In this document: positions 1 to 64,000 of the stretch, piece after piece
Numbering within the stretch: position 1 is the stretch's first letter
Layout of the letters: each line of letters opens with the position of its first letter
DNA from: Bacteroidota bacterium
Lineage (GTDB): Bacteria > Bacteroidota > Ignavibacteria > UBA10030 > UBA8401
DNA length: 64,000 nucleotides
Direction: 5' to 3'
NCBI GenBank assembly: GCA_005792285.1
Contig: SXSI01000047.1
Span: forward strand, 18,497 to 82,496
The notes under the pieces: model-generated
What the model was told of the DNA's origin: nothing
Database searches by the model: none
The model's input: the letters and a program-made list of their open reading frames with translations, nothing else
Position numbers and translations under genes: made by a program

Positions 1-3000
1 AACTTTAATTTTGTTCATTGTCTCTTTTGCAATAGCAAGATCTAAGTAATGAGCAGAAGTTGTAAACTCAAATATATCTCCAAGAAGAAATGGTTTTCTT
101 AAAATAATATAGGCAGTGTCTCCTTTTTTAGGAAGAACTTTTAATGAATCAAAAACTAAATTCCATCTCCAAGTTAAAACAAGCGAATCCTTTGCATTTT
201 TTTCAAAAAATCCTATTACATCCGATTCGTTGACACCACTTCCAACAGAAAATAAACCGGCGCCGCCAACTAAATCAACATCCTTAAATGCAAATTTAAT
301 TTTTTTACTATTCTCAGTTAAATTATAAACTGAAAAATTAACTCGCGTGGAAGGCATTGGAAAAATAAAATCGTTTTCGTAAGGAAGATAATGCAGTGAA
401 GTGTCAACACCAACATCTCCAAAAATTATTTTATAGTCGCTCGGTTTTCCAACACCACGATTGAAACCAAGATTAAATGGCTGCATATCCATGTTGTAAA
501 TATTTTTACCGCTCCATCTTGAAATTTCTGTATTTATTCCGATACTACTTTCATTTTGAAAATTTAATCTAAATCCATCAATCATTTCAACTTCATCTAA
601 ACTTGAAAGTTTTTTACTATCGGTAATTAAAGTTTCCGGCTTTGAAGAGTTTGTAATATCAATTAAAGTAAAACTTTTTGTTTTGAATGTATCTTGATCG
701 GTAATTTGTTTTGCTGAAATCAAAGTATCTTTAAATGTAATTCTATAAGTGTGATTGTTTTTTATTTTTTTTGGATCAACAACTTTAAAATAAATTTTTC
801 CTGTACTGCTACCTTTAACATGATTAAGAGCTTTCATTGAAGGATGTACATATCCTGCTGATGGTGCATTCGGAACTATCTTCACTACATTTCTTCCAAG
901 ATCAACAGAACCATCTGCACCAATACTAATTGCAATCGGACTTTCGGAAGGAGAAATATTTCCACCTACCCATCCGTAATCATATCCTGTAATTGCATAA
1001 TAATAAGTCTGTCCGTTTTGAACTGTTGTATCAACCCATTCATGTCTTAATCCAGAATTCGAACCTAAATAAAATAAAATTCCATTTTCTGTTACAGAGT
1101 GATAACCTGAAATAGAATTATTTATATCAAACTGAGCAATCGGTTTATAAAAAGTTGGATTTCCCTGTCCATCTGTAATTTTATAAATATCTTGAAACGA
1201 TGGATCAGTTGAACGATAAATTTTATAACCTTCAAAATCAAATCCTTGTTGACCAAGTGCAGCTAAAAAATTATCGTAAGATTGTTCCGATTTTGTATCC
1301 CAATAAAGTGTAACTCTTTTATTTCCTGGAACGGCAGTAAGTTTTGGTGCAAGTGGTGCTTTTGCAAATTGATAATCCTCGTTATAAGTTTGCTGGGCTT
1401 TATCTTTATTTCTGACTGCTTCATCTTTATCGGCACCCATTACAACTGCAACTGAAATTCTTTCTGTTTGTCCAGCTTTAAGTGGAAAAAATCCCGAAGA
1501 TACAAACAAATCATTATCACCTGAAAGTGGTTTCGTTGGATCATAAAAACTTCCGGGAGTCATAAACTGTCCCCAAAAAACTTCATCAGAAACTGTACTA
1601 AAATTAATTGCACCAGCTGGTTTGTATTGAACATTTGTTAATCCAATTTGATCAGATTCTGAAACATCAGTAACATCAAGATTTGGTTCGCCAGGAAAAC
1701 TCGTTCCTCTTCCTGAAGTTGGCAAACCATCTCCTTCGCCAGAGTCTAAAGTATTTGCAACTCCATCAAGACCAACATCGTCACTTTCAATTTTCCAATC
1801 GCCATCATTATCAATTCCATCATCACGAGCTTCGTCAATCATCTCATCAATATTTTCATCAATATTTTCATCAATCAATCCATTATTATCATTATCAATT
1901 CCATCTGCATATTTTTTTCCTAAATCTAAACTATCAACACTATATAAATATTTTCCTTTTGGTAATGAAAATACTTTACCACGTTTTGCTGCAGTATCAA
2001 TCATCGCTTGAGTAATTACTGGACTATTAATTTCTCCGTTCGAATTATTATCAATTCCATCTTTATATTTTTTCCCAATATCAGTGTTGTCTTCATCGAT
2101 CGCACCATTATTATTATTATCGATTGCATCTTCAGCAGTTTCATTGCTCAACATAAGTTGAGTTACAATTGGACTGCTTGCTTCGCCATTATCGTTATTA
2201 TCAATTCTATCTTTGAAGCCAACTCCCAACTGTGCGCCAAGTCCAGTGCCAAATGCAATGTGTGTTGAATCTTCATCGATTAAATTATTATTGTTGTTAT
2301 CAATTCCATCTCCAGGAATTTCATTCGCAAGCATTAGACTAGAAATTTTAGGACCGAAAAGTTCTCCATCACCATCATTATCAATATTGTCAATTGCATT
2401 ACCGGGAGTTTCTAAATATGAAATTGCAGCAACTCCAACTTTTTTCCCAGCAGGAAAAGCGCTATTTCCAATTCCATCTTTATCAGTCATCCAAGCAATA
2501 TCATTTAACAAATCGAAATAAGGAAGATCATCACCTGAATCACCATCACCGCCAACTAAATCTGCAAGCCACAAAGTTACTCCGGCTTTTTTAATATCTT
2601 TCGTTCCATCATTTTTTACAGAATGAAGAATAAAAAGAACATCGTTTACTAAAATTTGAGACCATTCCATTGCACGAACGTCCATCATAATTCCAAGTCC
2701 GCGACGCGCAAGATCAGTTGTGTCCGGAGAATAATTGTAGCGATCATATCTGTCATCTGAAGCTCTGTAGTAAAGTTCCTGATCGGCGTTGAATTGGTCT
2801 TTACCAAAATAACCATTCCATTTTCCTTGCCATCCCGGATCTTTTGAATCTGTCATTTTATCTGGCCAAGAATCCGGCCAAGTTAAAGGTTCATCACTTT
2901 TTGCAATTTTTGATTTTACATCTGGTCGAAGATATCCGCCAACAGGTTCAAAATTCCAACTCTTACCAGTTGGACTTGTTCTGAAATTTGGGATATCAAC

Positions 3001-3300
3001 TATTCTAATTTTGTTTCCTGAATTATCAACAACTTCACCACCGACAAAAAGTGCAACTAACGCAATATAATGTTGTCTTGTATTTTTTGGCCACTCAAAT
3101 GGAACTTCATCCGGTACAACTCCAGCACGACCTTCGTAACCATAATTAAAAATTGTAGTTCGAAGTTGATTCCCGTCGATATTAGTTTTTCTTCGCAAAG
3201 TTGGATCTCCTCTTTCTTTACTTGGTTTCTGAGAAAAACTTTCTTGGGTTACTACAAAATTTAAAAGTAAAAAATAAATTATAAAAAATGTATTCTTCAT
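1..3300 (-). CDS. Partial (3' end beyond window) giant secreted protein, at least 1100 aa, with multiple thrombospondin-type-3-like calcium-binding repeats (DxDxDGxxDxxD, e.g. DGIDNDNNGLIDEN and DNIDNDGDGELF) and an acidic IDEN tandem repeat. Start codon ATG at 3298-3300, 3 nt after the TonB receptor stop.
   Basis: I translated the minus strand myself. The reading frame is open and continuous from 3300 to position 1. The N-terminus MKNTFFIIYFLLLNFVVTQESFSQ is a signal peptide, and the frame reads through ...DGIDNNSNGEIN...DGIDNDGDWKIESDDVGLDG...YYYAITGYDYGW... The ORF track missed it because there is no in-window stop. Plus-strand ORFs 116-2594 in the track are antisense artefacts. Confidence 0.75.
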   Translation of the reverse strand, partial: MKNTFFIIYFLLLNFVVTQESFSQKPSKERGDPTLRRKTNIDGNQLRTTIFNYGYEGRAGVVPDEVPFEWPKNTRQHYIALVALFVGGEVVDNSGNKIRIVDIPNFRTSPTGKSWNFEPVGGYLRPDVKSKIAKSDEPLTWPDSWPDKMTDSKDPGWQGKWNGYFGKDQFNADQELYYRASDDRYDRYNYSPDTTDLARRGLGIMMDVRAMEWSQILVNDVLFILHSVKNDGTKDIKKAGVTLWLADLVGGDGDSGDDLPYFDLLNDIAWMTDKDGIGNSAFPAGKKVGVAAISYLETPGNAIDNIDNDGDGELFGPKISSLMLANEIPGDGIDNNNNNLIDEDSTHIAFGTGLGAQLGVGFKDRIDNNDNGEASSPIVTQLMLSNETAEDAIDNNNNGAIDEDNTDIGKKYKDGIDNNSNGEINSPVITQAMIDTAAKRGKVFSLPKGKYLYSVDSLDLGKKYADGIDNDNNGLIDENIDENIDEMIDEARDDGIDNDGDWKIESDDVGLDGVANTLDSGEGDGLPTSGRGTSFPGEPNLDVTDVSESDQIGLTNVQYKPAGAINFSTVSDEVFWGQFMTPGSFYDPTKPLSGDNDLFVSSGFFPLKAGQTERISVAVVMGADKDEAVRNKDKAQQTYNEDYQFAKAPLAPKLTAVPGNKRVTLYWDTKSEQSYDNFLAALGQQGFDFEGYKIYRSTDPSFQDIYKITDGQGNPTFYKPIAQFDINNSISGYHSVTENGILFYLGSNSGLRHEWVDTTVQNGQTYYYAITGYDYGWVGGNISPSESPIAISIGADGSVDLGRNVVKIVPNAPSAGYVHPSMKALNHVKGSSTGKIYFKVVDPKKIKNNHTYRITFKDTLISAKQITDQDTFKTKSFTLIDITNSSKPETLITDSKKLSSLDEVEMIDGFRLNFQNESSIGINTEISRWSGKNIYNMDMQPFNLGFNRGVGKPSDYKIIFGDVGVDTSLHYLPYENDFIFPMPSTRVNFSVYNLTENSKKIKFAFKDVDLVGGAGLFSVGSGVNESDVIGFFEKNAKDSLVLTWRWNLVFDSLKVLPKKGDTAYIILRKPFLLGDIFEFTTSAHYLDLAIAKETMNKIKV

Positions 3301-3303
3301 AAA

Positions 3304-6069
3304 TTAAAAACCAATTTCAAAACCAATTTGAACTTCTCTTGGCTCAGAATACATTGTTGGGAAATTAAACCACTCTGCAATTGTATTATTTGCAGAAGGA
3401 TCTTGTGAAATGTTTGAAGTTTGTAAAGTTTTATTTGCACGGCCTGTATCTCCAAAAACATCCAGCTCATTTCTTCTGTCAAACAAATTTGTAACTTTAC
3501 AGAAAAGATTAATATTAAATCCAGAGTATTGAATATTTTTATACAATCGAAGATCAGTTGTAAAATTATCTGGTCGTCTTCTGCTATTCTTAATTAAATT
3601 ATTTGAAGTGCTTTGTCCTTGTCGAAGTTGAGTTATAATTACCGGAGTATAAGGCAAACCGGAACCATATCGCAAAATCATAAACCCGCCTTGTCCAGCA
3701 TCTTCAAGTCCCAAAGAAAAATTTGCAGTATGTGTTTGATCCCAATCGAGAGAAGTTAATTGTTTTGCTGGATCAGAATTTCCAACTTGTGCAAAATATT
3801 CTTCATCGGGGGAAGAATTTACACCTTCAGCAACTTGAAAAGTATAACTAAAATTAAAAGTATAAAAATTTGAAAGTCGTTTGTTTAACGAGAGTGCAAT
3901 TCCACGAACATTTGCATAATCTTTATTTATGTACATCGAATATCCTGTTCCGGCTTGGACTTCAATTGCTGGTCCCGAAGTTACCCAATCTCGAATGTCT
4001 CGATAGAAACCTGTAACATCCATACTCATCTCATCTGAAAGTTGTTGTTGCAAACCAATTTCGTACATAACTGTTCTTTGTGGATTTAAATCTGGATTTC
4101 CAAATCCACCTTGCAAGCCCCCACTTGATGTTACTTTATATTCTGGTCTTTGATAAAGATAACTGAAGGATGGAATTTGTAAAAAATGTCCGTACGAAAA
4201 ATGTATTACGCCTTGATCAGTAATTGGATATGCAATTCCAAATCGCGGACTGATTTGTTTTTTTGGCGAAGCTTTTTTGTACCAATATTTTCTTCGCTTT
4301 TCAATCGCTGAAGTTGCTGTCTGATCATCTGAAACATCAATTTTACCATCACCATTTACATCAAATTTATTATTTAATTTAAAGGGTAAATAAATATTTG
4401 GATCTTCGGGGTCTGTTAAAACATCTCCCTTCGAATCAAAATAATCGTAACGCAAACCGACATTAATAATAAAATTATTGTATTCAATTTTATCTTGTGC
4501 ATAAAATGAATATTCAATTGGATTTCTTGTATAATTATCGTGTGTAGAAGTTGACTTGTCGAGAACTGCCGGTTTGAATGGTCTAATTTGTTGACCAATC
4601 GAATCATCTGCAGGTACAATTGTAAAATCGTTATAAAATAATTTATGTTGTCTTGACTCAAACCCAAATTTAGTTTGATGTAATTTGTTTAGCTGACTTG
4701 TTACATCAAATTTAAAAACATACGAAGTTGTATTTCTGTTAAAATGATGAAGATTGGTTCCCATGTTTGTAAAACTATATCCTGGTTCATTTAAAGAATC
4801 GGGATGTAAATATCTGGAATCTAATGGATCTTCAAATAAATATTCGCGAAAATCTTTTTGAAATTTTGAAAGATTAATAGTGTAAAAAGTTTCAATTCCG
4901 ATACTGTGTGATAACAATGCACTTAAATCGTATCCTTTATCAAATTTTTTAACGTCGCCGTCAGGCTGTAAACTGAAAAAGTGATTGTAATCTCTAAAAT
5001 TTTGTTGACTTCCAAGAAGACTAAAAGTTAATTTTAGTAATGGAGTAATCTGATATTTTATTTTTGTTTGAAGTGAGGTTTTATTTCTCGGATTCATTGC
5101 AACATACTTTCCATCAGCTGAATCTCCATCAATTGTGAAAACATTTCGTCCATACAACCATCCATCAGTCGAGTAATTTCTTCCAAAAAAATAAAATGAC
5201 AAATCAGATCCTGAAATAAGTGGTCCGCTTAAACTTCCTTCAATATTTTTATTTGTAGAAATATTAAAATCACCGATGTTTTGAAATATCTGTTCTTCTT
5301 TAGAATAATAATCACCGGAATAAATCATAAGATTACCAGCAAATTTTTCGCCACCATCTTTCGTGACAATATTTACAATTCCAGACATCGCATTTCCATA
5401 TTCAGCATTAAAAGTTCCACTCACAACTTGTAATTCCTGAATCGCATTACTTTCAACAGAGATTGATTGCGAACCATCGAAAACATCCGTTACAGATTTT
5501 CCATCAACCCAATATGCAACTTCACTTGCACGACCACCACGAATGTGAATTTCTCCGCCACGCCCCATTGTTACACCAGCTTGTAAATTTAAAATATCTC
5601 TAACTTCCTGAACGGGCATATTTTTTATTGCTTCTGCATCAACACGAGCTTCGACAGATGTCATATCTTTTCTAATAAGAGGACGTTCAGCAACTACAAC
5701 AACTTCATCTCCTATTTCTAAAACTGATTGCTTGAGATTAATATTTAGATTTGTAGTTTGATCAATTGAAATTTTTACTTTTTCAAATGTTGTTGTAGAA
5801 TATCCAATCATGGAAGCAGTTACAGTATAAACACCGGGAGGAATATTTAATACGGAAAAATATCCTTCAATATCAGTTGACGCACCTGAAGTTGTACCTT
5901 TAATTAATATAGTTACACCGATGAGTGGCTCATTTGTTTGTGCATCTTTTAAATATCCAGTGAGTTTACCTGTAATTCCAGATATAGCTGAATTAATATT
6001 TATTGTTATTAAGAATAAACTAAAGAGTACTAATCTTAAAGATGTATTTTTTAATTTTCGAATTAACAT
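3304..6069 (-). CDS. TonB-dependent outer-membrane receptor with an N-terminal carboxypeptidase-regulatory-like domain, a plug domain and a beta-barrel.
   Basis: Signal peptide at the N-terminus. The CarbopepD_reg-like region reads GYLKDAQTNEPLIGVTILIKGTTSGASTDIEGYF. The plug region reads SVEARVDAEAIKNMP. The C-terminal barrel ends with the aromatic residue ...QIGFEIGF. Confidence 0.85.
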   Translation of the reverse strand: MLIRKLKNTSLRLVLFSLFLITININSAISGITGKLTGYLKDAQTNEPLIGVTILIKGTTSGASTDIEGYFSVLNIPPGVYTVTASMIGYSTTTFEKVKISIDQTTNLNINLKQSVLEIGDEVVVVAERPLIRKDMTSVEARVDAEAIKNMPVQEVRDILNLQAGVTMGRGGEIHIRGGRASEVAYWVDGKSVTDVFDGSQSISVESNAIQELQVVSGTFNAEYGNAMSGIVNIVTKDGGEKFAGNLMIYSGDYYSKEEQIFQNIGDFNISTNKNIEGSLSGPLISGSDLSFYFFGRNYSTDGWLYGRNVFTIDGDSADGKYVAMNPRNKTSLQTKIKYQITPLLKLTFSLLGSQQNFRDYNHFFSLQPDGDVKKFDKGYDLSALLSHSIGIETFYTINLSKFQKDFREYLFEDPLDSRYLHPDSLNEPGYSFTNMGTNLHHFNRNTTSYVFKFDVTSQLNKLHQTKFGFESRQHKLFYNDFTIVPADDSIGQQIRPFKPAVLDKSTSTHDNYTRNPIEYSFYAQDKIEYNNFIINVGLRYDYFDSKGDVLTDPEDPNIYLPFKLNNKFDVNGDGKIDVSDDQTATSAIEKRRKYWYKKASPKKQISPRFGIAYPITDQGVIHFSYGHFLQIPSFSYLYQRPEYKVTSSGGLQGGFGNPDLNPQRTVMYEIGLQQQLSDEMSMDVTGFYRDIRDWVTSGPAIEVQAGTGYSMYINKDYANVRGIALSLNKRLSNFYTFNFSYTFQVAEGVNSSPDEEYFAQVGNSDPAKQLTSLDWDQTHTANFSLGLEDAGQGGFMILRYGSGLPYTPVIITQLRQGQSTSNNLIKNSRRRPDNFTTDLRLYKNIQYSGFNINLFCKVTNLFDRRNELDVFGDTGRANKTLQTSNISQDPSANNTIAEWFNFPTMYSEPREVQIGFEIGF

Positions 6070-6093
6070 TTATAATAAATTTATTCTGCAATA

Positions 6094-7791
6094 TTATTGC
6101 ATTATTAGCTCTTCTACAAGAGAATAATTGATTTCTATTTTAGAATTTTTCCTTAATTGAGTTAAGGATTCAAAAAAAACTTTATCACTCGATTCTTTAA
6201 AAAGTTCAGCTGATATTTCTTCTCTAACTTCTTCAAATTTTTTTGATTTAGAATAACTTTTATCAATTAATTTAAAAATGGAATATCCACTACCTAATTG
6301 AAATGGACCAATTATTTTGTTTTTAGATATATTAAATAATGTGTCGGCATAGATTCCATAACTGAGTCTGTCTCCAAATCCCAATTCACCATTTTGCTTT
6401 GCGCTCCAAGTTCTTTCAGAATATTCAGTTGCTAATTTTGAAAATAACTTTCCTGAAGCTAAACTATCTAATAGCTGATTTGCAAAGTTTTGGTTTGTTA
6501 CAAATATTTCTGCAACATTTATTTCATCGGGAGTTATATATTTGCTTTTATTTTGTTCGTACTTATTTCGAACTTGAGTATTAAATTCTTTTTCTTCTTT
6601 TTTATTTTTTGATTTGTATGTTTTATTGTCGACCGTAATATTTTTTAGAATTACATCTTCTGTCCATTTTATTAGTATTACCAAAACAGAATCTTCAGCA
6701 ATTGAACTTTTAAATGTATCTGTCTTTTCTAATTCCAAGTTTTTTGCATTTATAATTATCTCATTGCGGACTAATAACCCAGAAATTAAATTTTTTAAAT
6801 CTTCAACATTTCTTACTCTCATTTTCTGTCTTTGATTTAACTTGCCCGACAAGTCTATTATAGAACCAGTTGTAATATTTCCATTTTTATAATTTGCAAT
6901 AATATTAGTTTTATTTTTTAAATAAAATGGAATTGTAGTTTCTATTTCAGTTGACTGCTTTGAAATATAATTTTTCCAGAATAAAAACAATTTCCGGATT
7001 TCCGTTTCGTTGAAAGTAATTTTTAATTCACCAGATATTTGATATGATAATTCTTTACTCAATAATTCTTTTTTCAACGCTACCAAATATTTTGAAACTT
7101 TATTTTTTTGATTTGCAAAGTCAGTTTCGGTAATAAATGGTTTTACAATTTTTTCTTCAACACGAATAATACTAAAACCATCCTCGGTTCTAATTGGAAG
7201 TGACAATTCACCTATTGGCATAGAAAATGCTGTCAATTCAATTGGAGCTTCCATTTCTCCGATAGAAAAATAACCTAGATCGCCACCATTATTCTTTAAT
7301 TTACTATCGGTAAATATTTCTTTAGCCAATTTTTCAAATGACTCACCATTTATAATTCTATTTCTTAAAACTATTCCCTTTTCATAAGTAGCAGCATATA
7401 AATGCCGAGCACGAATTTTTGTATTCATATTCAGAAAAGCAATTCTCATTTCTTTATCTGAAATTGAAATGCTATCAAATGAATTCTTATAAAATTCAAT
7501 TATAAGATTACTTTCTGCTAAAGAATTTATTCTACTTCTGAATTCTTTTAAATAATACCAATTCTGTTTTTGCGAGTCAGATAAAATCAGTTTTTCATTT
7601 ATCATATTTTCCAGAATCTGTTTTCGAACAACAAAATTATCTTTAACTCCAACTTTGGCGAGATAGGTTTTATATCGTCTAATAAATTGATCGGAGGTTA
7701 TATTCTGTCCATTTACAGTTACCAATACAGAATTCTGGCTACTAAACAAATGTGATGATATTCCAAATATTAAAATGAAAACTAAGTACAT
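6094..7791 (-). CDS. SurA/PpiD-like periplasmic chaperone with a parvulin-type peptidyl-prolyl isomerase domain.
   Basis: N-terminal SurA-like domain followed by a PpiC-type PPIase motif (RARHLY...GGDLGYFSIGEMEAPIELTAFSMPIGELSLPIRTEDGFSIIRVEEK). Confidence 0.7.
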   Translation of the reverse strand: MYLVFILIFGISSHLFSSQNSVLVTVNGQNITSDQFIRRYKTYLAKVGVKDNFVVRKQILENMINEKLILSDSQKQNWYYLKEFRSRINSLAESNLIIEFYKNSFDSISISDKEMRIAFLNMNTKIRARHLYAATYEKGIVLRNRIINGESFEKLAKEIFTDSKLKNNGGDLGYFSIGEMEAPIELTAFSMPIGELSLPIRTEDGFSIIRVEEKIVKPFITETDFANQKNKVSKYLVALKKELLSKELSYQISGELKITFNETEIRKLFLFWKNYISKQSTEIETTIPFYLKNKTNIIANYKNGNITTGSIIDLSGKLNQRQKMRVRNVEDLKNLISGLLVRNEIIINAKNLELEKTDTFKSSIAEDSVLVILIKWTEDVILKNITVDNKTYKSKNKKEEKEFNTQVRNKYEQNKSKYITPDEINVAEIFVTNQNFANQLLDSLASGKLFSKLATEYSERTWSAKQNGELGFGDRLSYGIYADTLFNISKNKIIGPFQLGSGYSIFKLIDKSYSKSKKFEEVREEISAELFKESSDKVFFESLTQLRKNSKIEINYSLVEELIMQ

Positions 7792-7794
7792 CTA

Positions 7795-9615
7795 CTATAA
7801 ACTTTTCAAGATTATCCAACCTTTTCCATCCAGAATAATATTTATATTTCCATTTTTAATTTCAAACTTTTTATTATCATAAAGATCAATCCAACTTGAA
7901 ATATTTTTATAGCTTGAAGCAGGCAGTGAAATATTTTGCTCACTATTTGAATTATTAAATGCAATTAGTAGAACCTCATTATTTAGTTTTCTTTCTACAA
8001 TAAGAATATCTTTTTGATCATCCCATTTTATGAATTTAAAAGATCCGGTTTTGATTGCCTCATAATTATTTCTTATTGAAATAATTTTGGTATAAAATTG
8101 AAGAAATTCCTCATTTACAAAAACGCTATCTTTTTGTCTTTCAATATTAAAAGGATGAGATATTTCATTTTCGTAAACTAAATCTTTCCAGAGCATTGGT
8201 TTTCTTTCGTCGGGATCATCCCCTCCCCACATTCCTGTTTCAGCGCCATAATAAACTGTCGGTGAACCAACACAAATCATCTGAAATAAAATAATTAATT
8301 TTTGTTTTTTAATTTCCTCTGTATTTGGTTTTCTAACTTCATAATCTTTTTTTTGCGAAACACTTGCATCGTGATCAAACCATCTATCAGGATTAACAAC
8401 AATACTTGATAATCTGTCCGTGTCGTGACTTTCAAGTGTGTTCATTTGAGCTTGCAAAACATCAGCCGAAAATTGAGAATATATTTTTTCAATTTCGGAT
8501 ACAAATTTACTGGCTGTAATTTTTGATTTATTGTCATTAAAATAATTTAACATGGGCGCAGTTAATCTGTAATTCATAACCGCATCAAAAACTTCGCCAT
8601 CCTTTATCCAAGGAGTTGGATCAAACATTTTATTATTCTTCCAATCTTCCCACCAAACTTCGCCAACTAAAAAAGAATTTGGATTAATTTCTCTTGTCCA
8701 ACTTCTAAATTCTTTCCAGAATTTTATTGGAACCATTTCTGCGACATCCAATCTCCAACCATCAATTCCATCTTCCGGATTTCCATCATTATTTGGATCC
8801 ATCCATCTTTTTACAATTTGGTGAATATGTCCACGAATTGATTTTTCTAAAGTTCCATCAACTTCTTTAAGTTCGGGTAATTCTTTAATTCCATACCATC
8901 CTTCATATTCAAATTCATTTTTGGTAGTTGATGGATCATCCCACTTTTTTATTGTGAACCAATCAATAAATTTAGAATTAATTCCATTTTTCTTAACATC
9001 CTCAAACGCCCAAAATGTCATTCCACAATGATTAAAAACTCCATCAATAATAATTTTCATATTTCGTTTGTGGCTTTCCTGAATTAATTTTAAAAATAAT
9101 TTATCTGCACTTGTCCATTTCCAAGTTGATGGTGAGGATGGATCTTCATTTTCCCAAATTATTTTATCACCTTCTGGATCCGGGCCGAAATTATTTTCAA
9201 CATGATGATACATTTTTGCATCATATTTATGTAACGATGGCGATTCAAAAATTGGATTTAAATAAATTGAAGTAACTCCAAGTTTTTGTAAATAATCAAG
9301 TTTATCAATAATACCTTGCAAGTCACCACCGTATCTTCGAAGCTGAGCTTGATAATAAAATCCTTTACGATCAACTTCCCAAGGTTGAAGTTTATACCAA
9401 TCACTTGTCCACGGAGAAACTTTCCAATTTTTTTGTTCATCATGCGGCCATGATCCAGTTAAAGTTTCAATCGTGGGATCGTTTGAAGTGTCTCCATTCC
9501 TAAATCTTTCAGGAAATATTTGATACCAAACAGCTTCTTTAGACCAATCTGGAACGGAATATTTTTGTTGACCAAATATTATTAATGGAATAAAAAGGAA
9601 TATTATTTTTTTCAT
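7795..9615 (-). CDS. Secreted GH13 alpha-amylase-family glycoside hydrolase.
   Basis: Signal peptide, plus all four conserved GH13 regions: IIDGVFNHCG, GWRLDVAEM, LVGEVWW and ESHDTDR. Confidence 0.85.
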   Translation of the reverse strand: MKKIIFLFIPLIIFGQQKYSVPDWSKEAVWYQIFPERFRNGDTSNDPTIETLTGSWPHDEQKNWKVSPWTSDWYKLQPWEVDRKGFYYQAQLRRYGGDLQGIIDKLDYLQKLGVTSIYLNPIFESPSLHKYDAKMYHHVENNFGPDPEGDKIIWENEDPSSPSTWKWTSADKLFLKLIQESHKRNMKIIIDGVFNHCGMTFWAFEDVKKNGINSKFIDWFTIKKWDDPSTTKNEFEYEGWYGIKELPELKEVDGTLEKSIRGHIHQIVKRWMDPNNDGNPEDGIDGWRLDVAEMVPIKFWKEFRSWTREINPNSFLVGEVWWEDWKNNKMFDPTPWIKDGEVFDAVMNYRLTAPMLNYFNDNKSKITASKFVSEIEKIYSQFSADVLQAQMNTLESHDTDRLSSIVVNPDRWFDHDASVSQKKDYEVRKPNTEEIKKQKLIILFQMICVGSPTVYYGAETGMWGGDDPDERKPMLWKDLVYENEISHPFNIERQKDSVFVNEEFLQFYTKIISIRNNYEAIKTGSFKFIKWDDQKDILIVERKLNNEVLLIAFNNSNSEQNISLPASSYKNISSWIDLYDNKKFEIKNGNINIILDGKGWIILKSL

Positions 9616-9622
9616 ATTGAGT

Positions 9623-10003
9623 TTAAATTGTTTTTTTATTTTTTTGAATTGAAATATATACTAAACAATAAGCAATTGCTCCAAGAATATCTGCAATCAA
9701 ATCTCCAACATGGGAAAATCTTTGCGGAACAAAATATTGATGAAACTCATCTCCCAATCCATAAAGTGAAGCTAGAATTATTGAAATTATTAGTGAATAT
9801 TTTCTAATAATTTCTAAATTATTATTTTGTAATGAGCGATGAAGTAACCAACAAAATATTGCATAAACACCGAAGTGTGCAACTTTATCCATTCCTTCAA
9901 TTAGAGGAACTTTTCCCCCGGGAAGAGATGAAGCAAAATAAATTAATCCAGCCCAAATTATTGGAGGAAGATGATAAAATATTATTTTTTTAGTTGATGA
10001 CAT
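9623..10003 (-). CDS. VanZ-like family membrane protein.
   Basis: Small polytopic membrane protein with the VanZ-like pattern (MDKVAHFGVYAIFCWLL...). It overlaps the upstream Nnr gene by 14 nt. Confidence 0.55.
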   Translation of the reverse strand: MSSTKKIIFYHLPPIIWAGLIYFASSLPGGKVPLIEGMDKVAHFGVYAIFCWLLHRSLQNNNLEIIRKYSLIISIILASLYGLGDEFHQYFVPQRFSHVGDLIADILGAIAYCLVYISIQKNKKTI

Positions 10004-11525
10004 ATTTAATTGCTTTCGATATATTTTTAATTAAATCACTTGCGACTAAACTATAAATTGTTTTTTCTTTTGCACAAATATCGCCAGCAAGAGAATGAAT
10101 ATAAACTCCATTTATTGCAGCTTCGCTTCCACTATTTCCTTGTGAAAGTAATGAAGAAATAATTCCAGACAAAACATCTCCACTTCCAGCAGTCGCCATT
10201 CCTTCATTTCCAATTTGATTTATAAAAACATTTCCATTTTTATGAAATATAATTGTCGGCCTTCCTTTTAAAACTAAAGTGACTTTATATTTAAGCGCAA
10301 ACTTTTTTCCAAATTGTATTCTATCTTCATCTGTAATGTGATTTCTTTTTCCGATTAAATTTTGAAACTCTCCTGAATGTGGTGTAAGAATTATTTCTTT
10401 GGATTTACTTTTCAGAAGAATATTTTTTTTATTTCTTAAAGCATAAATTGCATCTGCATCGATAACAATTGGTTTTGAATTAATCTCAATAACTTTTTGA
10501 ACTAATTTTTCAGTTTCCTGATTTTTAGAAAGTCCCGGTCCAATTAATAAACAATTACACCATTTAAGTTTTGTTTCTATTTTTGAAATACTATTTTTTG
10601 ACAATGTTCCTTCATTTGTTGAGTTAAGAGGAAAAGGCATAACTTCCAAAGTTCTTCTCGCAATTACATTATATTCAGAATCTGGAAAACCTAAAATAAC
10701 AGCACCTGCTCCAGTTTTCATTGCTGAATCGGATGATAAAATTGCCGCTCCAGTTAATCCACGAGAACCACAAAGTGCAAAAACTTTACCGACTGAATAT
10801 TTGTGAACTGTTTTAGATCTTTTTGGAAATGTTTTTTTTACATCAGCTTTTTCTAAAAGAAATATTGACGATTTAATTTTGTTAAATATATTTTTTGGTA
10901 ATCCAATTTCTTTCAATATAACTTCACCAACATAATTTGGCGCACCTGCAATCCATAATCCTATTTTGTTGGAACCTAAAGTTATAGTTGTTTTTGCTTT
11001 TACTGCCAAATTAGTTACTCTTCCTGTCGTTGCATTTAATCCAGATGGAACATCGACAGAATAAATTGGTACATTTTGCCTGTTGATCCATTTTACATAT
11101 TCTAAATAATTTGATTTTAATTTTCCATTAAATGAAGTTCCAAGTAATGCATCAATTATATATTCGAATTTTAGACTTCTTAGTTTTTGAAGAGTTGGTT
11201 TAAAATAAAATTGGATATTATAATTTTCATTATTTATTTTTTCTAAATTAATACGAGAAAGAAAATTTAATTCTTTTTTTGAAGTTGCAAATGCGATTGA
11301 AACTTTAATTTTATTTTCAGCTAAAAATCGAGCAACAACTAATCCATCTCCGCTATTATTCCCTTTTCCGCAGAATATTAAGACACTTTTATATTTTTTT
11401 TCTAAAATAAAATCTGAAATTTGTTTTCCCGCATTTTCCATTAACTTTTCGGTTGAAATGGAATATTTATTTTTTGCAATAATATCTAACTTACGGCACT
11501 GATCACCTGTAAATAGGGGTATCAT
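9990..11525 (-). CDS. nnr: Bifunctional NAD(P)H-hydrate epimerase/dehydratase (YjeF N- and C-terminal domains).
   Basis: YjeF-N motif GKGNNSGDGLVVARFL and a C-terminal carbohydrate-kinase-like motif GSGDVLSGIISSLLSQG. Confidence 0.85.
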   Translation of the reverse strand: MIPLFTGDQCRKLDIIAKNKYSISTEKLMENAGKQISDFILEKKYKSVLIFCGKGNNSGDGLVVARFLAENKIKVSIAFATSKKELNFLSRINLEKINNENYNIQFYFKPTLQKLRSLKFEYIIDALLGTSFNGKLKSNYLEYVKWINRQNVPIYSVDVPSGLNATTGRVTNLAVKAKTTITLGSNKIGLWIAGAPNYVGEVILKEIGLPKNIFNKIKSSIFLLEKADVKKTFPKRSKTVHKYSVGKVFALCGSRGLTGAAILSSDSAMKTGAGAVILGFPDSEYNVIARRTLEVMPFPLNSTNEGTLSKNSISKIETKLKWCNCLLIGPGLSKNQETEKLVQKVIEINSKPIVIDADAIYALRNKKNILLKSKSKEIILTPHSGEFQNLIGKRNHITDEDRIQFGKKFALKYKVTLVLKGRPTIIFHKNGNVFINQIGNEGMATAGSGDVLSGIISSLLSQGNSGSEAAINGVYIHSLAGDICAKEKTIYSLVASDLIKNISKAIKYVIN

Positions 11526-11541
11526 TCCCGTGTAAAATATT

Positions 11542-12972
11542 TTATAGTTTGAAAAATTTTTCTACTACTGATAAAAGAAGAGATGGATAAATTCCGAGTA
11601 GCAAAATTAAAACTGAAGAAAATATAAGTGAAATTTTAGATTCAGTTGAAAGTATAATTTTATTTTCAGTTTTTGGTTCTTTGAAATACATAAATACTAT
11701 AATTCTTAAATAATAGTAAAGTGAAATAATGCTAGTTAGAATTCCGATTACAACTATCCAAATTAAATTACTTTGAACTGCTGATGCAAATAAATAATAT
11801 TTTCCAACAAATCCAGCTAAAGGCGGAATTCCAATTAATGAAAACATACATAATGACATCACTGCTGCCAAAAATGGATTGCTCACTGAAAGCCCACTGT
11901 AATCTTCAATATTTAAATTTTTGCCATATTCATCTTCGACAAAAGAAACAACTCCAAATGCACAAATAGTTGTAACAGAATAAATAACGAGATAAAAAAG
12001 TATTCCTTGATTTCCCAAACTATTTGAAGATACCAAACCTACAAGTAAATATCCGGCATGTGCAATACTAGAATATCCGAGCATTCGTTTTATATTTCGT
12101 TGTGCCAATCCAAAAATATTTCCAACAAACATTGTAGCAACAGCTAGCCAAGAAATAATTTGAATCAACTCCATATTTTTCACTCCCAATGGAATTGAAA
12201 AAGTTAAAAGGAACGCAGCAAATGCAGATGCCTTTCCACCCGACGCCATTAGTCCTGTAACATTTGTCATTGAACCTTCGTAAACATCGGGAACCCACAT
12301 ATGAAATGGAACCAATGCAACTTTAAATGCAAATCCAATTAGCAATAAAATAAATCCAATTACGTGAAGTGGAATACTAAAAATCATCGGATACTGTCTG
12401 GCGATAGCAAGAATATTTGTTGTTCCGGTTGTTCCGTAAATGAGAGCAATTCCATAAAGTAAAAATCCTGTTGCGAATGCTCCAAGTAGAAAATATTTTA
12501 ATGAAGCTTCATTTGCTGCGACATGTTTTCTTGCAAATCCGGCGAGAATATAAAAACAGATAGACATTAATTCCAATCCCAAAAATATTGTTATTAAATC
12601 GGCACCTGAACCCATAATCATCATCCCAACAATGCTGAATAAAATTAATATTTGATATTCAGCTGTGTTGAATTCATCTATTTTATTTACTGATTCACTT
12701 TGGAGAATTGTTAATATTCCAATTATGCAAAATAGTATTTCAAAAAAACTTGCAAATCCTCCGGAAAAAAGCATGTCGTTGAAGGAAAGTGAAATCGCTC
12801 CAAAATTATAAACTGCAAAATATATCGCAACTAATAATCCTGAAATTGAAATGTATGAAAACCATTTTTTAGAATTCTTAAATAAAATTTTGATTACAAC
12901 TTCAAGTAACGCAACTGATGAGACAACAAGTATCGGAGCGATATTAAGATAATCTTGTAAAGTAGGGATCAT
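11542..12972 (-). CDS. nuoN: NADH-quinone oxidoreductase subunit N.
   Basis: A 476-aa protein with about 14 transmembrane helices in the NuoN antiporter-like family. It is the last gene of the JKLMN order. Confidence 0.85.
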   Translation of the reverse strand: MIPTLQDYLNIAPILVVSSVALLEVVIKILFKNSKKWFSYISISGLLVAIYFAVYNFGAISLSFNDMLFSGGFASFFEILFCIIGILTILQSESVNKIDEFNTAEYQILILFSIVGMMIMGSGADLITIFLGLELMSICFYILAGFARKHVAANEASLKYFLLGAFATGFLLYGIALIYGTTGTTNILAIARQYPMIFSIPLHVIGFILLLIGFAFKVALVPFHMWVPDVYEGSMTNVTGLMASGGKASAFAAFLLTFSIPLGVKNMELIQIISWLAVATMFVGNIFGLAQRNIKRMLGYSSIAHAGYLLVGLVSSNSLGNQGILFYLVIYSVTTICAFGVVSFVEDEYGKNLNIEDYSGLSVSNPFLAAVMSLCMFSLIGIPPLAGFVGKYYLFASAVQSNLIWIVVIGILTSIISLYYYLRIIVFMYFKEPKTENKIILSTESKISLIFSSVLILLLGIYPSLLLSVVEKFFKL

Positions 12973-12975
12973 CTC

Positions 12976-14526
12976 TTATTTGCTTAATTGATTTGGATTA
13001 ATATTTTGAATGCTTTGATTCATTTGTGTTACAATATTTTTTGAGCTGTTAGTTGTGATTTTTAAAAATGTTGATGGATAAATTCCAATCCACACGATAA
13101 ATATAATAATTGGAATTAATAAACCGATTTCTCTTTTAGAAAGATCATTTAATTTTGAATTTGATTCGCTTGTAATTTTTCCAAAGACAACTCTTTGAAA
13201 CATCCACAACATATAAACTGCAGATAAAATTACTCCACTTGTTGCAAATATTGTAAACCATTTTGATGGAATAAATGAACTATTAAAAGAACCAACTAAA
13301 ATTAAAAATTCTCCAACAAATCCGTTTAATCCCGGAAGTCCAATTGATGAAAGAGTTACAATCATAAAAAAAGTTGAGAAAATTGGAATTGATTTTGCGA
13401 GTCCGCCAAAGTCAGAAATTTCACGAGAATGTTTTCTATCGTATAACATTCCAACTAATAAAAATAATGCACCTGTTGAAAGTCCGTGATTTACCATTTG
13501 TAAAATACTTCCCTGTAAAGATTCTTCAGTCGCTGCAAAAATTCCTAACACTACAAATCCTAAATGACTTACTGAAGAATAGGCGACTAATTTTTTAATA
13601 TCAGTTTGAACCATTGAAACTAATGCGCCATAAATAATTCCAACGACTGCCAAAGTAATTAATATTGCAGTCAATTGAATTGCTGCTTGCGGAAATAATG
13701 GTAAACTAAATCTTGCTAAACCGTAAGTTCCCATTTTCAAAAGAACGCCAGCAAGAATTACACTTCCGGCAGTTGGTGCTTCAACATGTGCATCGGGTAA
13801 CCAAGTATGCAATGGAAATAATGGAACTTTTATTGCAAATGAAATTGTGAATCCAAGAAATAAAATTATTTGTATTTCTTTTGGAATTAAATGAACAATT
13901 GAAAGTAACTTAAAATAATCAGTTGTGAATATTCCATCTGGTTGAAGTGCTGCAAAATTTCCCATCCATAATATTGCAATCAGCATTAATAAACTTCCTG
14001 CCATTGTGAAAATGAAAAATTTAATTGTTGCATAAATTTTATTTTTTCCTCCCCAAATTCCAATAATAAAGTACATTGGAATCAACATTGCTTCCCAAAA
14101 TATATAAAAGAGGAAAAGATCTGTCGAAACAAAAACACCGATCATTCCAACTTCGAGTAATAACATAAATACTGTAAACTCTTTAACTCTCTTTTTAATT
14201 GAATTGAATGAAGAAATTAAAGTTATCGGAGTTAAAAATGTTGTGAGCAAAATTAATACTAACGAAAGTCCATCAATACCAACTGCATATTTGACATCAA
14301 TAAAGTTTATTAGAGGAATTGATTTTATAAATTGGAAAGATGAATCGTTGATATTGTAAATATTATAAAGATAAATTGAAATTATAAATGTAAATATACT
14401 TGTAACAATTCCAATATATTTTAAAAATGTATCTTCTTCTTGTTTGATTAATAGTAAAATTAAAACTCCAACTAATGGAGAGAAAAGTAAAATGGTTAAA
14501 ACATTTTGTTCGAATTGTAATAACAT
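12976..14526 (-). CDS. nuoM: NADH-quinone oxidoreductase subunit M.
   Basis: A 516-aa antiporter-like subunit lying between nuoL and nuoN. Confidence 0.85.
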   Translation of the reverse strand: MLLQFEQNVLTILLFSPLVGVLILLLIKQEEDTFLKYIGIVTSIFTFIISIYLYNIYNINDSSFQFIKSIPLINFIDVKYAVGIDGLSLVLILLTTFLTPITLISSFNSIKKRVKEFTVFMLLLEVGMIGVFVSTDLFLFYIFWEAMLIPMYFIIGIWGGKNKIYATIKFFIFTMAGSLLMLIAILWMGNFAALQPDGIFTTDYFKLLSIVHLIPKEIQIILFLGFTISFAIKVPLFPLHTWLPDAHVEAPTAGSVILAGVLLKMGTYGLARFSLPLFPQAAIQLTAILITLAVVGIIYGALVSMVQTDIKKLVAYSSVSHLGFVVLGIFAATEESLQGSILQMVNHGLSTGALFLLVGMLYDRKHSREISDFGGLAKSIPIFSTFFMIVTLSSIGLPGLNGFVGEFLILVGSFNSSFIPSKWFTIFATSGVILSAVYMLWMFQRVVFGKITSESNSKLNDLSKREIGLLIPIIIFIVWIGIYPSTFLKITTNSSKNIVTQMNQSIQNINPNQLSK

Positions 14527-16457
14527 TAAATAATCATCCTCAATAAAATTAAGACAACTCCCATAACAAAAATTAATACATAAGTATCAGTAACTCCGGT
14601 TTGAATTTTTACAAAAAGCGAAGAAAGATATTCTGTAATTCTTCCAGAAGCATTAATAAATTCATCAATAATTTTTACATCTAATTTTTTCCATAAAACT
14701 GAATCCGAAAAATTTTTAATTGGATTTACAACTACTTTATCGTAAAACTCATCAACAAAATATTTATTGAATAATAATTTATATCCATAATTATATTTTT
14801 TGGATATTTTTTCCGCAATCGAATTATCTTTTAAATACAAATGTCGTGCAAATAATATTCCACCAACAGCTAATGCAACAGAAATAGACATTAAAAGATA
14901 TTCCATAAATATTTCATCATGAGCAATAGGTAGTTGATAATTTGCTCTTTTAAAAATTGGTTCTAAAAATTCTTCAAATTTATTTGAACCTCCGAGAAAA
15001 TGTGGAATCCCAATTAATCCGCCAATTGCTGAAAGTACTGCAAGAATAATTAATGGAATTGTCATTGCAGAAGGAACTTCTTTCGGATGCAAATCTTCAT
15101 CAAATCTTTCTTCACCATTAAAAACTAAAGTAACTAATCTGAAAATATAAAATGCAGTTAAGCACGCTCCAATTATTCCGAAGAGCCATAACCAAATTGA
15201 ACCACTTGAAAATGCTTTCCAAAGTATTTCGTCTTTACTAAAAAATCCTGAAAGTGGAGGAATTCCTGAAATTGCAAAAGCTGCGATAAAAAATGTTGCA
15301 GCTGTTTTGGGAAGATATTTTTTAAGTCCACCCATTTTTTGAATATTCTGTTCATGATGAAGCGAATGAATTATTGCACCAGCTCCCAAAAATAAAAGTG
15401 CTTTAAAAAATGCGTGAGTCATTAAATGAAAAACTCCAACAGAAAATGCTCCAACTCCACAAGCAAGAAACATAAATCCAAGTTGACTGAGTGTTGAGTA
15501 AGCTAATATTTTTTTAATATCATTTTGAACTAATGCAATTGTTCCTGCAAAAACTGCAGTGCAAATTCCAATTACCGCAACCACATCCATTGTAATTGGA
15601 GCGAGAATAAACATTGTTGAACTTCGCGCAAGCAAATAAACTCCGGCGGTAACCATTGTTGCTGCATGAATTAATGCGCTAACTGGAGTTGGGCCAGCCA
15701 TTGCATCCGGCAACCAAACAAATAATGGAATTTGTGCCGACTTTCCTGTTGCGCCCAAAAATAAAAGTAAAGTAATTGCTGTTAAAATTTTATCGCCACT
15801 TGGAATTACTGATGCTTGACTAAAAACTGAAAGAAATTGTAACGAACCAAATTCTTGAACAATTAAAAACATCGCGATAAGAAATCCAAAATCACCAATT
15901 CTATTTACGATGAATGCTTTTTTGGCTGCAACACTTGTAGTGCTATTTTCAAAATCTCTGTCATACCAAAATCCAATTAATAAATAGGAACACAAACCAA
16001 CTCCTTCCCAACCTAAAAACATTAACAGAAAATTATCTGCGAGGACAAGATTCAACATTGTAAAAATAAATAAATTTAAATATGCGAAGAATCTCCAATA
16101 ACCAGAATCTCCGTGCATATAACCAGTTGCGTAAATATGAATCAACGAACCAACTCCTGTAATTATCAAAGTCATTAAAATTGAAAGCTGATCAATTTGA
16201 TAAGATATATCTACATTTATCGAGCCAACATTTATCCAAGAAAAGAGTGTTACAATTTTTAATCTTTCTTCAGTTGGAAGGTTTATCATTTCAAAGAATA
16301 TAAATGTTGAAACTAGAAATGAAAGTGAAACCGCTAAAACCGAAATTGAACCAATAATTTTTTCAGATTTTATTTTTGAGCCCAATAACCCATTAATTAA
16401 AAATCCGATTAAAGGAAAAAGTGGAATCAAACCAATAAATTGATACATGCTTACCAT
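14526..16457 (-). CDS. nuoL: NADH-quinone oxidoreductase subunit L.
   Basis: A 643-aa protein with an N-terminus typical of NuoL and a long C-terminal extension. Confidence 0.85.
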
Positions 16458-16753
16458 TTTAAAAGATTAATTTCATTGATGTTCAATGTTTGTTTATTTC
16501 TGAATAGTGAAATTATAATTGCCAATCCAACTGCTGCTTCTGCCGCTGCAACAGTCATTACAAAAAAAACAACGATCTGACCGGTTGCATCTCCCAAATA
16601 AGCAGAAAAAGTAACAAAAGTTAAATTTACAGAGTTCAACATTATTTCGATACACATAAAAACCACAATTGCATTTCTTCTTATTAGAACTCCAACTAAT
16701 CCAACTGAAAATAAAAATCCTGCAAAAAGAAGATAATATTGAATTGGAATCAT
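16451..16753 (-). CDS. nuoK: NADH-quinone oxidoreductase subunit K.
   Basis: A 100-aa, 3-TM protein ([29 protein letters not shown]). It overlaps nuoL by 7 nt. Confidence 0.85.
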
Positions 16754-17265
16754 ATTGTAAATTTTTTCTTTGCGAGAATAATTGCACCAATAATTGCAGC
16801 AATTAATAAAATTGAAGTTAATTCAAACGGAAAAATAAACTGTGTGTATAAAACTTTCCCGAGATATTCTACAGTTCCAACTTCAGCAGAATTGACATGT
16901 AATTTTGTAACAGGAATTGGAGTTTGAATCATTAAGATGTAATACAATTCAACAAAAAATGCAACCGAGATTGATATTGAAATATAAGTTTTCCAATCGA
17001 TACGTTCGCGCAATTTACTTTCATCTCCAAGATTCAATAACATAATTACGAAGAGAAATAAAACCATTATCGCACCAGCGTAAACAATTATATGAACGAT
17101 GGCGATAAATTGAGCGTTTAAGGTGAGATAAAATCCGCCGAGACAAAATAAGTTTAAGATTAAATATAATGCACTTGTAATTGGACTTCTTGAAACTACA
17201 ACCATGATAGCGGAAAAACCCGCTACCAAAATTAAACTCCAGAAAATAATTTGTTCAAGTGCCAT
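16750..17265 (-). CDS. nuoJ: NADH-quinone oxidoreductase subunit J.
   Basis: A 171-aa NuoJ/ND6-like membrane protein. It overlaps nuoK by 4 nt. Confidence 0.8.
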
Positions 17266-17317
17266 TAATTAATAAGAAATATATGGATTGATGATAATAT
17301 AATCAATTGAGTTAGTC

Positions 17318-17896
17318 TTAAATTATTTTATAAGAAATTGAATTTTCATTTTGCGTACGAAAGTAACTTATTAAAGAAATTGTAGCAGCAAGTGTAAATG
17401 ATTCTTCTCTTGTAATAATATTGTTGGATAATATTCCCCAAGTTCCTTCATTACTTCGAATATTTTTTTTGCCTGCATATTCATCAATTACTTTTCCAAG
17501 GTCCTGTTTTTCAAGTATAATTTTATTTTTCAATTCAGTTGGAATTTCAATTGCACCAGAAGAGCCATAAAATAAATTACTTCCATCATAAACTGCACAC
17601 CAACTTTGAAGAAATGCTCGATTATTAACAACATAAATTCCCCCTTCTACTCCAATTGAAATTGTAGTTGACTCAAGATTATTTTTAAAAATATTTACAG
17701 CTCTATTTTTTGCTCCAGTTTGAATTTCATCAATACTTGTCGGAGTATCAGAAACATCACTTTGTGAATCCAAAGTTTTAATAAGTAAATCATCGAAATT
17801 AAAATTAAAATGAGTACTTAATTTGAGTAATGCATTTTTTACGCCATTAACTTTTGGAACTCTCTTGCTCCCGATTAAAATATGATATTTCGACAC
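17318..17896 (-). CDS. YjjX-family non-canonical purine NTP phosphatase (inosine/xanthosine triphosphatase; DUF84).
   Basis: The sequence aligns motif-by-motif with E. coli YjjX, compared from memory. TGAKNRAVN matches AGARNRVAN, SIGVEGGIY matches AIEAGID, and the C-terminal TWGILSNNIITREESF...ISY matches AIGVFTAGKLTRASVY...SPF. Confidence 0.7.
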   Translation of the reverse strand: MSKYHILIGSKRVPKVNGVKNALLKLSTHFNFNFDDLLIKTLDSQSDVSDTPTSIDEIQTGAKNRAVNIFKNNLESTTISIGVEGGIYVVNNRAFLQSWCAVYDGSNLFYGSSGAIEIPTELKNKIILEKQDLGKVIDEYAGKKNIRSNEGTWGILSNNIITREESFTLAATISLISYFRTQNENSISYKII

Positions 17897-17901
17897 TTCA
17901 A

Positions 17902-18312
17902 TTATTTAGCTAAAAATTTTAAATCCGGAGGAGAAGGAAATAATTTTAGAAGTGACGTTAATTTTATTTTTCCATCCGGACGAACAAGAATAATTTTAAT
18001 TTTTGGAGCAAACTCTGAGATAACTTGAAGACATGCACCACATGGAGTAATAAAATTTTTATCATCTGAAGTAATTGCAATTGCTGAAAATATTTTTTTA
18101 CCGTTATTGATTGCACTAAATATTGCAGTTCTTTCTGCACAAGTTGTAAGTGAATAAGATAAATTTTCAATATTGCAGCCAGGAATAATTTCTCCATCAT
18201 TGCAGAGTAATGCTGCACCAACTCTAAATTTAGAATATGGCGAGTAAGAATTATTTTTTGCTTCAACTGCTGCAGTTGCGAGTTTTAATTTCAAGTTCTT
18301 ATTTAGTTTCAT
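17902..18312 (-). CDS. cdd: Cytidine deaminase. The start has been corrected to the internal ATG (MKLNKN...), giving a 136-aa protein.
   Basis: Zinc-binding motifs CAERTAIFSAI and PCGACLQVI. The 178-aa ORF in the track would overlap the upstream DUF971 gene by 116 nt. The internal ATG at 18312 gives a canonical cdd length and leaves a 10-nt gap. Confidence 0.85.
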   Translation of the reverse strand: MKLNKNLKLKLATAAVEAKNNSYSPYSKFRVGAALLCNDGEIIPGCNIENLSYSLTTCAERTAIFSAINNGKKIFSAIAITSDDKNFITPCGACLQVISEFAPKIKIILVRPDGKIKLTSLLKLFPSPPDLKFLAK

Positions 18313-18322
18313 ATTTATATTT

Positions 18323-18649
18323 TTAGTTTTTTGTTGTACAAGTTTTACATTGACATAACGTTCGTAATAATTCGAACGAATAAATTCCAGTATCATGTCC
18401 ATCTCCCCAAAATATTTGGATTGCGTAACTTCCAACAACAGTTAAATTTTTTACATCATATTTTCCGGGAAGTTCGACTTGTACATTTGCAGGATATGAT
18501 TTCATTAAAACTGTTTCACCTTTACAAGAAGCACATGGACATTCATCGCGAAGAAATTTTATTTCATGAATCCCTTCATGCTCATCTTTCCATATAATTT
18601 TAATTTTATTGGAGTTTGTCTTTGTAATTGATGTTGGTTGAGGTTTCAT
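18323..18649 (-). CDS. DUF971 domain protein (gamma-butyrobetaine hydroxylase N-terminal-like).
   Basis: About 108 aa, with the LRDECPCASCKG motif and the W-DGH-G-Y-LR pattern typical of DUF971. Confidence 0.5.
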   Translation of the reverse strand: MKPQPTSITKTNSNKIKIIWKDEHEGIHEIKFLRDECPCASCKGETVLMKSYPANVQVELPGKYDVKNLTVVGSYAIQIFWGDGHDTGIYSFELLRTLCQCKTCTTKN

Positions 18650-18726
18650 ATTAAATATTTATTTCTCATAATATAAGACTTAAATTGGAATTTTGATGAA
18701 TAAGTAGTAGTTTTTTCACTAGTTCT

Positions 18727-19185
18727 ATGACAACAACAAAAGATTTAAGCAGAAGACAAGTTCGGGAGAAGGTTTTACAGGCTCTCTACGCGTATGTAAT
18801 TACTCACGATGAGCCAAAATATATTAAAGAAACTTTATTAATATCTACCTCTTCTTTAAATAATGACAAGGAATTTGCTCATACATTATTTGACGTTGTA
18901 ATAAATAATGAAGATAAACTTAGTAAATACATTAAAGGTTTATCTGAAAATTGGGGAGTTGAGAGAATTGCAATCATCGATAAAATTTTACTTAAAATGG
19001 GAATGTGCGAAATGTTATTTTTTGAAGAGATCCCAACTAAAGTTACTTTAAATGAAATTATTGAATTAGCAAAAACTTTTAGCACAAATAAAAGTCCAAA
19101 ATTTATAAATGGAATTTTAAATGCATTTCTGCAAAAAGAAACAAAATCTGGAATAATTGTTAAACAAGGGAGAGGACTTAAATAA
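18727..19185 (+). CDS. nusB: Transcription antitermination factor NusB.
   Basis: N-terminal RRQVREKVLQALYAY is the NusB signature, in a protein of about 150 aa. Confidence 0.85.
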   Translation: MTTTKDLSRRQVREKVLQALYAYVITHDEPKYIKETLLISTSSLNNDKEFAHTLFDVVINNEDKLSKYIKGLSENWGVERIAIIDKILLKMGMCEMLFFEEIPTKVTLNEIIELAKTFSTNKSPKFINGILNAFLQKETKSGIIVKQGRGLK

Positions 19186-19235
19186 TTTTAATCATAATTA
19201 TATTTTTTGAATTTATAAAATAATTTAATAATAAT

Positions 19236-20486
19236 ATGAAAATTGATAAAAAAATATTTAGCTGGGCCTTGTACGATTGGGCAAACAGCGCTTTCGCAAC
19301 AACAATAATGGCAGGATTCTTTCCAATCTTTTTTAAAGATTATTGGAGTGCCGGAACTGAATCAACTTTAACTACTGCACGACTCGGAACAATAATTTCT
19401 ATCTCAAGTATTTTTATGGTAGTAATGAGTCCCCTTCTTGGCGCAATGTCAGATTTAAAAGGAACTAAAAAATTATTCTTATCAATTTTTGTGTTGGTTG
19501 GCACTTTTAGTTGTTACTCAATGTCGCAAATTGATAAAGGAGATTGGTCTTCTGCAATGTTCATTTATGGTGCAGCATTGCTTGCGTTTGAATTTAGTTT
19601 AGTCTTTTACGATTCAATGCTTCCAACTTTAGTTCAAGGAAAAAATACAAACACAGCATCTTCACTTGGATATTCTTTAGGATATTTAGGTGGTGGAATA
19701 CTTTTTTTAATAAACGTTTTAATGTATTTAGATCCAGAAAGTTTTGGATTTGTAGATGGTGTTGCATCTATTAAAGCTTCGTTTATTACAGTTGCAGTTT
19801 GGTGGGTAATATTTACAATTCCATTACTTTATTTTGTTCCAGAGTCTAAAAATAATTATCAGAAAACATCTCTCCTTGAATCAGTCAGACTTAGCGTTAG
19901 AAGTTTAATAAAAACAGCTAAAATAATAAAACATCAAAAAAATATCTTTTTATTTTTAATTGCATTTTGGCTTTATTTCGATGGCGTCAATACTGTTATT
20001 ACAATGGCGGTAGATTTCGGTAGATCTTTAAATTTTAAAACTGGCGATTTAATTTCAGCATTATTATTAACTCAATTTATTGGATTCCCTTTTGCTTTAT
20101 TGTTTGGAAATATCGCTGGAAAATTCGGTTTAAAAATTCCAATATTATTTTGCATTCTAATTTATATAATCATGGTTATCGGTGCGATGTTTATGAGCAA
20201 TTCAACTCATTTTTTTATTCTTGCTTCGGTAATTGGAATGATTCAAGGTGGTGTTCAAGCATTAAGTAGAAGTTTTTACTCACAAATGATTCCAAAAGGA
20301 CAAGAAGGAGAATATTTTGGTTTTTATAATATAATTGGAAAGTTTGCTTCTGTGATTGGTCCGTTAATAGTTGGTTTCGGTGCTTACATTTCTGGCAATC
20401 CAAGAATAGGAATTCTTGGTTTATTAGTTTTATTCGTTGCCGGCGGAATAATATTATTAAAAGTTAAAGAACCTCAAATTGTCTGA
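19236..20486 (+). CDS. MFS transporter, UMF1/Atg22-like family.
   Basis: N-terminal motif WALYDWANSAFATT and 12 predicted TM segments. Confidence 0.75.
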   Translation: MKIDKKIFSWALYDWANSAFATTIMAGFFPIFFKDYWSAGTESTLTTARLGTIISISSIFMVVMSPLLGAMSDLKGTKKLFLSIFVLVGTFSCYSMSQIDKGDWSSAMFIYGAALLAFEFSLVFYDSMLPTLVQGKNTNTASSLGYSLGYLGGGILFLINVLMYLDPESFGFVDGVASIKASFITVAVWWVIFTIPLLYFVPESKNNYQKTSLLESVRLSVRSLIKTAKIIKHQKNIFLFLIAFWLYFDGVNTVITMAVDFGRSLNFKTGDLISALLLTQFIGFPFALLFGNIAGKFGLKIPILFCILIYIIMVIGAMFMSNSTHFFILASVIGMIQGGVQALSRSFYSQMIPKGQEGEYFGFYNIIGKFASVIGPLIVGFGAYISGNPRIGILGLLVLFVAGGIILLKVKEPQIV

Positions 20487-20503
20487 GTATAAATAATAAA
20501 TTT

Positions 20504-20935
20504 ATGATTCGTCGAATATTTTTTGTTTCATTTTCAATTGTAATCTTATCATTTAATTTAATTAGTCAGGAAATTAACAAACATGTTCAAACTACTTCAG
20601 AACTAATTTACAATGCAAAATTATCAACTATAAATCTGAATATAAAGTTTCAATTAATTAAAGGAATTCATATTAACACAGAACCTCAAATAGAGTTTAT
20701 TCCAGATTTATCATCTTCCTTGAAAATTAAAAAACGAATAATTAAAAAAACCACTGAAGATTATCTCGATACTTCAACTCCTGTTCAATTTATCATCCAG
20801 CTTAATAATAAAAAAATAAAATTGGATTCATTGAAAGGTAAATTACAATATTTTTATTGTTCTGATGAAGAAGGTTGGTGCAATCGTTTCACTCAAAATA
20901 TTTCATTACCCTTAAACATGTCTTCCAATAAATAA
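20504..20935 (+). CDS. Stand-alone periplasmic DsbD-alpha-like (DsbD N-terminal domain) protein.
   Basis: Signal peptide. The NIKFQLIKGIHINTEPQIEFIP and YFYCSDEEGWCNRF...LPL motifs parallel the QIKDGYYLY...TYQGCADAGFCYPP region of E. coli DsbD-alpha, compared from memory. Confidence 0.45.
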   Translation: MIRRIFFVSFSIVILSFNLISQEINKHVQTTSELIYNAKLSTINLNIKFQLIKGIHINTEPQIEFIPDLSSSLKIKKRIIKKTTEDYLDTSTPVQFIIQLNNKKIKLDSLKGKLQYFYCSDEEGWCNRFTQNISLPLNMSSNK

Positions 20936-21675
20936 TGGAGAAAGTTGGTAAGAAAATATATTTTTTCTCTGATGCTCATATTGGATTAAATTCAAATGAA
21001 GTTGAAATTGAAAAACAAAAAAGAATTTTAAGATTTTTAGATTTAGTAAAATCGAACGCTTCTGAACTTTTTATTTTAGGCGATCTTTTTGATTTTTGGT
21101 TTGAATATAAAAATGTAATTCCCAGTGTTTATAATAATATAATTGAAGCATTATTCGGTATTACTAAAAGTGGAATTCCTGTTCACTTCATTGTTGGTAA
21201 TCACGATTATTGGACGAAGGATTTTTTCCCAACTCAAATTGGTGTCACTGTTTACAAAAAACCAATTACAATTGAAAGATCAGGTTTTACTATTCATCTT
21301 CATCATGGTGATGGATTGGCGCTTGATGATAATGGTTATAAATTTATGAGTTCAATACTTCGAAATAAATTATTTATTTGGACTTATTCTCAACTTCCTG
21401 TTAATCTTGGATATTCGATTGGAAGTAAACTTTCTCGAAAAAACAGAAGTCATCACACATTGATCGATACTCATCGGGAAATAGAAGGAATGATAAATTA
21501 TGCAACTGAAAAAATCTCAAATGGATGCGATGTAGTTATTATGGGACATCGACATCAATATCTTTATCATAAAATTGACAACGGACTTTATATAAATCTT
21601 GGAGATTGGATTGAATTTAATACTTATGCAACTTTCGATGGCTCGGATTTCAAATTAAATCATTGGGATAAATAG
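20935..21675 (+). CDS. lpxH: UDP-2,3-diacylglucosamine diphosphatase (LpxH-type metallophosphoesterase).
   Basis: The sequence runs collinear with E. coli LpxH motifs. DAHIG, ILGDLFDFW, GIPVHFIVGNHDYW, HHGDGLALDDNGYKF, VIMGHRHQ and LGDW are all present. Confidence 0.75.
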   Translation: MEKVGKKIYFFSDAHIGLNSNEVEIEKQKRILRFLDLVKSNASELFILGDLFDFWFEYKNVIPSVYNNIIEALFGITKSGIPVHFIVGNHDYWTKDFFPTQIGVTVYKKPITIERSGFTIHLHHGDGLALDDNGYKFMSSILRNKLFIWTYSQLPVNLGYSIGSKLSRKNRSHHTLIDTHREIEGMINYATEKISNGCDVVIMGHRHQYLYHKIDNGLYINLGDWIEFNTYATFDGSDFKLNHWDK

Positions 21676-21677
21676 CA

Positions 21678-23939
21678 ATGGCAAATACAACAAAACCAAT
21701 TTCAAATTCTAAATCGCCTCTTCCTAAAAAAAATAATCCCATAATTAAATTAAAATCAGTTTTAATTTTTATTTTTGTTTTAATTATTGCTTTTAATTTA
21801 TGGTATTTACCATATATTTTTCAAGGTTTGCCTTCTCTCGAGGAACTTAAAAATCCAAAATCAGAACTCGCAACTAAAATTTATTCATCCGATGGAGTTT
21901 TATTAGATCAATTTTATTTTAAGAATCGAACTAATATTTCACTCGATCAAATTCCAAAATCTACTCTTAAAGCTTTAATTTCAACAGAAGATAAAAATTT
22001 CTACTCGCATTGGGGAGTAACTCCGTGGAGATTTATTCGAGCATTAATTAAAAATGTATTTGCATTTCGTTTAAAGGAAGGTGCAAGTACACTTACACAA
22101 CAGCTTGCAAGAAATTTATATGGTTTACAAAGTCAGAGAGAAAGCACCTTTGATAAGATGACAAGAAAACTTCGCGAATTTGCAACCTCAGTTCAAATTG
22201 AAAAAGAATTCACAAAAGATGAAATTTTGGAAATGTATTTGAATACAAATTACATGGGGCGAGGTGCTTATGGTATTTCTGCGGCTGCTTCTATATTTTT
22301 TGATAAATCTGCAACCGATTTAACTTTAGCTGAAAGTTCTTTGCTTGTCGGAATGTTAAAAGGTCCATCTTTTTATGATCCAATCCGAAATAGAATTCGC
22401 GCCTTTCGAAGAAGAGATATTGTATTAAATGAAATGGTACAGGATAATATTATAACATTAGAAGATGCAAATTTCATAAAACAAGATTCTCTCCAATTTG
22501 TAATTCGTGAACAATCTGAACTTACTGGCGACGCTCCACATTTTGTTGAATACATTCGCCAACTTTTAATTGAAAAAGGTGAAGAATTTCATTTTGATAT
22601 TTACAAAGATGGACTTTCAATTTACACAACTCTTGATAGTAGAATGCAGTTGCATGCAAATAGAGCTGTAAGTGAACATATGCCATTTATTCAAGAAGGA
22701 ATTGATTCTTCATGGTCATGGAATAATCATAAAGATATTTTAAATGATGCCGTAAAAGGAAGTATAAATAGATTTATTTCAGCTTATAAATTTTTAAAAC
22801 CAAATCAACGAGATAGCATAATTAAATCACTTCAAACTAATAAATCATTTATTGATTCAGTTAAAAAAGTTTGGCAAACTGTTCAAATTGGTTTTGTTGC
22901 AATCGATCCACACACAGGTGAAATTAAAGCAATGGTTGGTGGTGCTGATTTTAAAAAATTTAAATACGGATTAAATCATGTTACGCAAATTCAAAGACAA
23001 CCTGGTTCTGCGTTTAAACCTTTCGTTTACACAGTTGCAATTGATAATGGCTATCCTCCCTGTTTCGAATTATTAAATCAACCAATTGTAGTTGATAATG
23101 TAGATGGAACAAAATGGATTCCGGAAAATTCTGATGGAAAAATTGGAGGTAAATTAACTTTGCGAGAAGGTCTTCGTGAATCGATAAATTTAATTGCTGT
23201 TCATGCAATTTTAGAAATTGCTCCAAAAGCTCACGTCTCTCAATATGCAAACAGAATGGGAATTACAACAAAAGTTCCTCCGTACGAATCGATTGCACTT
23301 GGAACGCCGGAAGTTTTACCAATTGATATGGCTGCTGCGTTTGGTGTTTTTGCAAACGAAGGTGTTTATATAAAACCATTTGGGATTAAAAAAATTGTAG
23401 ATAAAAATGGAAATATTATTGAAAGTGTAATTACTGAGAAAAAAGAAATTCTTTCCAAGGAAACTGCTTTTATTATGACTTCGATGCTTGAAGATGTTGT
23501 AAATCGAGGAACTGGCTCAAGAGTTAGAAATCATTTTGATTATCCCGCTGCGGGAAAAACCGGCACAACTCAAGATTTTGCTGACGCATGGTTTGTTGGA
23601 TTTACGCCGCAATACTCAGCAGGAGTTTGGGTTGGATTTGATGATCATCGTGTAAAATTTACAAGTTGGGATGGTCAAGGCGGTCATGCTGCAGCACCTC
23701 TATGGGGAAGATTTATGAAATATGTTTATGAAGATAATACAATTTCTAAAATATATAATAATTTCAATCGACCAGCTGGAATTTCATCAATTAAAATTTG
23801 TCTTGAGTCTAAGAAAAATGCTACAGAATTTTGTCCAGTTCAGTACAATGAAATTTATAATATTAATTATCCAATTTCCAATTGTGAAATTCATACAAGC
23901 GCAGAATCTTCACAACAAACTTCCCCCTCTATTTTTTAG
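21678..23939 (+). CDS. mrcA: Class A penicillin-binding protein (PBP1A; glycosyltransferase plus transpeptidase).
   Basis: N-terminal TM anchor. GT51 motifs are ALISTEDKNFYSHWGV and TLTQQLARN. The transpeptidase SxxK motif is GSAFKPF, and KTGTT is also present. Confidence 0.9.
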   Translation: MANTTKPISNSKSPLPKKNNPIIKLKSVLIFIFVLIIAFNLWYLPYIFQGLPSLEELKNPKSELATKIYSSDGVLLDQFYFKNRTNISLDQIPKSTLKALISTEDKNFYSHWGVTPWRFIRALIKNVFAFRLKEGASTLTQQLARNLYGLQSQRESTFDKMTRKLREFATSVQIEKEFTKDEILEMYLNTNYMGRGAYGISAAASIFFDKSATDLTLAESSLLVGMLKGPSFYDPIRNRIRAFRRRDIVLNEMVQDNIITLEDANFIKQDSLQFVIREQSELTGDAPHFVEYIRQLLIEKGEEFHFDIYKDGLSIYTTLDSRMQLHANRAVSEHMPFIQEGIDSSWSWNNHKDILNDAVKGSINRFISAYKFLKPNQRDSIIKSLQTNKSFIDSVKKVWQTVQIGFVAIDPHTGEIKAMVGGADFKKFKYGLNHVTQIQRQPGSAFKPFVYTVAIDNGYPPCFELLNQPIVVDNVDGTKWIPENSDGKIGGKLTLREGLRESINLIAVHAILEIAPKAHVSQYANRMGITTKVPPYESIALGTPEVLPIDMAAAFGVFANEGVYIKPFGIKKIVDKNGNIIESVITEKKEILSKETAFIMTSMLEDVVNRGTGSRVRNHFDYPAAGKTGTTQDFADAWFVGFTPQYSAGVWVGFDDHRVKFTSWDGQGGHAAAPLWGRFMKYVYEDNTISKIYNNFNRPAGISSIKICLESKKNATEFCPVQYNEIYNINYPISNCEIHTSAESSQQTSPSIF

Positions 23940-24975
23940 TTGAAATTATTTTTTCAACTCCTTCTAAAACTTTTTTAGAAGAAATTTTTTCCATGCATTC
24001 CCAAGTTCCAATTGGACATTTATCGCCACCATGCATTCCACATGGCCGACAAGATAAATTATTTGTTTCAATAATTACATCATTTTCACCGTATGGCCAA
24101 AATCCAAATCGTGGATCTGTTGGCCCATAAATTCCAACTACCGGCGTATTTACTCCGGATGAAATATGAAGTGGTGCACTATCGTTTGAAATTAATAAAA
24201 CTGATCTTTTAATTAATTCGATTGATTCAAGAAGTGAAAGTTTTCCAATTAAATTTACAAATTTAGAAGAAGAGACTAATTCTGAAATTTGTTTACCTAT
24301 TCCATCTTCCGAAGTTCCGCCAATTGCAAATACTAAATAATTTTTCTTAATTAATTCTGAGACAACTTCTGCAAATCTTTCGGGCATCCATCGTTTAGTT
24401 TTCCAAACTGAACCAGGTGCTATTGTTATAATTCCAATTTCATCATTCGTATTTTTCTGAATTATATTTTCAATATTATTTTTTTCTTTCAAAGAAGGAT
24501 AATATTCCGATGTTTCTTTTTTAGAAGGACTTATTCCCAAATTTTCTAAGAGTGAAATATTTCTTTCAACTTCATGTTGAAATTTATTGAAGGGAGTTAT
24601 TTGTGTGAATAAAAACTTTCCTGCACTTTTCGAAAATCCAATTCGAATATTTATCTTTCCAAGACAGGCTAAAATTGAACTTCGAAATGATGGATGCGGT
24701 ATTAATGCAATTTGATATTTATTTAATTGAATACGCTTAATTAAACTCCAAGTTGGCAATATTCCTTTTTCAGTTTTTCGTTTATCATATCTAATAATCT
24801 CTCTGAAATAAGGATTATTCTCAATTAATTTACTTGTATCGGGAAGACATATTATATCAATATTTATTTTTGGGTAATTTTTTTTTAAAACTTGCACCAT
24901 TGGCAATGTTATTGCGAGATCACCTAAATAAGCAGTTTGAATAACTAAAATATTTTCATTCCCATTTATTTTCAT
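23929..24975 (-). CDS. Glycosyltransferase family 9 (ADP-heptose:LPS heptosyltransferase-like).
   Basis: N-terminal ILVIQTAYLGDLAITLP and the C-terminal GT9 fold pattern with the GxxG-rich region (LFAIGGTSEDG...SNDSAPLHISS). Confidence 0.75.
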   Translation of the reverse strand: MKINGNENILVIQTAYLGDLAITLPMVQVLKKNYPKINIDIICLPDTSKLIENNPYFREIIRYDKRKTEKGILPTWSLIKRIQLNKYQIALIPHPSFRSSILACLGKINIRIGFSKSAGKFLFTQITPFNKFQHEVERNISLLENLGISPSKKETSEYYPSLKEKNNIENIIQKNTNDEIGIITIAPGSVWKTKRWMPERFAEVVSELIKKNYLVFAIGGTSEDGIGKQISELVSSSKFVNLIGKLSLLESIELIKRSVLLISNDSAPLHISSGVNTPVVGIYGPTDPRFGFWPYGENDVIIETNNLSCRPCGMHGGDKCPIGTWECMEKISSKKVLEGVEKIISTKK

Positions 24976-25868
24976 TATTCTAAATTAATTTGTAAATGCT
25001 TCCATCTTTTGTGCATCCATAACCATTGTGTTGGAAATTCACGAATGTGGTTTTCTATTGTCGTAGTTATTTTTTGTGTCAATATTGAAATGGCATTTTC
25101 TTTATTCGAGTTAATTTCATCGTAAGGAATATTTTTTAAAGTTAGTTCGTATTTTCCATTTTCGAATCTAATATTTTGCATAAAGAGTAACGATGCTCCC
25201 GAACGAAGTGCAAATATTGCAGGACCTTTATGAGTTGATGCCAATCTTCCAAAGAAATTGACATAAAGTCCATCTTCTTTTCCACTTTGGTCACCGAGCA
25301 TTGCAACAATTTTATTTTCTTTTAATTCCTGCAAGACTTGCTTCGGGGCTTTATCCATTTTAATTGTTTTATTCCCAAATTGCGTTCTAAGATTATTAAT
25401 TTTATTATCAACAAATTTATTTCTTTGTTCCTGAACAACTATACTCATATTTTTATTCTGTAATAAAGTACAACATGAGATTATAAGTTCCCAATTTGCA
25501 TAATGTCCACCAATTAAAATTACTCCATTTCCTTTTTGTAATGCAAAATCCAACACTTCTGGATTAGTTAGTTTTATTATTGAAGAAATTTTTGACTTAT
25601 TCCAACTGTGCATTGATAAAACTTCTAATCCTGTAATTGTTACACTTTGGAAAGATTTTTTAGCAAGACTAACTATTTCTCTATTACTTAAGTTTGGAAA
25701 TGCATTTTTTATATTATGCATTGCAATCTTTCTTCTTTTATTAAATAGAATAAAAATAATTATAGAAATAAATTTTGATAAACAATTATAAAATCCCCAT
25801 GGAATTAACTGTACAACGATTTGAAATAAGCGGAAGGATATATACTCAATATAATTTTTCATATACAT
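24975..25868 (-). CDS. lpxL: Lipid A biosynthesis (Kdo)2-lipid IVA acyltransferase, LpxL/HtrB family.
   Basis: Single N-terminal TM helix, the acyltransferase HX4D-like region (GGHYANWE) and the C-terminal WLWMHKRWK motif. Confidence 0.8.
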   Translation of the reverse strand: MYMKNYIEYISFRLFQIVVQLIPWGFYNCLSKFISIIIFILFNKRRKIAMHNIKNAFPNLSNREIVSLAKKSFQSVTITGLEVLSMHSWNKSKISSIIKLTNPEVLDFALQKGNGVILIGGHYANWELIISCCTLLQNKNMSIVVQEQRNKFVDNKINNLRTQFGNKTIKMDKAPKQVLQELKENKIVAMLGDQSGKEDGLYVNFFGRLASTHKGPAIFALRSGASLLFMQNIRFENGKYELTLKNIPYDEINSNKENAISILTQKITTTIENHIREFPTQWLWMHKRWKHLQINLE

Positions 25869-25978
25869 TTCAATTTACTGAAAATGAAAATTAAATATTA
25901 GTATAATTTGGGATTTAGAATAACTTATTATGCTCTACTTTTGAGACGAGTTTTGAGAAGATTATTAATATTAATTAG

Positions 25979-26965
25979 TTATTTCTTGCCAAGAAATTCA
26001 AATATTTTAGAGATGAACTCATCATGTTTTTCTAAATAGAAAAAATGCCCTGCATTTTCAAACATATGCATTTCAGAATTTGCAAGAGAATTATGCAACG
26101 ATTCTAAAACGAATGAAGAAATATAATCATGTTGGCCGACCAATATTAAAGCTTTTGCATTAACTCCTTTTAGATCATCACGTGTATCAAAAGTTTTTAA
26201 ACTTCCTGATATATCAAAATATCCTGTTTGACCCCAAATTTCTTTATAAACTGCCCACGATCTTTCTGGAGTAGAAAAATTTTCAGGTATTGAAGTTCTA
26301 TTATAAAAATAATTTGGACTAAGAATTCCATTAAAAATTTCCTGCTCATAACCACTTGAATATTGACCGTCGATAAATAAACTATCTCTTTCGTAAGCTT
26401 TAATTCTTGCAACAGCAGCTCTTGGAAGAAAATTTCTAAATGAGTTTATCCAAACATTTAGATCATTTGCATCTGCGGGACTACTCATCAAAACCATTCT
26501 TTGTACATCGTTTGGATTTTTAATTGCATATTTTTGCGCCAACATTCCGCCAGTTTCATGACCAATAATAAAAAATTGTTTTAATCCCATAACTGATTTT
26601 ACAGATTCGATATCAGCAACCATATCATCAAAATTATATTTTTTAGGATCAATAAAACCTTGAGATTTTCCGCAACCTCGCAAATCAACATAAATTAATT
26701 GAAGAGTTGTGTCTAATGGAGTTAAGGTATCTTGTAAATAATCAAATGAATAACCTGGTCCTCCAGGAAGAACAATTGTCGGAGTTCCCCTTCCTTGAAT
26801 ACGAATATAAATTTCTACTCCATCTTTTCCTTTTACATATCCGGTTACTATTTTACTTAACAATGGCAACAAATCTGTTTGGACAGAACTTATCGGAGCA
26901 TCACTTGAACAACCGGCAGAAATTAAGATTATGAATATATTTAGGATTAGAAATAGTTTTTTCAT
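25979..26965 (-). CDS. Alpha/beta-hydrolase lipoprotein (proline-iminopeptidase-like fold).
   Basis: Lipobox ILISAGCSS. Oxyanion motif PGGPGYS and a nucleophile elbow GHETGG. Confidence 0.7.
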   Translation of the reverse strand: MKKLFLILNIFIILISAGCSSDAPISSVQTDLLPLLSKIVTGYVKGKDGVEIYIRIQGRGTPTIVLPGGPGYSFDYLQDTLTPLDTTLQLIYVDLRGCGKSQGFIDPKKYNFDDMVADIESVKSVMGLKQFFIIGHETGGMLAQKYAIKNPNDVQRMVLMSSPADANDLNVWINSFRNFLPRAAVARIKAYERDSLFIDGQYSSGYEQEIFNGILSPNYFYNRTSIPENFSTPERSWAVYKEIWGQTGYFDISGSLKTFDTRDDLKGVNAKALILVGQHDYISSFVLESLHNSLANSEMHMFENAGHFFYLEKHDEFISKIFEFLGKK

Positions 26966-27002
26966 TTTTAAAGTTTAATTTATTTTTTGAATATATTCAT
27001 AT

Positions 27003-27584
27003 TTATTTTTTTAACCAAAGGGATAATTTCTTTTTTATCTCTTTTTCAGTAAGCATTGATTGACCTATATTTTGAGTGTTATATTTTTGTCGTAGCATTT
27101 CATATAAAATAACAGCACAAGATACAGAGACATTCAAACTTTGCACCATTCCGCGCATTGGAATATAAATTGTTTCATCAATATAAGGATGCATTTCTTC
27201 CGAGATTCCTTGATGTTCGTTTCCCAAAATTATTGCAGCTTTTCCATTAAAGCTAATATCAAAAAGGGATTTCGAGTTTTCATCAATTTTTGTTGCGTAA
27301 AATTTATACCCTTTTTTCTTTAAGGAAGTAAAACATTTTTTAATAGAAATATGGTTTTTTTTATCAACCCATTTGTTTGCACTTGCAGAACTTTTTCTAC
27401 CGAGTTTTGGAAATTTCCCATTCGGATAAAGCAAATGAATTTCAGATATTCCAACTGCATCTGCAGTTCTGAATATTGCAGAAACATTATGAGGATCATT
27501 AATATTTTCCAATACTATCGTCAAATCAGTTATTCTGCGACGAAGAACTTTTTCTAATTTATTTTTCCTTTTCTCAGTCGCCAT
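27003..27584 (-). CDS. trmH: SpoU/TrmH-family RNA 2'-O-methyltransferase (tRNA Gm18 methyltransferase-like).
   Basis: The SpoU SPOUT class fold, with the motifs NDPHNVSAIFRTADAVGI and ILGNEHQGIS. Confidence 0.8.
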   Translation of the reverse strand: MATEKRKNKLEKVLRRRITDLTIVLENINDPHNVSAIFRTADAVGISEIHLLYPNGKFPKLGRKSSASANKWVDKKNHISIKKCFTSLKKKGYKFYATKIDENSKSLFDISFNGKAAIILGNEHQGISEEMHPYIDETIYIPMRGMVQSLNVSVSCAVILYEMLRQKYNTQNIGQSMLTEKEIKKKLSLWLKK

Positions 27585-28467
27585 TTGAAGTTTTATTTTG
27601 CAAAGTCAGAATAACAATTGAAGCAATAACCAAAAATGCACCAGCTCCTTGAATTAAAGAAAATGTAATTCCTAAAAATATTATTTCTGAACCGATTGCA
27701 AATATTGGTTCCAAGGTTGAAGTTAAAATTGCTTTTGTGCTTGATAATAATTTTAATCCATAAAAAAAACAGGAGTATGGAATTAAAATTGAAATAATTG
27801 CAATTACGGAATAAAGCAACCAATCATTCGAACTATAGTTTGCTGCAGCAATTTCCATTGGCGAATTTACTGTAATCCAAAATAATGATGCTGCTAATAA
27901 TGTGTACAACATTGAAGTTATACTTTGATATTTATTTAAAAGTTTTTTTGCAGACAATGTGAATGTTGCAAAAGAGAATGCAGCTAATACTGCATAAATA
28001 ATTCCTCTTTTAGAAGATTCAGTTAAATTAAATTCAAATCCACCAATTGCTAAATAAATTCCTACAAAAGAAATTATTATTGAATATAATAGTACTCTAC
28101 TTAATTTTTCACGAAGGATAAACACAGAATAAAGTGCTACTAATATTGGAGCCGTATATTGTACTAAAATTGCATTCGATACTGTTGTTTCTTTTATAGC
28201 TGAATAATAAAAATAATTAGACCCTGCTAATCCAAATATTCCTGTAATAATAAAATATTTAAAATCCTTCCAATCTATCTTTAATAATTCCCGTTTAAAA
28301 AAATATAAATAGATAAATAAAAGTATTGCAGATATTGTAACGCGAGTTTGCGATAAAATTAAAGGATCTCCAGTTTTTTCAAGAACTATTTTTACAACAG
28401 TTGCGGAAATTCCCCAAAAGAAAGATGCAATAACAACAAAAATATAACCTCGCAGCGAACTTCTCAC
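27574..28467 (-). CDS. EamA/DMT-family membrane transporter.
   Basis: A 10-TM protein with the two duplicated EamA halves. Confidence 0.75.
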   Translation of the reverse strand: MRSSLRGYIFVVIASFFWGISATVVKIVLEKTGDPLILSQTRVTISAILLFIYLYFFKRELLKIDWKDFKYFIITGIFGLAGSNYFYYSAIKETTVSNAILVQYTAPILVALYSVFILREKLSRVLLYSIIISFVGIYLAIGGFEFNLTESSKRGIIYAVLAAFSFATFTLSAKKLLNKYQSITSMLYTLLAASLFWITVNSPMEIAAANYSSNDWLLYSVIAIISILIPYSCFFYGLKLLSSTKAILTSTLEPIFAIGSEIIFLGITFSLIQGAGAFLVIASIVILTLQNKTSNGD

Positions 28468-28471
28468 AAGT

Positions 28472-30211
28472 CTATTTGCATATCAACAAAGGTGAGACTT
28501 TAATTTTTCCATCAATAGAAAGTATACAATAGTAAGTTCCGGACGAAAGTGATAATGTATTAAATTTCACTTCGTATTTCCCTTTTTGAACTTGTTGATT
28601 GAAGATCGTGCTAATCAGCTGTCCGGAAATAGAATAGATTTTGATTTCTGCATTTGATTCTGAAGATGAATTAATTTGAAAAGTTGTCGACGGATTTGCG
28701 GGATTTGGAAATATATTAAAATCTGAATTCTGTTTTCCATTTTCAGAATGCTTTACAAATGTTACAATAATATTATCTTTTCCACCGGCATCTAAATATC
28801 GAGCTTTAAATTCCTGTAAAAATAAATTTGCAATTCTATTACTCTGAATGATTACAGTATTTTCGTTATTCGTATTTTCTGCTGAAGTAGACCAATTGTG
28901 TGAACCAGTTACAACTTTTCCTTGCAATGAAGTTTTATCTCCATCAACAATTGCATATTTGTGATGAAAAAATCCACCAAACGAAGATGGCCTTGTGAAA
29001 ATATCAACTCCTGCATTTAGCAAAGTTGCATATTCATTTCCTGTATCAGAATTATTATCCATTAAAACTTTCGTTTTAATACCCTGATTTTTTTTCTGCA
29101 TAATTATTTGCGATAAATCATCTCGAGTAAAAGACAAGACGCAAACATTTATCGATGATAAACTTGATGACAAACAACTATAAATTTGTGAAGTTGTTCC
29201 ATCAGATGGACTAAAATAAGATTCAACAGGAGTATTGTTTATCATAAACCGATGAGGAGTATTGTTAGTTTTTCTATTTCCAAATCTTGTTAAAGATGCA
29301 TTTGGAATTTCTGTTGAACTTCCCCACATTTCTTCGAACTCGCGAGTATATGCATTTGCAAGTGCGACATCCTGAAAAATTACAACATTTTGAGCATCGT
29401 TATTTGTTCCAGGATCTGATGCATTCCACGAACCAGTCCAAATAAAATCATCTTCAAATGATGAAGAATTTCTATTATCAAATATTCCAAATTTATTGTG
29501 CATGTAACCACTTGAAGCGAAAGTATCAAATTTATCTGTTATAAATGGAACACCAGAATTTTTTAAAAGTGTCATTGCCGATGTAGTTGAATTATCTTCT
29601 TCACCAATAAAACGAACTTTCACTCCACGGTTTTTTGCGCTAATTAATGCATTTGCAATTTCTGTGCCAACATTTCCGCTTAAACTATAAAGAGAAATGT
29701 CAATTGTATATTGCGCCAAATTAATTCTCTCAACAAACTTTGAACCTAAATTTGCAACAGTTGCATTTTCACCAAGTGAAACTGAATTGTTCACATATTT
29801 TGAAAAGTAAACCCAAATAGCTCCCGAAACAGAAAGTGGTGAAGCTGTACTGAAAAGAAAATTTCCAGAATTACCTGTTCCAGTAGAATCCTTCGAACCA
29901 ACTGAACAATTATAAATTGTCGCTGGAATTAAATTATTTAATTTAATCGAATGTGAAGTAACATTATCATTTGAACTAACTGAATCAGTGTAAAGTTTCG
30001 CTCCATCTACTTTTCCAAATCTAACAATACCTGTTGATTTAATATTACTATTCCAAGTAATTGTAATATTATCGGAATAAATATTTTTTTCTATTGGCAA
30101 ACCAAGTACAAGTGGCACAGATAACTGATTTTGGCAATATATCCACGAAGGAGTGAATCCAATAACGAAAATTGTTGTGAGAATTAAATAAATATTCTTA
30201 AATGTTTTCAA
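28472..30211 (-). CDS. Secreted phospholipase D (PLD)-superfamily enzyme with two HKD motifs and a T9SS C-terminal sorting domain.
   Basis: Signal peptide. The first HKD motif is HNKFGIFD...TGSWNAS. The second is HHKYAIVDGD...TGSHNWS. The C-terminal region of about 80 aa, NIFPNPANPSTTFQI...KIYSISGQLISTI...SSGTYYCIL, is a typical T9SS sorting domain. Confidence 0.75.
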   Translation of the reverse strand: MKTFKNIYLILTTIFVIGFTPSWIYCQNQLSVPLVLGLPIEKNIYSDNITITWNSNIKSTGIVRFGKVDGAKLYTDSVSSNDNVTSHSIKLNNLIPATIYNCSVGSKDSTGTGNSGNFLFSTASPLSVSGAIWVYFSKYVNNSVSLGENATVANLGSKFVERINLAQYTIDISLYSLSGNVGTEIANALISAKNRGVKVRFIGEEDNSTTSAMTLLKNSGVPFITDKFDTFASSGYMHNKFGIFDNRNSSSFEDDFIWTGSWNASDPGTNNDAQNVVIFQDVALANAYTREFEEMWGSSTEIPNASLTRFGNRKTNNTPHRFMINNTPVESYFSPSDGTTSQIYSCLSSSLSSINVCVLSFTRDDLSQIIMQKKNQGIKTKVLMDNNSDTGNEYATLLNAGVDIFTRPSSFGGFFHHKYAIVDGDKTSLQGKVVTGSHNWSTSAENTNNENTVIIQSNRIANLFLQEFKARYLDAGGKDNIIVTFVKHSENGKQNSDFNIFPNPANPSTTFQINSSSESNAEIKIYSISGQLISTIFNQQVQKGKYEVKFNTLSLSSGTYYCILSIDGKIKVSPLLICK

Positions 30212-30306
30212 TTGATTTTTGTCCTATAATCCATTATATTTTCATTCAATTTACAAAATAATATTAAGTAAAAAACAGAAAAGAAAAAATTCATAATAAC
30301 AACCGC

Positions 30307-30328
30307 AAATTGCAAATCGTTGCAATTT
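30307..30328 (+). promoter_or_regulatory. Perfect 9-bp inverted repeat (AAATTGCAA-atcg-TTGCAATTT) 17-38 nt upstream of the secD GTG. It is a candidate operator or a hairpin in the 5'-UTR.
   Basis: Read directly from the secD upstream intergenic region. Confidence 0.3.
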
Positions 30329-30344
30329 ATTCGGAGAATAAAGC

Positions 30345-32222
30345 GTGAAAAAAAACAGAGGTAAAATATTTTTAATTATAGCAACTATCGCAATGTCGAT
30401 ATATTCGCTCTATCCAACTTATGTCTCAAATAGTTTTGATAAAGAAATTTCAAACTTAAGTGGAAATGATAGTCTTAAATATGTCGAGGAAAATGAAGAA
30501 GCTATAAGGGAAGCCAAAAACAGCCGTCTTAAAATTGGTTTGGATCTTCAAGGTGGAATGCGAGTTGTACTTGAAGTTGAAATCTCTAAACTAATTGAGG
30601 ATATGGCAAAAAATAAAGATGATCAATTTTATAGTATTCTAAATGAAGTTAAAGAAGAATCCAAAACTTCAGAATTATCAATAATTGATTTGTTTACTCA
30701 AAATTTTCAAAAAAATAATCTTAGACTTTCAAGATATTACGGAAGCTTACGGGATGAGAATGATGTAATTGTTGATAAACTTAATTCTGAATCTGAGAAA
30801 GCTATCGATCGTGCAATTGAAATTATTCGTAATAGAGTTGACCAATATGGTGTTTCAGAACCATCAATTCAAAAACAGGGTTCGCGAAGAATTATTGTTG
30901 AACTTCCTGGAGTTTCAAAAGAAAATGAAGTTCGTCAACTTCTTCAAGGAACTGCGCTACTTGAATTTAAATTAATGAAGGATCCTGAAATAGTTTATAA
31001 AACTATGCAAGTCATCGACACTTATCTTGCAAAAAATAATAACGGGATTTCAGATTCAACAATTACTAAAAGTGGAAAAGAAAAAACTTCAAATACTTTA
31101 GAATCATTAACTTCAAATGATACATCAACAGCAAGTTTAGCTGATAAATCACCAGAACAAATTCGAAAAGAACATCCATTTCTTTATTTAGTTCGACCAA
31201 ATCAAGAAGGAACTGGCGATTCATATGTTTCTGAAAATGATAAAGAAAAAGTTGATCGGATTTTATCGCAAGAAGCAATTCAGCAATTAATTCCTTCAGA
31301 TATGGCTTTTTACTGGACTTCAAAACAAATGTTTATTAGTGAAGGAATAAAATATTTCGGTCTTCTTGGCTTAAAAAAGAATGCAGAATTAACCGGTGCT
31401 GTAGTTGAAGATGCAAAAGCTACAATTGATCCAGATTTTAATCAACCGATTGTAACAATGGAAATGAATAGCGAAGGTTCGCGCGAATGGGCAAGAATTA
31501 CAGGTGCAAATCTTAAAAAGAGAATGGCGATTGTTTTGGATAACGCTGTATTTTCGGCTCCAGTTATTCAATCAAAAATTACTGGTGGTCGTTCACAAAT
31601 TGAAGGAATGGAAAATATTGATGAAGCTCGACTGCTTGAAATTATTTTAAAAGCTGGTGCATTACCAGCTCCAGTAGAAATTATTGAACAACGAAGTGTC
31701 GGACCAACACTCGGTGAAGATTCTATAAAAGCAGGTATAAATTCATTTATTTTAGCTTTGATTGTTGTAATCCTATTTATGATAATGTACTATCGCACTG
31801 GTGGATTTGTTGCAAATATTTCTCTTCTTATAAATACTTTATTTATTTTTGCAGTCCTTACTGCTTTTAAAGGAACACTTACTCTTCCTGGAATTGCTGG
31901 AATAGTTTTGAGTATTGGAATGGCAGTTGATGCGAACGTACTTATTTATGAAAGAATTAGAGAAGAATTAGCTTCTGGAAAATCTTTACGTGTTGCAATT
32001 GAAACTGGTTATGCAAAAGCTTTTTCTGCAATTTTCGATTCTAACATTACAACATTTTTCTCAGGTTTGATTTTATATCAATTTGGAACAGGACCAATTC
32101 AAGGTTTCGCATTAACATTAATAATGGGCGTCTCAGCAAATCTGTTTACAGCAATTACAATCACAAAAGTTACATTCCAAACGTTACTTGATCGTGGAAC
32201 TTCGAAAATTAATTTTGGTTAA
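30345..32222 (+). CDS. secD: Protein translocase subunit SecD (GTG start).
   Basis: N-terminal TM, a large periplasmic domain and a C-terminal 6-TM RND-like domain. It sits immediately upstream of secF. Confidence 0.9.
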   Translation: MKKNRGKIFLIIATIAMSIYSLYPTYVSNSFDKEISNLSGNDSLKYVEENEEAIREAKNSRLKIGLDLQGGMRVVLEVEISKLIEDMAKNKDDQFYSILNEVKEESKTSELSIIDLFTQNFQKNNLRLSRYYGSLRDENDVIVDKLNSESEKAIDRAIEIIRNRVDQYGVSEPSIQKQGSRRIIVELPGVSKENEVRQLLQGTALLEFKLMKDPEIVYKTMQVIDTYLAKNNNGISDSTITKSGKEKTSNTLESLTSNDTSTASLADKSPEQIRKEHPFLYLVRPNQEGTGDSYVSENDKEKVDRILSQEAIQQLIPSDMAFYWTSKQMFISEGIKYFGLLGLKKNAELTGAVVEDAKATIDPDFNQPIVTMEMNSEGSREWARITGANLKKRMAIVLDNAVFSAPVIQSKITGGRSQIEGMENIDEARLLEIILKAGALPAPVEIIEQRSVGPTLGEDSIKAGINSFILALIVVILFMIMYYRTGGFVANISLLINTLFIFAVLTAFKGTLTLPGIAGIVLSIGMAVDANVLIYERIREELASGKSLRVAIETGYAKAFSAIFDSNITTFFSGLILYQFGTGPIQGFALTLIMGVSANLFTAITITKVTFQTLLDRGTSKINFG

Positions 32223-32239
32223 TCGGAGAATTTATTAAA

Positions 32240-33151
32240 ATGAAATTTTTTAAAAAAACAAATATCGACTTCATGGGGAAACGAAAAATATGGTACAGTA
32301 TTTCGGGAATTATCTTATTTATCGGACTACTTGCTATTATTTTTAAAGGACCCACTTTAGGAATTGATTTCACAGGTGGTACTGAATTAGTTTTACGTTT
32401 TGATGAGGCTCCGCAAATAAATGAATTAAGAAATGTAATGTCTGAAATTGGATTTCCACGCTCTGAAATTAAAACTTTCGGAACTAAAAATGACATCTTA
32501 ATTCGAACTTCCGAAACAGGCGTTGGTGGAACTGTTGCAGAATCAATTAGAAATGGTCTCACACAAAAATTTCCCGATAAAGCTTTTAAAGTTTTAAAGG
32601 AAGATAAAGTCGGACCTCGAATTGGATCAGAACTCAAACGAGATGCTATTTATGCTGTAATTCTAACAATGCTCGGAATTATGGTTTATGTCGGCTTCAG
32701 GTTTAAATTTATTTACGGAGTTGCTGGAGTTATCGCACTCCTTCATGACGTTTTGGCTACATTTGGTATAATTGTAATTCTCGATGGATTGGGACCATAT
32801 TTTAATTTTGAACTTTCACAAAATTTAATGGCTGCATTTTTAACTTTAATTGGATTTTCAATTAATGACACAGTTGTTATCTTTGATAGAATTCGTGAAA
32901 ATGAAAAAATTCATCGTTCTGAATCATTACCTACTTTGATAAATCGGTCTGTAAACGAAACACTTAGCAGAACAATTATTACAAGTGGAACAGTATTTTT
33001 AGTACTTATTGTTTTAGTAATATTTGGTGGTGAAGTGAATCGTGGATTTGCATTAACATTTTTTATTGGAACAATTTTTGGATCTTATTCAACTATTTAT
33101 GTTGCAAGTTCAATTGTCCTTGATTGGTCATTAAAATCTGCCAAAAAATAA
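32240..33151 (+). CDS. secF: Protein translocase subunit SecF.
   Basis: The 303-aa SecF pattern (GIDFTGG...). The gene follows secD after a 17-nt gap. Confidence 0.9.
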   Translation: MKFFKKTNIDFMGKRKIWYSISGIILFIGLLAIIFKGPTLGIDFTGGTELVLRFDEAPQINELRNVMSEIGFPRSEIKTFGTKNDILIRTSETGVGGTVAESIRNGLTQKFPDKAFKVLKEDKVGPRIGSELKRDAIYAVILTMLGIMVYVGFRFKFIYGVAGVIALLHDVLATFGIIVILDGLGPYFNFELSQNLMAAFLTLIGFSINDTVVIFDRIRENEKIHRSESLPTLINRSVNETLSRTIITSGTVFLVLIVLVIFGGEVNRGFALTFFIGTIFGSYSTIYVASSIVLDWSLKSAKK

Positions 33152-33182
33152 AATAATTATTTTACAAATAATTTAGTAACAT

Positions 33183-33213
33183 AACTGCCAACTAATAATT
33201 GGCAGTTTTTTTT
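33183..33213 (+). terminator. Rho-independent terminator after secF. The stem is AACTGCCAA/TTGGCAGTT, the loop is 7 nt, and a T8 tract follows.
   Basis: Perfect 9-bp stem followed by TTTTTTTT, 32 nt after the secF stop. Confidence 0.7.
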
Positions 33214-33249
33214 GTTTGAAACTAATTAAGTGGAATTTAAATCTGAAGC

Positions 33250-35457
33250 TTAGAGTGAACCTTCAATGCTAAATACAAACTGTCTCATTGGTGCCACATT
33301 TGCAATCAATTCAACATAGACGTAATTAAAAATATTTAGTACTTGAAAGTTTAATCTTAAAGGAAGATTGTAATCTGTTAAATCGTAACTCGATCTAAAG
33401 TCAGTAATAAAAGAAGGAACTCTAATATCAGAATTTACAACGATAAGCTCTAAAGCTTTATCAATTTTTTCGATTTTACTTACGAACCTTGAATCAAATC
33501 CAAAAGTAAATTTATCCATTGTTGTAAAAATATTTGTACTCGCAACATATCTTGGACGGAATGAAAGTACAGTTTTATCTTTTGTATTGTAAGGCCATGA
33601 ATAAGTTAAATTAAAATCCCATTTAACCATATTGTCAAACCAAGTTGTACTTGTATTCCATTCAGCTCCTTGAATTAATGCCTCTGTAACATTCATGAAT
33701 TTAGCTTCCAATCCTGAGCCATCATCTTTTGCATATGCAATTGCTTCAATTAAATTATCAATTTTGTTACTGAAGACCGAGAAATCAGTTGTGATATTGT
33801 CACTAATTTGTTGAATTACTCCAACTTCGAATGATTGACTTTCTTCCGGTAAAAGCGTTGGATTTGAAACTACAAAAACGCCAGCTAAATTTATTGTAGT
33901 GAATAATTCTGCTGTCGATGGAGAACGATATCCTTTTCCCCAAGAACTTCTTAATGAAGTGTTTTCAGACATTATATAATTAACTGCAACTTTTGGATTA
34001 AAATTATAGTTGGATTTTTTAAGACCATCAACTTTTTGATAATCGTATCTTCCACCAACTGTAAAATTTAAATTTTCTAAATATGCGTACTCAGCTTGTA
34101 AATAACTCGCAAATCCCATACTTCCAGGCTTTGAACCAGTCGTTGGCAAGCGAAACAAATTTGCATTTACTTGATCTTTTTTTGCTACAACTCCAAATGT
34201 TGTATAAATCTCATCATTGACTTTATAGTTACCTTGAATTTCAGCATTAAAAACTCTTGATTGCGAATTATTCATTCCGGTACCAATACTATCCCATGCT
34301 CGCCAGAAACTATAAAAATAAACTGCTTTTATATCGTAAGAAAAATCTTCAGTTAATTTGTCACTCCATTTTAAAGATGTATTTAGTCTATCTGTTCGAT
34401 AAGTAACCCCTTTTTGATCATCTGCAACTGTTAAAGCGTTATCAAGATTTTTCCACCAAACAAAGTCTGCTCTGTATTGATACAAAAAGTTTGTAATAAA
34501 AGTTAACGATCTTGTTTCGCCAAATGGAACATCAACCTTAGTGTAAGTCATTGCTCTTCTTGACCAGTTATATTCTCTAAAACCATCGTCATGATAACGT
34601 GTTCCGGCAAAAGTAAATCCAATATCTCCAAATCTATGAGACATACTCAAATATTGTGCATTCATATACAATGGTTTGTCATGCCACTTCCATTTACTAA
34701 ATGCTTTAGGTGGATTGTCGTACAATTTTCCCAACATTCTAAATCTTACTTCAGTATTTAATGGAATTGGTCTTGTCAAAATATTAATTACGCCACCTAA
34801 TGCGCTTGAACCATAAAGTGCGGAACCGGCACCTTTTACAATCTCAACTCTATCAGTATTTAACATTGGAATAGATTCAAAAATTATTTCGCCAGTATCA
34901 CCAGTTAATAATGGCATTCCGTCGAGTAAAAACATAACTCTACTTCCGACACCGCGACTATATCCTGAAGATCCACGAATACTTACCGAACTTTCAATAA
35001 TATTTACTCCGGGAACAAATCTGAGTGCTTCGTCAAAACTTGCATTACTTCTCATTTCGACAGTTTGATTATCGATAATGCTCATACTAACTGGGACTTC
35101 AGCAAGAGATTGTTCTCTTTTATTTGCAGTAACAACTACTAAATTAGTTTGAATTTCTGAATGACTTAATTTTACATTTACAACTTTGGTTTCATTTTCA
35201 GTAATTTCGATATTCACAGTTTTCTTAGAATAACCTACCATCGAAACCGAAAGTTTATGTGAGCCCAAAGCCAATTTTAATTCATATACACCATCTACAT
35301 CAGTTGCTGCTCCTTGAGTTGTTCCTACAATTATAACAGTAGCACCAACTAAAGGTAAATTATCGTCAGAACCAGTAACTATTCCTTTTACACTTCCCTC
35401 TTGTGAAAAAGAAAAACTAAACAAAATCAATAATATTGAAATTAATTTATTAATCAT
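33250..35457 (-). CDS. TonB-dependent receptor with an N-terminal carboxypeptidase-regulatory-like domain.
   Basis: Signal peptide, CarbopepD_reg motif (KGIVTGSDDNLPLVGATVIIVGTTQGAATDVDGVYEL), a plug domain and a beta-barrel. Confidence 0.85.
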   Translation of the reverse strand: MINKLISILLILFSFSFSQEGSVKGIVTGSDDNLPLVGATVIIVGTTQGAATDVDGVYELKLALGSHKLSVSMVGYSKKTVNIEITENETKVVNVKLSHSEIQTNLVVVTANKREQSLAEVPVSMSIIDNQTVEMRSNASFDEALRFVPGVNIIESSVSIRGSSGYSRGVGSRVMFLLDGMPLLTGDTGEIIFESIPMLNTDRVEIVKGAGSALYGSSALGGVINILTRPIPLNTEVRFRMLGKLYDNPPKAFSKWKWHDKPLYMNAQYLSMSHRFGDIGFTFAGTRYHDDGFREYNWSRRAMTYTKVDVPFGETRSLTFITNFLYQYRADFVWWKNLDNALTVADDQKGVTYRTDRLNTSLKWSDKLTEDFSYDIKAVYFYSFWRAWDSIGTGMNNSQSRVFNAEIQGNYKVNDEIYTTFGVVAKKDQVNANLFRLPTTGSKPGSMGFASYLQAEYAYLENLNFTVGGRYDYQKVDGLKKSNYNFNPKVAVNYIMSENTSLRSSWGKGYRSPSTAELFTTINLAGVFVVSNPTLLPEESQSFEVGVIQQISDNITTDFSVFSNKIDNLIEAIAYAKDDGSGLEAKFMNVTEALIQGAEWNTSTTWFDNMVKWDFNLTYSWPYNTKDKTVLSFRPRYVASTNIFTTMDKFTFGFDSRFVSKIEKIDKALELIVVNSDIRVPSFITDFRSSYDLTDYNLPLRLNFQVLNIFNYVYVELIANVAPMRQFVFSIEGSL

Positions 35458-35969
35458 TTTTTAAAAGGTTGTGGTGGAAGATTTTTGAAATCAACTATAA
35501 GATCAACATCATAAATTTTTCCTTTTTGGGTTAAAGTTAAACTTTTTGGATTCGGAATTGTTTTTGTAGATCCGTAGACAGAAATAACTTGCCAGTCAGT
35601 TAAAAAATTTGTTCCATATTGGTGAAGTAGTGCAATGTATTTATATTCTCCCGGTGGCAAATCGAAAGTAAAATTTATTACATCTCCAGAATCTAATCCT
35701 TCTAAATTTAATGTTGATGTAACAGGAATTTTTCCAGTAAGAATTCCCTGAGTTAAGATTGAATCAAAAGTTGAGTACAATGGATAAAATGGTGAGGCGC
35801 CAATTCTCATACTTTTTAAACTATCAACCGGTGGAACTTTACTTATAAATTTAATTTTACCGACTAAAGCTGGAGTGGGATAATATTCGACTAATCCACT
35901 ATCGTCTCCACAGGAAAGAATTACTAATGAAACTACAAATGTTGCTATAACTTTTAAGTTGACTCTCAT
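35454..35969 (-). CDS. Hypothetical lipoprotein, translationally coupled to the downstream TonB receptor by a 4-nt overlap.
   Basis: Lipobox VILSCGDDSG. I recognise no domain in it. Confidence 0.5.
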   Translation of the reverse strand: MRVNLKVIATFVVSLVILSCGDDSGLVEYYPTPALVGKIKFISKVPPVDSLKSMRIGASPFYPLYSTFDSILTQGILTGKIPVTSTLNLEGLDSGDVINFTFDLPPGEYKYIALLHQYGTNFLTDWQVISVYGSTKTIPNPKSLTLTQKGKIYDVDLIVDFKNLPPQPFKK

Positions 35970-36072
35970 TAATCTAAACTACAAAAGTAGAAAGTTAAGT
36001 GCAAGTATTTTTAATAACTTAATTATTTATCAACATTATAGAATTTTCCCCTAATTTATCTTATTTTTACAC

Positions 36073-37587
36073 ATGCATTTATTAAAACAAAGTATCTTAG
36101 AACTTCTTATTGACACTTCCACAAATCTTCCACCTGATGTTAGAAATGCAATGAAAGTTGCAATGGAAAAAGAACAAAAAGGATCTCGTGCAGATTTGGC
36201 TTTGCAAACAATTGCAACAAATATCGACATGGCTTGCGAAGATGTTGGACCACTTTGTCAAGATACTGGAATGATAACTTTTTATATTCACACTCCAATA
36301 AATTGCAACCAACTTGAAATAAAAAAATATTGTATCGAATCAATTAAAGAAGCAACCAAACTTGGAAAACTTCGTCCAAATTCTGTGGATTCAATCACCG
36401 GAAAAAATAGCGGAGATAATATTGGTGAAGGAACTCCGATTTTTCATTGGGAGCAGTGGGATAAAAATGAAATTGAAATTAAATTAATTTTAAAAGGTGG
36501 TGGTTGTGAAAATAAAAATATTCAATATTCACTTCCCTGCGAACTTGAACATGTTGGAAAAGTTGGAAGAAATATTGATGGAATTAAAAAATGTATTCTT
36601 CATTCTGTTTGGCATGCTCAAGGCGAAGGTTGTGCTGTCGGCGCAATCGGTGTCTCAATTGGGGGTGATAGATCTTCTGGTTATGAACATGCAAAACAAC
36701 AATTGTTCAGAAAATTAGATGATACAAATCCAAACGCCGAACTTGCAGCTATTGAAAATTATATAATGGATAAATCAAATTCATTAGAAATTGGTGCAAT
36801 GGGTTTCGGTGGAAGAACAACTTTAATTGGTTGTAAAGTTGGTGTCCAAAATAGAATTCCTGCAAGTTATTTTGTAACTGTCGCTTACGATTGTTGGGCA
36901 TTTCGAAGACAAGGGATTTTAATTAACCCTGAAAATGGAAAAATTACAAAGTGGCTTTATAAAGACAAATTGTCAATTCAAAAAATGGCAAAGGATAGAA
37001 ATATTCCTCTCACAAGAAAAGAAATTAAATTAACTACTCCATTAAGTGAGCAAGATATTCTTAACCTTAAAGTTGGCGATGTTGTACTTCTTTCTGGAAA
37101 AGTTTTTACTGCAAGAGATGCAATTCATGCACATTTAATGGAAAATGATTGCCCGGTTGATTTAAAAAACCAAATAATTTATCACTGCGGACCGGTTGTT
37201 ATGAAAGATGGTGATAATTATAAAATTACTGCCGCCGGACCAACAACAAGTTTTCGTGAAGAACCATATCAATCTGAAATTATAAAAAAATTCGGAATTC
37301 GTGCAGTTATCGGAAAAGGTGGAATGGGAGATCAAACTCTTGCTGCTTTAAAAGAGCACAAAGCTGTCTACATGAATGCAATTGGTGGAGCTGCACAATA
37401 TTATTCTAAATGTATAATAAAAATCGATGGAGTTAATTTTCTAGAATTTGGAACTCCGGAAGCTATGTGGCATCTTGTTATAAAGGATTTCCCTGCTGTT
37501 GTTACAATGGATTCGCACGGAAATAGTTTGCACAAAGAAATTAAAACTGAAACTGGAAATAAATTAGAATCTATCATTAAAACTTAA
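36073..37587 (+). CDS. fumA: Class I (Fe-S dependent) fumarate hydratase with fused alpha and beta domains.
   Basis: The N-terminal catalytic domain carries a Cys cluster (CQDTG...). The C-terminal domain reads GPTTSFREE...GKGGMGDQT. Confidence 0.85.
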   Translation: MHLLKQSILELLIDTSTNLPPDVRNAMKVAMEKEQKGSRADLALQTIATNIDMACEDVGPLCQDTGMITFYIHTPINCNQLEIKKYCIESIKEATKLGKLRPNSVDSITGKNSGDNIGEGTPIFHWEQWDKNEIEIKLILKGGGCENKNIQYSLPCELEHVGKVGRNIDGIKKCILHSVWHAQGEGCAVGAIGVSIGGDRSSGYEHAKQQLFRKLDDTNPNAELAAIENYIMDKSNSLEIGAMGFGGRTTLIGCKVGVQNRIPASYFVTVAYDCWAFRRQGILINPENGKITKWLYKDKLSIQKMAKDRNIPLTRKEIKLTTPLSEQDILNLKVGDVVLLSGKVFTARDAIHAHLMENDCPVDLKNQIIYHCGPVVMKDGDNYKITAAGPTTSFREEPYQSEIIKKFGIRAVIGKGGMGDQTLAALKEHKAVYMNAIGGAAQYYSKCIIKIDGVNFLEFGTPEAMWHLVIKDFPAVVTMDSHGNSLHKEIKTETGNKLESIIKT

Positions 37588-37607
37588 AAAATAAACTAAC
37601 CAAATTT

Positions 37608-38897
37608 ATGAACAAACAAACTCTCACAATTACAGATAATAGAACAGGCAAAAACTACGAAGTCCCAATTGAGAATGAAACTGTAAATGCAAAAGACTTA
37701 AGAAATATTAAAGTAAACGATGCTGATTTTGGATTGATGACTTACGATCCAGCTTTTATGAATACTTCTATTTGCAAAAGCACAATCACATATATAGATG
37801 GTGACAATGGAATTTTAGAGCATTGCGGATATCCAATTGAACAGTTAGCCGAACAGTCAACCTTTCTCGAAGTTGCATATTTAATTCTTCACAGAGAACT
37901 TCCAAATAGAAAGCAACTTAAAAAATGGACAGACGATATTACACTTCACACATTTGTTCATGAAAACGTAAAAAAATTAATGGAAGGTTTCCGTTACGAC
38001 GCTCATCCGATGGGAATGTTTGTAAGTACGCTCGCTGCACTTTCAACATTTTATCCAGAAGCAAAATTAATTTTTGATGACGAACTTCGCAGAAAACAAA
38101 TTCTTCGTTTAATTGGAAAAGTTCCAACTGTTGCAGCATTCGCATATCGCCACACAAAAGGAATGCCATATGTTTATCCAGATAACGATCTTTCTTTTGT
38201 CGGAAATTATTTAAGTATGATGTTCAAAATTGCAGAGTTACGATATAAACCACATCCTGTTTTAGAAAAAGCGCTCGATGTTTTATTTATTCTTCACATT
38301 GATCATGAACAAAATTGTAGTACAACTGCAATGCGTGTTGTTGGAAGTTCTCATTCAGATCCATATTCTGCAACGGCTGCAGCTGCTGCAGCGTTATATG
38401 GTCCACTTCATGGTGGTGCAAACGAAGCAGTTCTTTCTATGTTAGATGAAATTGGCTCAGTTCAAAATGTTCCAAATTTTATTAAAAAAGTAAAAGAGGA
38501 TAAAGGAAAGTTAATGGGATTTGGTCATCGCGTTTATAAAAATTACGATCCTCGTGCACGAATAATTAAAAAATTAGCTGATCAGGTTTTTGATATTACT
38601 GGCCGAAATCCAAAATTAGATATTGCGTTAGAATTAGAACGCGTTGCACTTCAAGATGAATATTTCATAAAACGAAAATTATATCCAAACGTTGACTTCT
38701 ATTCCGGATTAATTTATAAAGCAATGGGATTCCCAACAGACTTCTTCCCTGTACTTTTTGCAATTCCAAGAACTGCCGGTTGGATAGCACATTGGCAAGA
38801 AATGATTTTGGATTCTGAACAAAAAATTACAAGACCTCGACAAATCTATTTAGGAAGTAAACGCCGAGAATATATTACAATTAGTCGACGAGGATAA
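37608..38897 (+). CDS. gltA: Citrate synthase.
   Basis: Motifs GYPIEQLAEQSTFLEVAYLIL, GFGHRVYKNYDPRA and HGGANE. Confidence 0.9.
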   Translation: MNKQTLTITDNRTGKNYEVPIENETVNAKDLRNIKVNDADFGLMTYDPAFMNTSICKSTITYIDGDNGILEHCGYPIEQLAEQSTFLEVAYLILHRELPNRKQLKKWTDDITLHTFVHENVKKLMEGFRYDAHPMGMFVSTLAALSTFYPEAKLIFDDELRRKQILRLIGKVPTVAAFAYRHTKGMPYVYPDNDLSFVGNYLSMMFKIAELRYKPHPVLEKALDVLFILHIDHEQNCSTTAMRVVGSSHSDPYSATAAAAAALYGPLHGGANEAVLSMLDEIGSVQNVPNFIKKVKEDKGKLMGFGHRVYKNYDPRARIIKKLADQVFDITGRNPKLDIALELERVALQDEYFIKRKLYPNVDFYSGLIYKAMGFPTDFFPVLFAIPRTAGWIAHWQEMILDSEQKITRPRQIYLGSKRREYITISRRG

Positions 38898-38901
38898 TTT
38901 A

Positions 38902-39696
38902 CTGAACACGCTCGAAAATATTAACGGTACTTCAATTTCATATATTGAAGATGGTGATCTTGAGAAAGAGCCAATTATTTTTATTCATGCATTCCCTACT
39001 TCGCATGAGATGTGGTTTCCCCAAATAGATTATTTTTCAAATAATTATAGAGTTATTGCATTAGATTTAAGAGGGTTTGGAAAAAGTCCAAAAACTGAAC
39101 AGCATCTTAGCATCGATCTATTTGTTGGTGATTTACTTGCACTAATTGAGAATTTAAAAATTGATAAAGTTACTTTAGTTGGTCTTTCGATGGGTGGTTA
39201 TGTTGCTCAAAGATTTTACCAATTTTATCCTGAACTTGTAAAACGACTTATTCTTTGTAATACTCGTTCTCAACAAGATTCTTCAGAAGGTAAAAAACTC
39301 CGATTTGAAATTATTGAATTTATAAAAAATGGAAATTATAATTCTTTCGTTGAAAACTTTATAAAGAAATCAGTTGCACAGAATAATTTGGAAAGGATTT
39401 ATCCAGTTATTTTGGAAATTATTCAAAAAAATAAAGAGGAAAATGTTTGCGACGCTTTACTTTGTCTTGCGAATCGTCCAGATACAACCGAAGTGCTTCC
39501 TACAATAAATATTCCAACTTTGGTAATTGCGGGACAAAACGATGAATTGATTTCTGTAGATATTTTAAGAGAAATGAGCAACTCAATTAAAAACTCTGAA
39601 TTCGTAATATTTAAAAACGTTGGCCATTTTTCTAATTTGGAAAACAGTAAACTTTTCAACGATACGATTGAAAGATTTTTACATAAAACAATTTGA
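38902..39696 (+). CDS. Alpha/beta hydrolase. The start is uncertain. The first in-frame ATG is at 39010 and would truncate the conserved N-terminus, and the frame is open back to a TAG at 38851-38853. I propose CTG at 38902 as the start.
   Basis: The upstream in-frame translation LNTLENINGTSISYIEDGDLEKEPIIFIHAFPTSHEMW... contains the canonical first beta-strands and the HG-like oxyanion motif. The nucleophile elbow is GLSMGG. No ATG, GTG or TTG lies between 38854 and 39010. Confidence 0.65.
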   Translation: MNTLENINGTSISYIEDGDLEKEPIIFIHAFPTSHEMWFPQIDYFSNNYRVIALDLRGFGKSPKTEQHLSIDLFVGDLLALIENLKIDKVTLVGLSMGGYVAQRFYQFYPELVKRLILCNTRSQQDSSEGKKLRFEIIEFIKNGNYNSFVENFIKKSVAQNNLERIYPVILEIIQKNKEENVCDALLCLANRPDTTEVLPTINIPTLVIAGQNDELISVDILREMSNSIKNSEFVIFKNVGHFSNLENSKLFNDTIERFLHKTI

Positions 39697-39717
39697 AGTA
39701 TAACTGAGTTTTAATAA

Positions 39718-40074
39718 TTAATATTTTTTATAGACAGCATATTTCTTCTTCACCATTTCGTCATTCAGATTTACCAATTCCCCCTCTTTTTCGATAAACA
39801 CTTCGGCTAAATATCTCCCATATTTTTCTTTTCTATCTTTTATTGATCTAAAATAAATTGTTTTATTTAAAATTAGTTTGCGAAGATAGTTTCTTGATTT
39901 AATTCCCTTTGGTTTCTCTTTTCCGGTAACTTCTGGCGCATTAATTCTATGCAACCTTATTTTTTCACCTTTAATCCAAGTTGATAATCCTAAATCTATA
40001 TCAATTGTAAAAGTGTCACCATCGTAAACTTTTGTGACAAGACCTTTGTAGAAATAAAGAAAATCTTTTATCAT
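39718..40074 (-). CDS. Small cytoplasmic staphylococcal-nuclease (SNase/thermonuclease)-like protein of 118 aa, with no signal peptide.
   Basis: YDGDTFTI and RLHRINAPE correspond to SNase DGDT and RLLLVDTPE. The calcium-site Asp-Thr pair is replaced by Asn-Ala. YGRYLAEVF matches the YGRGLAY region. Confidence 0.7.
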   Translation of the reverse strand: MIKDFLYFYKGLVTKVYDGDTFTIDIDLGLSTWIKGEKIRLHRINAPEVTGKEKPKGIKSRNYLRKLILNKTIYFRSIKDRKEKYGRYLAEVFIEKEGELVNLNDEMVKKKYAVYKKY

Positions 40075-40107
40075 TTTTTAAATCATCATAACTAATTTCT
40101 TAATTGA

Positions 40108-40208
40108 TCTCTTCGATACATTCTCTAAAGCCAATTACTCAGAGAACGGAAATAATTCTGTTTTGTGAATCGCTCTCTGGGTAGTGGCAAAGCCACATAT
40201 TGAAGAGA
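40108..40208. other. Extended imperfect inverted repeat, a possible structured RNA element, in the 142-nt spacer between the S8 protease gene and the SNase-like gene.
   Basis: The outer 11-bp arms are TCTCTTCGATA/TATTGAAGAGA with one G-T wobble. The inner arms are CAGAGA/TCTCTG. A GTGGC-aaa-GCCAC mini-hairpin sits inside. I could not assign an RNA family. Confidence 0.2.
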
Positions 40209-40216
40209 GCAGTTCG

Positions 40217-42496
40217 TTACTTCATCAAGATCATTTTCCTAATTTCACTTTGTCCGTTTGATTGAAGTTTGTCTGAATGGATTGCTAAGCGATAATAATA
40301 AACTCCACTTGCCAAGTTGCTCGCATTAAAATGTGCAGTGTGAAATCCAGATTCTACTTCTCCATTAACTAAAGTTGCAATTTCTTTTCCTAATACATCG
40401 TAAATTTTTAATGTTACTTTACTGCTAATTGGCAATTGATAATTTATTATCGTTTCGTTGTTAAAAGGATTAGGATAATTTTGTTCTAAACTAAAACTAT
40501 TAATTATCAAATTATCTTTTTTAACTGAAACTGTTTTTTGCATCGCCGCCAATACATCAACTTTCCCAGCTCCCCATTGATTATTCCAAGTTGTGCCAGT
40601 ATAAGAATCTGTTCGAGCAGTAGTTTTTAATAACGTTTTAATTTGGTCGTTTGTTAAAGCTGGCTTGGCTTGTAACATCAAAGCAACAGCTCCGGCAATT
40701 TGTGGAGCAGCCATACTTGTTCCTTGTTCAATTACATGTTTACCACCAGTTACAATGTATGGTGCTTCAGGATTAAAATCTTTAGATTTTGAAGCTGCAA
40801 TTGCTTGTCCGGGAGCAGAAATATCGGGCTTTTGTCCACCAGTTCTTGTTGGTCCGGGACTTGAAAATGTTGCATAATTATTTACTCGTGTTGCTCCATT
40901 ATAATTATAACTACTTCCGTTGCTCGAAGTCCATGACCATTTTGTTACATAAGCTCCAACTGTAATTCCTTTTGTTGAAGTTCCTGGCATTCCAACTAAT
41001 TTTCTACGTTGCGAACCTTTTGTAAATTCAACCCACATATCAGCATTATTTCCGAAATCAGAAATCCAAGCGTCGTAAGTTGCATTTGCAGTTGAACCAC
41101 TTGTTAATGAGAAAGTCAATTTCCAAACTCCTGCTTTTGGGGGTTTACTTGCATCAGAATCAATTACTTCAATCCAACATTCTTTTGTATCGTTAATTGG
41201 ATTTGGACCACCAGCAGCATTTGAAATTTTTACGTACCCTTCACTTCCAGTAGTTTGTGTTACAGTTTGTAATCCATGGTTCGCTGTTACTAATTGTCCC
41301 ATTGGAGTTGTTAATGAAATATTAATTGAAAATTGTTTTGGATACCAAATTGAGAAAACAAAATAATCGTTATTAATTCCTGCTTCAGGAGTGTAAGTAT
41401 CAACTGTAAATTCAGTTTCAATTGGTGAACTAACAATTGTGCTGTCGTGATGGATATAATCTTCACCTTCATTCCCGGCGGCAATAATAATTGCTCTTCC
41501 GGCTTTTGCAAGTTCATCATCAATTTTTTTCTCTTCTGCAACTGTTCCATCATGCGGACCATCATGTCCACCTAAACTTAAATTAATTACAAATGGTTTT
41601 CCGGCAGCTTCAGCTTTTTGGCGAATATAAGTTATCGCGTCAATCATTCTGCTTGATGAAAATCCACCGGTATTATTATTTCCATTTACAATAATTAAAT
41701 CTGCAAGTGGCGCAACTCCAATATATTTTGTAGTTGCATAAGATGAACCATTTCCCGCAGCAGAACTTGCAACGTGTGTTCCATGTCCATCTGTATCAAT
41801 TTGCTTTACAAGATTTGTAGGAGTTCCATCAAGTTCATCATTAATTTGTACTTGAGTATATTCTGAACCATAACTAAATCCAGCTGGTTTTGTGCCAGTC
41901 GAAATTCCTTGATCCCAAATACTTATAATTCTTGTTTTGGTTGGATCGGACTCAGATCTAAAATCAAGATGTTGCCAATCAATTCCCGTATCAAAAACCC
42001 CAACAATTATTCCTGTTCCTTTGTATTGCGTTCCATTTACTTGTCCCGAATGAACAAGATTTGCTTTAATCTCAGCTAAACTTGTGTTGAGTTTCTTTTT
42101 ATATCTTCGTGGAGGTTCAATAAATTTTGTTGAAGAAAGTTGGCTTACTTGTGAAATTTCAGAAAGTGAAAGATGCGCGGTATAAAATGTTTTTTCAATT
42201 GTATTAATCGAAGAACTTTTTATTCCATTTATAAGTGCATCTTTAACACCATCATCCAAATTTGTATAAACAATAACTTCATAAATATTTTCGCCATTTG
42301 GATTTCTACCAATCGCTTGTATTCTGGAATGTTTTGGTTGATTTGATTCTTGGGAAGTTCTGACTACATCCTCTATAAATAGTACAAACCGACTATCTAC
42401 TTTAGATTTATTATATTTTGAAATTTCCTTTTGTGAAGTTACTACATTGTTAAAGATACATATTATGAGCATAAAGCTTTGTAAAATTTTATTCAT
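40217..42496 (-). CDS. Secreted S8-family subtilisin-like serine peptidase with a T9SS C-terminal sorting domain.
   Basis: Catalytic triad motifs are GIIVGVFDTGID (Asp), HGTHVASSAAG (His) and GTSMAAPQIAGAVALM (Ser). The C-terminal domain NYPNPFNNETIINYQL...KIYDVLGKEIATL...SGVYYYRL is a T9SS sorting domain. Confidence 0.85.
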   Translation of the reverse strand: MNKILQSFMLIICIFNNVVTSQKEISKYNKSKVDSRFVLFIEDVVRTSQESNQPKHSRIQAIGRNPNGENIYEVIVYTNLDDGVKDALINGIKSSSINTIEKTFYTAHLSLSEISQVSQLSSTKFIEPPRRYKKKLNTSLAEIKANLVHSGQVNGTQYKGTGIIVGVFDTGIDWQHLDFRSESDPTKTRIISIWDQGISTGTKPAGFSYGSEYTQVQINDELDGTPTNLVKQIDTDGHGTHVASSAAGNGSSYATTKYIGVAPLADLIIVNGNNNTGGFSSSRMIDAITYIRQKAEAAGKPFVINLSLGGHDGPHDGTVAEEKKIDDELAKAGRAIIIAAGNEGEDYIHHDSTIVSSPIETEFTVDTYTPEAGINNDYFVFSIWYPKQFSINISLTTPMGQLVTANHGLQTVTQTTGSEGYVKISNAAGGPNPINDTKECWIEVIDSDASKPPKAGVWKLTFSLTSGSTANATYDAWISDFGNNADMWVEFTKGSQRRKLVGMPGTSTKGITVGAYVTKWSWTSSNGSSYNYNGATRVNNYATFSSPGPTRTGGQKPDISAPGQAIAASKSKDFNPEAPYIVTGGKHVIEQGTSMAAPQIAGAVALMLQAKPALTNDQIKTLLKTTARTDSYTGTTWNNQWGAGKVDVLAAMQKTVSVKKDNLIINSFSLEQNYPNPFNNETIINYQLPISSKVTLKIYDVLGKEIATLVNGEVESGFHTAHFNASNLASGVYYYRLAIHSDKLQSNGQSEIRKMILMK

Positions 42497-42526
42497 ACAA
42501 ACTCCTTTATAAAATTATTTTAAATA

Positions 42527-42838
42527 CTATAATCTATTAGTTGGGTATCGTCTCTTACTTAAATCAATATATGTTATTTTATTCGATTTACACAAATCCA
42601 TGATATTCTCTTTTGTTAATCTCCCCGTTGCTACAGATGAAGAAATATCATCTAAAAATGGATTTTCAATTCGCAATGAAGTTGAATCGGAAAGATAAAT
42701 TACAACGTTAAAAATAGTTTCATTCGAAGTATTTATTTCATCAACTAGCTGCGGAGAAATTTTTGTGCCACAAAGTTTTTCTAATGAAGCTGAACAACCC
42801 ACTAATAAAAATAATATTATGAAAATTAATTTATGCAC
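42527..42838 (-). CDS. Small hypothetical lipoprotein with a proposed GTG start (MHKLIFIILFLLVGCSAS...), 2 nt after the secA stop.
   Basis: The ATG-start ORF in the track (to 42904) overlaps the conserved secA C-terminus by 74 nt. The in-frame GTG at 42836-42838 gives a textbook signal peptide and lipobox with no overlap. Confidence 0.5.
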   Translation of the reverse strand: MHKLIFIILFLLVGCSASLEKLCGTKISPQLVDEINTSNETIFNVVIYLSDSTSLRIENPFLDDISSSVATGRLTKENIMDLCKSNKITYIDLSKRRYPTNRL

Positions 42839-45800
42839 CGTGGCAATTTTTATATTTTTTACCACTACCACAAGGGCAAACATCATTTCTACCAACTTTA
42901 TCATCAGCTACTATTTGCTGAACTTTCGGTTTTTTCTGAACATTTGTTTCTTCCCCTTCATCATTTTGCCTAGATAATCCAAAACCAACTGATTCTTCAT
43001 GAGTTAATCTTAATCTATCGGCTTTTACAGTTTTACGAATTCTTTGTAATCTTTCCTGCTCCTGAGTATTTGGATATAAACGATAAACAAGTTGTACAGT
43101 TTCTCTTGTGAGCATATCTATCATTTCGGCAAACATTCCAAATGCTTCAGATTTATATTCGAGAAGTGGATCTTTTTGTCCGTAAGCTCGAAGATGAATT
43201 CCTTCTTTTAAATCATCAAGTTCACGCAAATGTTCTTTCCATCTAAGATCGAGAACTTGTAAATATGCAAGTCGTTCCAAAGCACGCATTGCTTCCGATG
43301 AAATATCATTTTCCTTTTGTTCGTAAAACTTTAATGCATTATCAAATATTTGTTTTATTAAACCATCTTTTCCTAAAGATTCAATCGTGTTTGTATCAAT
43401 TTTATTTTCAAAAAGAAGTGAAGATTTAATTTCATCTTCGATAATTTGAAACTCACCTTCATCATATCTTTGATTAACTACAGTTGAAATAAAATCTTCA
43501 ACCATATTTATAAGTTCATCTTTCAGATTTTCTCCGAGTAGCGCAACTCGGCGGCGAGAATAAATAACTTCTCTTTGCTGATTCATTACGTTATCGTATT
43601 CCAAAAGACGTTTTCGAATTCCAAAATTATTTTCTTCAACTTTCTTTTGAGCTCGCTCAATTGATTTTGTAATTAAACCATGTTGAATAACTTCTCCCTC
43701 TTTCAAACCGAGTCGTTCCATAATGGAAGCAATTCTGTCGCTTCCAAATAATCTCATTAAGTCATCTTCAAGAGAAAGAAAAAATTGCGTTGAACCAGGA
43801 TCTCCTTGTCGCGCTGAACGTCCTCTTAATTGTCTGTCGATTCTTCTTGCTTCATGTCTTTCAGTTCCAACAATATGCAATCCTCCGGATTTTTGAACTC
43901 CGGGACCAAGTTTAATATCAGTACCGCGACCAGCCATATTTGTTGCAATTGTAACTGCACTTGAAAGTCCAGCAAGTGAAATTATTTCTGCTTCACGTTG
44001 ATGTTGTTTTGCGTTCAACACATTATGCGGAATATTTTTTCTTTTCAACATTCTGCTAATTGTTTCGGAAACTTCAACTGAAGTTGTTCCAACTAAGACC
44101 GGTCTTTGATTTTTAACTTTTTCTTCAATTTCAGAAATAACTGCATTATATTTTTCACGTCTCGTTTTAAATACTTGATCTTCAGTGTCAACTCTAATCG
44201 CATTTTTATTTGTTGGAATTACAACTACATCGAGTTTATAAATATCATAAAACTCACCAGCTTCAGTTTCAGCAGTTCCCGTCATACCTGCAAGTTTTGA
44301 ATAAAGCCGAAAATAATTTTGTAAAGTTATTGTTGCCAAAGTTTGAGTATCACGTTCAACTTTTACTCCTTCCTTTGCTTCGATTGCCTGATGTAAACCA
44401 TCGGAATATCTTCTTCCATGCATCAACCTTCCGGTAAATTCATCAACAATCATAACTTTGCCATCGTCAGTTACAACATATTCGTCATCTTTTTCGTATA
44501 AAGAATATGCTTTTAATAATTGATGAATTGTGTGAATACGATCGCTACGTTCCGCATATAAACGATGCATATCTTTTTTCTTTTGATCTATTTGTTCTAA
44601 AGTTAAATTTTGATTTTCAAGTTGACTTAATTCACCGGCAATATCGGGAAGTACGAAAAATTCTGTATCAGAATTTCCTGCTAATAAAGTTCTTCCTTTT
44701 TCAGTTAAATCTACAATGTGACTTTTTTCATCTATTGAATAATATAGTTCATCGATAATTTCATTCATTCGTTTATTTTGTTCGGCAATATAAATTGCTT
44801 CTGTTTCAAGAAACAATTTTTTATTTCCACCTTCTGAAAATAATTTAATTAATTTTTTACTTTTCGGCATTCCTCTTTGTGCACGTAAAAGTAAAATCCC
44901 AGCTTCATTATTTTTATTTTCATTCAGTAATTTTTCAGCATTAGTTAAAATTTCGGCAACAAGATTTTTTTGAGTAGATACAATTTTATTAACTCGCTCG
45001 TTCATTTCGGCAAATTTATTATCATCAACTTCAACAGGACCACTAATAATTAACGGAGTTCTAGCTTCGTCAATTAAAACAGAATCAACTTCATCAACGA
45101 TTGCATAAAAATGTTTTCGCTGAACAAGTTCTTCCGGATTCATAACCATATTATCTCGCAAATAATCAAATCCAAATTCATTATTTGTACCGTAAGTTAT
45201 GTCGCAATTATATTGCTTGCGTCGATTTATTGGATCCATTTGTTGAAGAATGCAACCAATTGTCATTCCGTGGAATTCAAATATTTTTCCCATCCAACAA
45301 CTATCTCTTTGTGCGAGATAATCGTTTACCGTTACAAGATGAACTCCTTTTCCAACTAAAGCATTTAAATAAATTGGTAAAGTTGCGACTAAAGTTTTTC
45401 CTTCTCCAGTTGCCATTTCAGAAATTTTACCATTGTGAAGTACAACTCCTCCCATTAATTGAACGTCGTACGGAACCATATCCCATTTTAGTGGTTGACC
45501 CATTACATCAAAAGTTTGTCCACATAAACGGCGACAAGTTTCCTTTACAACTGCGAATGCTTGTGGAAGAATTTCTTTTAGATTTTCATTAGTGATATTT
45601 TTTATCTCATCTTCGGAATTACTAATCTTTTCGTGAAGTTGAACTCGTTCTTCATTAGAAATTTCTTTTTGTAAAGTATTTTTTGCTTCTGTAATTTCAA
45701 ATAGAAGTTCAGAAATATCGTCAGCAATTTTCTTTTTGAATTCTGCTGTCTTCGATTTTAATTCTTCATCTGTTAATGCAGATAGTTTTGCAAACTCAAT

Positions 45801-45884
45801 ATTAATTTCGTCAACTATAGGATATAGATATTTAATATCCTTTGCATGTTTATCGCCAAATATTTTCTTTAAAAATCCGAGCAT
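42831..45884 (-). CDS. secA: Preprotein translocase ATPase SecA.
   Basis: A 1017-aa protein with the DEAD-like motor motifs and the C-terminal zinc-binding tail CPCGSGKKYKNCHG. Confidence 0.95.
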   Translation of the reverse strand: MLGFLKKIFGDKHAKDIKYLYPIVDEINIEFAKLSALTDEELKSKTAEFKKKIADDISELLFEITEAKNTLQKEISNEERVQLHEKISNSEDEIKNITNENLKEILPQAFAVVKETCRRLCGQTFDVMGQPLKWDMVPYDVQLMGGVVLHNGKISEMATGEGKTLVATLPIYLNALVGKGVHLVTVNDYLAQRDSCWMGKIFEFHGMTIGCILQQMDPINRRKQYNCDITYGTNNEFGFDYLRDNMVMNPEELVQRKHFYAIVDEVDSVLIDEARTPLIISGPVEVDDNKFAEMNERVNKIVSTQKNLVAEILTNAEKLLNENKNNEAGILLLRAQRGMPKSKKLIKLFSEGGNKKLFLETEAIYIAEQNKRMNEIIDELYYSIDEKSHIVDLTEKGRTLLAGNSDTEFFVLPDIAGELSQLENQNLTLEQIDQKKKDMHRLYAERSDRIHTIHQLLKAYSLYEKDDEYVVTDDGKVMIVDEFTGRLMHGRRYSDGLHQAIEAKEGVKVERDTQTLATITLQNYFRLYSKLAGMTGTAETEAGEFYDIYKLDVVVIPTNKNAIRVDTEDQVFKTRREKYNAVISEIEEKVKNQRPVLVGTTSVEVSETISRMLKRKNIPHNVLNAKQHQREAEIISLAGLSSAVTIATNMAGRGTDIKLGPGVQKSGGLHIVGTERHEARRIDRQLRGRSARQGDPGSTQFFLSLEDDLMRLFGSDRIASIMERLGLKEGEVIQHGLITKSIERAQKKVEENNFGIRKRLLEYDNVMNQQREVIYSRRRVALLGENLKDELINMVEDFISTVVNQRYDEGEFQIIEDEIKSSLLFENKIDTNTIESLGKDGLIKQIFDNALKFYEQKENDISSEAMRALERLAYLQVLDLRWKEHLRELDDLKEGIHLRAYGQKDPLLEYKSEAFGMFAEMIDMLTRETVQLVYRLYPNTQEQERLQRIRKTVKADRLRLTHEESVGFGLSRQNDEGEETNVQKKPKVQQIVADDKVGRNDVCPCGSGKKYKNCHGA

Positions 45885-46426
45885 TATTTTTTATCCCACT
45901 TATATTCTGTTTTTTTATCATGTTTATTTTGAAATCTAGCCATCACAAACAAAAGATCGGAAAGCCGATTTAAATAAATTATTATTTGATTATCTATTTT
46001 TTCCTGTTTACTTAATGATACAACAAGTCTTTCTGCACGCCTTGAAACTGTTCTGGCAAAATGAATAAATGCAGCACACTTTGAACCACCGGGTAAAATA
46101 AAATTTTGTAATTGCGGTAATTCAGAGTCGAGTGTGTCAATAAATTTTTCTAATTGTAAAATATTTTCATCTGCAATTTTATACGTTTTACTTTTTACTT
46201 CATTCGGAGTTGCAAGATCAGCACCAATTACAAAAAGTTCATTCTGAATTATTTTTAAAATATTATCTATTTTTTTTGCACATTTATTTGATCGTGCTAA
46301 TCCAATTACACTATTGAGTTCATCGACTGTTCCATAACATTCAATTCGCAAAATATCCTTACTAACTCTTTTCCCACCATAGAGCGAGGTTTCTCCTTTA
46401 TCTCCGGTTTTTGTATATATTTTCAT
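45884..46426 (-). CDS. PduO-type ATP:cob(I)alamin adenosyltransferase.
   Basis: N-terminal IYTKTGDKGETSL and a length of about 180 aa. The stop overlaps the secA start (TAATG). Confidence 0.8.
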   Translation of the reverse strand: MKIYTKTGDKGETSLYGGKRVSKDILRIECYGTVDELNSVIGLARSNKCAKKIDNILKIIQNELFVIGADLATPNEVKSKTYKIADENILQLEKFIDTLDSELPQLQNFILPGGSKCAAFIHFARTVSRRAERLVVSLSKQEKIDNQIIIYLNRLSDLLFVMARFQNKHDKKTEYKWDKK

Positions 46427-47631
46427 TTTTTGCCGATAGTTATAAAGTCAATTTTAGATAAATCACCATCAATATTTTTTGAAGGAATGAGATTATTTAT
46501 TTTACAAAGAAGTGGATAGATATCAATTGTTCTTAATATTTTTGTTTTAAAGTTTTTTTTAAATGACGGTCCGGCTGCTACAAATATTCCATGCATATCT
46601 TTTTCGGTATGTTTAAATCCATGATTACCTGGATAAAATCTTTGTAGTTCTCTTTCAGTCGGCTCATGTGTCGAGAGCATCCAGCCCAAATCTGCAACAA
46701 GCATAATTGGTGGCAATAAATTACTTTTCCCAAAATTAAATTCGGAAATCATCTCGTTTGCTTTATACGTTTTGAAATGTGATTCCTTAGATTTTAATTG
46801 ACTATAAACTTCTTCAATTTTTCCTTCTAATGGCCATACAAACATTATTGGTTCAGACCATTCAATAAAAGTTTCGGCTGAAACTAACTCATTAATTTTT
46901 ACAATTCTTTCAATTGATAATTCTGTCATTCCATGATCAGTTGTAATAATTATATTTGTTTTTGAAAGTAAATTTAATTTTTCCAAACCGGAAACAATTT
47001 TACCAATTACAGAATCTAGTTGTTGAATTGCTGAATTTAATTCTTTCGAATTTGGTCCAAATCTATGTCCTTTAGAATCTGTTGCATCAAAATACATTGC
47101 TACTATTTTTGGTCTCTCAGAAAAAGGAAGTTGCAACCAATTTAATACTCCTTCAATTCTTTTATCGTAAGGTAAATTGTGATTATACTTTTCAAAATAA
47201 TTTGGCTGTCTCTTTACATCTTTAATTTCAGAACCGGGCCAAAAATAACTTGCAGTAATTACATTTTGCTTTTTTGCATTTTCCCAAATTGATTCACCTT
47301 TATACCATTTTGGATTTGTAACTACACTTGAATCCCAAATTATATATTTAGCATTTGTAACCGGATCTCTAAATTCATTTAAAATAATTCCATGATTATC
47401 GGGATAAAGTCCTGTTACAATTGAATAGTGATTTGGAAAAGTTTTTGTAGGAAAAACTGGTTCAAGAGATTCTGCATAAACTCCATTACTTTTTAATTGA
47501 TCAATATTCGGAGTTAATCCACGATTAAGATAATCCCAACGGAAACCATCAAACGAAATTAAAATTGTGTACTGTTCGGTTTGTGAAAACGAAAGTTGAA
47601 AGAATAATAATATTGAAAGAATAATGCGCAT
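46423..47631 (-). CDS. Secreted ectonucleotide pyrophosphatase/phosphodiesterase (alkaline-phosphatase superfamily, NPP type).
   Basis: Signal peptide. The ISFDGFRWDY and TDHGMT motifs are characteristic of type I phosphodiesterase/NPP. Confidence 0.8.
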   Translation of the reverse strand: MRIILSILLFFQLSFSQTEQYTILISFDGFRWDYLNRGLTPNIDQLKSNGVYAESLEPVFPTKTFPNHYSIVTGLYPDNHGIILNEFRDPVTNAKYIIWDSSVVTNPKWYKGESIWENAKKQNVITASYFWPGSEIKDVKRQPNYFEKYNHNLPYDKRIEGVLNWLQLPFSERPKIVAMYFDATDSKGHRFGPNSKELNSAIQQLDSVIGKIVSGLEKLNLLSKTNIIITTDHGMTELSIERIVKINELVSAETFIEWSEPIMFVWPLEGKIEEVYSQLKSKESHFKTYKANEMISEFNFGKSNLLPPIMLVADLGWMLSTHEPTERELQRFYPGNHGFKHTEKDMHGIFVAAGPSFKKNFKTKILRTIDIYPLLCKINNLIPSKNIDGDLSKIDFITIGKK

Positions 47632-47675
47632 TTAGCTCAGTTTATTTTGATAAAGTACTTACAAGATAAAAAAAA

Positions 47676-47703
47676 AGCCCTACAAATCATTGTAGGGCTT
47701 TTT
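47676..47703. terminator. Bidirectional rho-independent terminator. The stem is AGCCCTACAA/TTGTAGGGCT, 10 bp, with a 4-nt loop. A T-run follows on the plus strand and an A9 run precedes it.
   Basis: It lies between the stop of the large TonB receptor at 47720 and the start of the NPP gene at 47631. Confidence 0.7.
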
Positions 47704-47719
47704 AATTAAAAACTGGAAA

Positions 47720-50700
47720 TTAGAATGTATATCTCATTCCAAGTTGTGCTTGCCATCTCGAACCTAAATCTGATGGTGAGTATGGATCTTCACTTGGACT
47801 TGCGTTTTTCAAACCTCTCCAAATGTAAGTTGATTTATTTGTTGTTGCGTTGAAAGAACCAAAAGTAAACAAATATGAACTTTGATTTGGAACTTGTTTG
47901 ACCCAACCATTTTGATCATTTAAGAAGTTCAATACGTTCATCAAATTAAAATATAAATCAAGTTTACCACCAATTGCTGGAACTGGTAAAGATTGATTTA
48001 CATTTAAATCTAACATATTGTACCATGGTTCGCGTGCTGCATTTCTTTCAGCAAACATTCCTTTTCGTGATTTTAAATATTCATCTGCATCAATAAATGA
48101 CATCATTGCTGCATAAGAAGCATCTGTCGTTGGTAATACTGCGCCAGATGCAGTTGCAACCAATGAAATATCATTTATATCTTTTGGAATGTAAGCAAGA
48201 TCATTATCACCTTCGCCATCACCATTTGCATCACCAGAAATAATATATGAATATCCACGACCAGATTGACCTTCATAAAATAAACTAACTTGAGTAGACA
48301 TATCTTGAGCCCATTCGTAAGAATACGCAAGTGAACCAAAGATTCTGTGTGTTCTATCCCATGAAGAAATTGCTTCAACAGGTGAGTTTGCATCGTTTAC
48401 AATTGGATTATATCTCCACTGTGAACGAGCTGTAGATGATGCACCACTATTTAAATCTTTTGATTCACCCCAAGTATAACCACCGGTGAAATCAATTTTG
48501 TCTTCTGCACCACTTCGATTTAACATAAAGGATAAATTAGTTTGTGAACCTTTATCTGTGTTGTACAAATATATAACTCTTGTAAATTTAGAATTTAATT
48601 TACCAGATGAATTATTATATCTGTATCTACTTTCTGCTGTAACTGTATCAACAATTTTCATGACACCATTTGCAGAATTTAAATTAATATTTGCATAGGC
48701 AATTTCGTTAATTGCTTTTGTTAAAACTCCTTCAACAGATGCAACTAAATTAAATGGTAACTTCTGATCTACTGCAAGACTGAATCTGCTAACTGAAGGA
48801 TTTTTGAAATCAGATGCTGTAATGTCAATTTCGTAGGTTGTTCCTGCGGTTAAACCTGCAGTACCAGGTCCCGGTTGATTCAATGGATCAGTTACAAATG
48901 TAGATGGTTTTCCTGATAGAGCAGCATATTCAACTCCAGTATTTCCATATTGATTTGAGAGCCAAACGTAAGGAACACGACCAGAAAACACACCGTAACC
49001 TCCTCTTATTTGCGTTGAACGATCACCAGTTACATCGTAATTAAATCCAATCCGTGGTGATATATTTGGATAACTTTCTGGAACTTTATCTGTCGAAATA
49101 TTATAACCTAATAAATTAAATGTTGAATCAACTAATTTATTATATGCTGGTTTTGTAGGATAAGTGTACATATCCATTCTAATTCCAACATTTAACTTTA
49201 ATTGTGGTGATACTTGCCATTCATCTTGTAACCATCCACCATATGTAGTCGCGTCCCACAAAATTGCATATGAATTATCGCCTGTTGGATTGAGCTCTGT
49301 TTTAAGAGCATATTGATATTCATATCCATTAGTTTTAATCACACCATTTTCAAAATCTTTAATTGTACCAAATTGATACGAACCATAATTAGCAGGAATA
49401 AAAAGATTTCTAAATTGGAAACTTTCCATTCTTGCACCAAGTGAGATTGTATGATCACCCATGTAATAAGTCAAGTTATCAGAAATTTCGAGCACTTTTT
49501 GATCCAATTCGTTTCTATGTCTAAAATGTTCTGCTCCAGCAAGAATTAAATAAGCTTTACCATCAGCTGCTTTTGTATCAATTCTGACACTCGGGAAAGC
49601 CGCACCATAATACATCGGTCGATCTTCTTGAACTGTATATCCAAAAATAAACTCGTTTGCAATATTGTTTCCAAAAACACTATTTAAATTTAATGCTGTT
49701 GAGTTAGTAGAATTTTTAACTGTATAACGTTGGTTTGTGTAGAAAATATGATTTGATCCTCTTCCGAGTGATGGTGAGTTATCAAATTCTGCACCTAAAA
49801 AATTATGTCGAATGGAAAGGCGATGATCATCCGACAAGTTCCAATCGATTCTTGCAAACCATTTATCACTATTTAAGACGTTGTCCATTGTTAAATATTC
49901 TCCTGCTTCATAGCCATATTTATTTTTAAGAATATTTTTTACTTGGTCAAGACTATCTTTTGAAAGTGTGAATTGGTTTGTAGATTGAGTCGTTGCACCA
50001 AATACTCTATCTAATGGAGTTGTATTACGAGACATTTCAGCATTAGCAAAAAAGTATAATTGATCTTCGATAATTGGTCCACCAATTCTGAAACCCATCA
50101 TGTTATCTGTAAATGCAGCGTAAGGTTTTTTTAATGAATCAGTTAAGTTAACAGATTTACCGACGTTGCCTTCGTTTCTTGAATACATAAAAGCTGAACC
50201 AGTAAATTTATTGGTTCCAGATCGAGTTACTGCATTTATTCCAGATCCTGTAAAACCACCTTTACGAACATCGTATGGTGAAATTTCAATTTGAAATTGT
50301 TCGATAGCATCCAAACTAATTGGAGTTGCACGTGATTGACTACCAGGAGTTGTTCCACCCAAACCAAATATGTCATTATAGTTTGCTCCATCAATTTGAA
50401 TATTATTGTATTTCGAATTTCTACCTGCAGCACTACTACCAGACATAAAAGGTGAAAGTTTATAATAATCTTCAAAATTTCTTGTTAAAGTTGGAATTGC
50501 TTCCATCTGTTTTGTATTTACAATTGCAGCAGCACCCATTCTGTCGGCTGATAAAATTGGATTAGCTTGTCCAGTTACAACAACTTCACCAACTTCAACT
50601 GCACCTTCGGATAAAGTAAAATTTAATTTTACATTTTGTCCAAGATCGGCATAAATTCCAGGACGACTTTGTTCAGAATATCCAACCATACTTACTTTGA

Positions 50701-50971
50701 GTGTGTATGGACCACCAGGACGAATATTTGTAACATTGTAATTTCCATCCTCACGACTAACTGTTCCATATTTTGAACCAGATGCATCGTGAACGGCTAC
50801 AACATTTACACCAGGCATTGGGCTTCCACTTTGATCAACAACTTTACCAGAAATAGCAGAAGTTGTAATTCCCTGTGCAAAAATAATTGCTGGCAGCAAT
50901 ATTACCAACAATAATAGTATTGATTTCCTCATTATACCTCCTTTAAAAGTATTTATTAAATGATTAAACAT
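47720..50971 (-). CDS. Large TonB-dependent receptor of the Oar-like type (about 1080 aa) with an N-terminal carboxypeptidase-regulatory-like domain. The true start is probably the internal Met (MRKSILLLLVILLP...) at 50932.
   Basis: CarbopepD_reg motif SGKVVDQSGSPMPGVNVVAVHDASGSKYGTVSREDGNY, a plug domain, a long beta-barrel and a C-terminal ...LGMRYTF. Confidence 0.85.
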   Translation of the reverse strand: MFNHLINTFKGGIMRKSILLLLVILLPAIIFAQGITTSAISGKVVDQSGSPMPGVNVVAVHDASGSKYGTVSREDGNYNVTNIRPGGPYTLKVSMVGYSEQSRPGIYADLGQNVKLNFTLSEGAVEVGEVVVTGQANPILSADRMGAAAIVNTKQMEAIPTLTRNFEDYYKLSPFMSGSSAAGRNSKYNNIQIDGANYNDIFGLGGTTPGSQSRATPISLDAIEQFQIEISPYDVRKGGFTGSGINAVTRSGTNKFTGSAFMYSRNEGNVGKSVNLTDSLKKPYAAFTDNMMGFRIGGPIIEDQLYFFANAEMSRNTTPLDRVFGATTQSTNQFTLSKDSLDQVKNILKNKYGYEAGEYLTMDNVLNSDKWFARIDWNLSDDHRLSIRHNFLGAEFDNSPSLGRGSNHIFYTNQRYTVKNSTNSTALNLNSVFGNNIANEFIFGYTVQEDRPMYYGAAFPSVRIDTKAADGKAYLILAGAEHFRHRNELDQKVLEISDNLTYYMGDHTISLGARMESFQFRNLFIPANYGSYQFGTIKDFENGVIKTNGYEYQYALKTELNPTGDNSYAILWDATTYGGWLQDEWQVSPQLKLNVGIRMDMYTYPTKPAYNKLVDSTFNLLGYNISTDKVPESYPNISPRIGFNYDVTGDRSTQIRGGYGVFSGRVPYVWLSNQYGNTGVEYAALSGKPSTFVTDPLNQPGPGTAGLTAGTTYEIDITASDFKNPSVSRFSLAVDQKLPFNLVASVEGVLTKAINEIAYANINLNSANGVMKIVDTVTAESRYRYNNSSGKLNSKFTRVIYLYNTDKGSQTNLSFMLNRSGAEDKIDFTGGYTWGESKDLNSGASSTARSQWRYNPIVNDANSPVEAISSWDRTHRIFGSLAYSYEWAQDMSTQVSLFYEGQSGRGYSYIISGDANGDGEGDNDLAYIPKDINDISLVATASGAVLPTTDASYAAMMSFIDADEYLKSRKGMFAERNAAREPWYNMLDLNVNQSLPVPAIGGKLDLYFNLMNVLNFLNDQNGWVKQVPNQSSYLFTFGSFNATTNKSTYIWRGLKNASPSEDPYSPSDLGSRWQAQLGMRYTF

Positions 50972-51059
50972 AATTATTTGATGAATGTTTTTTTTATTTT
51001 GTACTTACAAATTTACTATCGCAATATTAAAGAATTGTTATCGTAATAAAAAATCTATT

Positions 51060-52439
51060 TTAACCTTTTTTTAGAAATTGTGGTAAATCATAATAAAAGT
51101 AAATTGCCGTTCTAATCCCACCAAAAAAGTTATCCAAATTAATGTGTTCATCAGGCGAATGTGCGTTTTCGTCAGGTAATCCAAAACCCAATAAAACCGT
51201 ATCTAAACCGAGCAAATGCTTGAATTGTACGACAATTGGTATTGATCCACCTTCTCTTTGAAATAAGGGCGATTTGCCAAACGCTTTTTGTAATGCGGAA
51301 ACTGCAGCTTTTACTCCCGGACTTTTTAAAGGTGTTACAACTGCTTCTCCACCATGAAGTGCTTTTACTGAAACTTGAATCGATTTTGGAGCAATTTTTT
51401 TTATGTGATTTGAAAATAACTTTTCCATTTTTTTCGAAGTTTGATTTGGAACCAATCTCATAGAAATTTTTGCAGTTGCTTTTGAAGGAAGAACTGTCTT
51501 TGCACCTTCTTCAGTATATCCTCCCCAAATGCCGTTACATTCCAAAGTTGGACGAACCCAAGTTCTTTCGTTTGTTGAAAAACCTTTTTCACCATACAAT
51601 TTTGCAATTCCCAAATCCTTCATATATTTTTTATCACTGAATGGAAGTTTACTAAACGCTTTTCTTTCTTTAGAAGTTATTTTTTGAACATCATTATAAA
51701 ATCCTGGGATTGTGACTTTTCCATTTTCATCGTGCAATGAAGAAATAATTTCAGATAATGCTTGAATTGGATTATGAACTGCTCCGCCAAATGAACCAGA
51801 ATGTAAATCACGATTCGGACCAACAACTTCAATTTCCATATATGCCAAACCACGCAAGCCATAACAGATCGATGGAATCCCTTTTGCATACATCGCGCTA
51901 TCAGAAATTAAAACTAAATCTGCTTTCAACATTTTTTTATTTTCTTTTACGAAATTTTCCAGGTTCGCGCTTCCAACTTCTTCTTCCCCTTCGATTAACA
52001 TTTTAATATTTACAGGAAGTTCTTTTTCATGTTTTAAAATTGCTTCAATTGCTTTGAAGTGCGCAAAAACTTGTCCTTTGTCATCAACAGAACCACGAGC
52101 ATATAAATTTCCATTTCTTACATCAGCTTCGAATGGTGGAGTTGTCCATAAATTTAATGGATCAACTGGTTGAACATCGTAATGTCCATAAAATAAAATT
52201 GTTGGTTTTTTTGAATCTGTAATTAGTTCACCAAAAACAATTGGATGACCTTTTGTTTCGAAGATTTGAGATTTAGACAAACCAATTATTAACATTTGAT
52301 CTCGAACCCATTCAGCACAACGTCTTGTGTCGTTATCGCAATCTTTTTGAGAACTGACACTCGGAATTGCGAGAAATGTTTTTAACTCATCCAAGTAATT
52401 TTGTTTTGACGAATCAACAAAGGATAATATTTTTTTCAT
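51060..52439 (-). CDS. M20-family metallopeptidase (dipeptidase-like).
   Basis: Metal-ligand motifs LFYGHYDVQP, GSVDDKG, EGEEE and HSPDE. Confidence 0.8.
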   Translation of the reverse strand: MKKILSFVDSSKQNYLDELKTFLAIPSVSSQKDCDNDTRRCAEWVRDQMLIIGLSKSQIFETKGHPIVFGELITDSKKPTILFYGHYDVQPVDPLNLWTTPPFEADVRNGNLYARGSVDDKGQVFAHFKAIEAILKHEKELPVNIKMLIEGEEEVGSANLENFVKENKKMLKADLVLISDSAMYAKGIPSICYGLRGLAYMEIEVVGPNRDLHSGSFGGAVHNPIQALSEIISSLHDENGKVTIPGFYNDVQKITSKERKAFSKLPFSDKKYMKDLGIAKLYGEKGFSTNERTWVRPTLECNGIWGGYTEEGAKTVLPSKATAKISMRLVPNQTSKKMEKLFSNHIKKIAPKSIQVSVKALHGGEAVVTPLKSPGVKAAVSALQKAFGKSPLFQREGGSIPIVVQFKHLLGLDTVLLGFGLPDENAHSPDEHINLDNFFGGIRTAIYFYYDLPQFLKKG

Positions 52440-52466
52440 ATTTTTTTTATTTAATAAAGTTTAAAA

Positions 52467-54518
52467 TTATTTTATATGCAATCCTGCCGGAACATCTTTC
52501 GATAAACTTAACAGTGCAAAAGTATCATTTGAACCCGATGTTGCCAAAACCATTCCTTGCGATTCAAGCCCCATTAAAGTTACCGGCTGTAAATTTGCAA
52601 TTATAACAACTTGTTTTCCGATAATTGAAGCCGGATCAACTTCTTGAGCAATTCCTGCAATAACTTGTCGCTTTTCAATTCCAATTGAGACTTCTAATTT
52701 AACCAACTTTTTAGATTTCGGAATCGGTTCGCAACTTAAAACTGTTGCAACTCGAAGATCAATTTTTTGAAACTCTTCCAAAGTAATTGTTGGCTTAATT
52801 GCCATTAACTCAACTGTATTATTTACAACTTCAGTGTTTTGTTTTTCTAAATTTTGTATTTCTTTTTCTATCATTTCGTCCTCTATTTTTGAAAATGGAA
52901 TTTGAATCTCATTTAATTTTTTACCTTCTTCAACTTTTAAATTGCAAATATTTTCCCAATTTTCGTTTTCGATATTTGTTGAATTTCCAATCATCTTCCA
53001 TATTTTTGCTGAAGAATTTGGTAAAATTGGTGAAAATACAACTGCAATAATTTTTATTGCATTTAAACATAAGTGTAATGTGTTTTGGCATTTTTCTTTG
53101 TCAGTCGAAATTGATTTCCATGGAGCAGAATCGTTGAAATATTTATTTCCAATTCTTACAAAATCTATTATTTCATTATTTGCATCTCTAAAATGAAATT
53201 GCTCAATATGATTTCCAACTTTTTTTGGAAGCTTCATCATTGAAGTTTGAAATTCAATATCGGAAGAACTTAATTTACCAATTGAAGGAATTATTCCATT
53301 AAAATTCTTTTGAATAAAAGTTGTCGTACGATTTATAAAATTTCCATAAATATCAGCAAGTTCATTATTTGTTCGAGCTTGGAAATCTTTCCAATAAAAA
53401 TCTGAGTCTTTATTTTCCGGAAGAATACTTGTTAATGTGTAACGAAGTGCATCGATGGAATATTTTTCAATTACATCTTCAACGTAAATTGCATTGTGCC
53501 GACTTTTAGAAAACTTTCCACCTTCAAGATTTAAAAATTCGTTCGCAGGAATATTTTTTGGTAATAAATAATTTCCGTGTGCAATTAACATTGCCGGAAA
53601 AACTATCGCATGAAAAACAATATTGTCTTTTCCAATGAATGCCGTATAAGTCGTCGAAGGATCTTGCCAATATTTTTTCCAAAGTGAACTATCATTTTTA
53701 AGTTCACCAAATTCTTTTGTTGCAGAAATATATCCGAGCACAGCTTCAAACCAAACATAAAGTACTTTTCCGACTTCTTCATCAATTGGAACTTTAACAC
53801 CCCAAGTTAAATCTCTAGTTACTGCACGATCGCTAAGTTTTTCTTTAAACCAACCTTCACAATAATTTAAAACATTTGATTTCCAATTTTTATTCGAATG
53901 AGCATATTTTTCTAATTCACTTTGATATTTCCCAAGTGGAAAATAATAATGCTTCGTGGATTTAATAATTGGATTATTTCCGCACAACTTACATTTTGGT
54001 AAAATAAGTTCTAACGGATTTAACCAAGAACCACAATTTTCACATTGATCCCCTTTTGCACCTTCAGATTTACATTTTGGACAAGTTCCTTCAACATATC
54101 TATCGGATAAAAACATTTTATCATTTTTACAATAAAGCTGTTTATCATTTTTTTCAACAAGAATACCTTTTTTATAAAGTTCAAGGAAAAAATCTTGTGA
54201 AGTTTTATGGTGAATTGGATTTGAAGTTCGAGAATAAATATCAAATGAAATTCCAAATTTGCTAAATGCTTTTTTATTTCTTTCGTGGTAATTATCTACA
54301 ATTGCTTTTGGAGTTGTTTTCTCTTTTAACGCAGCAATTGTAATTGCAACTCCGTGTTCATCGGAACCGGAAATAAAAATTATATCTTCCTTTTTTAATC
54401 TATTATATCTGACATAAATATCGGAAGGCAAATATGCACCAGCCATATGTCCGAGATGAATCGGTCCATTTGCATATGGCAAAGCTGCGGTAACAATATG
54501 TCTCGATGATTTAGTCAA
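52467..54518 (-). CDS. metG: Methionine--tRNA ligase with a C-terminal tRNA-binding (EMAP-like) domain.
   Basis: HIGH motif (ANGPIHLGHMAG), Zn knuckle CPKC...CENC, KMSKS motif (KFSKS) and the C-terminal OB-fold domain. Confidence 0.9.
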   Translation of the reverse strand: MTKSSRHIVTAALPYANGPIHLGHMAGAYLPSDIYVRYNRLKKEDIIFISGSDEHGVAITIAALKEKTTPKAIVDNYHERNKKAFSKFGISFDIYSRTSNPIHHKTSQDFFLELYKKGILVEKNDKQLYCKNDKMFLSDRYVEGTCPKCKSEGAKGDQCENCGSWLNPLELILPKCKLCGNNPIIKSTKHYYFPLGKYQSELEKYAHSNKNWKSNVLNYCEGWFKEKLSDRAVTRDLTWGVKVPIDEEVGKVLYVWFEAVLGYISATKEFGELKNDSSLWKKYWQDPSTTYTAFIGKDNIVFHAIVFPAMLIAHGNYLLPKNIPANEFLNLEGGKFSKSRHNAIYVEDVIEKYSIDALRYTLTSILPENKDSDFYWKDFQARTNNELADIYGNFINRTTTFIQKNFNGIIPSIGKLSSSDIEFQTSMMKLPKKVGNHIEQFHFRDANNEIIDFVRIGNKYFNDSAPWKSISTDKEKCQNTLHLCLNAIKIIAVVFSPILPNSSAKIWKMIGNSTNIENENWENICNLKVEEGKKLNEIQIPFSKIEDEMIEKEIQNLEKQNTEVVNNTVELMAIKPTITLEEFQKIDLRVATVLSCEPIPKSKKLVKLEVSIGIEKRQVIAGIAQEVDPASIIGKQVVIIANLQPVTLMGLESQGMVLATSGSNDTFALLSLSKDVPAGLHIK

Positions 54519-55648
54519 TTAAAAATCCTTCTAAGTTTTATTGCGAAAGAATAAAAAACCAATGGAAGATAGACATAACTTTCTAAAAGTTCGATTGATT
54601 TTTCACATTGGTTCATTCCAGCTTCGCAATAATTATCTTGAATTTTATTTTTAATAATATCCAACTTTGATAAATAGTCAGAATTAATTATAAGATTTGG
54701 ATTTTCTTCTTTCAACATTAGCATATCTCTTAAAAGATAATAAATCAACAATAAATGATTTTTTGCAGTAATTCGGTTTTTATCAAACTCAGTAATTACT
54801 TTCGAAATATGAGAAATCATTTCATTCAAAGATGAGTTAATAATTATTTCTAAGGTTTTCATTGCGTTCGATCGTTCTTCTTCAAGATCAGAAGATTGAA
54901 GTTCGATTGCTTTTGAATAACTACCATTTGCAAGTTTAGCCAATAATATTGCTTGCTGTGATGGTGTATTAAATTCTCTCTCCAACGCAATTTTAATTTC
55001 TTCAATCGAAAGTGGATCACATCTTAGCAATTGGCATCTTGAAATAATTGTTGGAAGAAGTCCGTCGATTCGTGAAGTTGTTAAAATAAAAATTGTATTA
55101 GTTGAAGGCTCTTCCAAAACTTTCAACAATGCGTTACTGCTAACTTCATTCATTTCATCAGCATTAAAAATAATTATGAATCTATTCCCTTCTGCATAAG
55201 TTGAAAGTGAAACGAAATTTTTTTGCAAATCTCTTACTTGCTCAATTAAAATACTATTCGCTCCATCAATTTCCATTTTGTGATATGTATTTAAACTTTT
55301 TTCCTGAAGTTCTTTTTGGATTTCTTTTCTAATTTTTTCCGGTTGAGATATATTACCTTCAGATTCTTTTGCCGAATCCTTCCCATTTTTTGGAGTTGGA
55401 ATTGAATATAATAGATAGAGATTTGGGTGAGTAAATTTTGAAATCATTTCACAATTTTTACATTTTCCACAGGAATTAGCCGGAGAATCTTTGCACAACA
55501 AACTTCTGACAAATTCTATCGCAATTGAATCTTGACCAACGCCTTCACCACCATAAATACAATATGCTTGCGCAACTTGTTTATTCAGAATAATATTTTG
55601 CAGCTGAGTTGTAATTCTTTTTTGCCCGATTATTGATTGCCAACTCAT
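54515..55648 (-). CDS. holB: DNA polymerase III subunit delta'.
   Basis: AAA+ clamp-loader fold with a degenerate P-loop GGEGVGQD, a zinc module CKDSPANSCGKCKNCE and SRC-like TTSRIDGLLPTIISRCQ. Confidence 0.8.
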   Translation of the reverse strand: MSWQSIIGQKRITTQLQNIILNKQVAQAYCIYGGEGVGQDSIAIEFVRSLLCKDSPANSCGKCKNCEMISKFTHPNLYLLYSIPTPKNGKDSAKESEGNISQPEKIRKEIQKELQEKSLNTYHKMEIDGANSILIEQVRDLQKNFVSLSTYAEGNRFIIIFNADEMNEVSSNALLKVLEEPSTNTIFILTTSRIDGLLPTIISRCQLLRCDPLSIEEIKIALEREFNTPSQQAILLAKLANGSYSKAIELQSSDLEEERSNAMKTLEIIINSSLNEMISHISKVITEFDKNRITAKNHLLLIYYLLRDMLMLKEENPNLIINSDYLSKLDIIKNKIQDNYCEAGMNQCEKSIELLESYVYLPLVFYSFAIKLRRIFN

Positions 55649-57696
55649 TAGAATGTATTTCCTAATCCAATTTCAATTCTACTATATGCGCTTTGAAATA
55701 ATTTTCTTTTTGTAATCCAATTTTTCTCCGGCGATTCGAATGGATCATAAAATCTAAATCCTAAATCAATTCTGATTGGACCTATTATAGTGTTATATCG
55801 AAAACCAATCCCTGATGCAATTGAAATATCAGTAAGTTTAACATATTTCAAACTATCCCAAATAGTTCCGGCGTCAACAAAAAAAGTAATCCCAATTTTA
55901 GAAATATCGAGTCCAATAAATTCTTTAGGATTTTGAAATAGTTGATAACGCAACTCTCCGCTCGATTCAATCATAATATTTCCACCTTGTTCAGGATTTG
56001 AAAATGCGCCCAGTGATCTCGACTTCCAACCACGAACACTACTGCCACCCCCCATATAAAATTTTCTTGAAGGAGGAACCGGAGTTGTATTTTTTGGATT
56101 ATATAAATGAGAATAACCTGATTTTAATTTTAATGCGAGAACAGACATTTTAGTAATTTCACCAATATCAAAATAATGTAGCAAAGTTAAATTTAAGCGA
56201 ATGTATTCTGAATAAGGAAGATCGTTGCTTAAACTAGATAACGAACGAGATATTGTTCCCCCTTCTTCAAGTTGAAAAGTGTGGGAATAACCGCTCGATG
56301 GATAAATCATATCATCTGTTTTATTGCGTTGAATTGTGAAACTAAGCATCGAGTTAAATTGTTTTTGCCTTTTTCCTGTAAATGTATTTAAATCGACCTT
56401 CAAAGTATCAATTCGAATTATTGAAACTCTTTCAACATTAAAATCAATAAATCCTCGAGTATAAATTGCAAATTGATGAATAATTCCAAATCGAGATCGT
56501 AAAGTATTTAAAGAATAATATTTTTGATTATCGTATTCAATAATTCCATCGAGTGTTGAAGTTGTTCTTGTTGAAAAAAAATAAGGCTGTGTTAGTTGAA
56601 AATGCAAATCAGTTTTAGTTAGTAGCGAAGGTTCATCAACTCCACGCTTCAGTGCATTTTGTAAATCAAGTTCAGGAAGCGATTGAAAACTAAATCGAAA
56701 TCGAGTACTAAATTTCCGAGCATCACCAAAAAAATTTTTATGATTAAAACTAATTCCTACTCCTGTATTTAGAGTATTATTTTCTTCTTTTACCAGTACT
56801 TCTGGAACAATTTCCCGAAACTCAGATCTAGTTTTATAATAAATTTCGATTGGAAGTTTATTTGAATTGGAATCTACAATTGGTACATAATCTATCCTCG
56901 CAAAATCAAATATTCCGAGTTGATTTATATTTTGGTCACTTTTTGATTTAACTGATTCACTATAAATATCCCCTTCTTTAAAATCTAAATGTCTAAAAAT
57001 AATTTCCGGTTGAGTTAATAAAGTATCTCCAATTAAACTTATTTTTCCAAATTGATATTTTTCACCTGGAGAATATTTGAGTGTGATACTTAAATTATTT
57101 GTAGAAAGATATCTGAATTGAATTACAGTATCTAATTTATTTAGTCGGTAACCATTATTAAAACAAATTTTATTAATTCTTTCTAGCTCTTTGTCAATCA
57201 ATTGTCTATTATAATAATCTCCCTCTAAAATAAATTGATGAGAACTTATCAGCTTATTCGTTTCAGTATCAATTGAATCAAATCCTAAAATTTTTAGTGA
57301 GTCAATTTTCGAACGAGTATTTTCATTTATATTAATTGTAATTAGTGCTGCCTTATCGTTATTTTTTAATTTTAATGATGTATCTACTTTCGCATTGAAG
57401 AAACCATTGTCATCTAAATATCTTTTTATTAATAATAAATCAGAAGTGAAAACAAGTGGCTCAAAATATTCTCTTTTCCTGCCAAATCTTTCATAAACAT
57501 TATCGAACATGAAAGTTAATAATGCGTTTGGAGTTTGCTTTGTTTGTATTAAAGATGAATATATTTCCGGATTAGTTTCACCTTTTACAGTTAATATTAA
57601 ATCTTCAATTTCAAATTTTGCATGATTTGATTGTGATACTAATTTCAATGGGAAAAATATAATAGCTACTAAAAAAATAAGTTTAATATTTCTCAT
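55648..57696 (-). CDS. Omp85-family outer membrane protein (BamA/TamA-like) with POTRA domains and a surface-antigen beta-barrel.
   Basis: Signal peptide, POTRA-like repeats and the C-terminal barrel signature ...RIEIGLGNTF. Confidence 0.75.
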   Translation of the reverse strand: MRNIKLIFLVAIIFFPLKLVSQSNHAKFEIEDLILTVKGETNPEIYSSLIQTKQTPNALLTFMFDNVYERFGRKREYFEPLVFTSDLLLIKRYLDDNGFFNAKVDTSLKLKNNDKAALITININENTRSKIDSLKILGFDSIDTETNKLISSHQFILEGDYYNRQLIDKELERINKICFNNGYRLNKLDTVIQFRYLSTNNLSITLKYSPGEKYQFGKISLIGDTLLTQPEIIFRHLDFKEGDIYSESVKSKSDQNINQLGIFDFARIDYVPIVDSNSNKLPIEIYYKTRSEFREIVPEVLVKEENNTLNTGVGISFNHKNFFGDARKFSTRFRFSFQSLPELDLQNALKRGVDEPSLLTKTDLHFQLTQPYFFSTRTTSTLDGIIEYDNQKYYSLNTLRSRFGIIHQFAIYTRGFIDFNVERVSIIRIDTLKVDLNTFTGKRQKQFNSMLSFTIQRNKTDDMIYPSSGYSHTFQLEEGGTISRSLSSLSNDLPYSEYIRLNLTLLHYFDIGEITKMSVLALKLKSGYSHLYNPKNTTPVPPSRKFYMGGGSSVRGWKSRSLGAFSNPEQGGNIMIESSGELRYQLFQNPKEFIGLDISKIGITFFVDAGTIWDSLKYVKLTDISIASGIGFRYNTIIGPIRIDLGFRFYDPFESPEKNWITKRKLFQSAYSRIEIGLGNTF

Positions 57697-57711
57697 AAAA
57701 ATTAAATAAAA

Positions 57712-57734
57712 AAACCCAGCTGTAGACTGGGTTT
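57712..57734 (-). terminator. Rho-independent terminator on the minus strand after the DUF2795 gene. The stem is AAACCCAG/CTGGGTTT with a 7-nt loop, and a T-run follows on the minus strand.
   Basis: It sits 27 nt after the DUF2795 stop and ends only about 15 nt before the Omp85 start codon. Confidence 0.6.
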
Positions 57735-57760
57735 ACAAATAATTTTATTCTTTATCAAAA

Positions 57761-57985
57761 TTAATATTCTTCTTCGTCTTCTGGATAATAATCCTCGCTC
57801 GATGGATAATCATGCCAAATTTCTTCCATACTTTCAAAAGCTTGGTCGTTATCTTCTAATTCTGATAAATTTGCAGCTACTTCGTTTGGGCAACCAGTTC
57901 TAATTGCATATTCAATTAATTCTTCTTTTGTTGCCGGCCAAGGTGCGTCTTCAAGATATGACGCTAATTGTGTAGTCCAAATCAT
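57761..57985 (-). CDS. DUF2795-family small acidic protein.
   Basis: A 74-aa protein. The pattern WPATKEELIEYAIRTGCPNEVAANLSEL matches the DUF2795 consensus (FPA.K.EL...A...GAP.EV...L), and the tail is acidic. Confidence 0.5.
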   Translation of the reverse strand: MIWTTQLASYLEDAPWPATKEELIEYAIRTGCPNEVAANLSELEDNDQAFESMEEIWHDYPSSEDYYPEDEEEY

Positions 57986-58008
57986 TTATTAATTCCTCTA
58001 TTTGTAAT

Positions 58009-58944
58009 TTATTTTATGAAAGGTTTATCGTCAAAAAAATAATTTGCAGGATTCATATTTTTGTTTTGATATTTAACTTCATAGTGCAAATGAGGTCCGC
58101 TTGATAATCCTGTATTTCCCGAGTAAGCAATTAAATCTCCTCTTTTTACTTTTTGATTTCTACGTACTAAAACTTTTGATAAATGTGCATAAACAGTTTC
58201 AAATTCGAATCCATGTTTTATATGAATTGATATTCCATAACCAGTTGATGAGTTTCCAGCAAAATCTATATTTCCTGCACCAGTTGCATAAACAGGTGTT
58301 CCTATTGAATTATTTATATCAATTCCTTCATGCATTTTTCTAACATTTAAAATTGGATGAGTTCTCATTCCATAATTTCCATGTCGAATTAAAACACCAG
58401 TCATTGGTTGTATCGCAGGAATTGAAAGTAAATAATCTTTGTTGTCGATACTTTTAGAATAAATATTTGTGTAGCTAACTTTTTGATATTGAATTTGCTT
58501 TTTCATCTCAGAAATTAATTTACCTGAAGCAGAAATAATTCCTTCAAGATCATTTGAATGAAGATTATTTTCTAAATTACTCGAAGAACCTCCAACTCCT
58601 AATTTTTTTTCATCTTCATCAATAACCGGCAAGTTGACTGCCATTCTTAATTGATTATCTCTATCCGATAAGTTTTGCAATGAAAGGTCTAACTCTTTAT
58701 AGTTTTGGGTTAATTTTAAAATTTCATTTTTTAAAATTCTATTTTCAGATGTAATTTTTTCATTTCCACCAAAATCTATACTTAATATATTTCCCCAATA
58801 TTTATTTATAAAAAGAATAATTACTAGAGAAACTAATGTTGAAACAAAAGCCATCAATATTCCGTAAACTTTTGGATCGAAAAGATGAACTATCTTTCCG
58901 GTTTGCTGAATATATTTAAAGTATTTCTTGCTGTGAAATTTCAT
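58009..58944 (-). CDS. M23-family peptidoglycan metalloendopeptidase.
   Basis: N-terminal TM helix and coiled coil, then the LytM motifs HEGIDI...GTPVYATGAG and GPHLHYEV. Confidence 0.8.
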   Translation of the reverse strand: MKFHSKKYFKYIQQTGKIVHLFDPKVYGILMAFVSTLVSLVIILFINKYWGNILSIDFGGNEKITSENRILKNEILKLTQNYKELDLSLQNLSDRDNQLRMAVNLPVIDEDEKKLGVGGSSSNLENNLHSNDLEGIISASGKLISEMKKQIQYQKVSYTNIYSKSIDNKDYLLSIPAIQPMTGVLIRHGNYGMRTHPILNVRKMHEGIDINNSIGTPVYATGAGNIDFAGNSSTGYGISIHIKHGFEFETVYAHLSKVLVRRNQKVKRGDLIAYSGNTGLSSGPHLHYEVKYQNKNMNPANYFFDDKPFIK

Positions 58945-59000
58945 TTTTAGTTATTTCTCCAGCGAAAATAAAAAATTTATTACAACTTAACAACACTTTT

Positions 59001-60014
59001 TTATTCAAAATCATGCTCAAAATAATCAATTGCACGTTTAGACTTTTTATTCTTTTTCTTAATTTCCCTTTGAAGTTTGCTAGCAAAAGCTTTGGCAGCA
59101 TTATAACCATAATGCTTTAAAAGGTAATTAAGTGCAATTACTTCAATAATAACAGTAATATTTTTACCAGGGAAAATTGGGAGTTGAATGTGTGGTATAT
59201 CCACATCAATTATTTTAATATTCAATTGATCAAGTCCGGTTCTGGTAAATAATTTGCCCCGACTCCAATTCTGAAGTTCCACTATAACTTCAACTCTTTT
59301 TTGAAAACGGATCGAACGAATTCCAAAAATACTTCTTATGTCAATTAAACCAAGTCCTCTAATTTCCATAAAATGTTTTACAAGTTCAGTTCCTGTTCCA
59401 ATTAATATTCCTTCCCCTTTTTGATTTATATTTATTACATCATCAGCAACAAGTCGGTGGCCACGTTCAACAAGGTCAAGTGCAATTTCACTTTTGCCTA
59501 TTCCAGATTTACCAATAACTATAACACCAACTCCATATACATCTATAAATGCACCATGAATCGTTGTCTGCGGGGAAAACTGATCATCCAAAAAGTCCGA
59601 AATAAAATAACTTGCTTTAGTTGTTTCCAATGGCGTAGTAAAAAGTGCAATATTATTTTTTTCTGCTAACGCGATAATTTTTTTGTGAACTTTATTATTG
59701 TTTGAAATTATAACACACGGGAGTTCAAATGAAACCAACTTTTTTACAGCTTCAATTTGTTTTTCTAATGTGAGCGTATTTAAATATTTTATTTCCGTAT
59801 TCCCAACAAGTTGAACACGATGGAATGTAAAAAGATCAACATAACCCGCCAAAGCTAATCCCGGTCTATGTAAATTTTTATCAGTTATAATATTTTCAGA
59901 TCCAACTGAATTTAATTTTTTTAGTTTTAATCTCTCCTTTAATTTTTCATACATAAATGAAACTGTAATATCGGAGCGTCGAGATATTTTAAGGGAATCA
60001 AAATATTTATTCAT
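59001..60014 (-). CDS. hprK: HPr kinase/phosphorylase.
   Basis: P-loop GKSGIGKSEIALDLVERGHRLVADD and the C-terminal capping motif. Confidence 0.85.
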   Translation of the reverse strand: MNKYFDSLKISRRSDITVSFMYEKLKERLKLKKLNSVGSENIITDKNLHRPGLALAGYVDLFTFHRVQLVGNTEIKYLNTLTLEKQIEAVKKLVSFELPCVIISNNNKVHKKIIALAEKNNIALFTTPLETTKASYFISDFLDDQFSPQTTIHGAFIDVYGVGVIVIGKSGIGKSEIALDLVERGHRLVADDVININQKGEGILIGTGTELVKHFMEIRGLGLIDIRSIFGIRSIRFQKRVEVIVELQNWSRGKLFTRTGLDQLNIKIIDVDIPHIQLPIFPGKNITVIIEVIALNYLLKHYGYNAAKAFASKLQREIKKKNKKSKRAIDYFEHDFE

Positions 60015-60022
60015 ATGTTCCT

Positions 60023-60922
60023 TTAAGTTGACTTAGGATGAGCTTGCTGATAAACTTTTTTTAATTTTTCGGCTGTAACATTTGTATAAAGTTGTGTTGT
60101 TGAAAGTGAAACATGTCCAAGTAATTCTTTTACAACTCTAATGTCCGCGCCGTTATTTAGTAAATGAGTTGCAAACGAATGTCTAAAAATATGTGGGCTC
60201 TTTTGTTGAATTTCCGGAGCTCTTGCAAAAAAATCTTTTACGATTCTATTTACATTATGCTCCAAGATTCTCATTCCGTTTTTACCAATAAAAAGTGAAT
60301 TTTCATTTTTAATTGCAAAACTTTCTCTTTCCTTTAAATAATCTAAGAGTTTTTCTTTTGCTATTCTACTAAATGGAACAATTCTTTGTTTGTTACCTTT
60401 ACCAGTTACTTTTAAAACTTTTCCATGATAATCTATATCAGTTAAATTTAATCCGACTAATTCACCTCTTCTTATTCCGGTACTATAAAATAATTCAACT
60501 ATGGCTTTGTCTCTAATTTTCAATTCAGAATTTGAATCATAAGTATCGATCAAAGTCGCCATCTGTTTTTCACTTACAAATTGCGGTAACTTTTTTTCCA
60601 TCTTAGGGAATAAAACTCCAGCTACTGGATTTAGAGAAATATAATTTTTCCTAATTGCGAATTTAAATAAAGATCGAATTGAAGATAAATGACGGCGAAT
60701 ACTTTTTTTGGAAAATCCCTTTTCGAATAATGAAGCTAAATAACCACGTATAATATTTTTTGAAATTCCGGAAATATCACCTTTTTCAATTTTGTATTCA
60801 TTATTTAAAAATAAATCTAAACTTGAATAATCGGCTTGATATGAAATAACAGTCTTCTCAGAATAATTCAGCTCATCGGAAATATATTTTAAATATTCGT
60901 CAATAAGCTTATGGAGTTTCAT
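60023..60922 (-). CDS. xerC: Tyrosine site-specific recombinase XerC/XerD.
   Basis: Catalytic R...HxxR...Y motifs (HIFRHSFATHLL...LGHVSLSTTQLYTNV). It lies next to topA in a housekeeping context. Confidence 0.85.
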   Translation of the reverse strand: MKLHKLIDEYLKYISDELNYSEKTVISYQADYSSLDLFLNNEYKIEKGDISGISKNIIRGYLASLFEKGFSKKSIRRHLSSIRSLFKFAIRKNYISLNPVAGVLFPKMEKKLPQFVSEKQMATLIDTYDSNSELKIRDKAIVELFYSTGIRRGELVGLNLTDIDYHGKVLKVTGKGNKQRIVPFSRIAKEKLLDYLKERESFAIKNENSLFIGKNGMRILEHNVNRIVKDFFARAPEIQQKSPHIFRHSFATHLLNNGADIRVVKELLGHVSLSTTQLYTNVTAEKLKKVYQQAHPKST

Positions 60923-63174
60923 TATTGTATGGGTTGTTCCTCGACAATATCAAACTCTTCTTTGCATTCTGGACATTTTAAATATTCGCCTTTTTTTTGC
61001 GAATATTTTTTGACTATGTAACTATGCTTGCACGATGAACATTCGGTTGGAATCGGTTTATCCCATGATGCAAAATCACAATCGGGATAACTTGAGCAAC
61101 CATAAAAATTTCTTTTTCGTTTTGTTTTTCTTTCGATGACATATCCAACCTTACATATTGGACAATCCATGCCAATTGACATTGGTTGTGTGTGAGTACA
61201 AGTTGGATAAGTTGAACAACCAAGAAAATTTCCAAATTTGCCACCCTTCATAACCATTGGCGCATTACATCTTTTACAAATAATATTTGTTGATTCAATT
61301 ATTTTAGCCTGATCCTCCGGAAGTGGTTTTGTATTTTTACACTTTGGGTATCCGGAACAAGCCATGAACCGACCATTGCTTCCCCATTTTTTTACAAAAT
61401 ACTTACCACATAATTCACAAATATCATCTGTAATTTCGATTAAAGATTTTTTAATTTCGCCAGATTTTTCATCTACTTGGTTTAATTCTTCAATAAAAGG
61501 AAGGTAGAAATCATTGAGAACTTGTAAATATGTATTCTTTCCAGCTGCAATGGTTTCAAGTTCTTCTTCCATTAATGCTGTGAATTTAACATTCAACACT
61601 TTTGGAAAATTATGTTTTAAAATATTAGTAACTACAATTCCAAGTTCGGTTGCGTAAAGTTTTCTGTTTTCTTGAGTAACATAATTTCTACCCACAATAG
61701 TTGTAATTATTTGAGCATAAGTACTCGGTCTTCCAATTCCAAGTGCTTCAAGTTCTTTCACTAAAGAACTCTCTGTATATCTCGCAGGTGGTTTTGTAAA
61801 ATGTTGTCTTGGCATCAATGCATTTAAAATTGCGTCGTCGCCAATATTTAATTTTGAAGGAATTTTTGATGTCGGATCTTCATCTTCAATTTCATCTTTA
61901 TCATTTTCGAGATCGTCGTATACTTGTAGAAATCCACGAAAGATTGGTGTTGAACCTGTTGCTCTGAATAAAAATCTACCTCCTGTAACTTCAACCGTCA
62001 GCTGTTCATAAATTGCAGAAGACATTTGCGATGCAACAAATCTATTCCAAATTAATTCATAAAGAGCAAATAAATCTTTGTCTAAAAAACTTTTAACATA
62101 TTTCGGAGTGAACTTAAGTGATGTTGGTCTTATCGCTTCGTGTGCATCTTGCGAAGTTTTTCCTTTTTTATAAATTCTTGATTCTTTGGGAATATATCCA
62201 GCACCATAAGAAGTATAAATATAAGATCTTAGTTCTGTAAGAATAGTTTCGCTAACTCGAGTTGAGTCAGTTCTCATATAAGTAATTAATCCAACAGTAC
62301 CTTCTTCACCAAGATCAATTCCTTCATATAATTTTTGTGCTAACATCATTGTTCGTTTTGCGGAAAATCTAAGTCGCGAAGATGCTTCTTGTTGAAGTGT
62401 GCTAGTTATAAATGGTGGATTTGGATTTCGCTTAGTTTCTTTTTTTACAATATCACTAATGCTGTATAATTGTTTAGTAATTTCAGATTTTAATTCTTCA
62501 GCATTTTGTTTGTTTAAAATAGTCGGAAGACCTCCATTTATTTTTGCAAGTTTCGCATAAAATGGTTCAGAACTATTGCTGGTAAATTCACCGACCATGC
62601 TCCAATATTCTTTTGGAATGAATTTTTCAATTTCAGCTTCTCTTTCACAAATTAATCTTACTGCAACTGATTGAACTCTTCCAGCAGAAAGTCCATAATA
62701 AACCGTTTTCCAAATAAATGGACTTAATTTATATCCAACAATTCTATCCATTGCTCTTCTTGCACGTTGAGATTCCACCATGTTTTTATCAATAGCTAGT
62801 GGATTGCTAATTCCTTCTTCAATTCCGGATTTTGTTATTTCATGAAAAAGAACACGCTTAATATTTTTATTTCTTGAAACAATTTCTTCTGCGATATCAT
62901 ATGCAATTGCTTCACCTTCACGATCTGGATCGGTTGCTATTAATATTTTATCTGCTTTTTCTGCACACTCTTGAAGTTCAGTAATTACAGCAAGTTTATT
63001 TGGCATTATCTCGAAAGTAGATTCAAATTCATTCTCTACATCAACACCAAGTTTAGATTTTGGTAAATTTTTTATATGTCCAACCGAAGCTTTTACAATA
63101 TAATTTTTACCAAGATATTTGTTTATTGTTTTTGCTTTGGATGGAGATTCAACTATAATTAAGGATTTCTTCAT
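60922..63174 (-). CDS. topA: DNA topoisomerase I with three C-terminal C4 zinc ribbons.
   Basis: Toprim domain (MKKSLIIVESPSKAKTI), the active-site Tyr region and repeated CxxC...CxxC modules at the C-terminus. Confidence 0.9.
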   Translation of the reverse strand: MKKSLIIVESPSKAKTINKYLGKNYIVKASVGHIKNLPKSKLGVDVENEFESTFEIMPNKLAVITELQECAEKADKILIATDPDREGEAIAYDIAEEIVSRNKNIKRVLFHEITKSGIEEGISNPLAIDKNMVESQRARRAMDRIVGYKLSPFIWKTVYYGLSAGRVQSVAVRLICEREAEIEKFIPKEYWSMVGEFTSNSSEPFYAKLAKINGGLPTILNKQNAEELKSEITKQLYSISDIVKKETKRNPNPPFITSTLQQEASSRLRFSAKRTMMLAQKLYEGIDLGEEGTVGLITYMRTDSTRVSETILTELRSYIYTSYGAGYIPKESRIYKKGKTSQDAHEAIRPTSLKFTPKYVKSFLDKDLFALYELIWNRFVASQMSSAIYEQLTVEVTGGRFLFRATGSTPIFRGFLQVYDDLENDKDEIEDEDPTSKIPSKLNIGDDAILNALMPRQHFTKPPARYTESSLVKELEALGIGRPSTYAQIITTIVGRNYVTQENRKLYATELGIVVTNILKHNFPKVLNVKFTALMEEELETIAAGKNTYLQVLNDFYLPFIEELNQVDEKSGEIKKSLIEITDDICELCGKYFVKKWGSNGRFMACSGYPKCKNTKPLPEDQAKIIESTNIICKRCNAPMVMKGGKFGNFLGCSTYPTCTHTQPMSIGMDCPICKVGYVIERKTKRKRNFYGCSSYPDCDFASWDKPIPTECSSCKHSYIVKKYSQKKGEYLKCPECKEEFDIVEEQPIQ

Positions 63175-63236
63175 TTTTTTATATTTATTTGCTTTGCAAA
63201 CATCTGCAATAAATAGTTACAATGTCAAGTAAAAGA

Positions 63237-63668
63237 TTATTTTAAAAATTTAGAAATTAAAAATTCTTGCTTAATAATCATTGTTTTATATTTTTTAATT
63301 GTTACATCATCGTAACCCAAAAGATGTAACAACCCATGAATAACTAATCTTGCAATTTCTTTTTGAATAGTTTGCTTATAAATTATTGCTTGTCTTTTTG
63401 CTTGTACTAAATTAATAAATATATCCCCTTCAATATTTTTCCCTTCACTCCAATCGAGAGTAATTACATCTGTAGTTTTATTTTTAGAAAAATATTTTTT
63501 ATGAAGGAATTTTATTTCTTTATCAGTTGTAAAATTGATGCTGATTATTGATTTGTCTAATTTATAATATTTAAAAAACTTTTTTAATAAATTTAAAACT
63601 GCTGGGTTATTAATTTTGTATAGTTGTAAAAGTCCTTCAGTTGCTGAATTAATATTGTAACTGTTCAT
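63237..63668 (-). CDS. ybeY: rRNA maturation endoribonuclease YbeY.
   Basis: Zinc-binding motif HGLLHLLGYDD. Confidence 0.85.
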   Translation of the reverse strand: MNSYNINSATEGLLQLYKINNPAVLNLLKKFFKYYKLDKSIISINFTTDKEIKFLHKKYFSKNKTTDVITLDWSEGKNIEGDIFINLVQAKRQAIIYKQTIQKEIARLVIHGLLHLLGYDDVTIKKYKTMIIKQEFLISKFLK

Positions 63669-64000
63669 ATTTTAGGTGGTGTCTGTCGGTACCTTTTCAC
63701 ATAATTAACGTAATTATCTGCCGACTCCTTTAATCCATCTAATTCACCTTGAGTTAAATTCCGAATTATTTTTCCGGGAACTCCTGCAACAAGTACACCT
63801 TCCGGAATTTTTGCATGTTGTAAAATTAGACTTCCGGCTGCAATTAAAACAAAAGGACCAATTGTTGAATTATCAAGAATCGTTGCATTCATTCCAATTA
63901 AAGTATAATCAAGAATTGTACATGCGTGAATTACTGCGCTGTGTCCAATCGTTACATTCGATTTTATAATGCAAGGATAAATATCATGTGTAACATGCAC
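63665..64000 (-). CDS. Gamma-carbonic-anhydrase / hexapeptide-repeat family protein. Only the C-terminal part is in the window, and the 5' end lies beyond it.
   Basis: Left-handed beta-helix hexapeptide repeats (IGHSAVIHACTI...IGMNATILDNSTIG). The reading frame stays open to the window edge. Confidence 0.65.
   Translation of the reverse strand: MHVTHDIYPCIIKSNVTIGHSAVIHACTILDYTLIGMNATILDNSTIGPFVLIAAGSLILQHAKIPEGVLVAGVPGKIIRNLTQGELDGLKESADNYVNYVKRYRQTPPKI

Follow-up and report, generated by a model that had tools for sequence, protein, structure and literature searches.

A putative T9SS-anchored surface partner for a TonB-dependent transporter in an alpha-glucan operon

How might an outer-membrane transporter for sugar polymers work when the gene beside it encodes, in place of a SusD-type lipoprotein, a giant exported protein that belongs to no annotated family? 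The question is raised by the first genes of the 64,000-nucleotide stretch of DNA analysed here (the window), where a gene that we call X follows a TonB-dependent transporter (TBDT) on the minus strand. A first-pass annotation had described X as a frame of at least 1100 aa, open from 3300 to the window edge and starting 3 nt beyond the transporter's stop, and both points hold: the stop-free translation of 3300..1 gives 1100 codons, and the start context reads TAA-ttt-ATG, with the ATG 3 nt past the stop of ORF 3304..6069. Since an intact 1198-aa gene, 99% identical to X, is found in four independent assemblies (including P0001), the frame contains no frameshift or premature stop, either of which would have spoken against the gene, and continues for ~98 aa past the window edge. 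The expectation that a naive annotation would lose X was mistaken, as public records do call it, under the label 'hypothetical protein'; it is absent from the list of open reading frames because the lister drops frames that run off the window. The features of the locus within the window are as follows.

1..3300, minus strand: gene X, first 1100 of 1198 codons; open frame, 3' end cut by the window edge
3229..3300, minus strand: signal peptide of X, residues 1-24, from by-eye inspection; predicted cleavage between SFS and Q, no Cys
2401..3222, minus strand: galactose-mutarotase-like beta-supersandwich, part one, residues ~27-300, with many invariant Trp, Asp, Glu and Arg
1642..2400, minus strand: inserted acidic array of D/N-x-D/N-x-D/N-G loops, residues 301-553, from motif count, conservation and pLDDT
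1366..1641, minus strand: supersandwich part two and linker helix, residues 554-645
931..1365, minus strand: FN3-like beta-sandwich, residues 646-790, with motifs YWD, FEGYKIYRS and GQTYYYA and AF2 strands
16..930, minus strand: variable beta-sandwich domains, residues 791-1095, the least conserved part of X
1..15, minus strand: divergent T9SS-type C-terminal domain (CTD), first five codons, residues 1096-1100; remainder to residue 1198 outside the window
3304..6069, minus strand: TBDT, 921 aa, from Pfam matches
6094..7791, minus strand: periplasmic SurA-like PPIase with two parvulin domains, 565 aa, from Pfam Rotamase and SurA_N and a signal peptide
7795..9615, minus strand: GH13 alpha-glucan hydrolase, 606 aa, from Alpha-amylase (1.8e-53) and Malt_amylase_C

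The product of X is exported, all-beta and ~130-kDa. Its N-terminus, MKNTFFIIYFLLLNFVVTQESFS followed after the cleavage site by QK, resembles by eye a signal-peptidase-I signal, and the homolog consensus at this site is ...A followed by QHVPSKERGDP. Residues 1-1100 contain no Cys and X therefore has no lipobox, as had been proposed; in full-length P0001, Cys is absent outside the CTD. Pfam and NCBIfam profile searches (Pfam at E<=0.01 for the window protein and E<=1 for P0001) assigned X to no family, save for a sub-threshold T9SS tail.

The neighbouring genes had been read correctly. The ORF at 3304..6069 is classed as a generic TonB-dependent transporter by its matches to CarbopepD_reg_2 (73.2 bits), CarboxypepD_reg, Plug (41.7 bits) and TonB_dep_Rec_b-barrel (102.4 bits), and is laid out as a signal peptide, a CarboxypepD_reg N-terminal extension, the TonB-box-like DEVVVVAERP, a plug and a barrel. 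The extension resembles that of a SusC homolog (9hfj_A, E 9.5e-5). The transporter nevertheless differs from SusC/RagA proteins in falling under the TIGR04056 cut-off (66.1 vs 368.25 bits), the match covering N-terminal residues 35-240 only. The PPIase and the GH13 complete the run, with gaps of 3, 24 and 3 nt from GH13 through PPIase and TBDT to X. The GH13 has cyclomaltodextrinase-like NCBIfam matches, all under their cut-offs, and begins with MKKIIFLFIPLIIFG followed by QQ; as it carries this signal peptide but no T9SS tail, it is probably periplasmic. What the first-pass annotation lacked is a third obligatory member of the system, which lies just outside the window. Directly after X in extended contigs, at a gap of 7 nt (L001), is a gene for a PorV/PorQ-family barrel, whose NF033709 score is 203.6 bits (cut-off 90) and which matches PorV of PDB 6h3i_F at E 1.7e-9, while remaining under the equivalog cut-offs for PorV (78.6/250), PorQ (98/220) and PorV2 (77/325).

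The predicted (AF2) structure of X is nearly all beta, in keeping with the beta-rich C-terminal half first described, although the Tyr/Gly enrichment claimed for that half is weak (Y 4.9% and G 8.2% over residues 550-1100). The model is significantly similar to members of the galactose-mutarotase-like supersandwich group, a glycoside-hydrolase-type carbohydrate-binding fold. A Foldseek search of X against the PDB gave only generic FN3 strings at TM <0.1, which is uninformative, and a sequence search against PDB chains gave nothing meaningful (best E 0.43). The FN3-like domain matches FN3 strings in Foldseek, has a weak PDB Fn3-like match (3mpc) and retains 0.48 identity across paralogs. Residues 791-1095 are a candidate specificity or spacer region, with column conservation of 0.43-0.62 and identity across paralogs of 0.23-0.26.

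Thrombospondin type-3 loops had been reported in X, and here the claim divides. The loops themselves stand: there are six of the form [DN]x[DN]x[DN]G (at 305/307, 367, 394, 417 and 469), against a mean of 0.56 and a maximum of 5 in 2000 residue shuffles, and further acidic loops occur around residues 497-525. Judged on motif, they are putative calcium-binding loops of the DxDxDG class, which is a structural motif and not a family. Their assignment to thrombospondin repeats falls, as Pfam TSP_3 is unmatched in X even at E<=1 and the DxDxDGxxDxxD pattern has zero matches; X shares with such repeats its clusters of Asp/Asn-rich DxDxDG-class loops, but has no Cys and alternates the loops with short helices. 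Among 46 homologs, D307, D309, D311, D334, N336, N338, D367, D417, D481, D485, D497 and D501 are invariant. The array has two parts, namely three loop-helix-loop modules at residues 301-478 that vary among paralogs (53% gaps), and a very conserved acidic segment at 479-553 (0.52 identity across paralogs; column conservation 0.80-0.84 at residues 476-550) of low model confidence (pLDDT <50 at 489-552).

A T9SS sorting domain, for which the first-pass annotation had suggested looking, probably ends X, in a divergent form. Aligned with the Por_Secre_tail domains of neighbouring genes, the CTD gives an hhalign probability of 95.4% (E 1.8e-8), whereas it scores 15.7 bits on TIGR04183 (cut-off 23) and is unmatched by Pfam (PF18962) at E<=1 in full-length P0001. 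By these profile comparisons it is homologous to T9SS CTDs yet forms a distinct class, with the sequence VVPNPY...GRGPR.IHF.HLP..C.I.IY...GELV...GVYIYHV.APG.GEKIGKFAIIK, and the C-terminus is the most conserved part of X. A profile of this special CTD finds X proteins only (55-138+ bits), while ordinary neighbouring CTDs score <=20.5 bits; a hand-made degenerate DNA pattern for it gave 0 matches in metagenome_contigs, where a profile-driven scan took its place. Relatives of ~950 aa that stand alone, with neither a TBDT nor a PorV-like gene, end in an ordinary type-A CTD. The source organism uses the T9SS, with Por_Secre_tail domains on an S8 peptidase (40217..42496) and a PLD (28472..30211). 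Uncleaved CTDs retained by cognate PorV-like barrels are described for PorU–PorV, PorZ–PorQ and type-B cargo–SprF (PMC10202324).

The X family is large: counted as 50%-identity cluster representatives, it has at least 6676 members at E<=1e-3 and 1009 at E<=1e-30. Pairs of receptor and X, whose recurrence in related genomes had been a further suggested check, are found in at least six phylum-level lineages, the 83 ortholog loci coming from Ignavibacteria, Calditrichota, Marinimicrobia, Fidelibacterota, Rhodothermales and KSB1. The gene immediately upstream of X is the TBDT in all ortholog loci scored (78/78), and the PorV-like gene is adjacent in 80/80. Starch-type loci also hold the SurA-like PPIase (upstream of the TBDT in 68/68), GH13 amylases (within 10 kb in 28/40 fully flanked ortholog loci) and T9SS starch-binding proteins, a T9SS CBM/CTD protein following the PorV-like gene in 67/72 ortholog loci; neighbours include CBM20/48/53/X25 with Por_Secre_tail, and LacI or two-component regulators. 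At divergent paralog loci the enzymes change, to GH10, GH94, GH130, GH32 and others (GH10 with CBM9 in one case), and the triad of TBDT, X and PorV-like barrel is kept in ~51/52 and ~51/53 cases: the TBDT is upstream of X in ~51/52, and 2 of ~53 loci (L101, L154) lack the barrel or the TBDT. Among 172 paralog-locus neighbours there are 39 Por_Secre_tail proteins, 13 GH13, 13 LacI, 7 GH94, 7 GH130 and 7 PF10091, as well as GH2/35/42/32, sugar ABC and SSF transporters. Two loci, L137 and L148, each contain two triads. In gene content, the triad loci conform to the definition of a PUL, namely a TBDT, a surface partner and CAZymes that vary by paralog. This comparative evidence supports the first-pass reading of a SusC/D-like surface capture and uptake locus with a non-SusD partner, as glycan-utilisation genes make up the neighbourhoods and their CAZyme families change with the paralog.

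Operon structure, synteny and the joint divergence of the three proteins make it reasonably likely, in our view, that X acts at the cell surface as the TBDT's partner, in an alpha-glucan (starch) operon that uses the T9SS in place of SusD-type lipoproteins. Members of the X family probably do the job that SusD does in gut Bacteroides, in the sugar-polymer loci of many non-Bacteroidia FCB phyla. The function of the system as we infer it would run as follows. Sec would export X, whose signal peptide is evident in the sequence, after which the CTD would take it across the outer membrane through the T9SS. The CTD would then be kept, bound to the downstream 14-strand PorV/PorQ-family barrel, so that X is tethered beside the TBDT. 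There, the calcium-stabilised supersandwich and the variable beta-sandwiches may hold on to alpha-glucan chains or oligosaccharides once the co-encoded GH13/CBM proteins, themselves secreted by the T9SS, have released them, and X would hand these to the TBDT for TonB-powered import. The periplasmic GH13 would complete their degradation, while the SurA-like PPIase probably aids the assembly of large outer-membrane components. Paralogous triads would play the same role for other glycans. Glycan binding by X is suggested by its fold and its genomic context; those supersandwich positions that starch orthologs conserve are mostly retained by paralogs with other specificities as well, so that their role may lie in structure or in contacting a partner and not in ligand binding.

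An alternative that we regard as unlikely is that X is a scaffold, a cellulosome-like or utilisome organiser which docks T9SS-secreted enzymes and CBM proteins beside the TBDT, and not a ligand lid. The PorV-like barrel would hold X, and docking would occur through the calcium-loop/helix modules, in a dockerin-like layout, or through the beta-sandwiches. The frequency of ordinary T9SS CTDs nearby, on 39/172 neighbours of paralog triads and on 67/72 ortholog genes downstream of the PorV-like gene, fits such a role, as do the variable number of the three loop-helix-loop calcium-type modules and segment 479-553, in which high conservation with low model confidence is what would be expected of a partner-binding interface. 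However, it is normally the PorU/PorZ system that attaches cargo with ordinary CTDs, no cohesin-like partner was identified, and Pfam Dockerin_1 is unmatched in X at E<=1, which leaves dockerin modules as speculation only. A scaffold role would, moreover, be compatible with ligand binding by X.

It is less probable still that X is a surface enzyme, representing a new glycan-active catalytic family on the supersandwich, for which the precedent is that aldose 1-epimerases are catalytic on this fold. Compared with the supersandwich N-domains of GH15 glucoamylase/glucodextranase, GH65 and GH94, X is without the (alpha/alpha)6 catalytic domain and its supersandwich is split by the 250-residue calcium-loop insertion.

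We give very little weight to the view that X forms T9SS machinery together with the PorV-like barrel, as a variant of an attachment complex like PorU/PorZ, and that their TBDT neighbourhood is incidental. Adjacency of porU and porV is typical of Bacteroidota, X is PorU-like in size and keeps a CTD-like domain, and PorZ (5m11) is its second Foldseek match. Against this, the PorZ match has a TM of 0.09-0.13, the PorU sortase model NF033707 does not match X, neither a C25 peptidase nor a beta-propeller fold was found in it, and it has no Cys outside the CTD, so that we rejected its identification as PorU or PorZ. Its many paralogs, each tied to a TBDT and to differing CAZymes, are also unlike single-copy machinery. 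Equally improbable is a role for X as a general adhesin or in a surface layer, without any part in uptake, which the size and export of X and its wealth of calcium-type loops and beta-sandwiches could suggest but which is hard to square with the TBDT adjacency at ortholog and paralog loci alike and with co-divergence across 114 triads (Mantel r 0.89 for X/TBDT, 0.85 for X/PorV-like and 0.92 for TBDT/PorV-like; p = 0.001), correlations that are partly inflated by shared species phylogeny.

Returning to the reading of X as the surface partner of the TBDT, the closest parallel is the SusC/SusD utilisome. There too, an obligatory surface partner stands beside the TBDT, which has a CarboxypepD_reg extension, a TonB box and a plug; the loci contain CAZymes, proteins that bind glycans at the surface, and regulators of LacI or hybrid two-component-like type, and the pair is duplicated and diversified with substrate. 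SusD, however, is a ~60-kDa alpha-helical TPR lipoprotein, and X as a SusD-like or lipoprotein partner was rejected, given its lack of SusD Pfam/NCBIfam matches and of Cys and its nearly all-beta model. Export to the surface and retention there would also differ, through a T9SS CTD and a dedicated PorV-like barrel as a third obligatory gene.

PorU–PorV, PorZ–PorQ and SprB–SprF (type-B CTD–PorP) likewise pair a large surface protein with a conserved CTD that is not disposable, and X resembles the PorU–PorV-type pairs in having its PorV/PorQ-family barrel gene directly downstream (PMC10202324). It departs from them in its CTD, a distinct sequence class that misses the type-A threshold, in a barrel that scores below the PorV, PorQ and PorV2 equivalogs, and in being welded to a TBDT and nutrient loci rather than to secretion machinery or gliding. 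Xanthomonas-type CUT loci are not known to involve a giant obligatory surface partner, the T9SS or a PorV-like barrel. These proteobacterial loci are alike in SusD-less glycan uptake by TBDTs clustered with glycoside hydrolases and regulators (PMC1790865). BamG–BamH of the Bacteroidota BAM also uses a 14-strand FadL/PorV-like barrel whose surface loops hold a large extracellular protein (PMC12578637), but its function, outer-membrane protein assembly, is unrelated, and the barrel here scores 17 bits on the BamG model.

A broader proposal, which we hold tentatively and at slightly less than an even chance, is that the triad is an unrecognised third architecture for outer-membrane glycan import, beside SusCD utilisomes and bare proteobacterial TBDTs. 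Across the non-Bacteroidia FCB phyla (Ignavibacteriota, Calditrichota, Marinimicrobia, Fidelibacterota, KSB1, Rhodothermia) it would be the principal module for polysaccharide uptake, with a new T9SS CTD class serving as a permanent anchor via a PorV/PorQ paralog dedicated to it, and with the SusD lid replaced by a supersandwich protein loaded with calcium. In the literature searched, coverage of which was incomplete so that absence is no proof, no description of the triad was found. PULs are found and counted in genomes via SusC/SusD pairs, and lineages without SusD consequently look poor in glycan uptake, while one family that has no domain-database annotation marks TBDT-centred glycan loci in several abundant environmental phyla. 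Should the model be true, X with its special CTD and PorV-like barrel would be a genomic marker for such loci, the T9SS would be tied mechanistically to nutrient import, beyond enzyme secretion, and a new pair of retained CTD and barrel would be defined. The model is directly testable in cultured carriers, namely Rhodothermus, Melioribacter, Caldithrix and Ignavibacterium. Growth on starch is recorded for Caldithrix abyssi, a cultured species whose phylum carries the locus (PMC5317091). In Melioribacter roseus there is, in addition, a canonical SusCDE starch operon, and its genome paper describes that operon only, not the triad (PMC3534657); the X triad and Sus systems are therefore not mutually exclusive.

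The TonB-dependent transporter (TBDT) gene of the window lies on the minus strand in a run of genes in the same direction, together with that of X, a protein whose family has no domain-database annotation:

7795..9615, minus strand: GH13 enzyme with signal peptide, upstream of the PPIase
6094..7791, minus strand: SurA-like double-parvulin PPIase with signal peptide, upstream of the TBDT
3304..6069, minus strand: TBDT, 921 aa, with CarboxypepD_reg N-terminal extension, Plug and barrel (Pfam matches)
1..3300, minus strand: X ORF, 1100 codons without a stop (translation)

The gaps are 3 nt from GH13 to PPIase and 24 nt from PPIase to TBDT, and the TBDT/X junction reads ...TTT TAA ttt ATG AAG.... 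The first-pass annotation is thus borne out in its open frame from 3300 to the window edge, its X start codon 3 nt past the stop of a CarboxypepD_reg-type receptor, and its SurA-like chaperone and GH13 enzyme beside that receptor. It had also held that the ORF track missed X, which is indeed not listed, but solely because the ORF runs off the window edge. An assembly artefact is excluded, since the frame is unbroken by frameshift or stop on each of four independent assemblies, and the full-length copy (P0001; 1198 aa, 99% identical) leaves only ~98 residues missing from the window. The TBDT carries a TonB-box-like DEVVVVAERP between extension and plug; it shares the SusC-type N-terminal extension but fails the SusC/RagA model, with 66 bits where the cut-off is 368.

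The N-terminus of X resembles a signal-peptidase-I signal (…SFS|QK), and its 1100 residues in the window include no cysteine and hence no lipobox, as had been proposed. Pfam and NCBIfam returned no family match except one sub-threshold T9SS tail. The repeats had been called thrombospondin type-3-like, a label rejected because DxDxDGxxDxxD occurs zero times in X and no family in either database matches. Six [DN]x[DN]x[DN]G loops are present, against 0.56 expected from residue shuffles, and their Asp/Asn positions are invariant among the 46 homologs compared; they belong to the DxDxDG class and probably bind calcium. They make up three loop-helix-loop modules and an acidic segment of very high conservation (residues 479-553; window 1642-1866), and the remaining anatomy is as follows:

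Residues ~27-300 and 554-622: supersandwich, interrupted by the 250-residue calcium-loop insertion
Residues 646-790: FN3-like domain
Residues 791-1095: poorly conserved beta-sandwiches
Last ~100 residues: C-terminal beta-sandwich

The earlier description of the C-terminal half as Tyr/Gly-rich is marginal by residue composition. The acidic segment (consensus IDE.IDEMIDE.RDDGIDNDGDW..DDVGLDG...GEGDG.PTSG.G..FPGEPN.D.TDVSESD) is among the best-conserved parts of the family, paralogs included, with AlphaFold pLDDT nevertheless <50, and may be an interface that depends on calcium or on a partner. Together with the FN3-like domain and tail it is a candidate for partner contacts; the variable stretches 301-478 and 791-1095 may determine specificity.

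In the extended contig (L001), a 345-aa PorV/PorQ-family barrel gene lies 7 nt downstream of X. The barrel scores 203.6 bits against the family model NF033709 (cut-off 90), matches PorV 6h3i_F (E 1.7e-9) and falls under the PorV, PorQ and PorV2 equivalog cut-offs. Two T9SS-tailed proteins follow, one a second GH13, and then a GWxTD-domain protein (458 aa; L001 20760-22136) that is not among conserved neighbours elsewhere. The best-conserved part of X is its C-terminal domain (column identity 0.78-0.85; likewise across paralogs), which scores below type-A thresholds. The suggested check for a T9SS sorting domain proved positive for a divergent form, since profile-profile comparison links this domain to the neighbours' Por_Secre_tail domains (probability 95.4%, E 1.8e-8). 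The special domain scores 55-138+ bits in X proteins only, against at most 20.5 bits for the neighbours' ordinary tails, and stand-alone relatives of ~950 aa (P0223, P0246) keep the N-terminal supersandwich with an ordinary type-A tail; the special tail therefore accompanies the dedicated barrel. Such relatives may represent the family's ancestral or 'free' state, and at least P0223 (L089 1803-4658) has neither a TBDT nor a PorV-like gene adjacent. Strong conservation combined with sub-threshold type-A scores is more in keeping with a domain kept for a particular partner than with a signal that is discarded.

Homologs of X number in the thousands, all 'hypothetical', with ~50% identity over full length, in MAGs labelled Ignavibacteria, Bacteroidota, KSB1, Marinimicrobia, Fidelibacterota, Zhuqueibacterota and Delongbacteria. 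We sampled 83 ortholog loci (80 species genomes and 3 contig look-ups) spanning Ignavibacteria/Melioribacteraceae, Calditrichota, Neomarinimicrobiota, Fidelibacterota, Rhodothermales and KSB1. Among testable loci, the TBDT lies directly upstream of X in 78/78 and the PorV-like barrel directly downstream in 80/80; the PPIase lies immediately upstream of the TBDT in all 68 starch-type loci, across phyla, a homologous T9SS-tailed protein follows the barrel in 67 of 72, and GH13 occurs within 10 kb of X in 28 of 40. In annotated examples the T9SS-tailed protein bears CBM20/48/53/X25 modules, and additional amylases occur along with regulators of the LacI or two-component type. The ortholog locus is predicted to be a conserved alpha-glucan utilisation operon. 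A dedicated periplasmic chaperone within a glycan utilisation operon is unusual; the PPIase is sporadic in paralog loci (8/172 neighbours), and its candidate clients are the TBDT, X and the barrel. Close to the starch locus, L010 and L011 have a further X paralog.

A profile search of 1.84 billion cluster representatives found 6676 relatives of X at E<=1e-3 and 1009 at E<=1e-30, ~950-1600 aa long. The triad, TBDT–X'–PorV-like, was kept in all four divergent paralogs examined individually:

Paralog 1: CBM9, two GH10 xylanases and an SSF transporter
Paralog 2: GH13 gene upstream, T9SS-tailed protein after the barrel
Paralog 3: CBM20 T9SS-tailed protein and an ABC-transporter ATPase gene (OB_MalK/TOBE_2 domains)
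Paralog 4: GDSL and FG-GAP proteins

Another 80 metagenomic loci, at 29-46% identity to the xylan-type protein, included 62 non-starch paralogs, with a TBDT no more than 1.5 kb upstream in 50/52 (51/52 if one frameshifted X is included) and the barrel adjoining X in 51/53. The order TBDT–PorV–X occurs in L107 and L111, and tandem triads in L137 (7160-14514, 17861-23494) and L148 (2-6916, 7362-14388). Pfam domains among 172 same-strand neighbours of paralog loci included Por_Secre_tail (39), Alpha-amylase and LacI (13 each), GH94, GH130, PF10091 and CBM20 (7 each), and GH2, GH35, GH42 and GH32 (2 each); transporters of the sugar ABC and SSF types were there too. Across 114 triads, the pairwise divergences of the three proteins X, TBDT and barrel correlate closely (Mantel r 0.85-0.92, p 0.001), which argues that the triad duplicates and diverges as a unit, though shared phylogeny contributes.

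Conservation of the triad in ortholog and paralog loci supports the early hunch of a surface capture and uptake locus with a non-SusD partner. That idea can be refined to a proposed glycan-uptake core of three genes, dependent on the T9SS and lacking SusD, that occurs widely among FCB phyla other than Bacteroidia. We rate the triad as a putative TBDT-centred polysaccharide utilisation locus built on a family that domain databases leave unannotated. The genes, their order, co-variation, folds and homologies are what the data show; export, tethering and ligand transfer we infer: X would be exported by Sec and translocated by the T9SS, and its tail would stay bound to the cognate PorV-like barrel. 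Retention of an uncleaved tail by its cognate barrel is described for PorU–PorV, for PorZ–PorQ and for SprF with type-B cargo (PMC10202324), and a FadL-like barrel holding a surface protein for BamG–BamH (PMC12578637). By analogy X is proposed to be anchored in the manner of T9SS cargo with a cognate barrel, yet neither its tail nor the barrel belongs to a defined equivalog. Tethered X would bind glycan fragments released by the locus's secreted enzymes and hand them to the TBDT, with the probably periplasmic GH13 finishing hydrolysis after import. X may thus act like SusD or the surface glycan-binding proteins of SusCD utilisomes, but is not a family member, differing from SusD in having no lipobox, no SusD profile match and an all-beta fold.

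Taken whole, this mechanism, with tail-tethered X as the TBDT's glycan-binding surface partner, is the reading we lean towards. That X serves the locus enzymes as a scaffold or attachment platform is unlikely, albeit compatible with that model, and a new surface enzyme is somewhat more doubtful; that X and the barrel are T9SS machinery, or X an unrelated adhesin, is in either case very improbable.

The full-text literature searched, whose coverage is incomplete, yielded no description of the triad, and an earlier one may exist. MAGs labelled Melioribacter roseus (L031, L039) carry the X locus, and the M. roseus genome paper presents only a canonical SusCDE starch operon, Mros0758-0764 (PMC3534657), so a single organism appears to possess both types of starch system.

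Elsewhere in the window, an S8 subtilase (40217-42496, minus strand) and a PLD-family protein (28472-30211, minus strand) end in Por_Secre_tail, indicating that the organism secretes diverse cargo via the T9SS. A 1083-aa protein (47720-50971, minus strand) with CarboxypepD_reg and OMP_b-brl_4, and Plug unmatched at E<=1e-5, represents another type of large TBDT-like barrel, the second in the window; at 33250-35457 there is a third TBDT with CarboxypepD_reg, of 735 aa. In SecA (1017 aa; 42831-45884, minus strand), the DEAD-like match covers residues 5-545 for a 290-position profile and the preprotein cross-linking domain residues 367-502, which suggests that the first nucleotide-binding domain contains an additional insertion longer than 100 residues.

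What the first reader, a model, noticed from the sequence alone, without database searches (positions are those of the whole stretch)
28472..30211. T9SS-targeted two-HKD phospholipase-D-superfamily enzyme
A secreted protein of about 580 aa. It has an N-terminal beta-sandwich region, two complete HxK(x4)D...GSxN motifs and a canonical type IX secretion C-terminal domain. A PLD-fold enzyme exported by T9SS could be an extracellular nuclease or a phospholipase acting on other cells' membranes. The S8 protease at 40217-42496 also carries a T9SS C-terminal domain, so this window holds two T9SS cargo enzymes. The PLD gene is co-oriented with, and 4 nt from, an EamA exporter and the TrmH gene.
Basis: partly seen in the sequence, partly recalled or inferred. 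Interest (0 to 1): 0.5.

Follow-up and report, generated by a model that had tools for sequence, protein, structure and literature searches.

The report
T9SS-exported two-HKD nuclease-like enzyme
This gene from an uncultured Ignavibacteria bacterium encodes a secreted enzyme of the phospholipase-D superfamily that most likely cuts extracellular DNA or RNA without needing metal ions; it belongs to a large, routinely annotated but untested family, so it is a sound but fairly ordinary find.

Summary
Window 28472-30211 (-) is a 579-aa ORF with four parts: a signal peptide, an FN3-like beta-sandwich, a bilobed PLD core and a type A T9SS C-terminal domain. The core carries two complete HxK(x4)D...GSxN motifs (H238/K240/D245/G260-S261-N263 and H416/K418/D423/G436-S437-N439). 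The sorting domain scores above the curated cut-offs.

All HKD residues are invariant in 77 homologues of 37-97% identity. The family is large: at least 581 loci in species-representative genomes, almost all from FCB-group lineages.

Nuclease or lipase was not settled. By sequence, each lobe is closest to Zucchini, Nuc and NucT, and lipid PLDs and cardiolipin synthases are not detected. By fold, PLD4 ties with a deposited phospholipase D. Longer homologues carry N-terminal modules shared with ExeM/NucH DNases and with the DNA-uptake protein DdbD.

I read it as a metal-independent extracellular nuclease delivered by T9SS (about 0.6). No activity has been shown.

T9SS core genes could not be checked. 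The same contig does encode a PorV/PorQ-family protein about 300 bp outside the window, a weaker PorV/FadL-like gene beyond the other end, and two further cargo proteins.

Verdict: a new member of a known kind, of modest interest.

The parts
28472..30211 (-). Whole gene: 579-aa secreted two-HKD PLD-superfamily enzyme (stop codon at 28472-28474)
   Evidence: ORF list and sequence. Pfam and NCBIfam hits. The identical product is called on ENA and NCBI contigs.
30134..30211 (-). Sec signal peptide, about residues 1-26 (MKTFKNIYLILTTIFVIGFTPSWIYC|QNQ). The predicted mature N-terminus is Gln27.
   Evidence: Read directly from the sequence: a Lys-rich n-region followed by a hydrophobic h-region. Residues 1-28 have pLDDT below 50. 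The cleavage site is an inference, because no signal-peptide predictor was available. A Gln after the cleavage site fits the Bacteroidetes Q-rule (PMC5837995).
29837..30115 (-). FN3-like / purple-acid-phosphatase-N-like beta-sandwich (residues about 33-125)
29321..29824 (-). PLD lobe 1 (residues 130-297)
   Evidence: PLDc_2 stretch. Matches Drosophila Zucchini chains at E about 5e-18 in the profile search. It is 27% identical to lobe 2, E 4e-12.
29423..29500 (-). HKD motif 1: H238-N-K240-FGIF-D245 ... G260-S261-W-N263
   Evidence: Regex. H238, K240, D245, G260, S261 and N263 are invariant in 77 sequences. The CAC codon for H238 is at 29500-29498.
29234..29320 (-). Conserved basic inter-lobe linker (residues 298-326), containing R309-F-G-x-R313-K314-x-x-N-T318-P-H320
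   Evidence: K314, T318 and H320 are invariant. R309, F310, G311, R313 and P319 are 84-98% conserved. The segment has pI 11.7. Its role is inferred, not shown.
28778..29233 (-). PLD lobe 2 (residues 327-478)
28895..28966 (-). HKD motif 2: H416-H-K418-YAIV-D423 ... G436-S437-H-N439, followed by N448-x-E450-N451
   Evidence: Regex. All of these residues are invariant in 77 sequences. The CAT codon for H416 is at 28966-28964.
28475..28723 (-). T9SS type A C-terminal sorting domain (residues 497-579)
   Evidence: PF18962 scores 40.6 bits (cut-off 27) and TIGR04183 scores 40.8 bits (cut-off 23). The model shows seven beta-strands at 498-577 after a low-confidence linker at 484-495. That matches the 7-strand Ig-like CTD fold described in PMC11285876.
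27574..28467 (-). EamA/DMT-family transporter gene, 4 nt downstream and probably co-transcribed
   Evidence: Pfam EamA E 2.8e-46. An EamA homologue lies downstream of the PLD homologue in 18 of 80 related loci, including Ca. Kryptonium. No functional link has been established.
27003..27584 (-). SpoU-family RNA 2'-O-methyltransferase gene, overlapping EamA by 11 nt
   Evidence: Pfam SpoU_methylase E 8.6e-38. Syntenic in 20 of 80 related loci. This is a housekeeping neighbour, not part of the enzyme.
40217..42496 (-). Second T9SS cargo gene in the window: an S8 subtilase with a type A CTD
   Evidence: Peptidase_S8 E 5.6e-42. Por_Secre_tail 39.6 bits (cut-off 27) at residues 674-742.

Best explanation
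The gene encodes a secreted phosphodiesterase of the PLD (HKD) superfamily that most likely works as a metal-independent extracellular nuclease.

Proposed route:
1. The N-terminal signal peptide takes the precursor through Sec, with inferred cleavage before Gln27.
2. The protein folds in the periplasm.
3. [quoted passage not shown] The protein is moved across the outer membrane and then either released or anchored to the cell surface after the CTD is removed.

Proposed chemistry: the catalytic core is a single-chain pseudo-dimer of two Nuc-like units. The two HKD motifs meet at the lobe interface to form one active site. As in other PLD-superfamily enzymes, one histidine (H238 or H416) would attack the phosphodiester to give a covalent phospho-histidine intermediate. 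The other histidine would protonate the leaving group, and water would then resolve the intermediate. No metal is needed.

The substrate is inferred to be extracellular DNA and/or RNA. The products would feed phosphorus, nitrogen and carbon scavenging.

Shown here: the domain architecture, motif conservation, fold, sorting signal and family distribution. Inferred: secretion itself, the nucleic-acid substrate, and endo- versus exonuclease mode.
For: Architecture and motifs.

Conservation: the HKD and GSxN residues are invariant across 77 homologues of 37-97% identity, so the active site is under selection.

Internal duplication: the lobes are 27% identical to each other, E 4e-12.

Sequence affinity to nucleic-acid enzymes:
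- The best NCBIfam enzyme hit is NucT, 70 bits.
- The family profile against all PDB sequences hits Zucchini at 7.5e-23, Nuc at 7.4e-20, NucT at 8.4e-11, the poxvirus nicking-joining enzyme at 1e-5 and the PLD3 exonuclease at 2.5e-5.
- Streptomyces, plant and human PLDs, PssA and cardiolipin synthase are absent at E <= 1e-3.

Domain fusions in homologues:
- About 20 of the best 120 homologues carry DUF5689 (above cut-off in P0012 and P0017).
- DUF5689 is the domain of DdbD, the proposed substrate-binding partner of a TonB-dependent transporter in the DNA-utilisation locus of B. thetaiotaomicron. It is also found in a protein needed for natural transformation in Riemerella.
- All 7 long homologues tested match the first ~110 positions of the ExeM/NucH extracellular endonuclease model. 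These are sub-threshold partial matches to a 546-position model.
- P0089 carries a lamin-tail domain, as ExeM does.

T9SS context:
- A second CTD cargo gene lies in the window.
- The same contig (99.95% identical to the window) encodes a PorV/PorQ-family protein, 203 bits against a cut-off of 90, starting 305 bp beyond the window start.
- Two more CTD proteins follow it.
- The family is almost confined to FCB-group lineages, and 103 of the 120 best homologues carry the CTD.
Against: - No biochemical data exist for any member, as far as the searched literature shows.
- The closest sequence relative, Zucchini/MitoPLD, is deposited as a 'cardiolipin hydrolase'. To my knowledge it has been reported to have both lipid and RNA activities.
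- The PLD core is acidic: pI 5.6 here and a family median of 5.45. That is not what a strongly DNA-binding surface would suggest.
- The window protein is a short form. It lacks the DUF5689 and ExeM-like modules on which the fusion argument rests.
- The TonB-receptor/PorV-like/NHL cluster that sits beside long homologues elsewhere is about 37 kb away in this genome. That linkage is therefore lineage synteny and not a functional signal here.
- The T9SS core genes (gldKLMN, sprA, porU) were not seen.
Confidence: 0.6

Rival explanations
1. It is a true phospholipase D or lipid-headgroup phosphodiesterase. T9SS exports it to attack the membrane lipids of prey, competitors or detritus, or to release phosphate or choline from environmental phospholipids.
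Against: The family profile finds none of the lipid PLD, Cls or PssA chains in the PDB at E <= 1e-3, while the nucleases score 1e-11 to 1e-23. The cardiolipin synthase hit is 26.8 bits against a cut-off of 290 and covers only residues 158-221. The core is the minimal ~340-residue PLD fold. The extra modules in homologues are those of DNases and DNA-uptake proteins, not lipid-binding domains. The JGI name is a generic COG label.
Confidence: 0.2
2. It hydrolyses some other extracellular phosphodiester polymer or small molecule. Candidates are teichoic-acid-like or capsular glycerol or ribitol phosphates, polyphosphate, or cyclic or linear oligonucleotide signals.
Against: There is no positive evidence for any particular alternative substrate. 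The sequence neighbours and the fused modules point to nucleic acids.
Confidence: 0.12
3. It is periplasmic or outer-membrane-retained and serves DNA uptake or transformation, with a role like that of NucT. On this reading it is not a freely secreted scavenging enzyme.
For: The best NCBIfam hit is NucT. DUF5689 proteins fused in homologues are tied to natural transformation in Riemerella. Many T9SS cargos stay attached to the cell surface (established knowledge of the T9SS; PMC11285876).
Against: This is a variant of the main explanation, because the chemistry is the same. No competence genes were seen in the window. The NucT equivalog cut-offs are far from met: 70 bits against 297.
Confidence: 0.08

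Closest known systems
Nuc (Salmonella pKM101 endonuclease, PDB 1byr/1bys) and NucT (Helicobacter pylori, 6ehi)
   Different: Nuc and NucT have one HKD per chain and act as homodimers. Here two diverged units (27% identical) are fused in one chain. Lobe 1 has Q274 where lobe 2 has E450. An FN3-like domain and a T9SS CTD are added. The NucT equivalog cut-offs are not met.
Zucchini / MitoPLD (PLD6; 4ggj, 4gel)
   Same: It is the best sequence match of all solved structures: 7.5e-23 with the profile and 30% identity over 142 aligned residues.
   Different: It is a eukaryotic, mitochondrial-membrane-anchored, single-HKD dimer. To my knowledge it is a piRNA-processing ssRNA endonuclease that was also reported as a cardiolipin hydrolase. 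The localisation and biology are unrelated.
PLD3/PLD4 lysosomal 5'-3' exonucleases (8v05-8v08, 8q1x, 9vbg)
   Different: Identity is only 15-18% and the profile E-value is only 2.5e-5. They are eukaryotic type II membrane glycoproteins with an acidic pH optimum. Whether the present enzyme is exo- or endonucleolytic is unknown.
ExeM/NucH extracellular endonucleases (Shewanella ExeM, PMC6085458)
   Same: The ecological role proposed is the same: a secreted nuclease. Long homologues of the present protein share the ExeM N-terminal nucleic-acid-binding-type module, and one shares the lamin-tail domain.
   Different: The catalytic domain of ExeM is a metal-dependent EEP fold, not PLD. The window protein itself lacks the shared modules.
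Classical two-HKD phospholipases D and cardiolipin/phosphatidylserine synthases (Streptomyces PLD 1f0i/1v0y, PssA 3hsi, Cls)
   Different: They are not detectable by the family profile at E <= 1e-3. They have larger cores with lipid-binding insertions. The NCBIfam Cls hit is 26.8 bits against a cut-off of 290.
T9SS type A CTD cargo proteins (e.g. gingipains; the S8 protease in this window)
   Same: An N-terminal Sec signal plus a C-terminal ~80-residue, 7-strand Ig-like sorting domain that scores above the TIGR04183 and PF18962 cut-offs.
   Different: The passenger domain is a PLD-superfamily enzyme. I found no experimentally studied T9SS cargo of that kind in the searched literature.

Membership tests
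PLD (HKD) superfamily | HxK(x)4D(x)6G(S/T)xN motif(s), two per active site | tested here: met
   Two complete motifs, at 238-263 and 416-439. All motif residues are invariant in 77 homologues.
PLD (HKD) superfamily | Significant match to a curated PLD domain model | tested here: met
   PF13091 PLDc_2, two stretches, 142 bits against a cut-off of 27.
PLD (HKD) superfamily | Bilobed alpha/beta fold with pseudo-twofold symmetry that brings the two HKD motifs together | tested here: met
PLD (HKD) superfamily | Catalysis through a covalent phospho-histidine intermediate, independent of metal ions | not testable with these tools
   Requires enzymology.
Nuc/NucT/Zucchini nuclease clade | Closest sequence relationship within the superfamily | tested here: met
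   Profile against PDB sequences: Zucchini 7.5e-23, Nuc 7.4e-20, NucT 8.4e-11. Lipid enzymes are absent at E <= 1e-3.
Nuc/NucT/Zucchini nuclease clade | Single HKD per chain, with the active site formed by a homodimer | tested here: not met
   Two HKD units are fused in one chain. It works like a covalent Nuc dimer but is not a member in the strict sense.
Nuc/NucT/Zucchini nuclease clade | Reaches the NCBIfam NucT equivalog score | tested here: not met
   70.2 bits against a cut-off of 297 for NF010492. The other NucT models score lower.
Nuc/NucT/Zucchini nuclease clade | Nuclease activity on DNA/RNA | not testable with these tools
   There is only indirect support, from DNase and DNA-uptake modules fused to homologues.
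T9SS type A cargo | C-terminal sorting domain above the curated thresholds | tested here: met
   TIGR04183 scores 40.8 bits (cut-off 23) and PF18962 scores 40.6 bits (cut-off 27), at residues 500-573 at the extreme C-terminus.
T9SS type A cargo | CTD folds as a 7-strand Ig-like beta-sandwich | tested here: met
   Seven strands at 498-577 with pLDDT 85-93, after a flexible linker at 484-495. The fold is as described in PMC11285876.
T9SS type A cargo | N-terminal Sec signal peptide | tested here: inconclusive
   The sequence shows a typical n-, h- and c-region, and residues 1-28 are unstructured in the model. No signal-peptide predictor was available.
T9SS type A cargo | Genome encodes the T9SS machinery (GldK/L/M/N, SprA/Sov, PorU, PorV) | tested here: inconclusive
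   There are no core genes in the 64-kb window. On the same contig a PorV/PorQ-family gene (NF033709, 203 bits against a cut-off of 90; the PorV and PorQ equivalog cut-offs are not met) lies 305-1342 bp beyond the window start. A second PorV/FadL-like gene, with only faint precomputed Pfam hits, lies beyond the window end.
Phospholipase D / cardiolipin synthase (lipid enzymes) | Match to curated Cls or PLD models, or profile similarity to solved lipid PLDs | tested here: not met
   TIGR04265 scores 26.8 bits against a cut-off of 290 and covers only 64 residues. No lipid PLD, Cls or PssA chain is found at E <= 1e-3. There is only superfamily-level fold similarity.
ExeM/NucH extracellular endonucleases | LTD / OB-fold N-terminal modules plus an EEP catalytic domain | tested here: not met
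   The window protein has none of these. Only its longer homologues share the N-terminal module, in 7 of 7 tested at sub-threshold scores.

The most novel reading that the evidence does not exclude
This family would be a so-far uncharacterised class of T9SS-secreted, metal-independent HKD DNases/RNases.

In most members a fused double-Nuc catalytic core has taken the place of the metal-dependent EEP domain in an ExeM/NucH-like modular architecture. The family would then be a main extracellular-nucleic-acid-foraging enzyme of Ignavibacteria, Kryptonia, Eisenbacteria, KSB1 and related FCB lineages in sediments, groundwater and bioreactors.

The invariant basic linker (R-F-G-x-R-K-x-x-N-T-P-H) would be a family-specific substrate-binding element.
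Probability: 0.45. Interest if true: 0.45.

Novelty: new member of a known kind. Interest (0 to 1): 0.3.

Why it matters
If the nuclease reading is right, many uncultured FCB-group bacteria secrete a DNase that needs no divalent cations. That would matter in three ways:
- It bears on the turnover of extracellular DNA as a phosphorus and nitrogen source in anoxic sediments and bioreactors.
- It bears on the stability of eDNA used in environmental surveys.
- An EDTA-resistant nuclease is a candidate biotechnological reagent.

It would also add a new passenger class to the list of T9SS cargos.

As it stands, this is a correct and somewhat sharpened annotation of one member of a large family that pipelines already label. 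It is not a new kind of system.

Tried and rejected
1. The promoter and terminator scan of 26800-30450 gave 23 promoter-like sites against 21.6 expected and 2 terminator-like sites against 1.2 expected. It is uninformative and was not used.
2. Rfam and tRNA scans of the window found nothing.
3. Net charge was tried as a nuclease/lipase discriminator. The core is acidic (pI 5.6) and the linker basic. The result is ambiguous and is listed as mild evidence against.
4. Fold ranking does not discriminate, because PLD4 and a deposited phospholipase D tie.
5. In 17 related loci I first read the arrangement as two PLD paralogues flanking a TonB-receptor/PorV-like/NHL cluster. The upstream protein has no HKD motif. 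It clustered only through a shared N-terminal module and the CTD, so there is one PLD gene per such locus.
6. I considered that cluster as a DNA-utilisation-like locus functionally tied to the enzyme. In this genome the equivalent cluster lies beyond the window end, about 37 kb from the PLD gene, and is followed by an S41 peptidase. The linkage is lineage-specific synteny, and I do not rely on it for this gene.
7. The conserved PLD-(TPR)-EamA-SpoU order gave no functional lead. The TPR gene is absent here.
8. Literature searches for T9SS-secreted PLD or HKD nucleases found nothing relevant.
9. The AFDB fold library was unavailable, and one contig look-up failed.
10. A lipoprotein was rejected, because W-I-Y-C does not fit a lipobox. 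This was read from the sequence.
11. A defence-system PLD (DISARM DrmC, 25 bits against a cut-off of 133) was rejected, because the protein is exported and sits among housekeeping genes.
Full report
**1. Observation**

It lies at window 28472-30211 on the minus strand, is 579 aa long and uses a TTG start. Independent gene calls on public contigs give the same 579-aa product.

Direct motif search finds HNKFGIFD at residue 238 and HHKYAIVD at 416. Each is followed about 20 residues later by GSWN (260) or GSHN (436).

- Pfam PLDc_2 matches in two stretches at E 1.3e-41.
- Por_Secre_tail scores 40.6 bits (cut-off 27) at 500-570.
- Pur_ac_phosph_N/fn3 at 43-120 is below its cut-off.
- NCBIfam TIGR04183, the T9SS type A sorting domain, scores 40.8 bits (cut-off 23).

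The neighbour statements are also right. An EamA transporter gene (27574-28467) begins 4 nt after the stop codon. A SpoU-family methylase (27003-27584) overlaps it by 11 nt. The S8 protease at 40217-42496 carries its own CTD at 39.6 bits. 'TrmH' is verified only at the level of the SpoU family.

**2. Anatomy**

An AlphaFold2 model built on 77 homologues has mean pLDDT 89.9. It shows:
- an unstructured N-terminus (1-28), which is the signal peptide;
- a beta-sandwich at 35-121;
- a bilobed alpha/beta core at 132-474;
- a low-confidence linker at 484-495;
- a seven-strand beta-sandwich at 498-577.

The two catalytic lobes are 27% identical to each other (E 4e-12). The core is therefore a tandem duplication of one HKD unit.

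The signal peptide reads MKTFKNIYLILTTIFVIGFTPSWIYC|QNQ. The cleavage site is my inference. A Gln as first mature residue would fit the Bacteroidetes 'Q-rule' (PMC5837995).

**3. Conservation and distribution**

The word-indexed search returned 2922 proteins at E <= 1e-5 among 8000 scored candidates. Of the best 120, 103 carry the CTD and about 20 carry DUF5689.

In an alignment of 77 homologues (37-97% identity), these residues are invariant:
- motif 1: H238, K240, D245, G260, S261, N263;
- motif 2: H416, H417, K418, D423, G436, S437, N439;
- downstream of motif 2: N448, E450, N451.

Two family-specific features stand out. Lobe 1 has Q274-N275 where lobe 2 has E450-N451. The inter-lobe linker carries a strictly conserved basic motif, R309-F-G-x-R313-K314-x-x-N-T318-P-H320.

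They come from Ignavibacteria and other Bacteroidota, Kryptonia, Eisenbacteria, KSB1, Zhuqueibacterota, Fermentibacteria and a few oddly labelled MAGs. The best match is only 52% identical.

The exact protein occurs on NCBI GCA_005777725.1 and on a 418-kb ENA contig. Members of its 90% cluster, and of the window's SecA and S8 clusters, are labelled 'MAG... [Ignavibacteria bacterium]'.

**4. Nuclease or lipase?**

Sequence evidence points to the nucleic-acid side of the superfamily.
- The best NCBIfam enzyme hit is NucT at 70 bits, far below its equivalog cut-off of 297. Cardiolipin synthase reaches only 26.8 bits over 64 residues.
- The family profile against all PDB sequences finds mouse and other Zucchini chains (7.5e-23 to 1.4e-16), Nuc (7.4e-20) and NucT (8.4e-11).
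- Much weaker hits follow: the poxvirus nicking-joining enzyme (1e-5), PLD3 (2.5e-5) and one 'phospholipase' (7e0m, 1.9e-4).
- Streptomyces, plant and human PLDs, PssA and cardiolipin synthases are not found at E <= 1e-3.

An independent line comes from domain fusions.
- Most homologues in the species-representative genomes are longer. The first HKD lies at about residue 750 in 54 of 78 ORFs and at 370-522 in 17 more.
- In these long forms the N-terminal extension matches DUF5689. The match is above the Pfam cut-off in P0012 and P0017.
- In 7 of 7 tested, the extension also matches the first ~110 positions of the ExeM/NucH extracellular endonuclease model. These are partial, sub-threshold matches.
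- One homologue (P0089) also has a lamin-tail domain.
- DUF5689 is the domain of DdbD, proposed to be the substrate-binding partner of the TonB-dependent transporter in the B. thetaiotaomicron DNA-utilisation locus (bioRxiv 10.1101/2025.03.18.642099). It is also found in RA0C_RS04920, which is needed for natural transformation in Riemerella (PMC8459023).
- ExeM is built as LTD + OB-fold region + EEP nuclease, and its OB-fold region is essential (PMC6085458).

The usual family architecture thus looks like an ExeM/NucH-type extracellular nuclease in which a two-HKD core replaces the EEP domain. The window protein is a short form that keeps only FN3, PLD and CTD.

Evidence on the other side:
- The core is acidic (pI 5.6; family median 5.45).
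- Zucchini's depositor name is 'cardiolipin hydrolase'.
- No member has been assayed.

I put the nuclease reading at about 0.6, a lipid PLD at about 0.2, and other phosphodiesters at about 0.1.

**5. T9SS context**

The 64-kb window is a housekeeping chromosomal region. It contains complex I subunits, NusB, PBP1, LpxL-like and heptosyltransferase genes, SecDF, SecA, fumarase, citrate synthase, MetRS, BamA-like and TopA genes, among others. It holds no T9SS core genes.

Contig look-ups extended the view. L084 is 99.95% identical to window 1-16069. It shows that the partial ORF at the window start is a 1198-aa protein. It is followed by:
- a 345-aa PorV/PorQ-family protein, 305-1342 bp outside the window (NF033709 at 203 bits against a cut-off of 90; the PorV and PorQ equivalog cut-offs are not met);
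- two further CTD-bearing proteins, one BNR-like and one an alpha-amylase.

Beyond the other end lies a TonB receptor, a PorV/FadL-like gene with only faint precomputed Pfam hits, and an NHL gene.

At least four CTD cargos and one clear PorV/PorQ-family gene therefore lie within about 85 kb. Reviews list Ignavibacteriota among phyla that may have T9SS (PMC11285876, PMC5837995).

**6. Gene neighbourhoods**

A PLD-(TPR)-EamA-SpoU order recurs in about 16-20 of 80 related loci, from Ignavibacteria to Ca. Kryptonium. The TPR gene is missing here. I could not derive a function from this linkage.

In 17 other loci a long PLD homologue follows a cluster made of a CTD protein with the ExeM-like module, an unknown lipoprotein, a TonB receptor, a PorV/PorQ-family protein (225 bits) and an NHL protein. 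In this genome the same cluster sits about 37 kb away and is not next to the PLD gene. I treat that as lineage synteny.

**7. Mechanism proposed**

The proposed steps are:
1. Sec export and signal-peptide cleavage (inferred).
2. Recognition of the type A CTD and T9SS translocation, with release or surface attachment (inferred from the validated signal).
3. Hydrolysis of nucleic-acid phosphodiesters at a single active site formed by the two HKD motifs. This would go through a phospho-histidine intermediate without metal ions. The chemistry is established for Nuc and other PLD-superfamily members and is inferred here from the invariant motifs.

The conserved basic linker is a candidate phosphate-backbone contact. 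This is speculative.

**8. Comparison and verdict**

The protein is a bona fide PLD-superfamily member and a bona fide type A CTD protein. It works like a covalently fused Nuc dimer. It is not a Nuc/NucT member in the strict sense, because it is not a single-HKD homodimer and does not reach the equivalog score. It fails the tests for cardiolipin synthase and classical PLD.

Annotation pipelines already label the family as 'phospholipase D-like domain-containing protein', 'T9SS type A sorting domain-containing protein' or 'HKD family nuclease'. I therefore rate it a new member of a known kind. Interest is modest at 0.3. What is open is the untested substrate, not a new type of system.

Noticed in passing
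window 1-6069 (-) and L084:12770-22766: A CarboxypepD_reg TonB-dependent receptor (3304-6069) is followed by a 1198-aa secreted protein with no family hit. That protein is full of 'DGIDNDxNGxIDE' calcium-binding-like repeats, and only part of it lies in the window (1-3303). Just outside the window come a PorV/PorQ-family gene (203 bits) and two T9SS-CTD proteins, one BNR-like and one an alpha-amylase. This looks like an outer-membrane uptake and secretion cluster of unknown substrate.
   Followed up: partly
L086:1-4229 (same contig, roughly 2.7-6.9 kb beyond window position 64000): A TonB receptor (933 aa), a PorV/FadL-like gene (323 aa) and an NHL-repeat protein (410 aa). The same trio lies directly upstream of long-form PLD homologues in 17 of 80 related Ignavibacteria loci. 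Here it is followed by an S41 peptidase instead. The function of this conserved trio is unknown.
   Followed up: partly
window 46423-50971 (-): A type I phosphodiesterase / nucleotide pyrophosphatase (PF01663, 310 bits) lies immediately downstream of a 1083-aa CarboxypepD_reg + OMP_b-brl_4 outer-membrane barrel. This may be a nucleotide or phosphoester scavenging pair that could act on the products of a secreted nuclease.
   Followed up: no
window 35454-35969 (-): A 171-aa ORF with no Pfam or NCBIfam match. Its stop overlaps the start of the TonB-dependent receptor gene (33250-35457) by 4 nt.
   Followed up: no
window 27003-30211 (-); L058, L059, L017, L026 and others: The gene order PLD-(TPR protein)-EamA-SpoU methylase is kept from Ignavibacteria to Candidatus Kryptonium, although the proteins are only 40-50% identical. 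The TPR gene is missing in this genome. L017 and L026 also keep the divergent SecDF genes.
   Followed up: partly
window 30134-30211 (-): The predicted mature N-terminus is glutamine (…WIYC|QNQ), as in the Bacteroidetes 'Q-rule' for signal peptidase I substrates. That rule was reported as not general across the FCB group.
   Followed up: no
L082 (NCBI GCA_005777725.1 SXLJ01000001.1): In this assembly the sequence matches the window at 99.9% only as far as the middle of the SpoU gene, which is called as 145 aa instead of 193. It then continues into unrelated genes (a pseudouridine synthase and DUF4476). This is either a rearrangement or a chimeric join in the MAG.
   Followed up: no
window 7795-9615 (-) and L084:20739-22766: There are two alpha-amylase-family genes within about 15 kb. 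The one in the window has no CTD. The one just outside carries a T9SS CTD. This suggests a cytoplasmic/periplasmic enzyme and a secreted enzyme for starch-like substrates.
   Followed up: no
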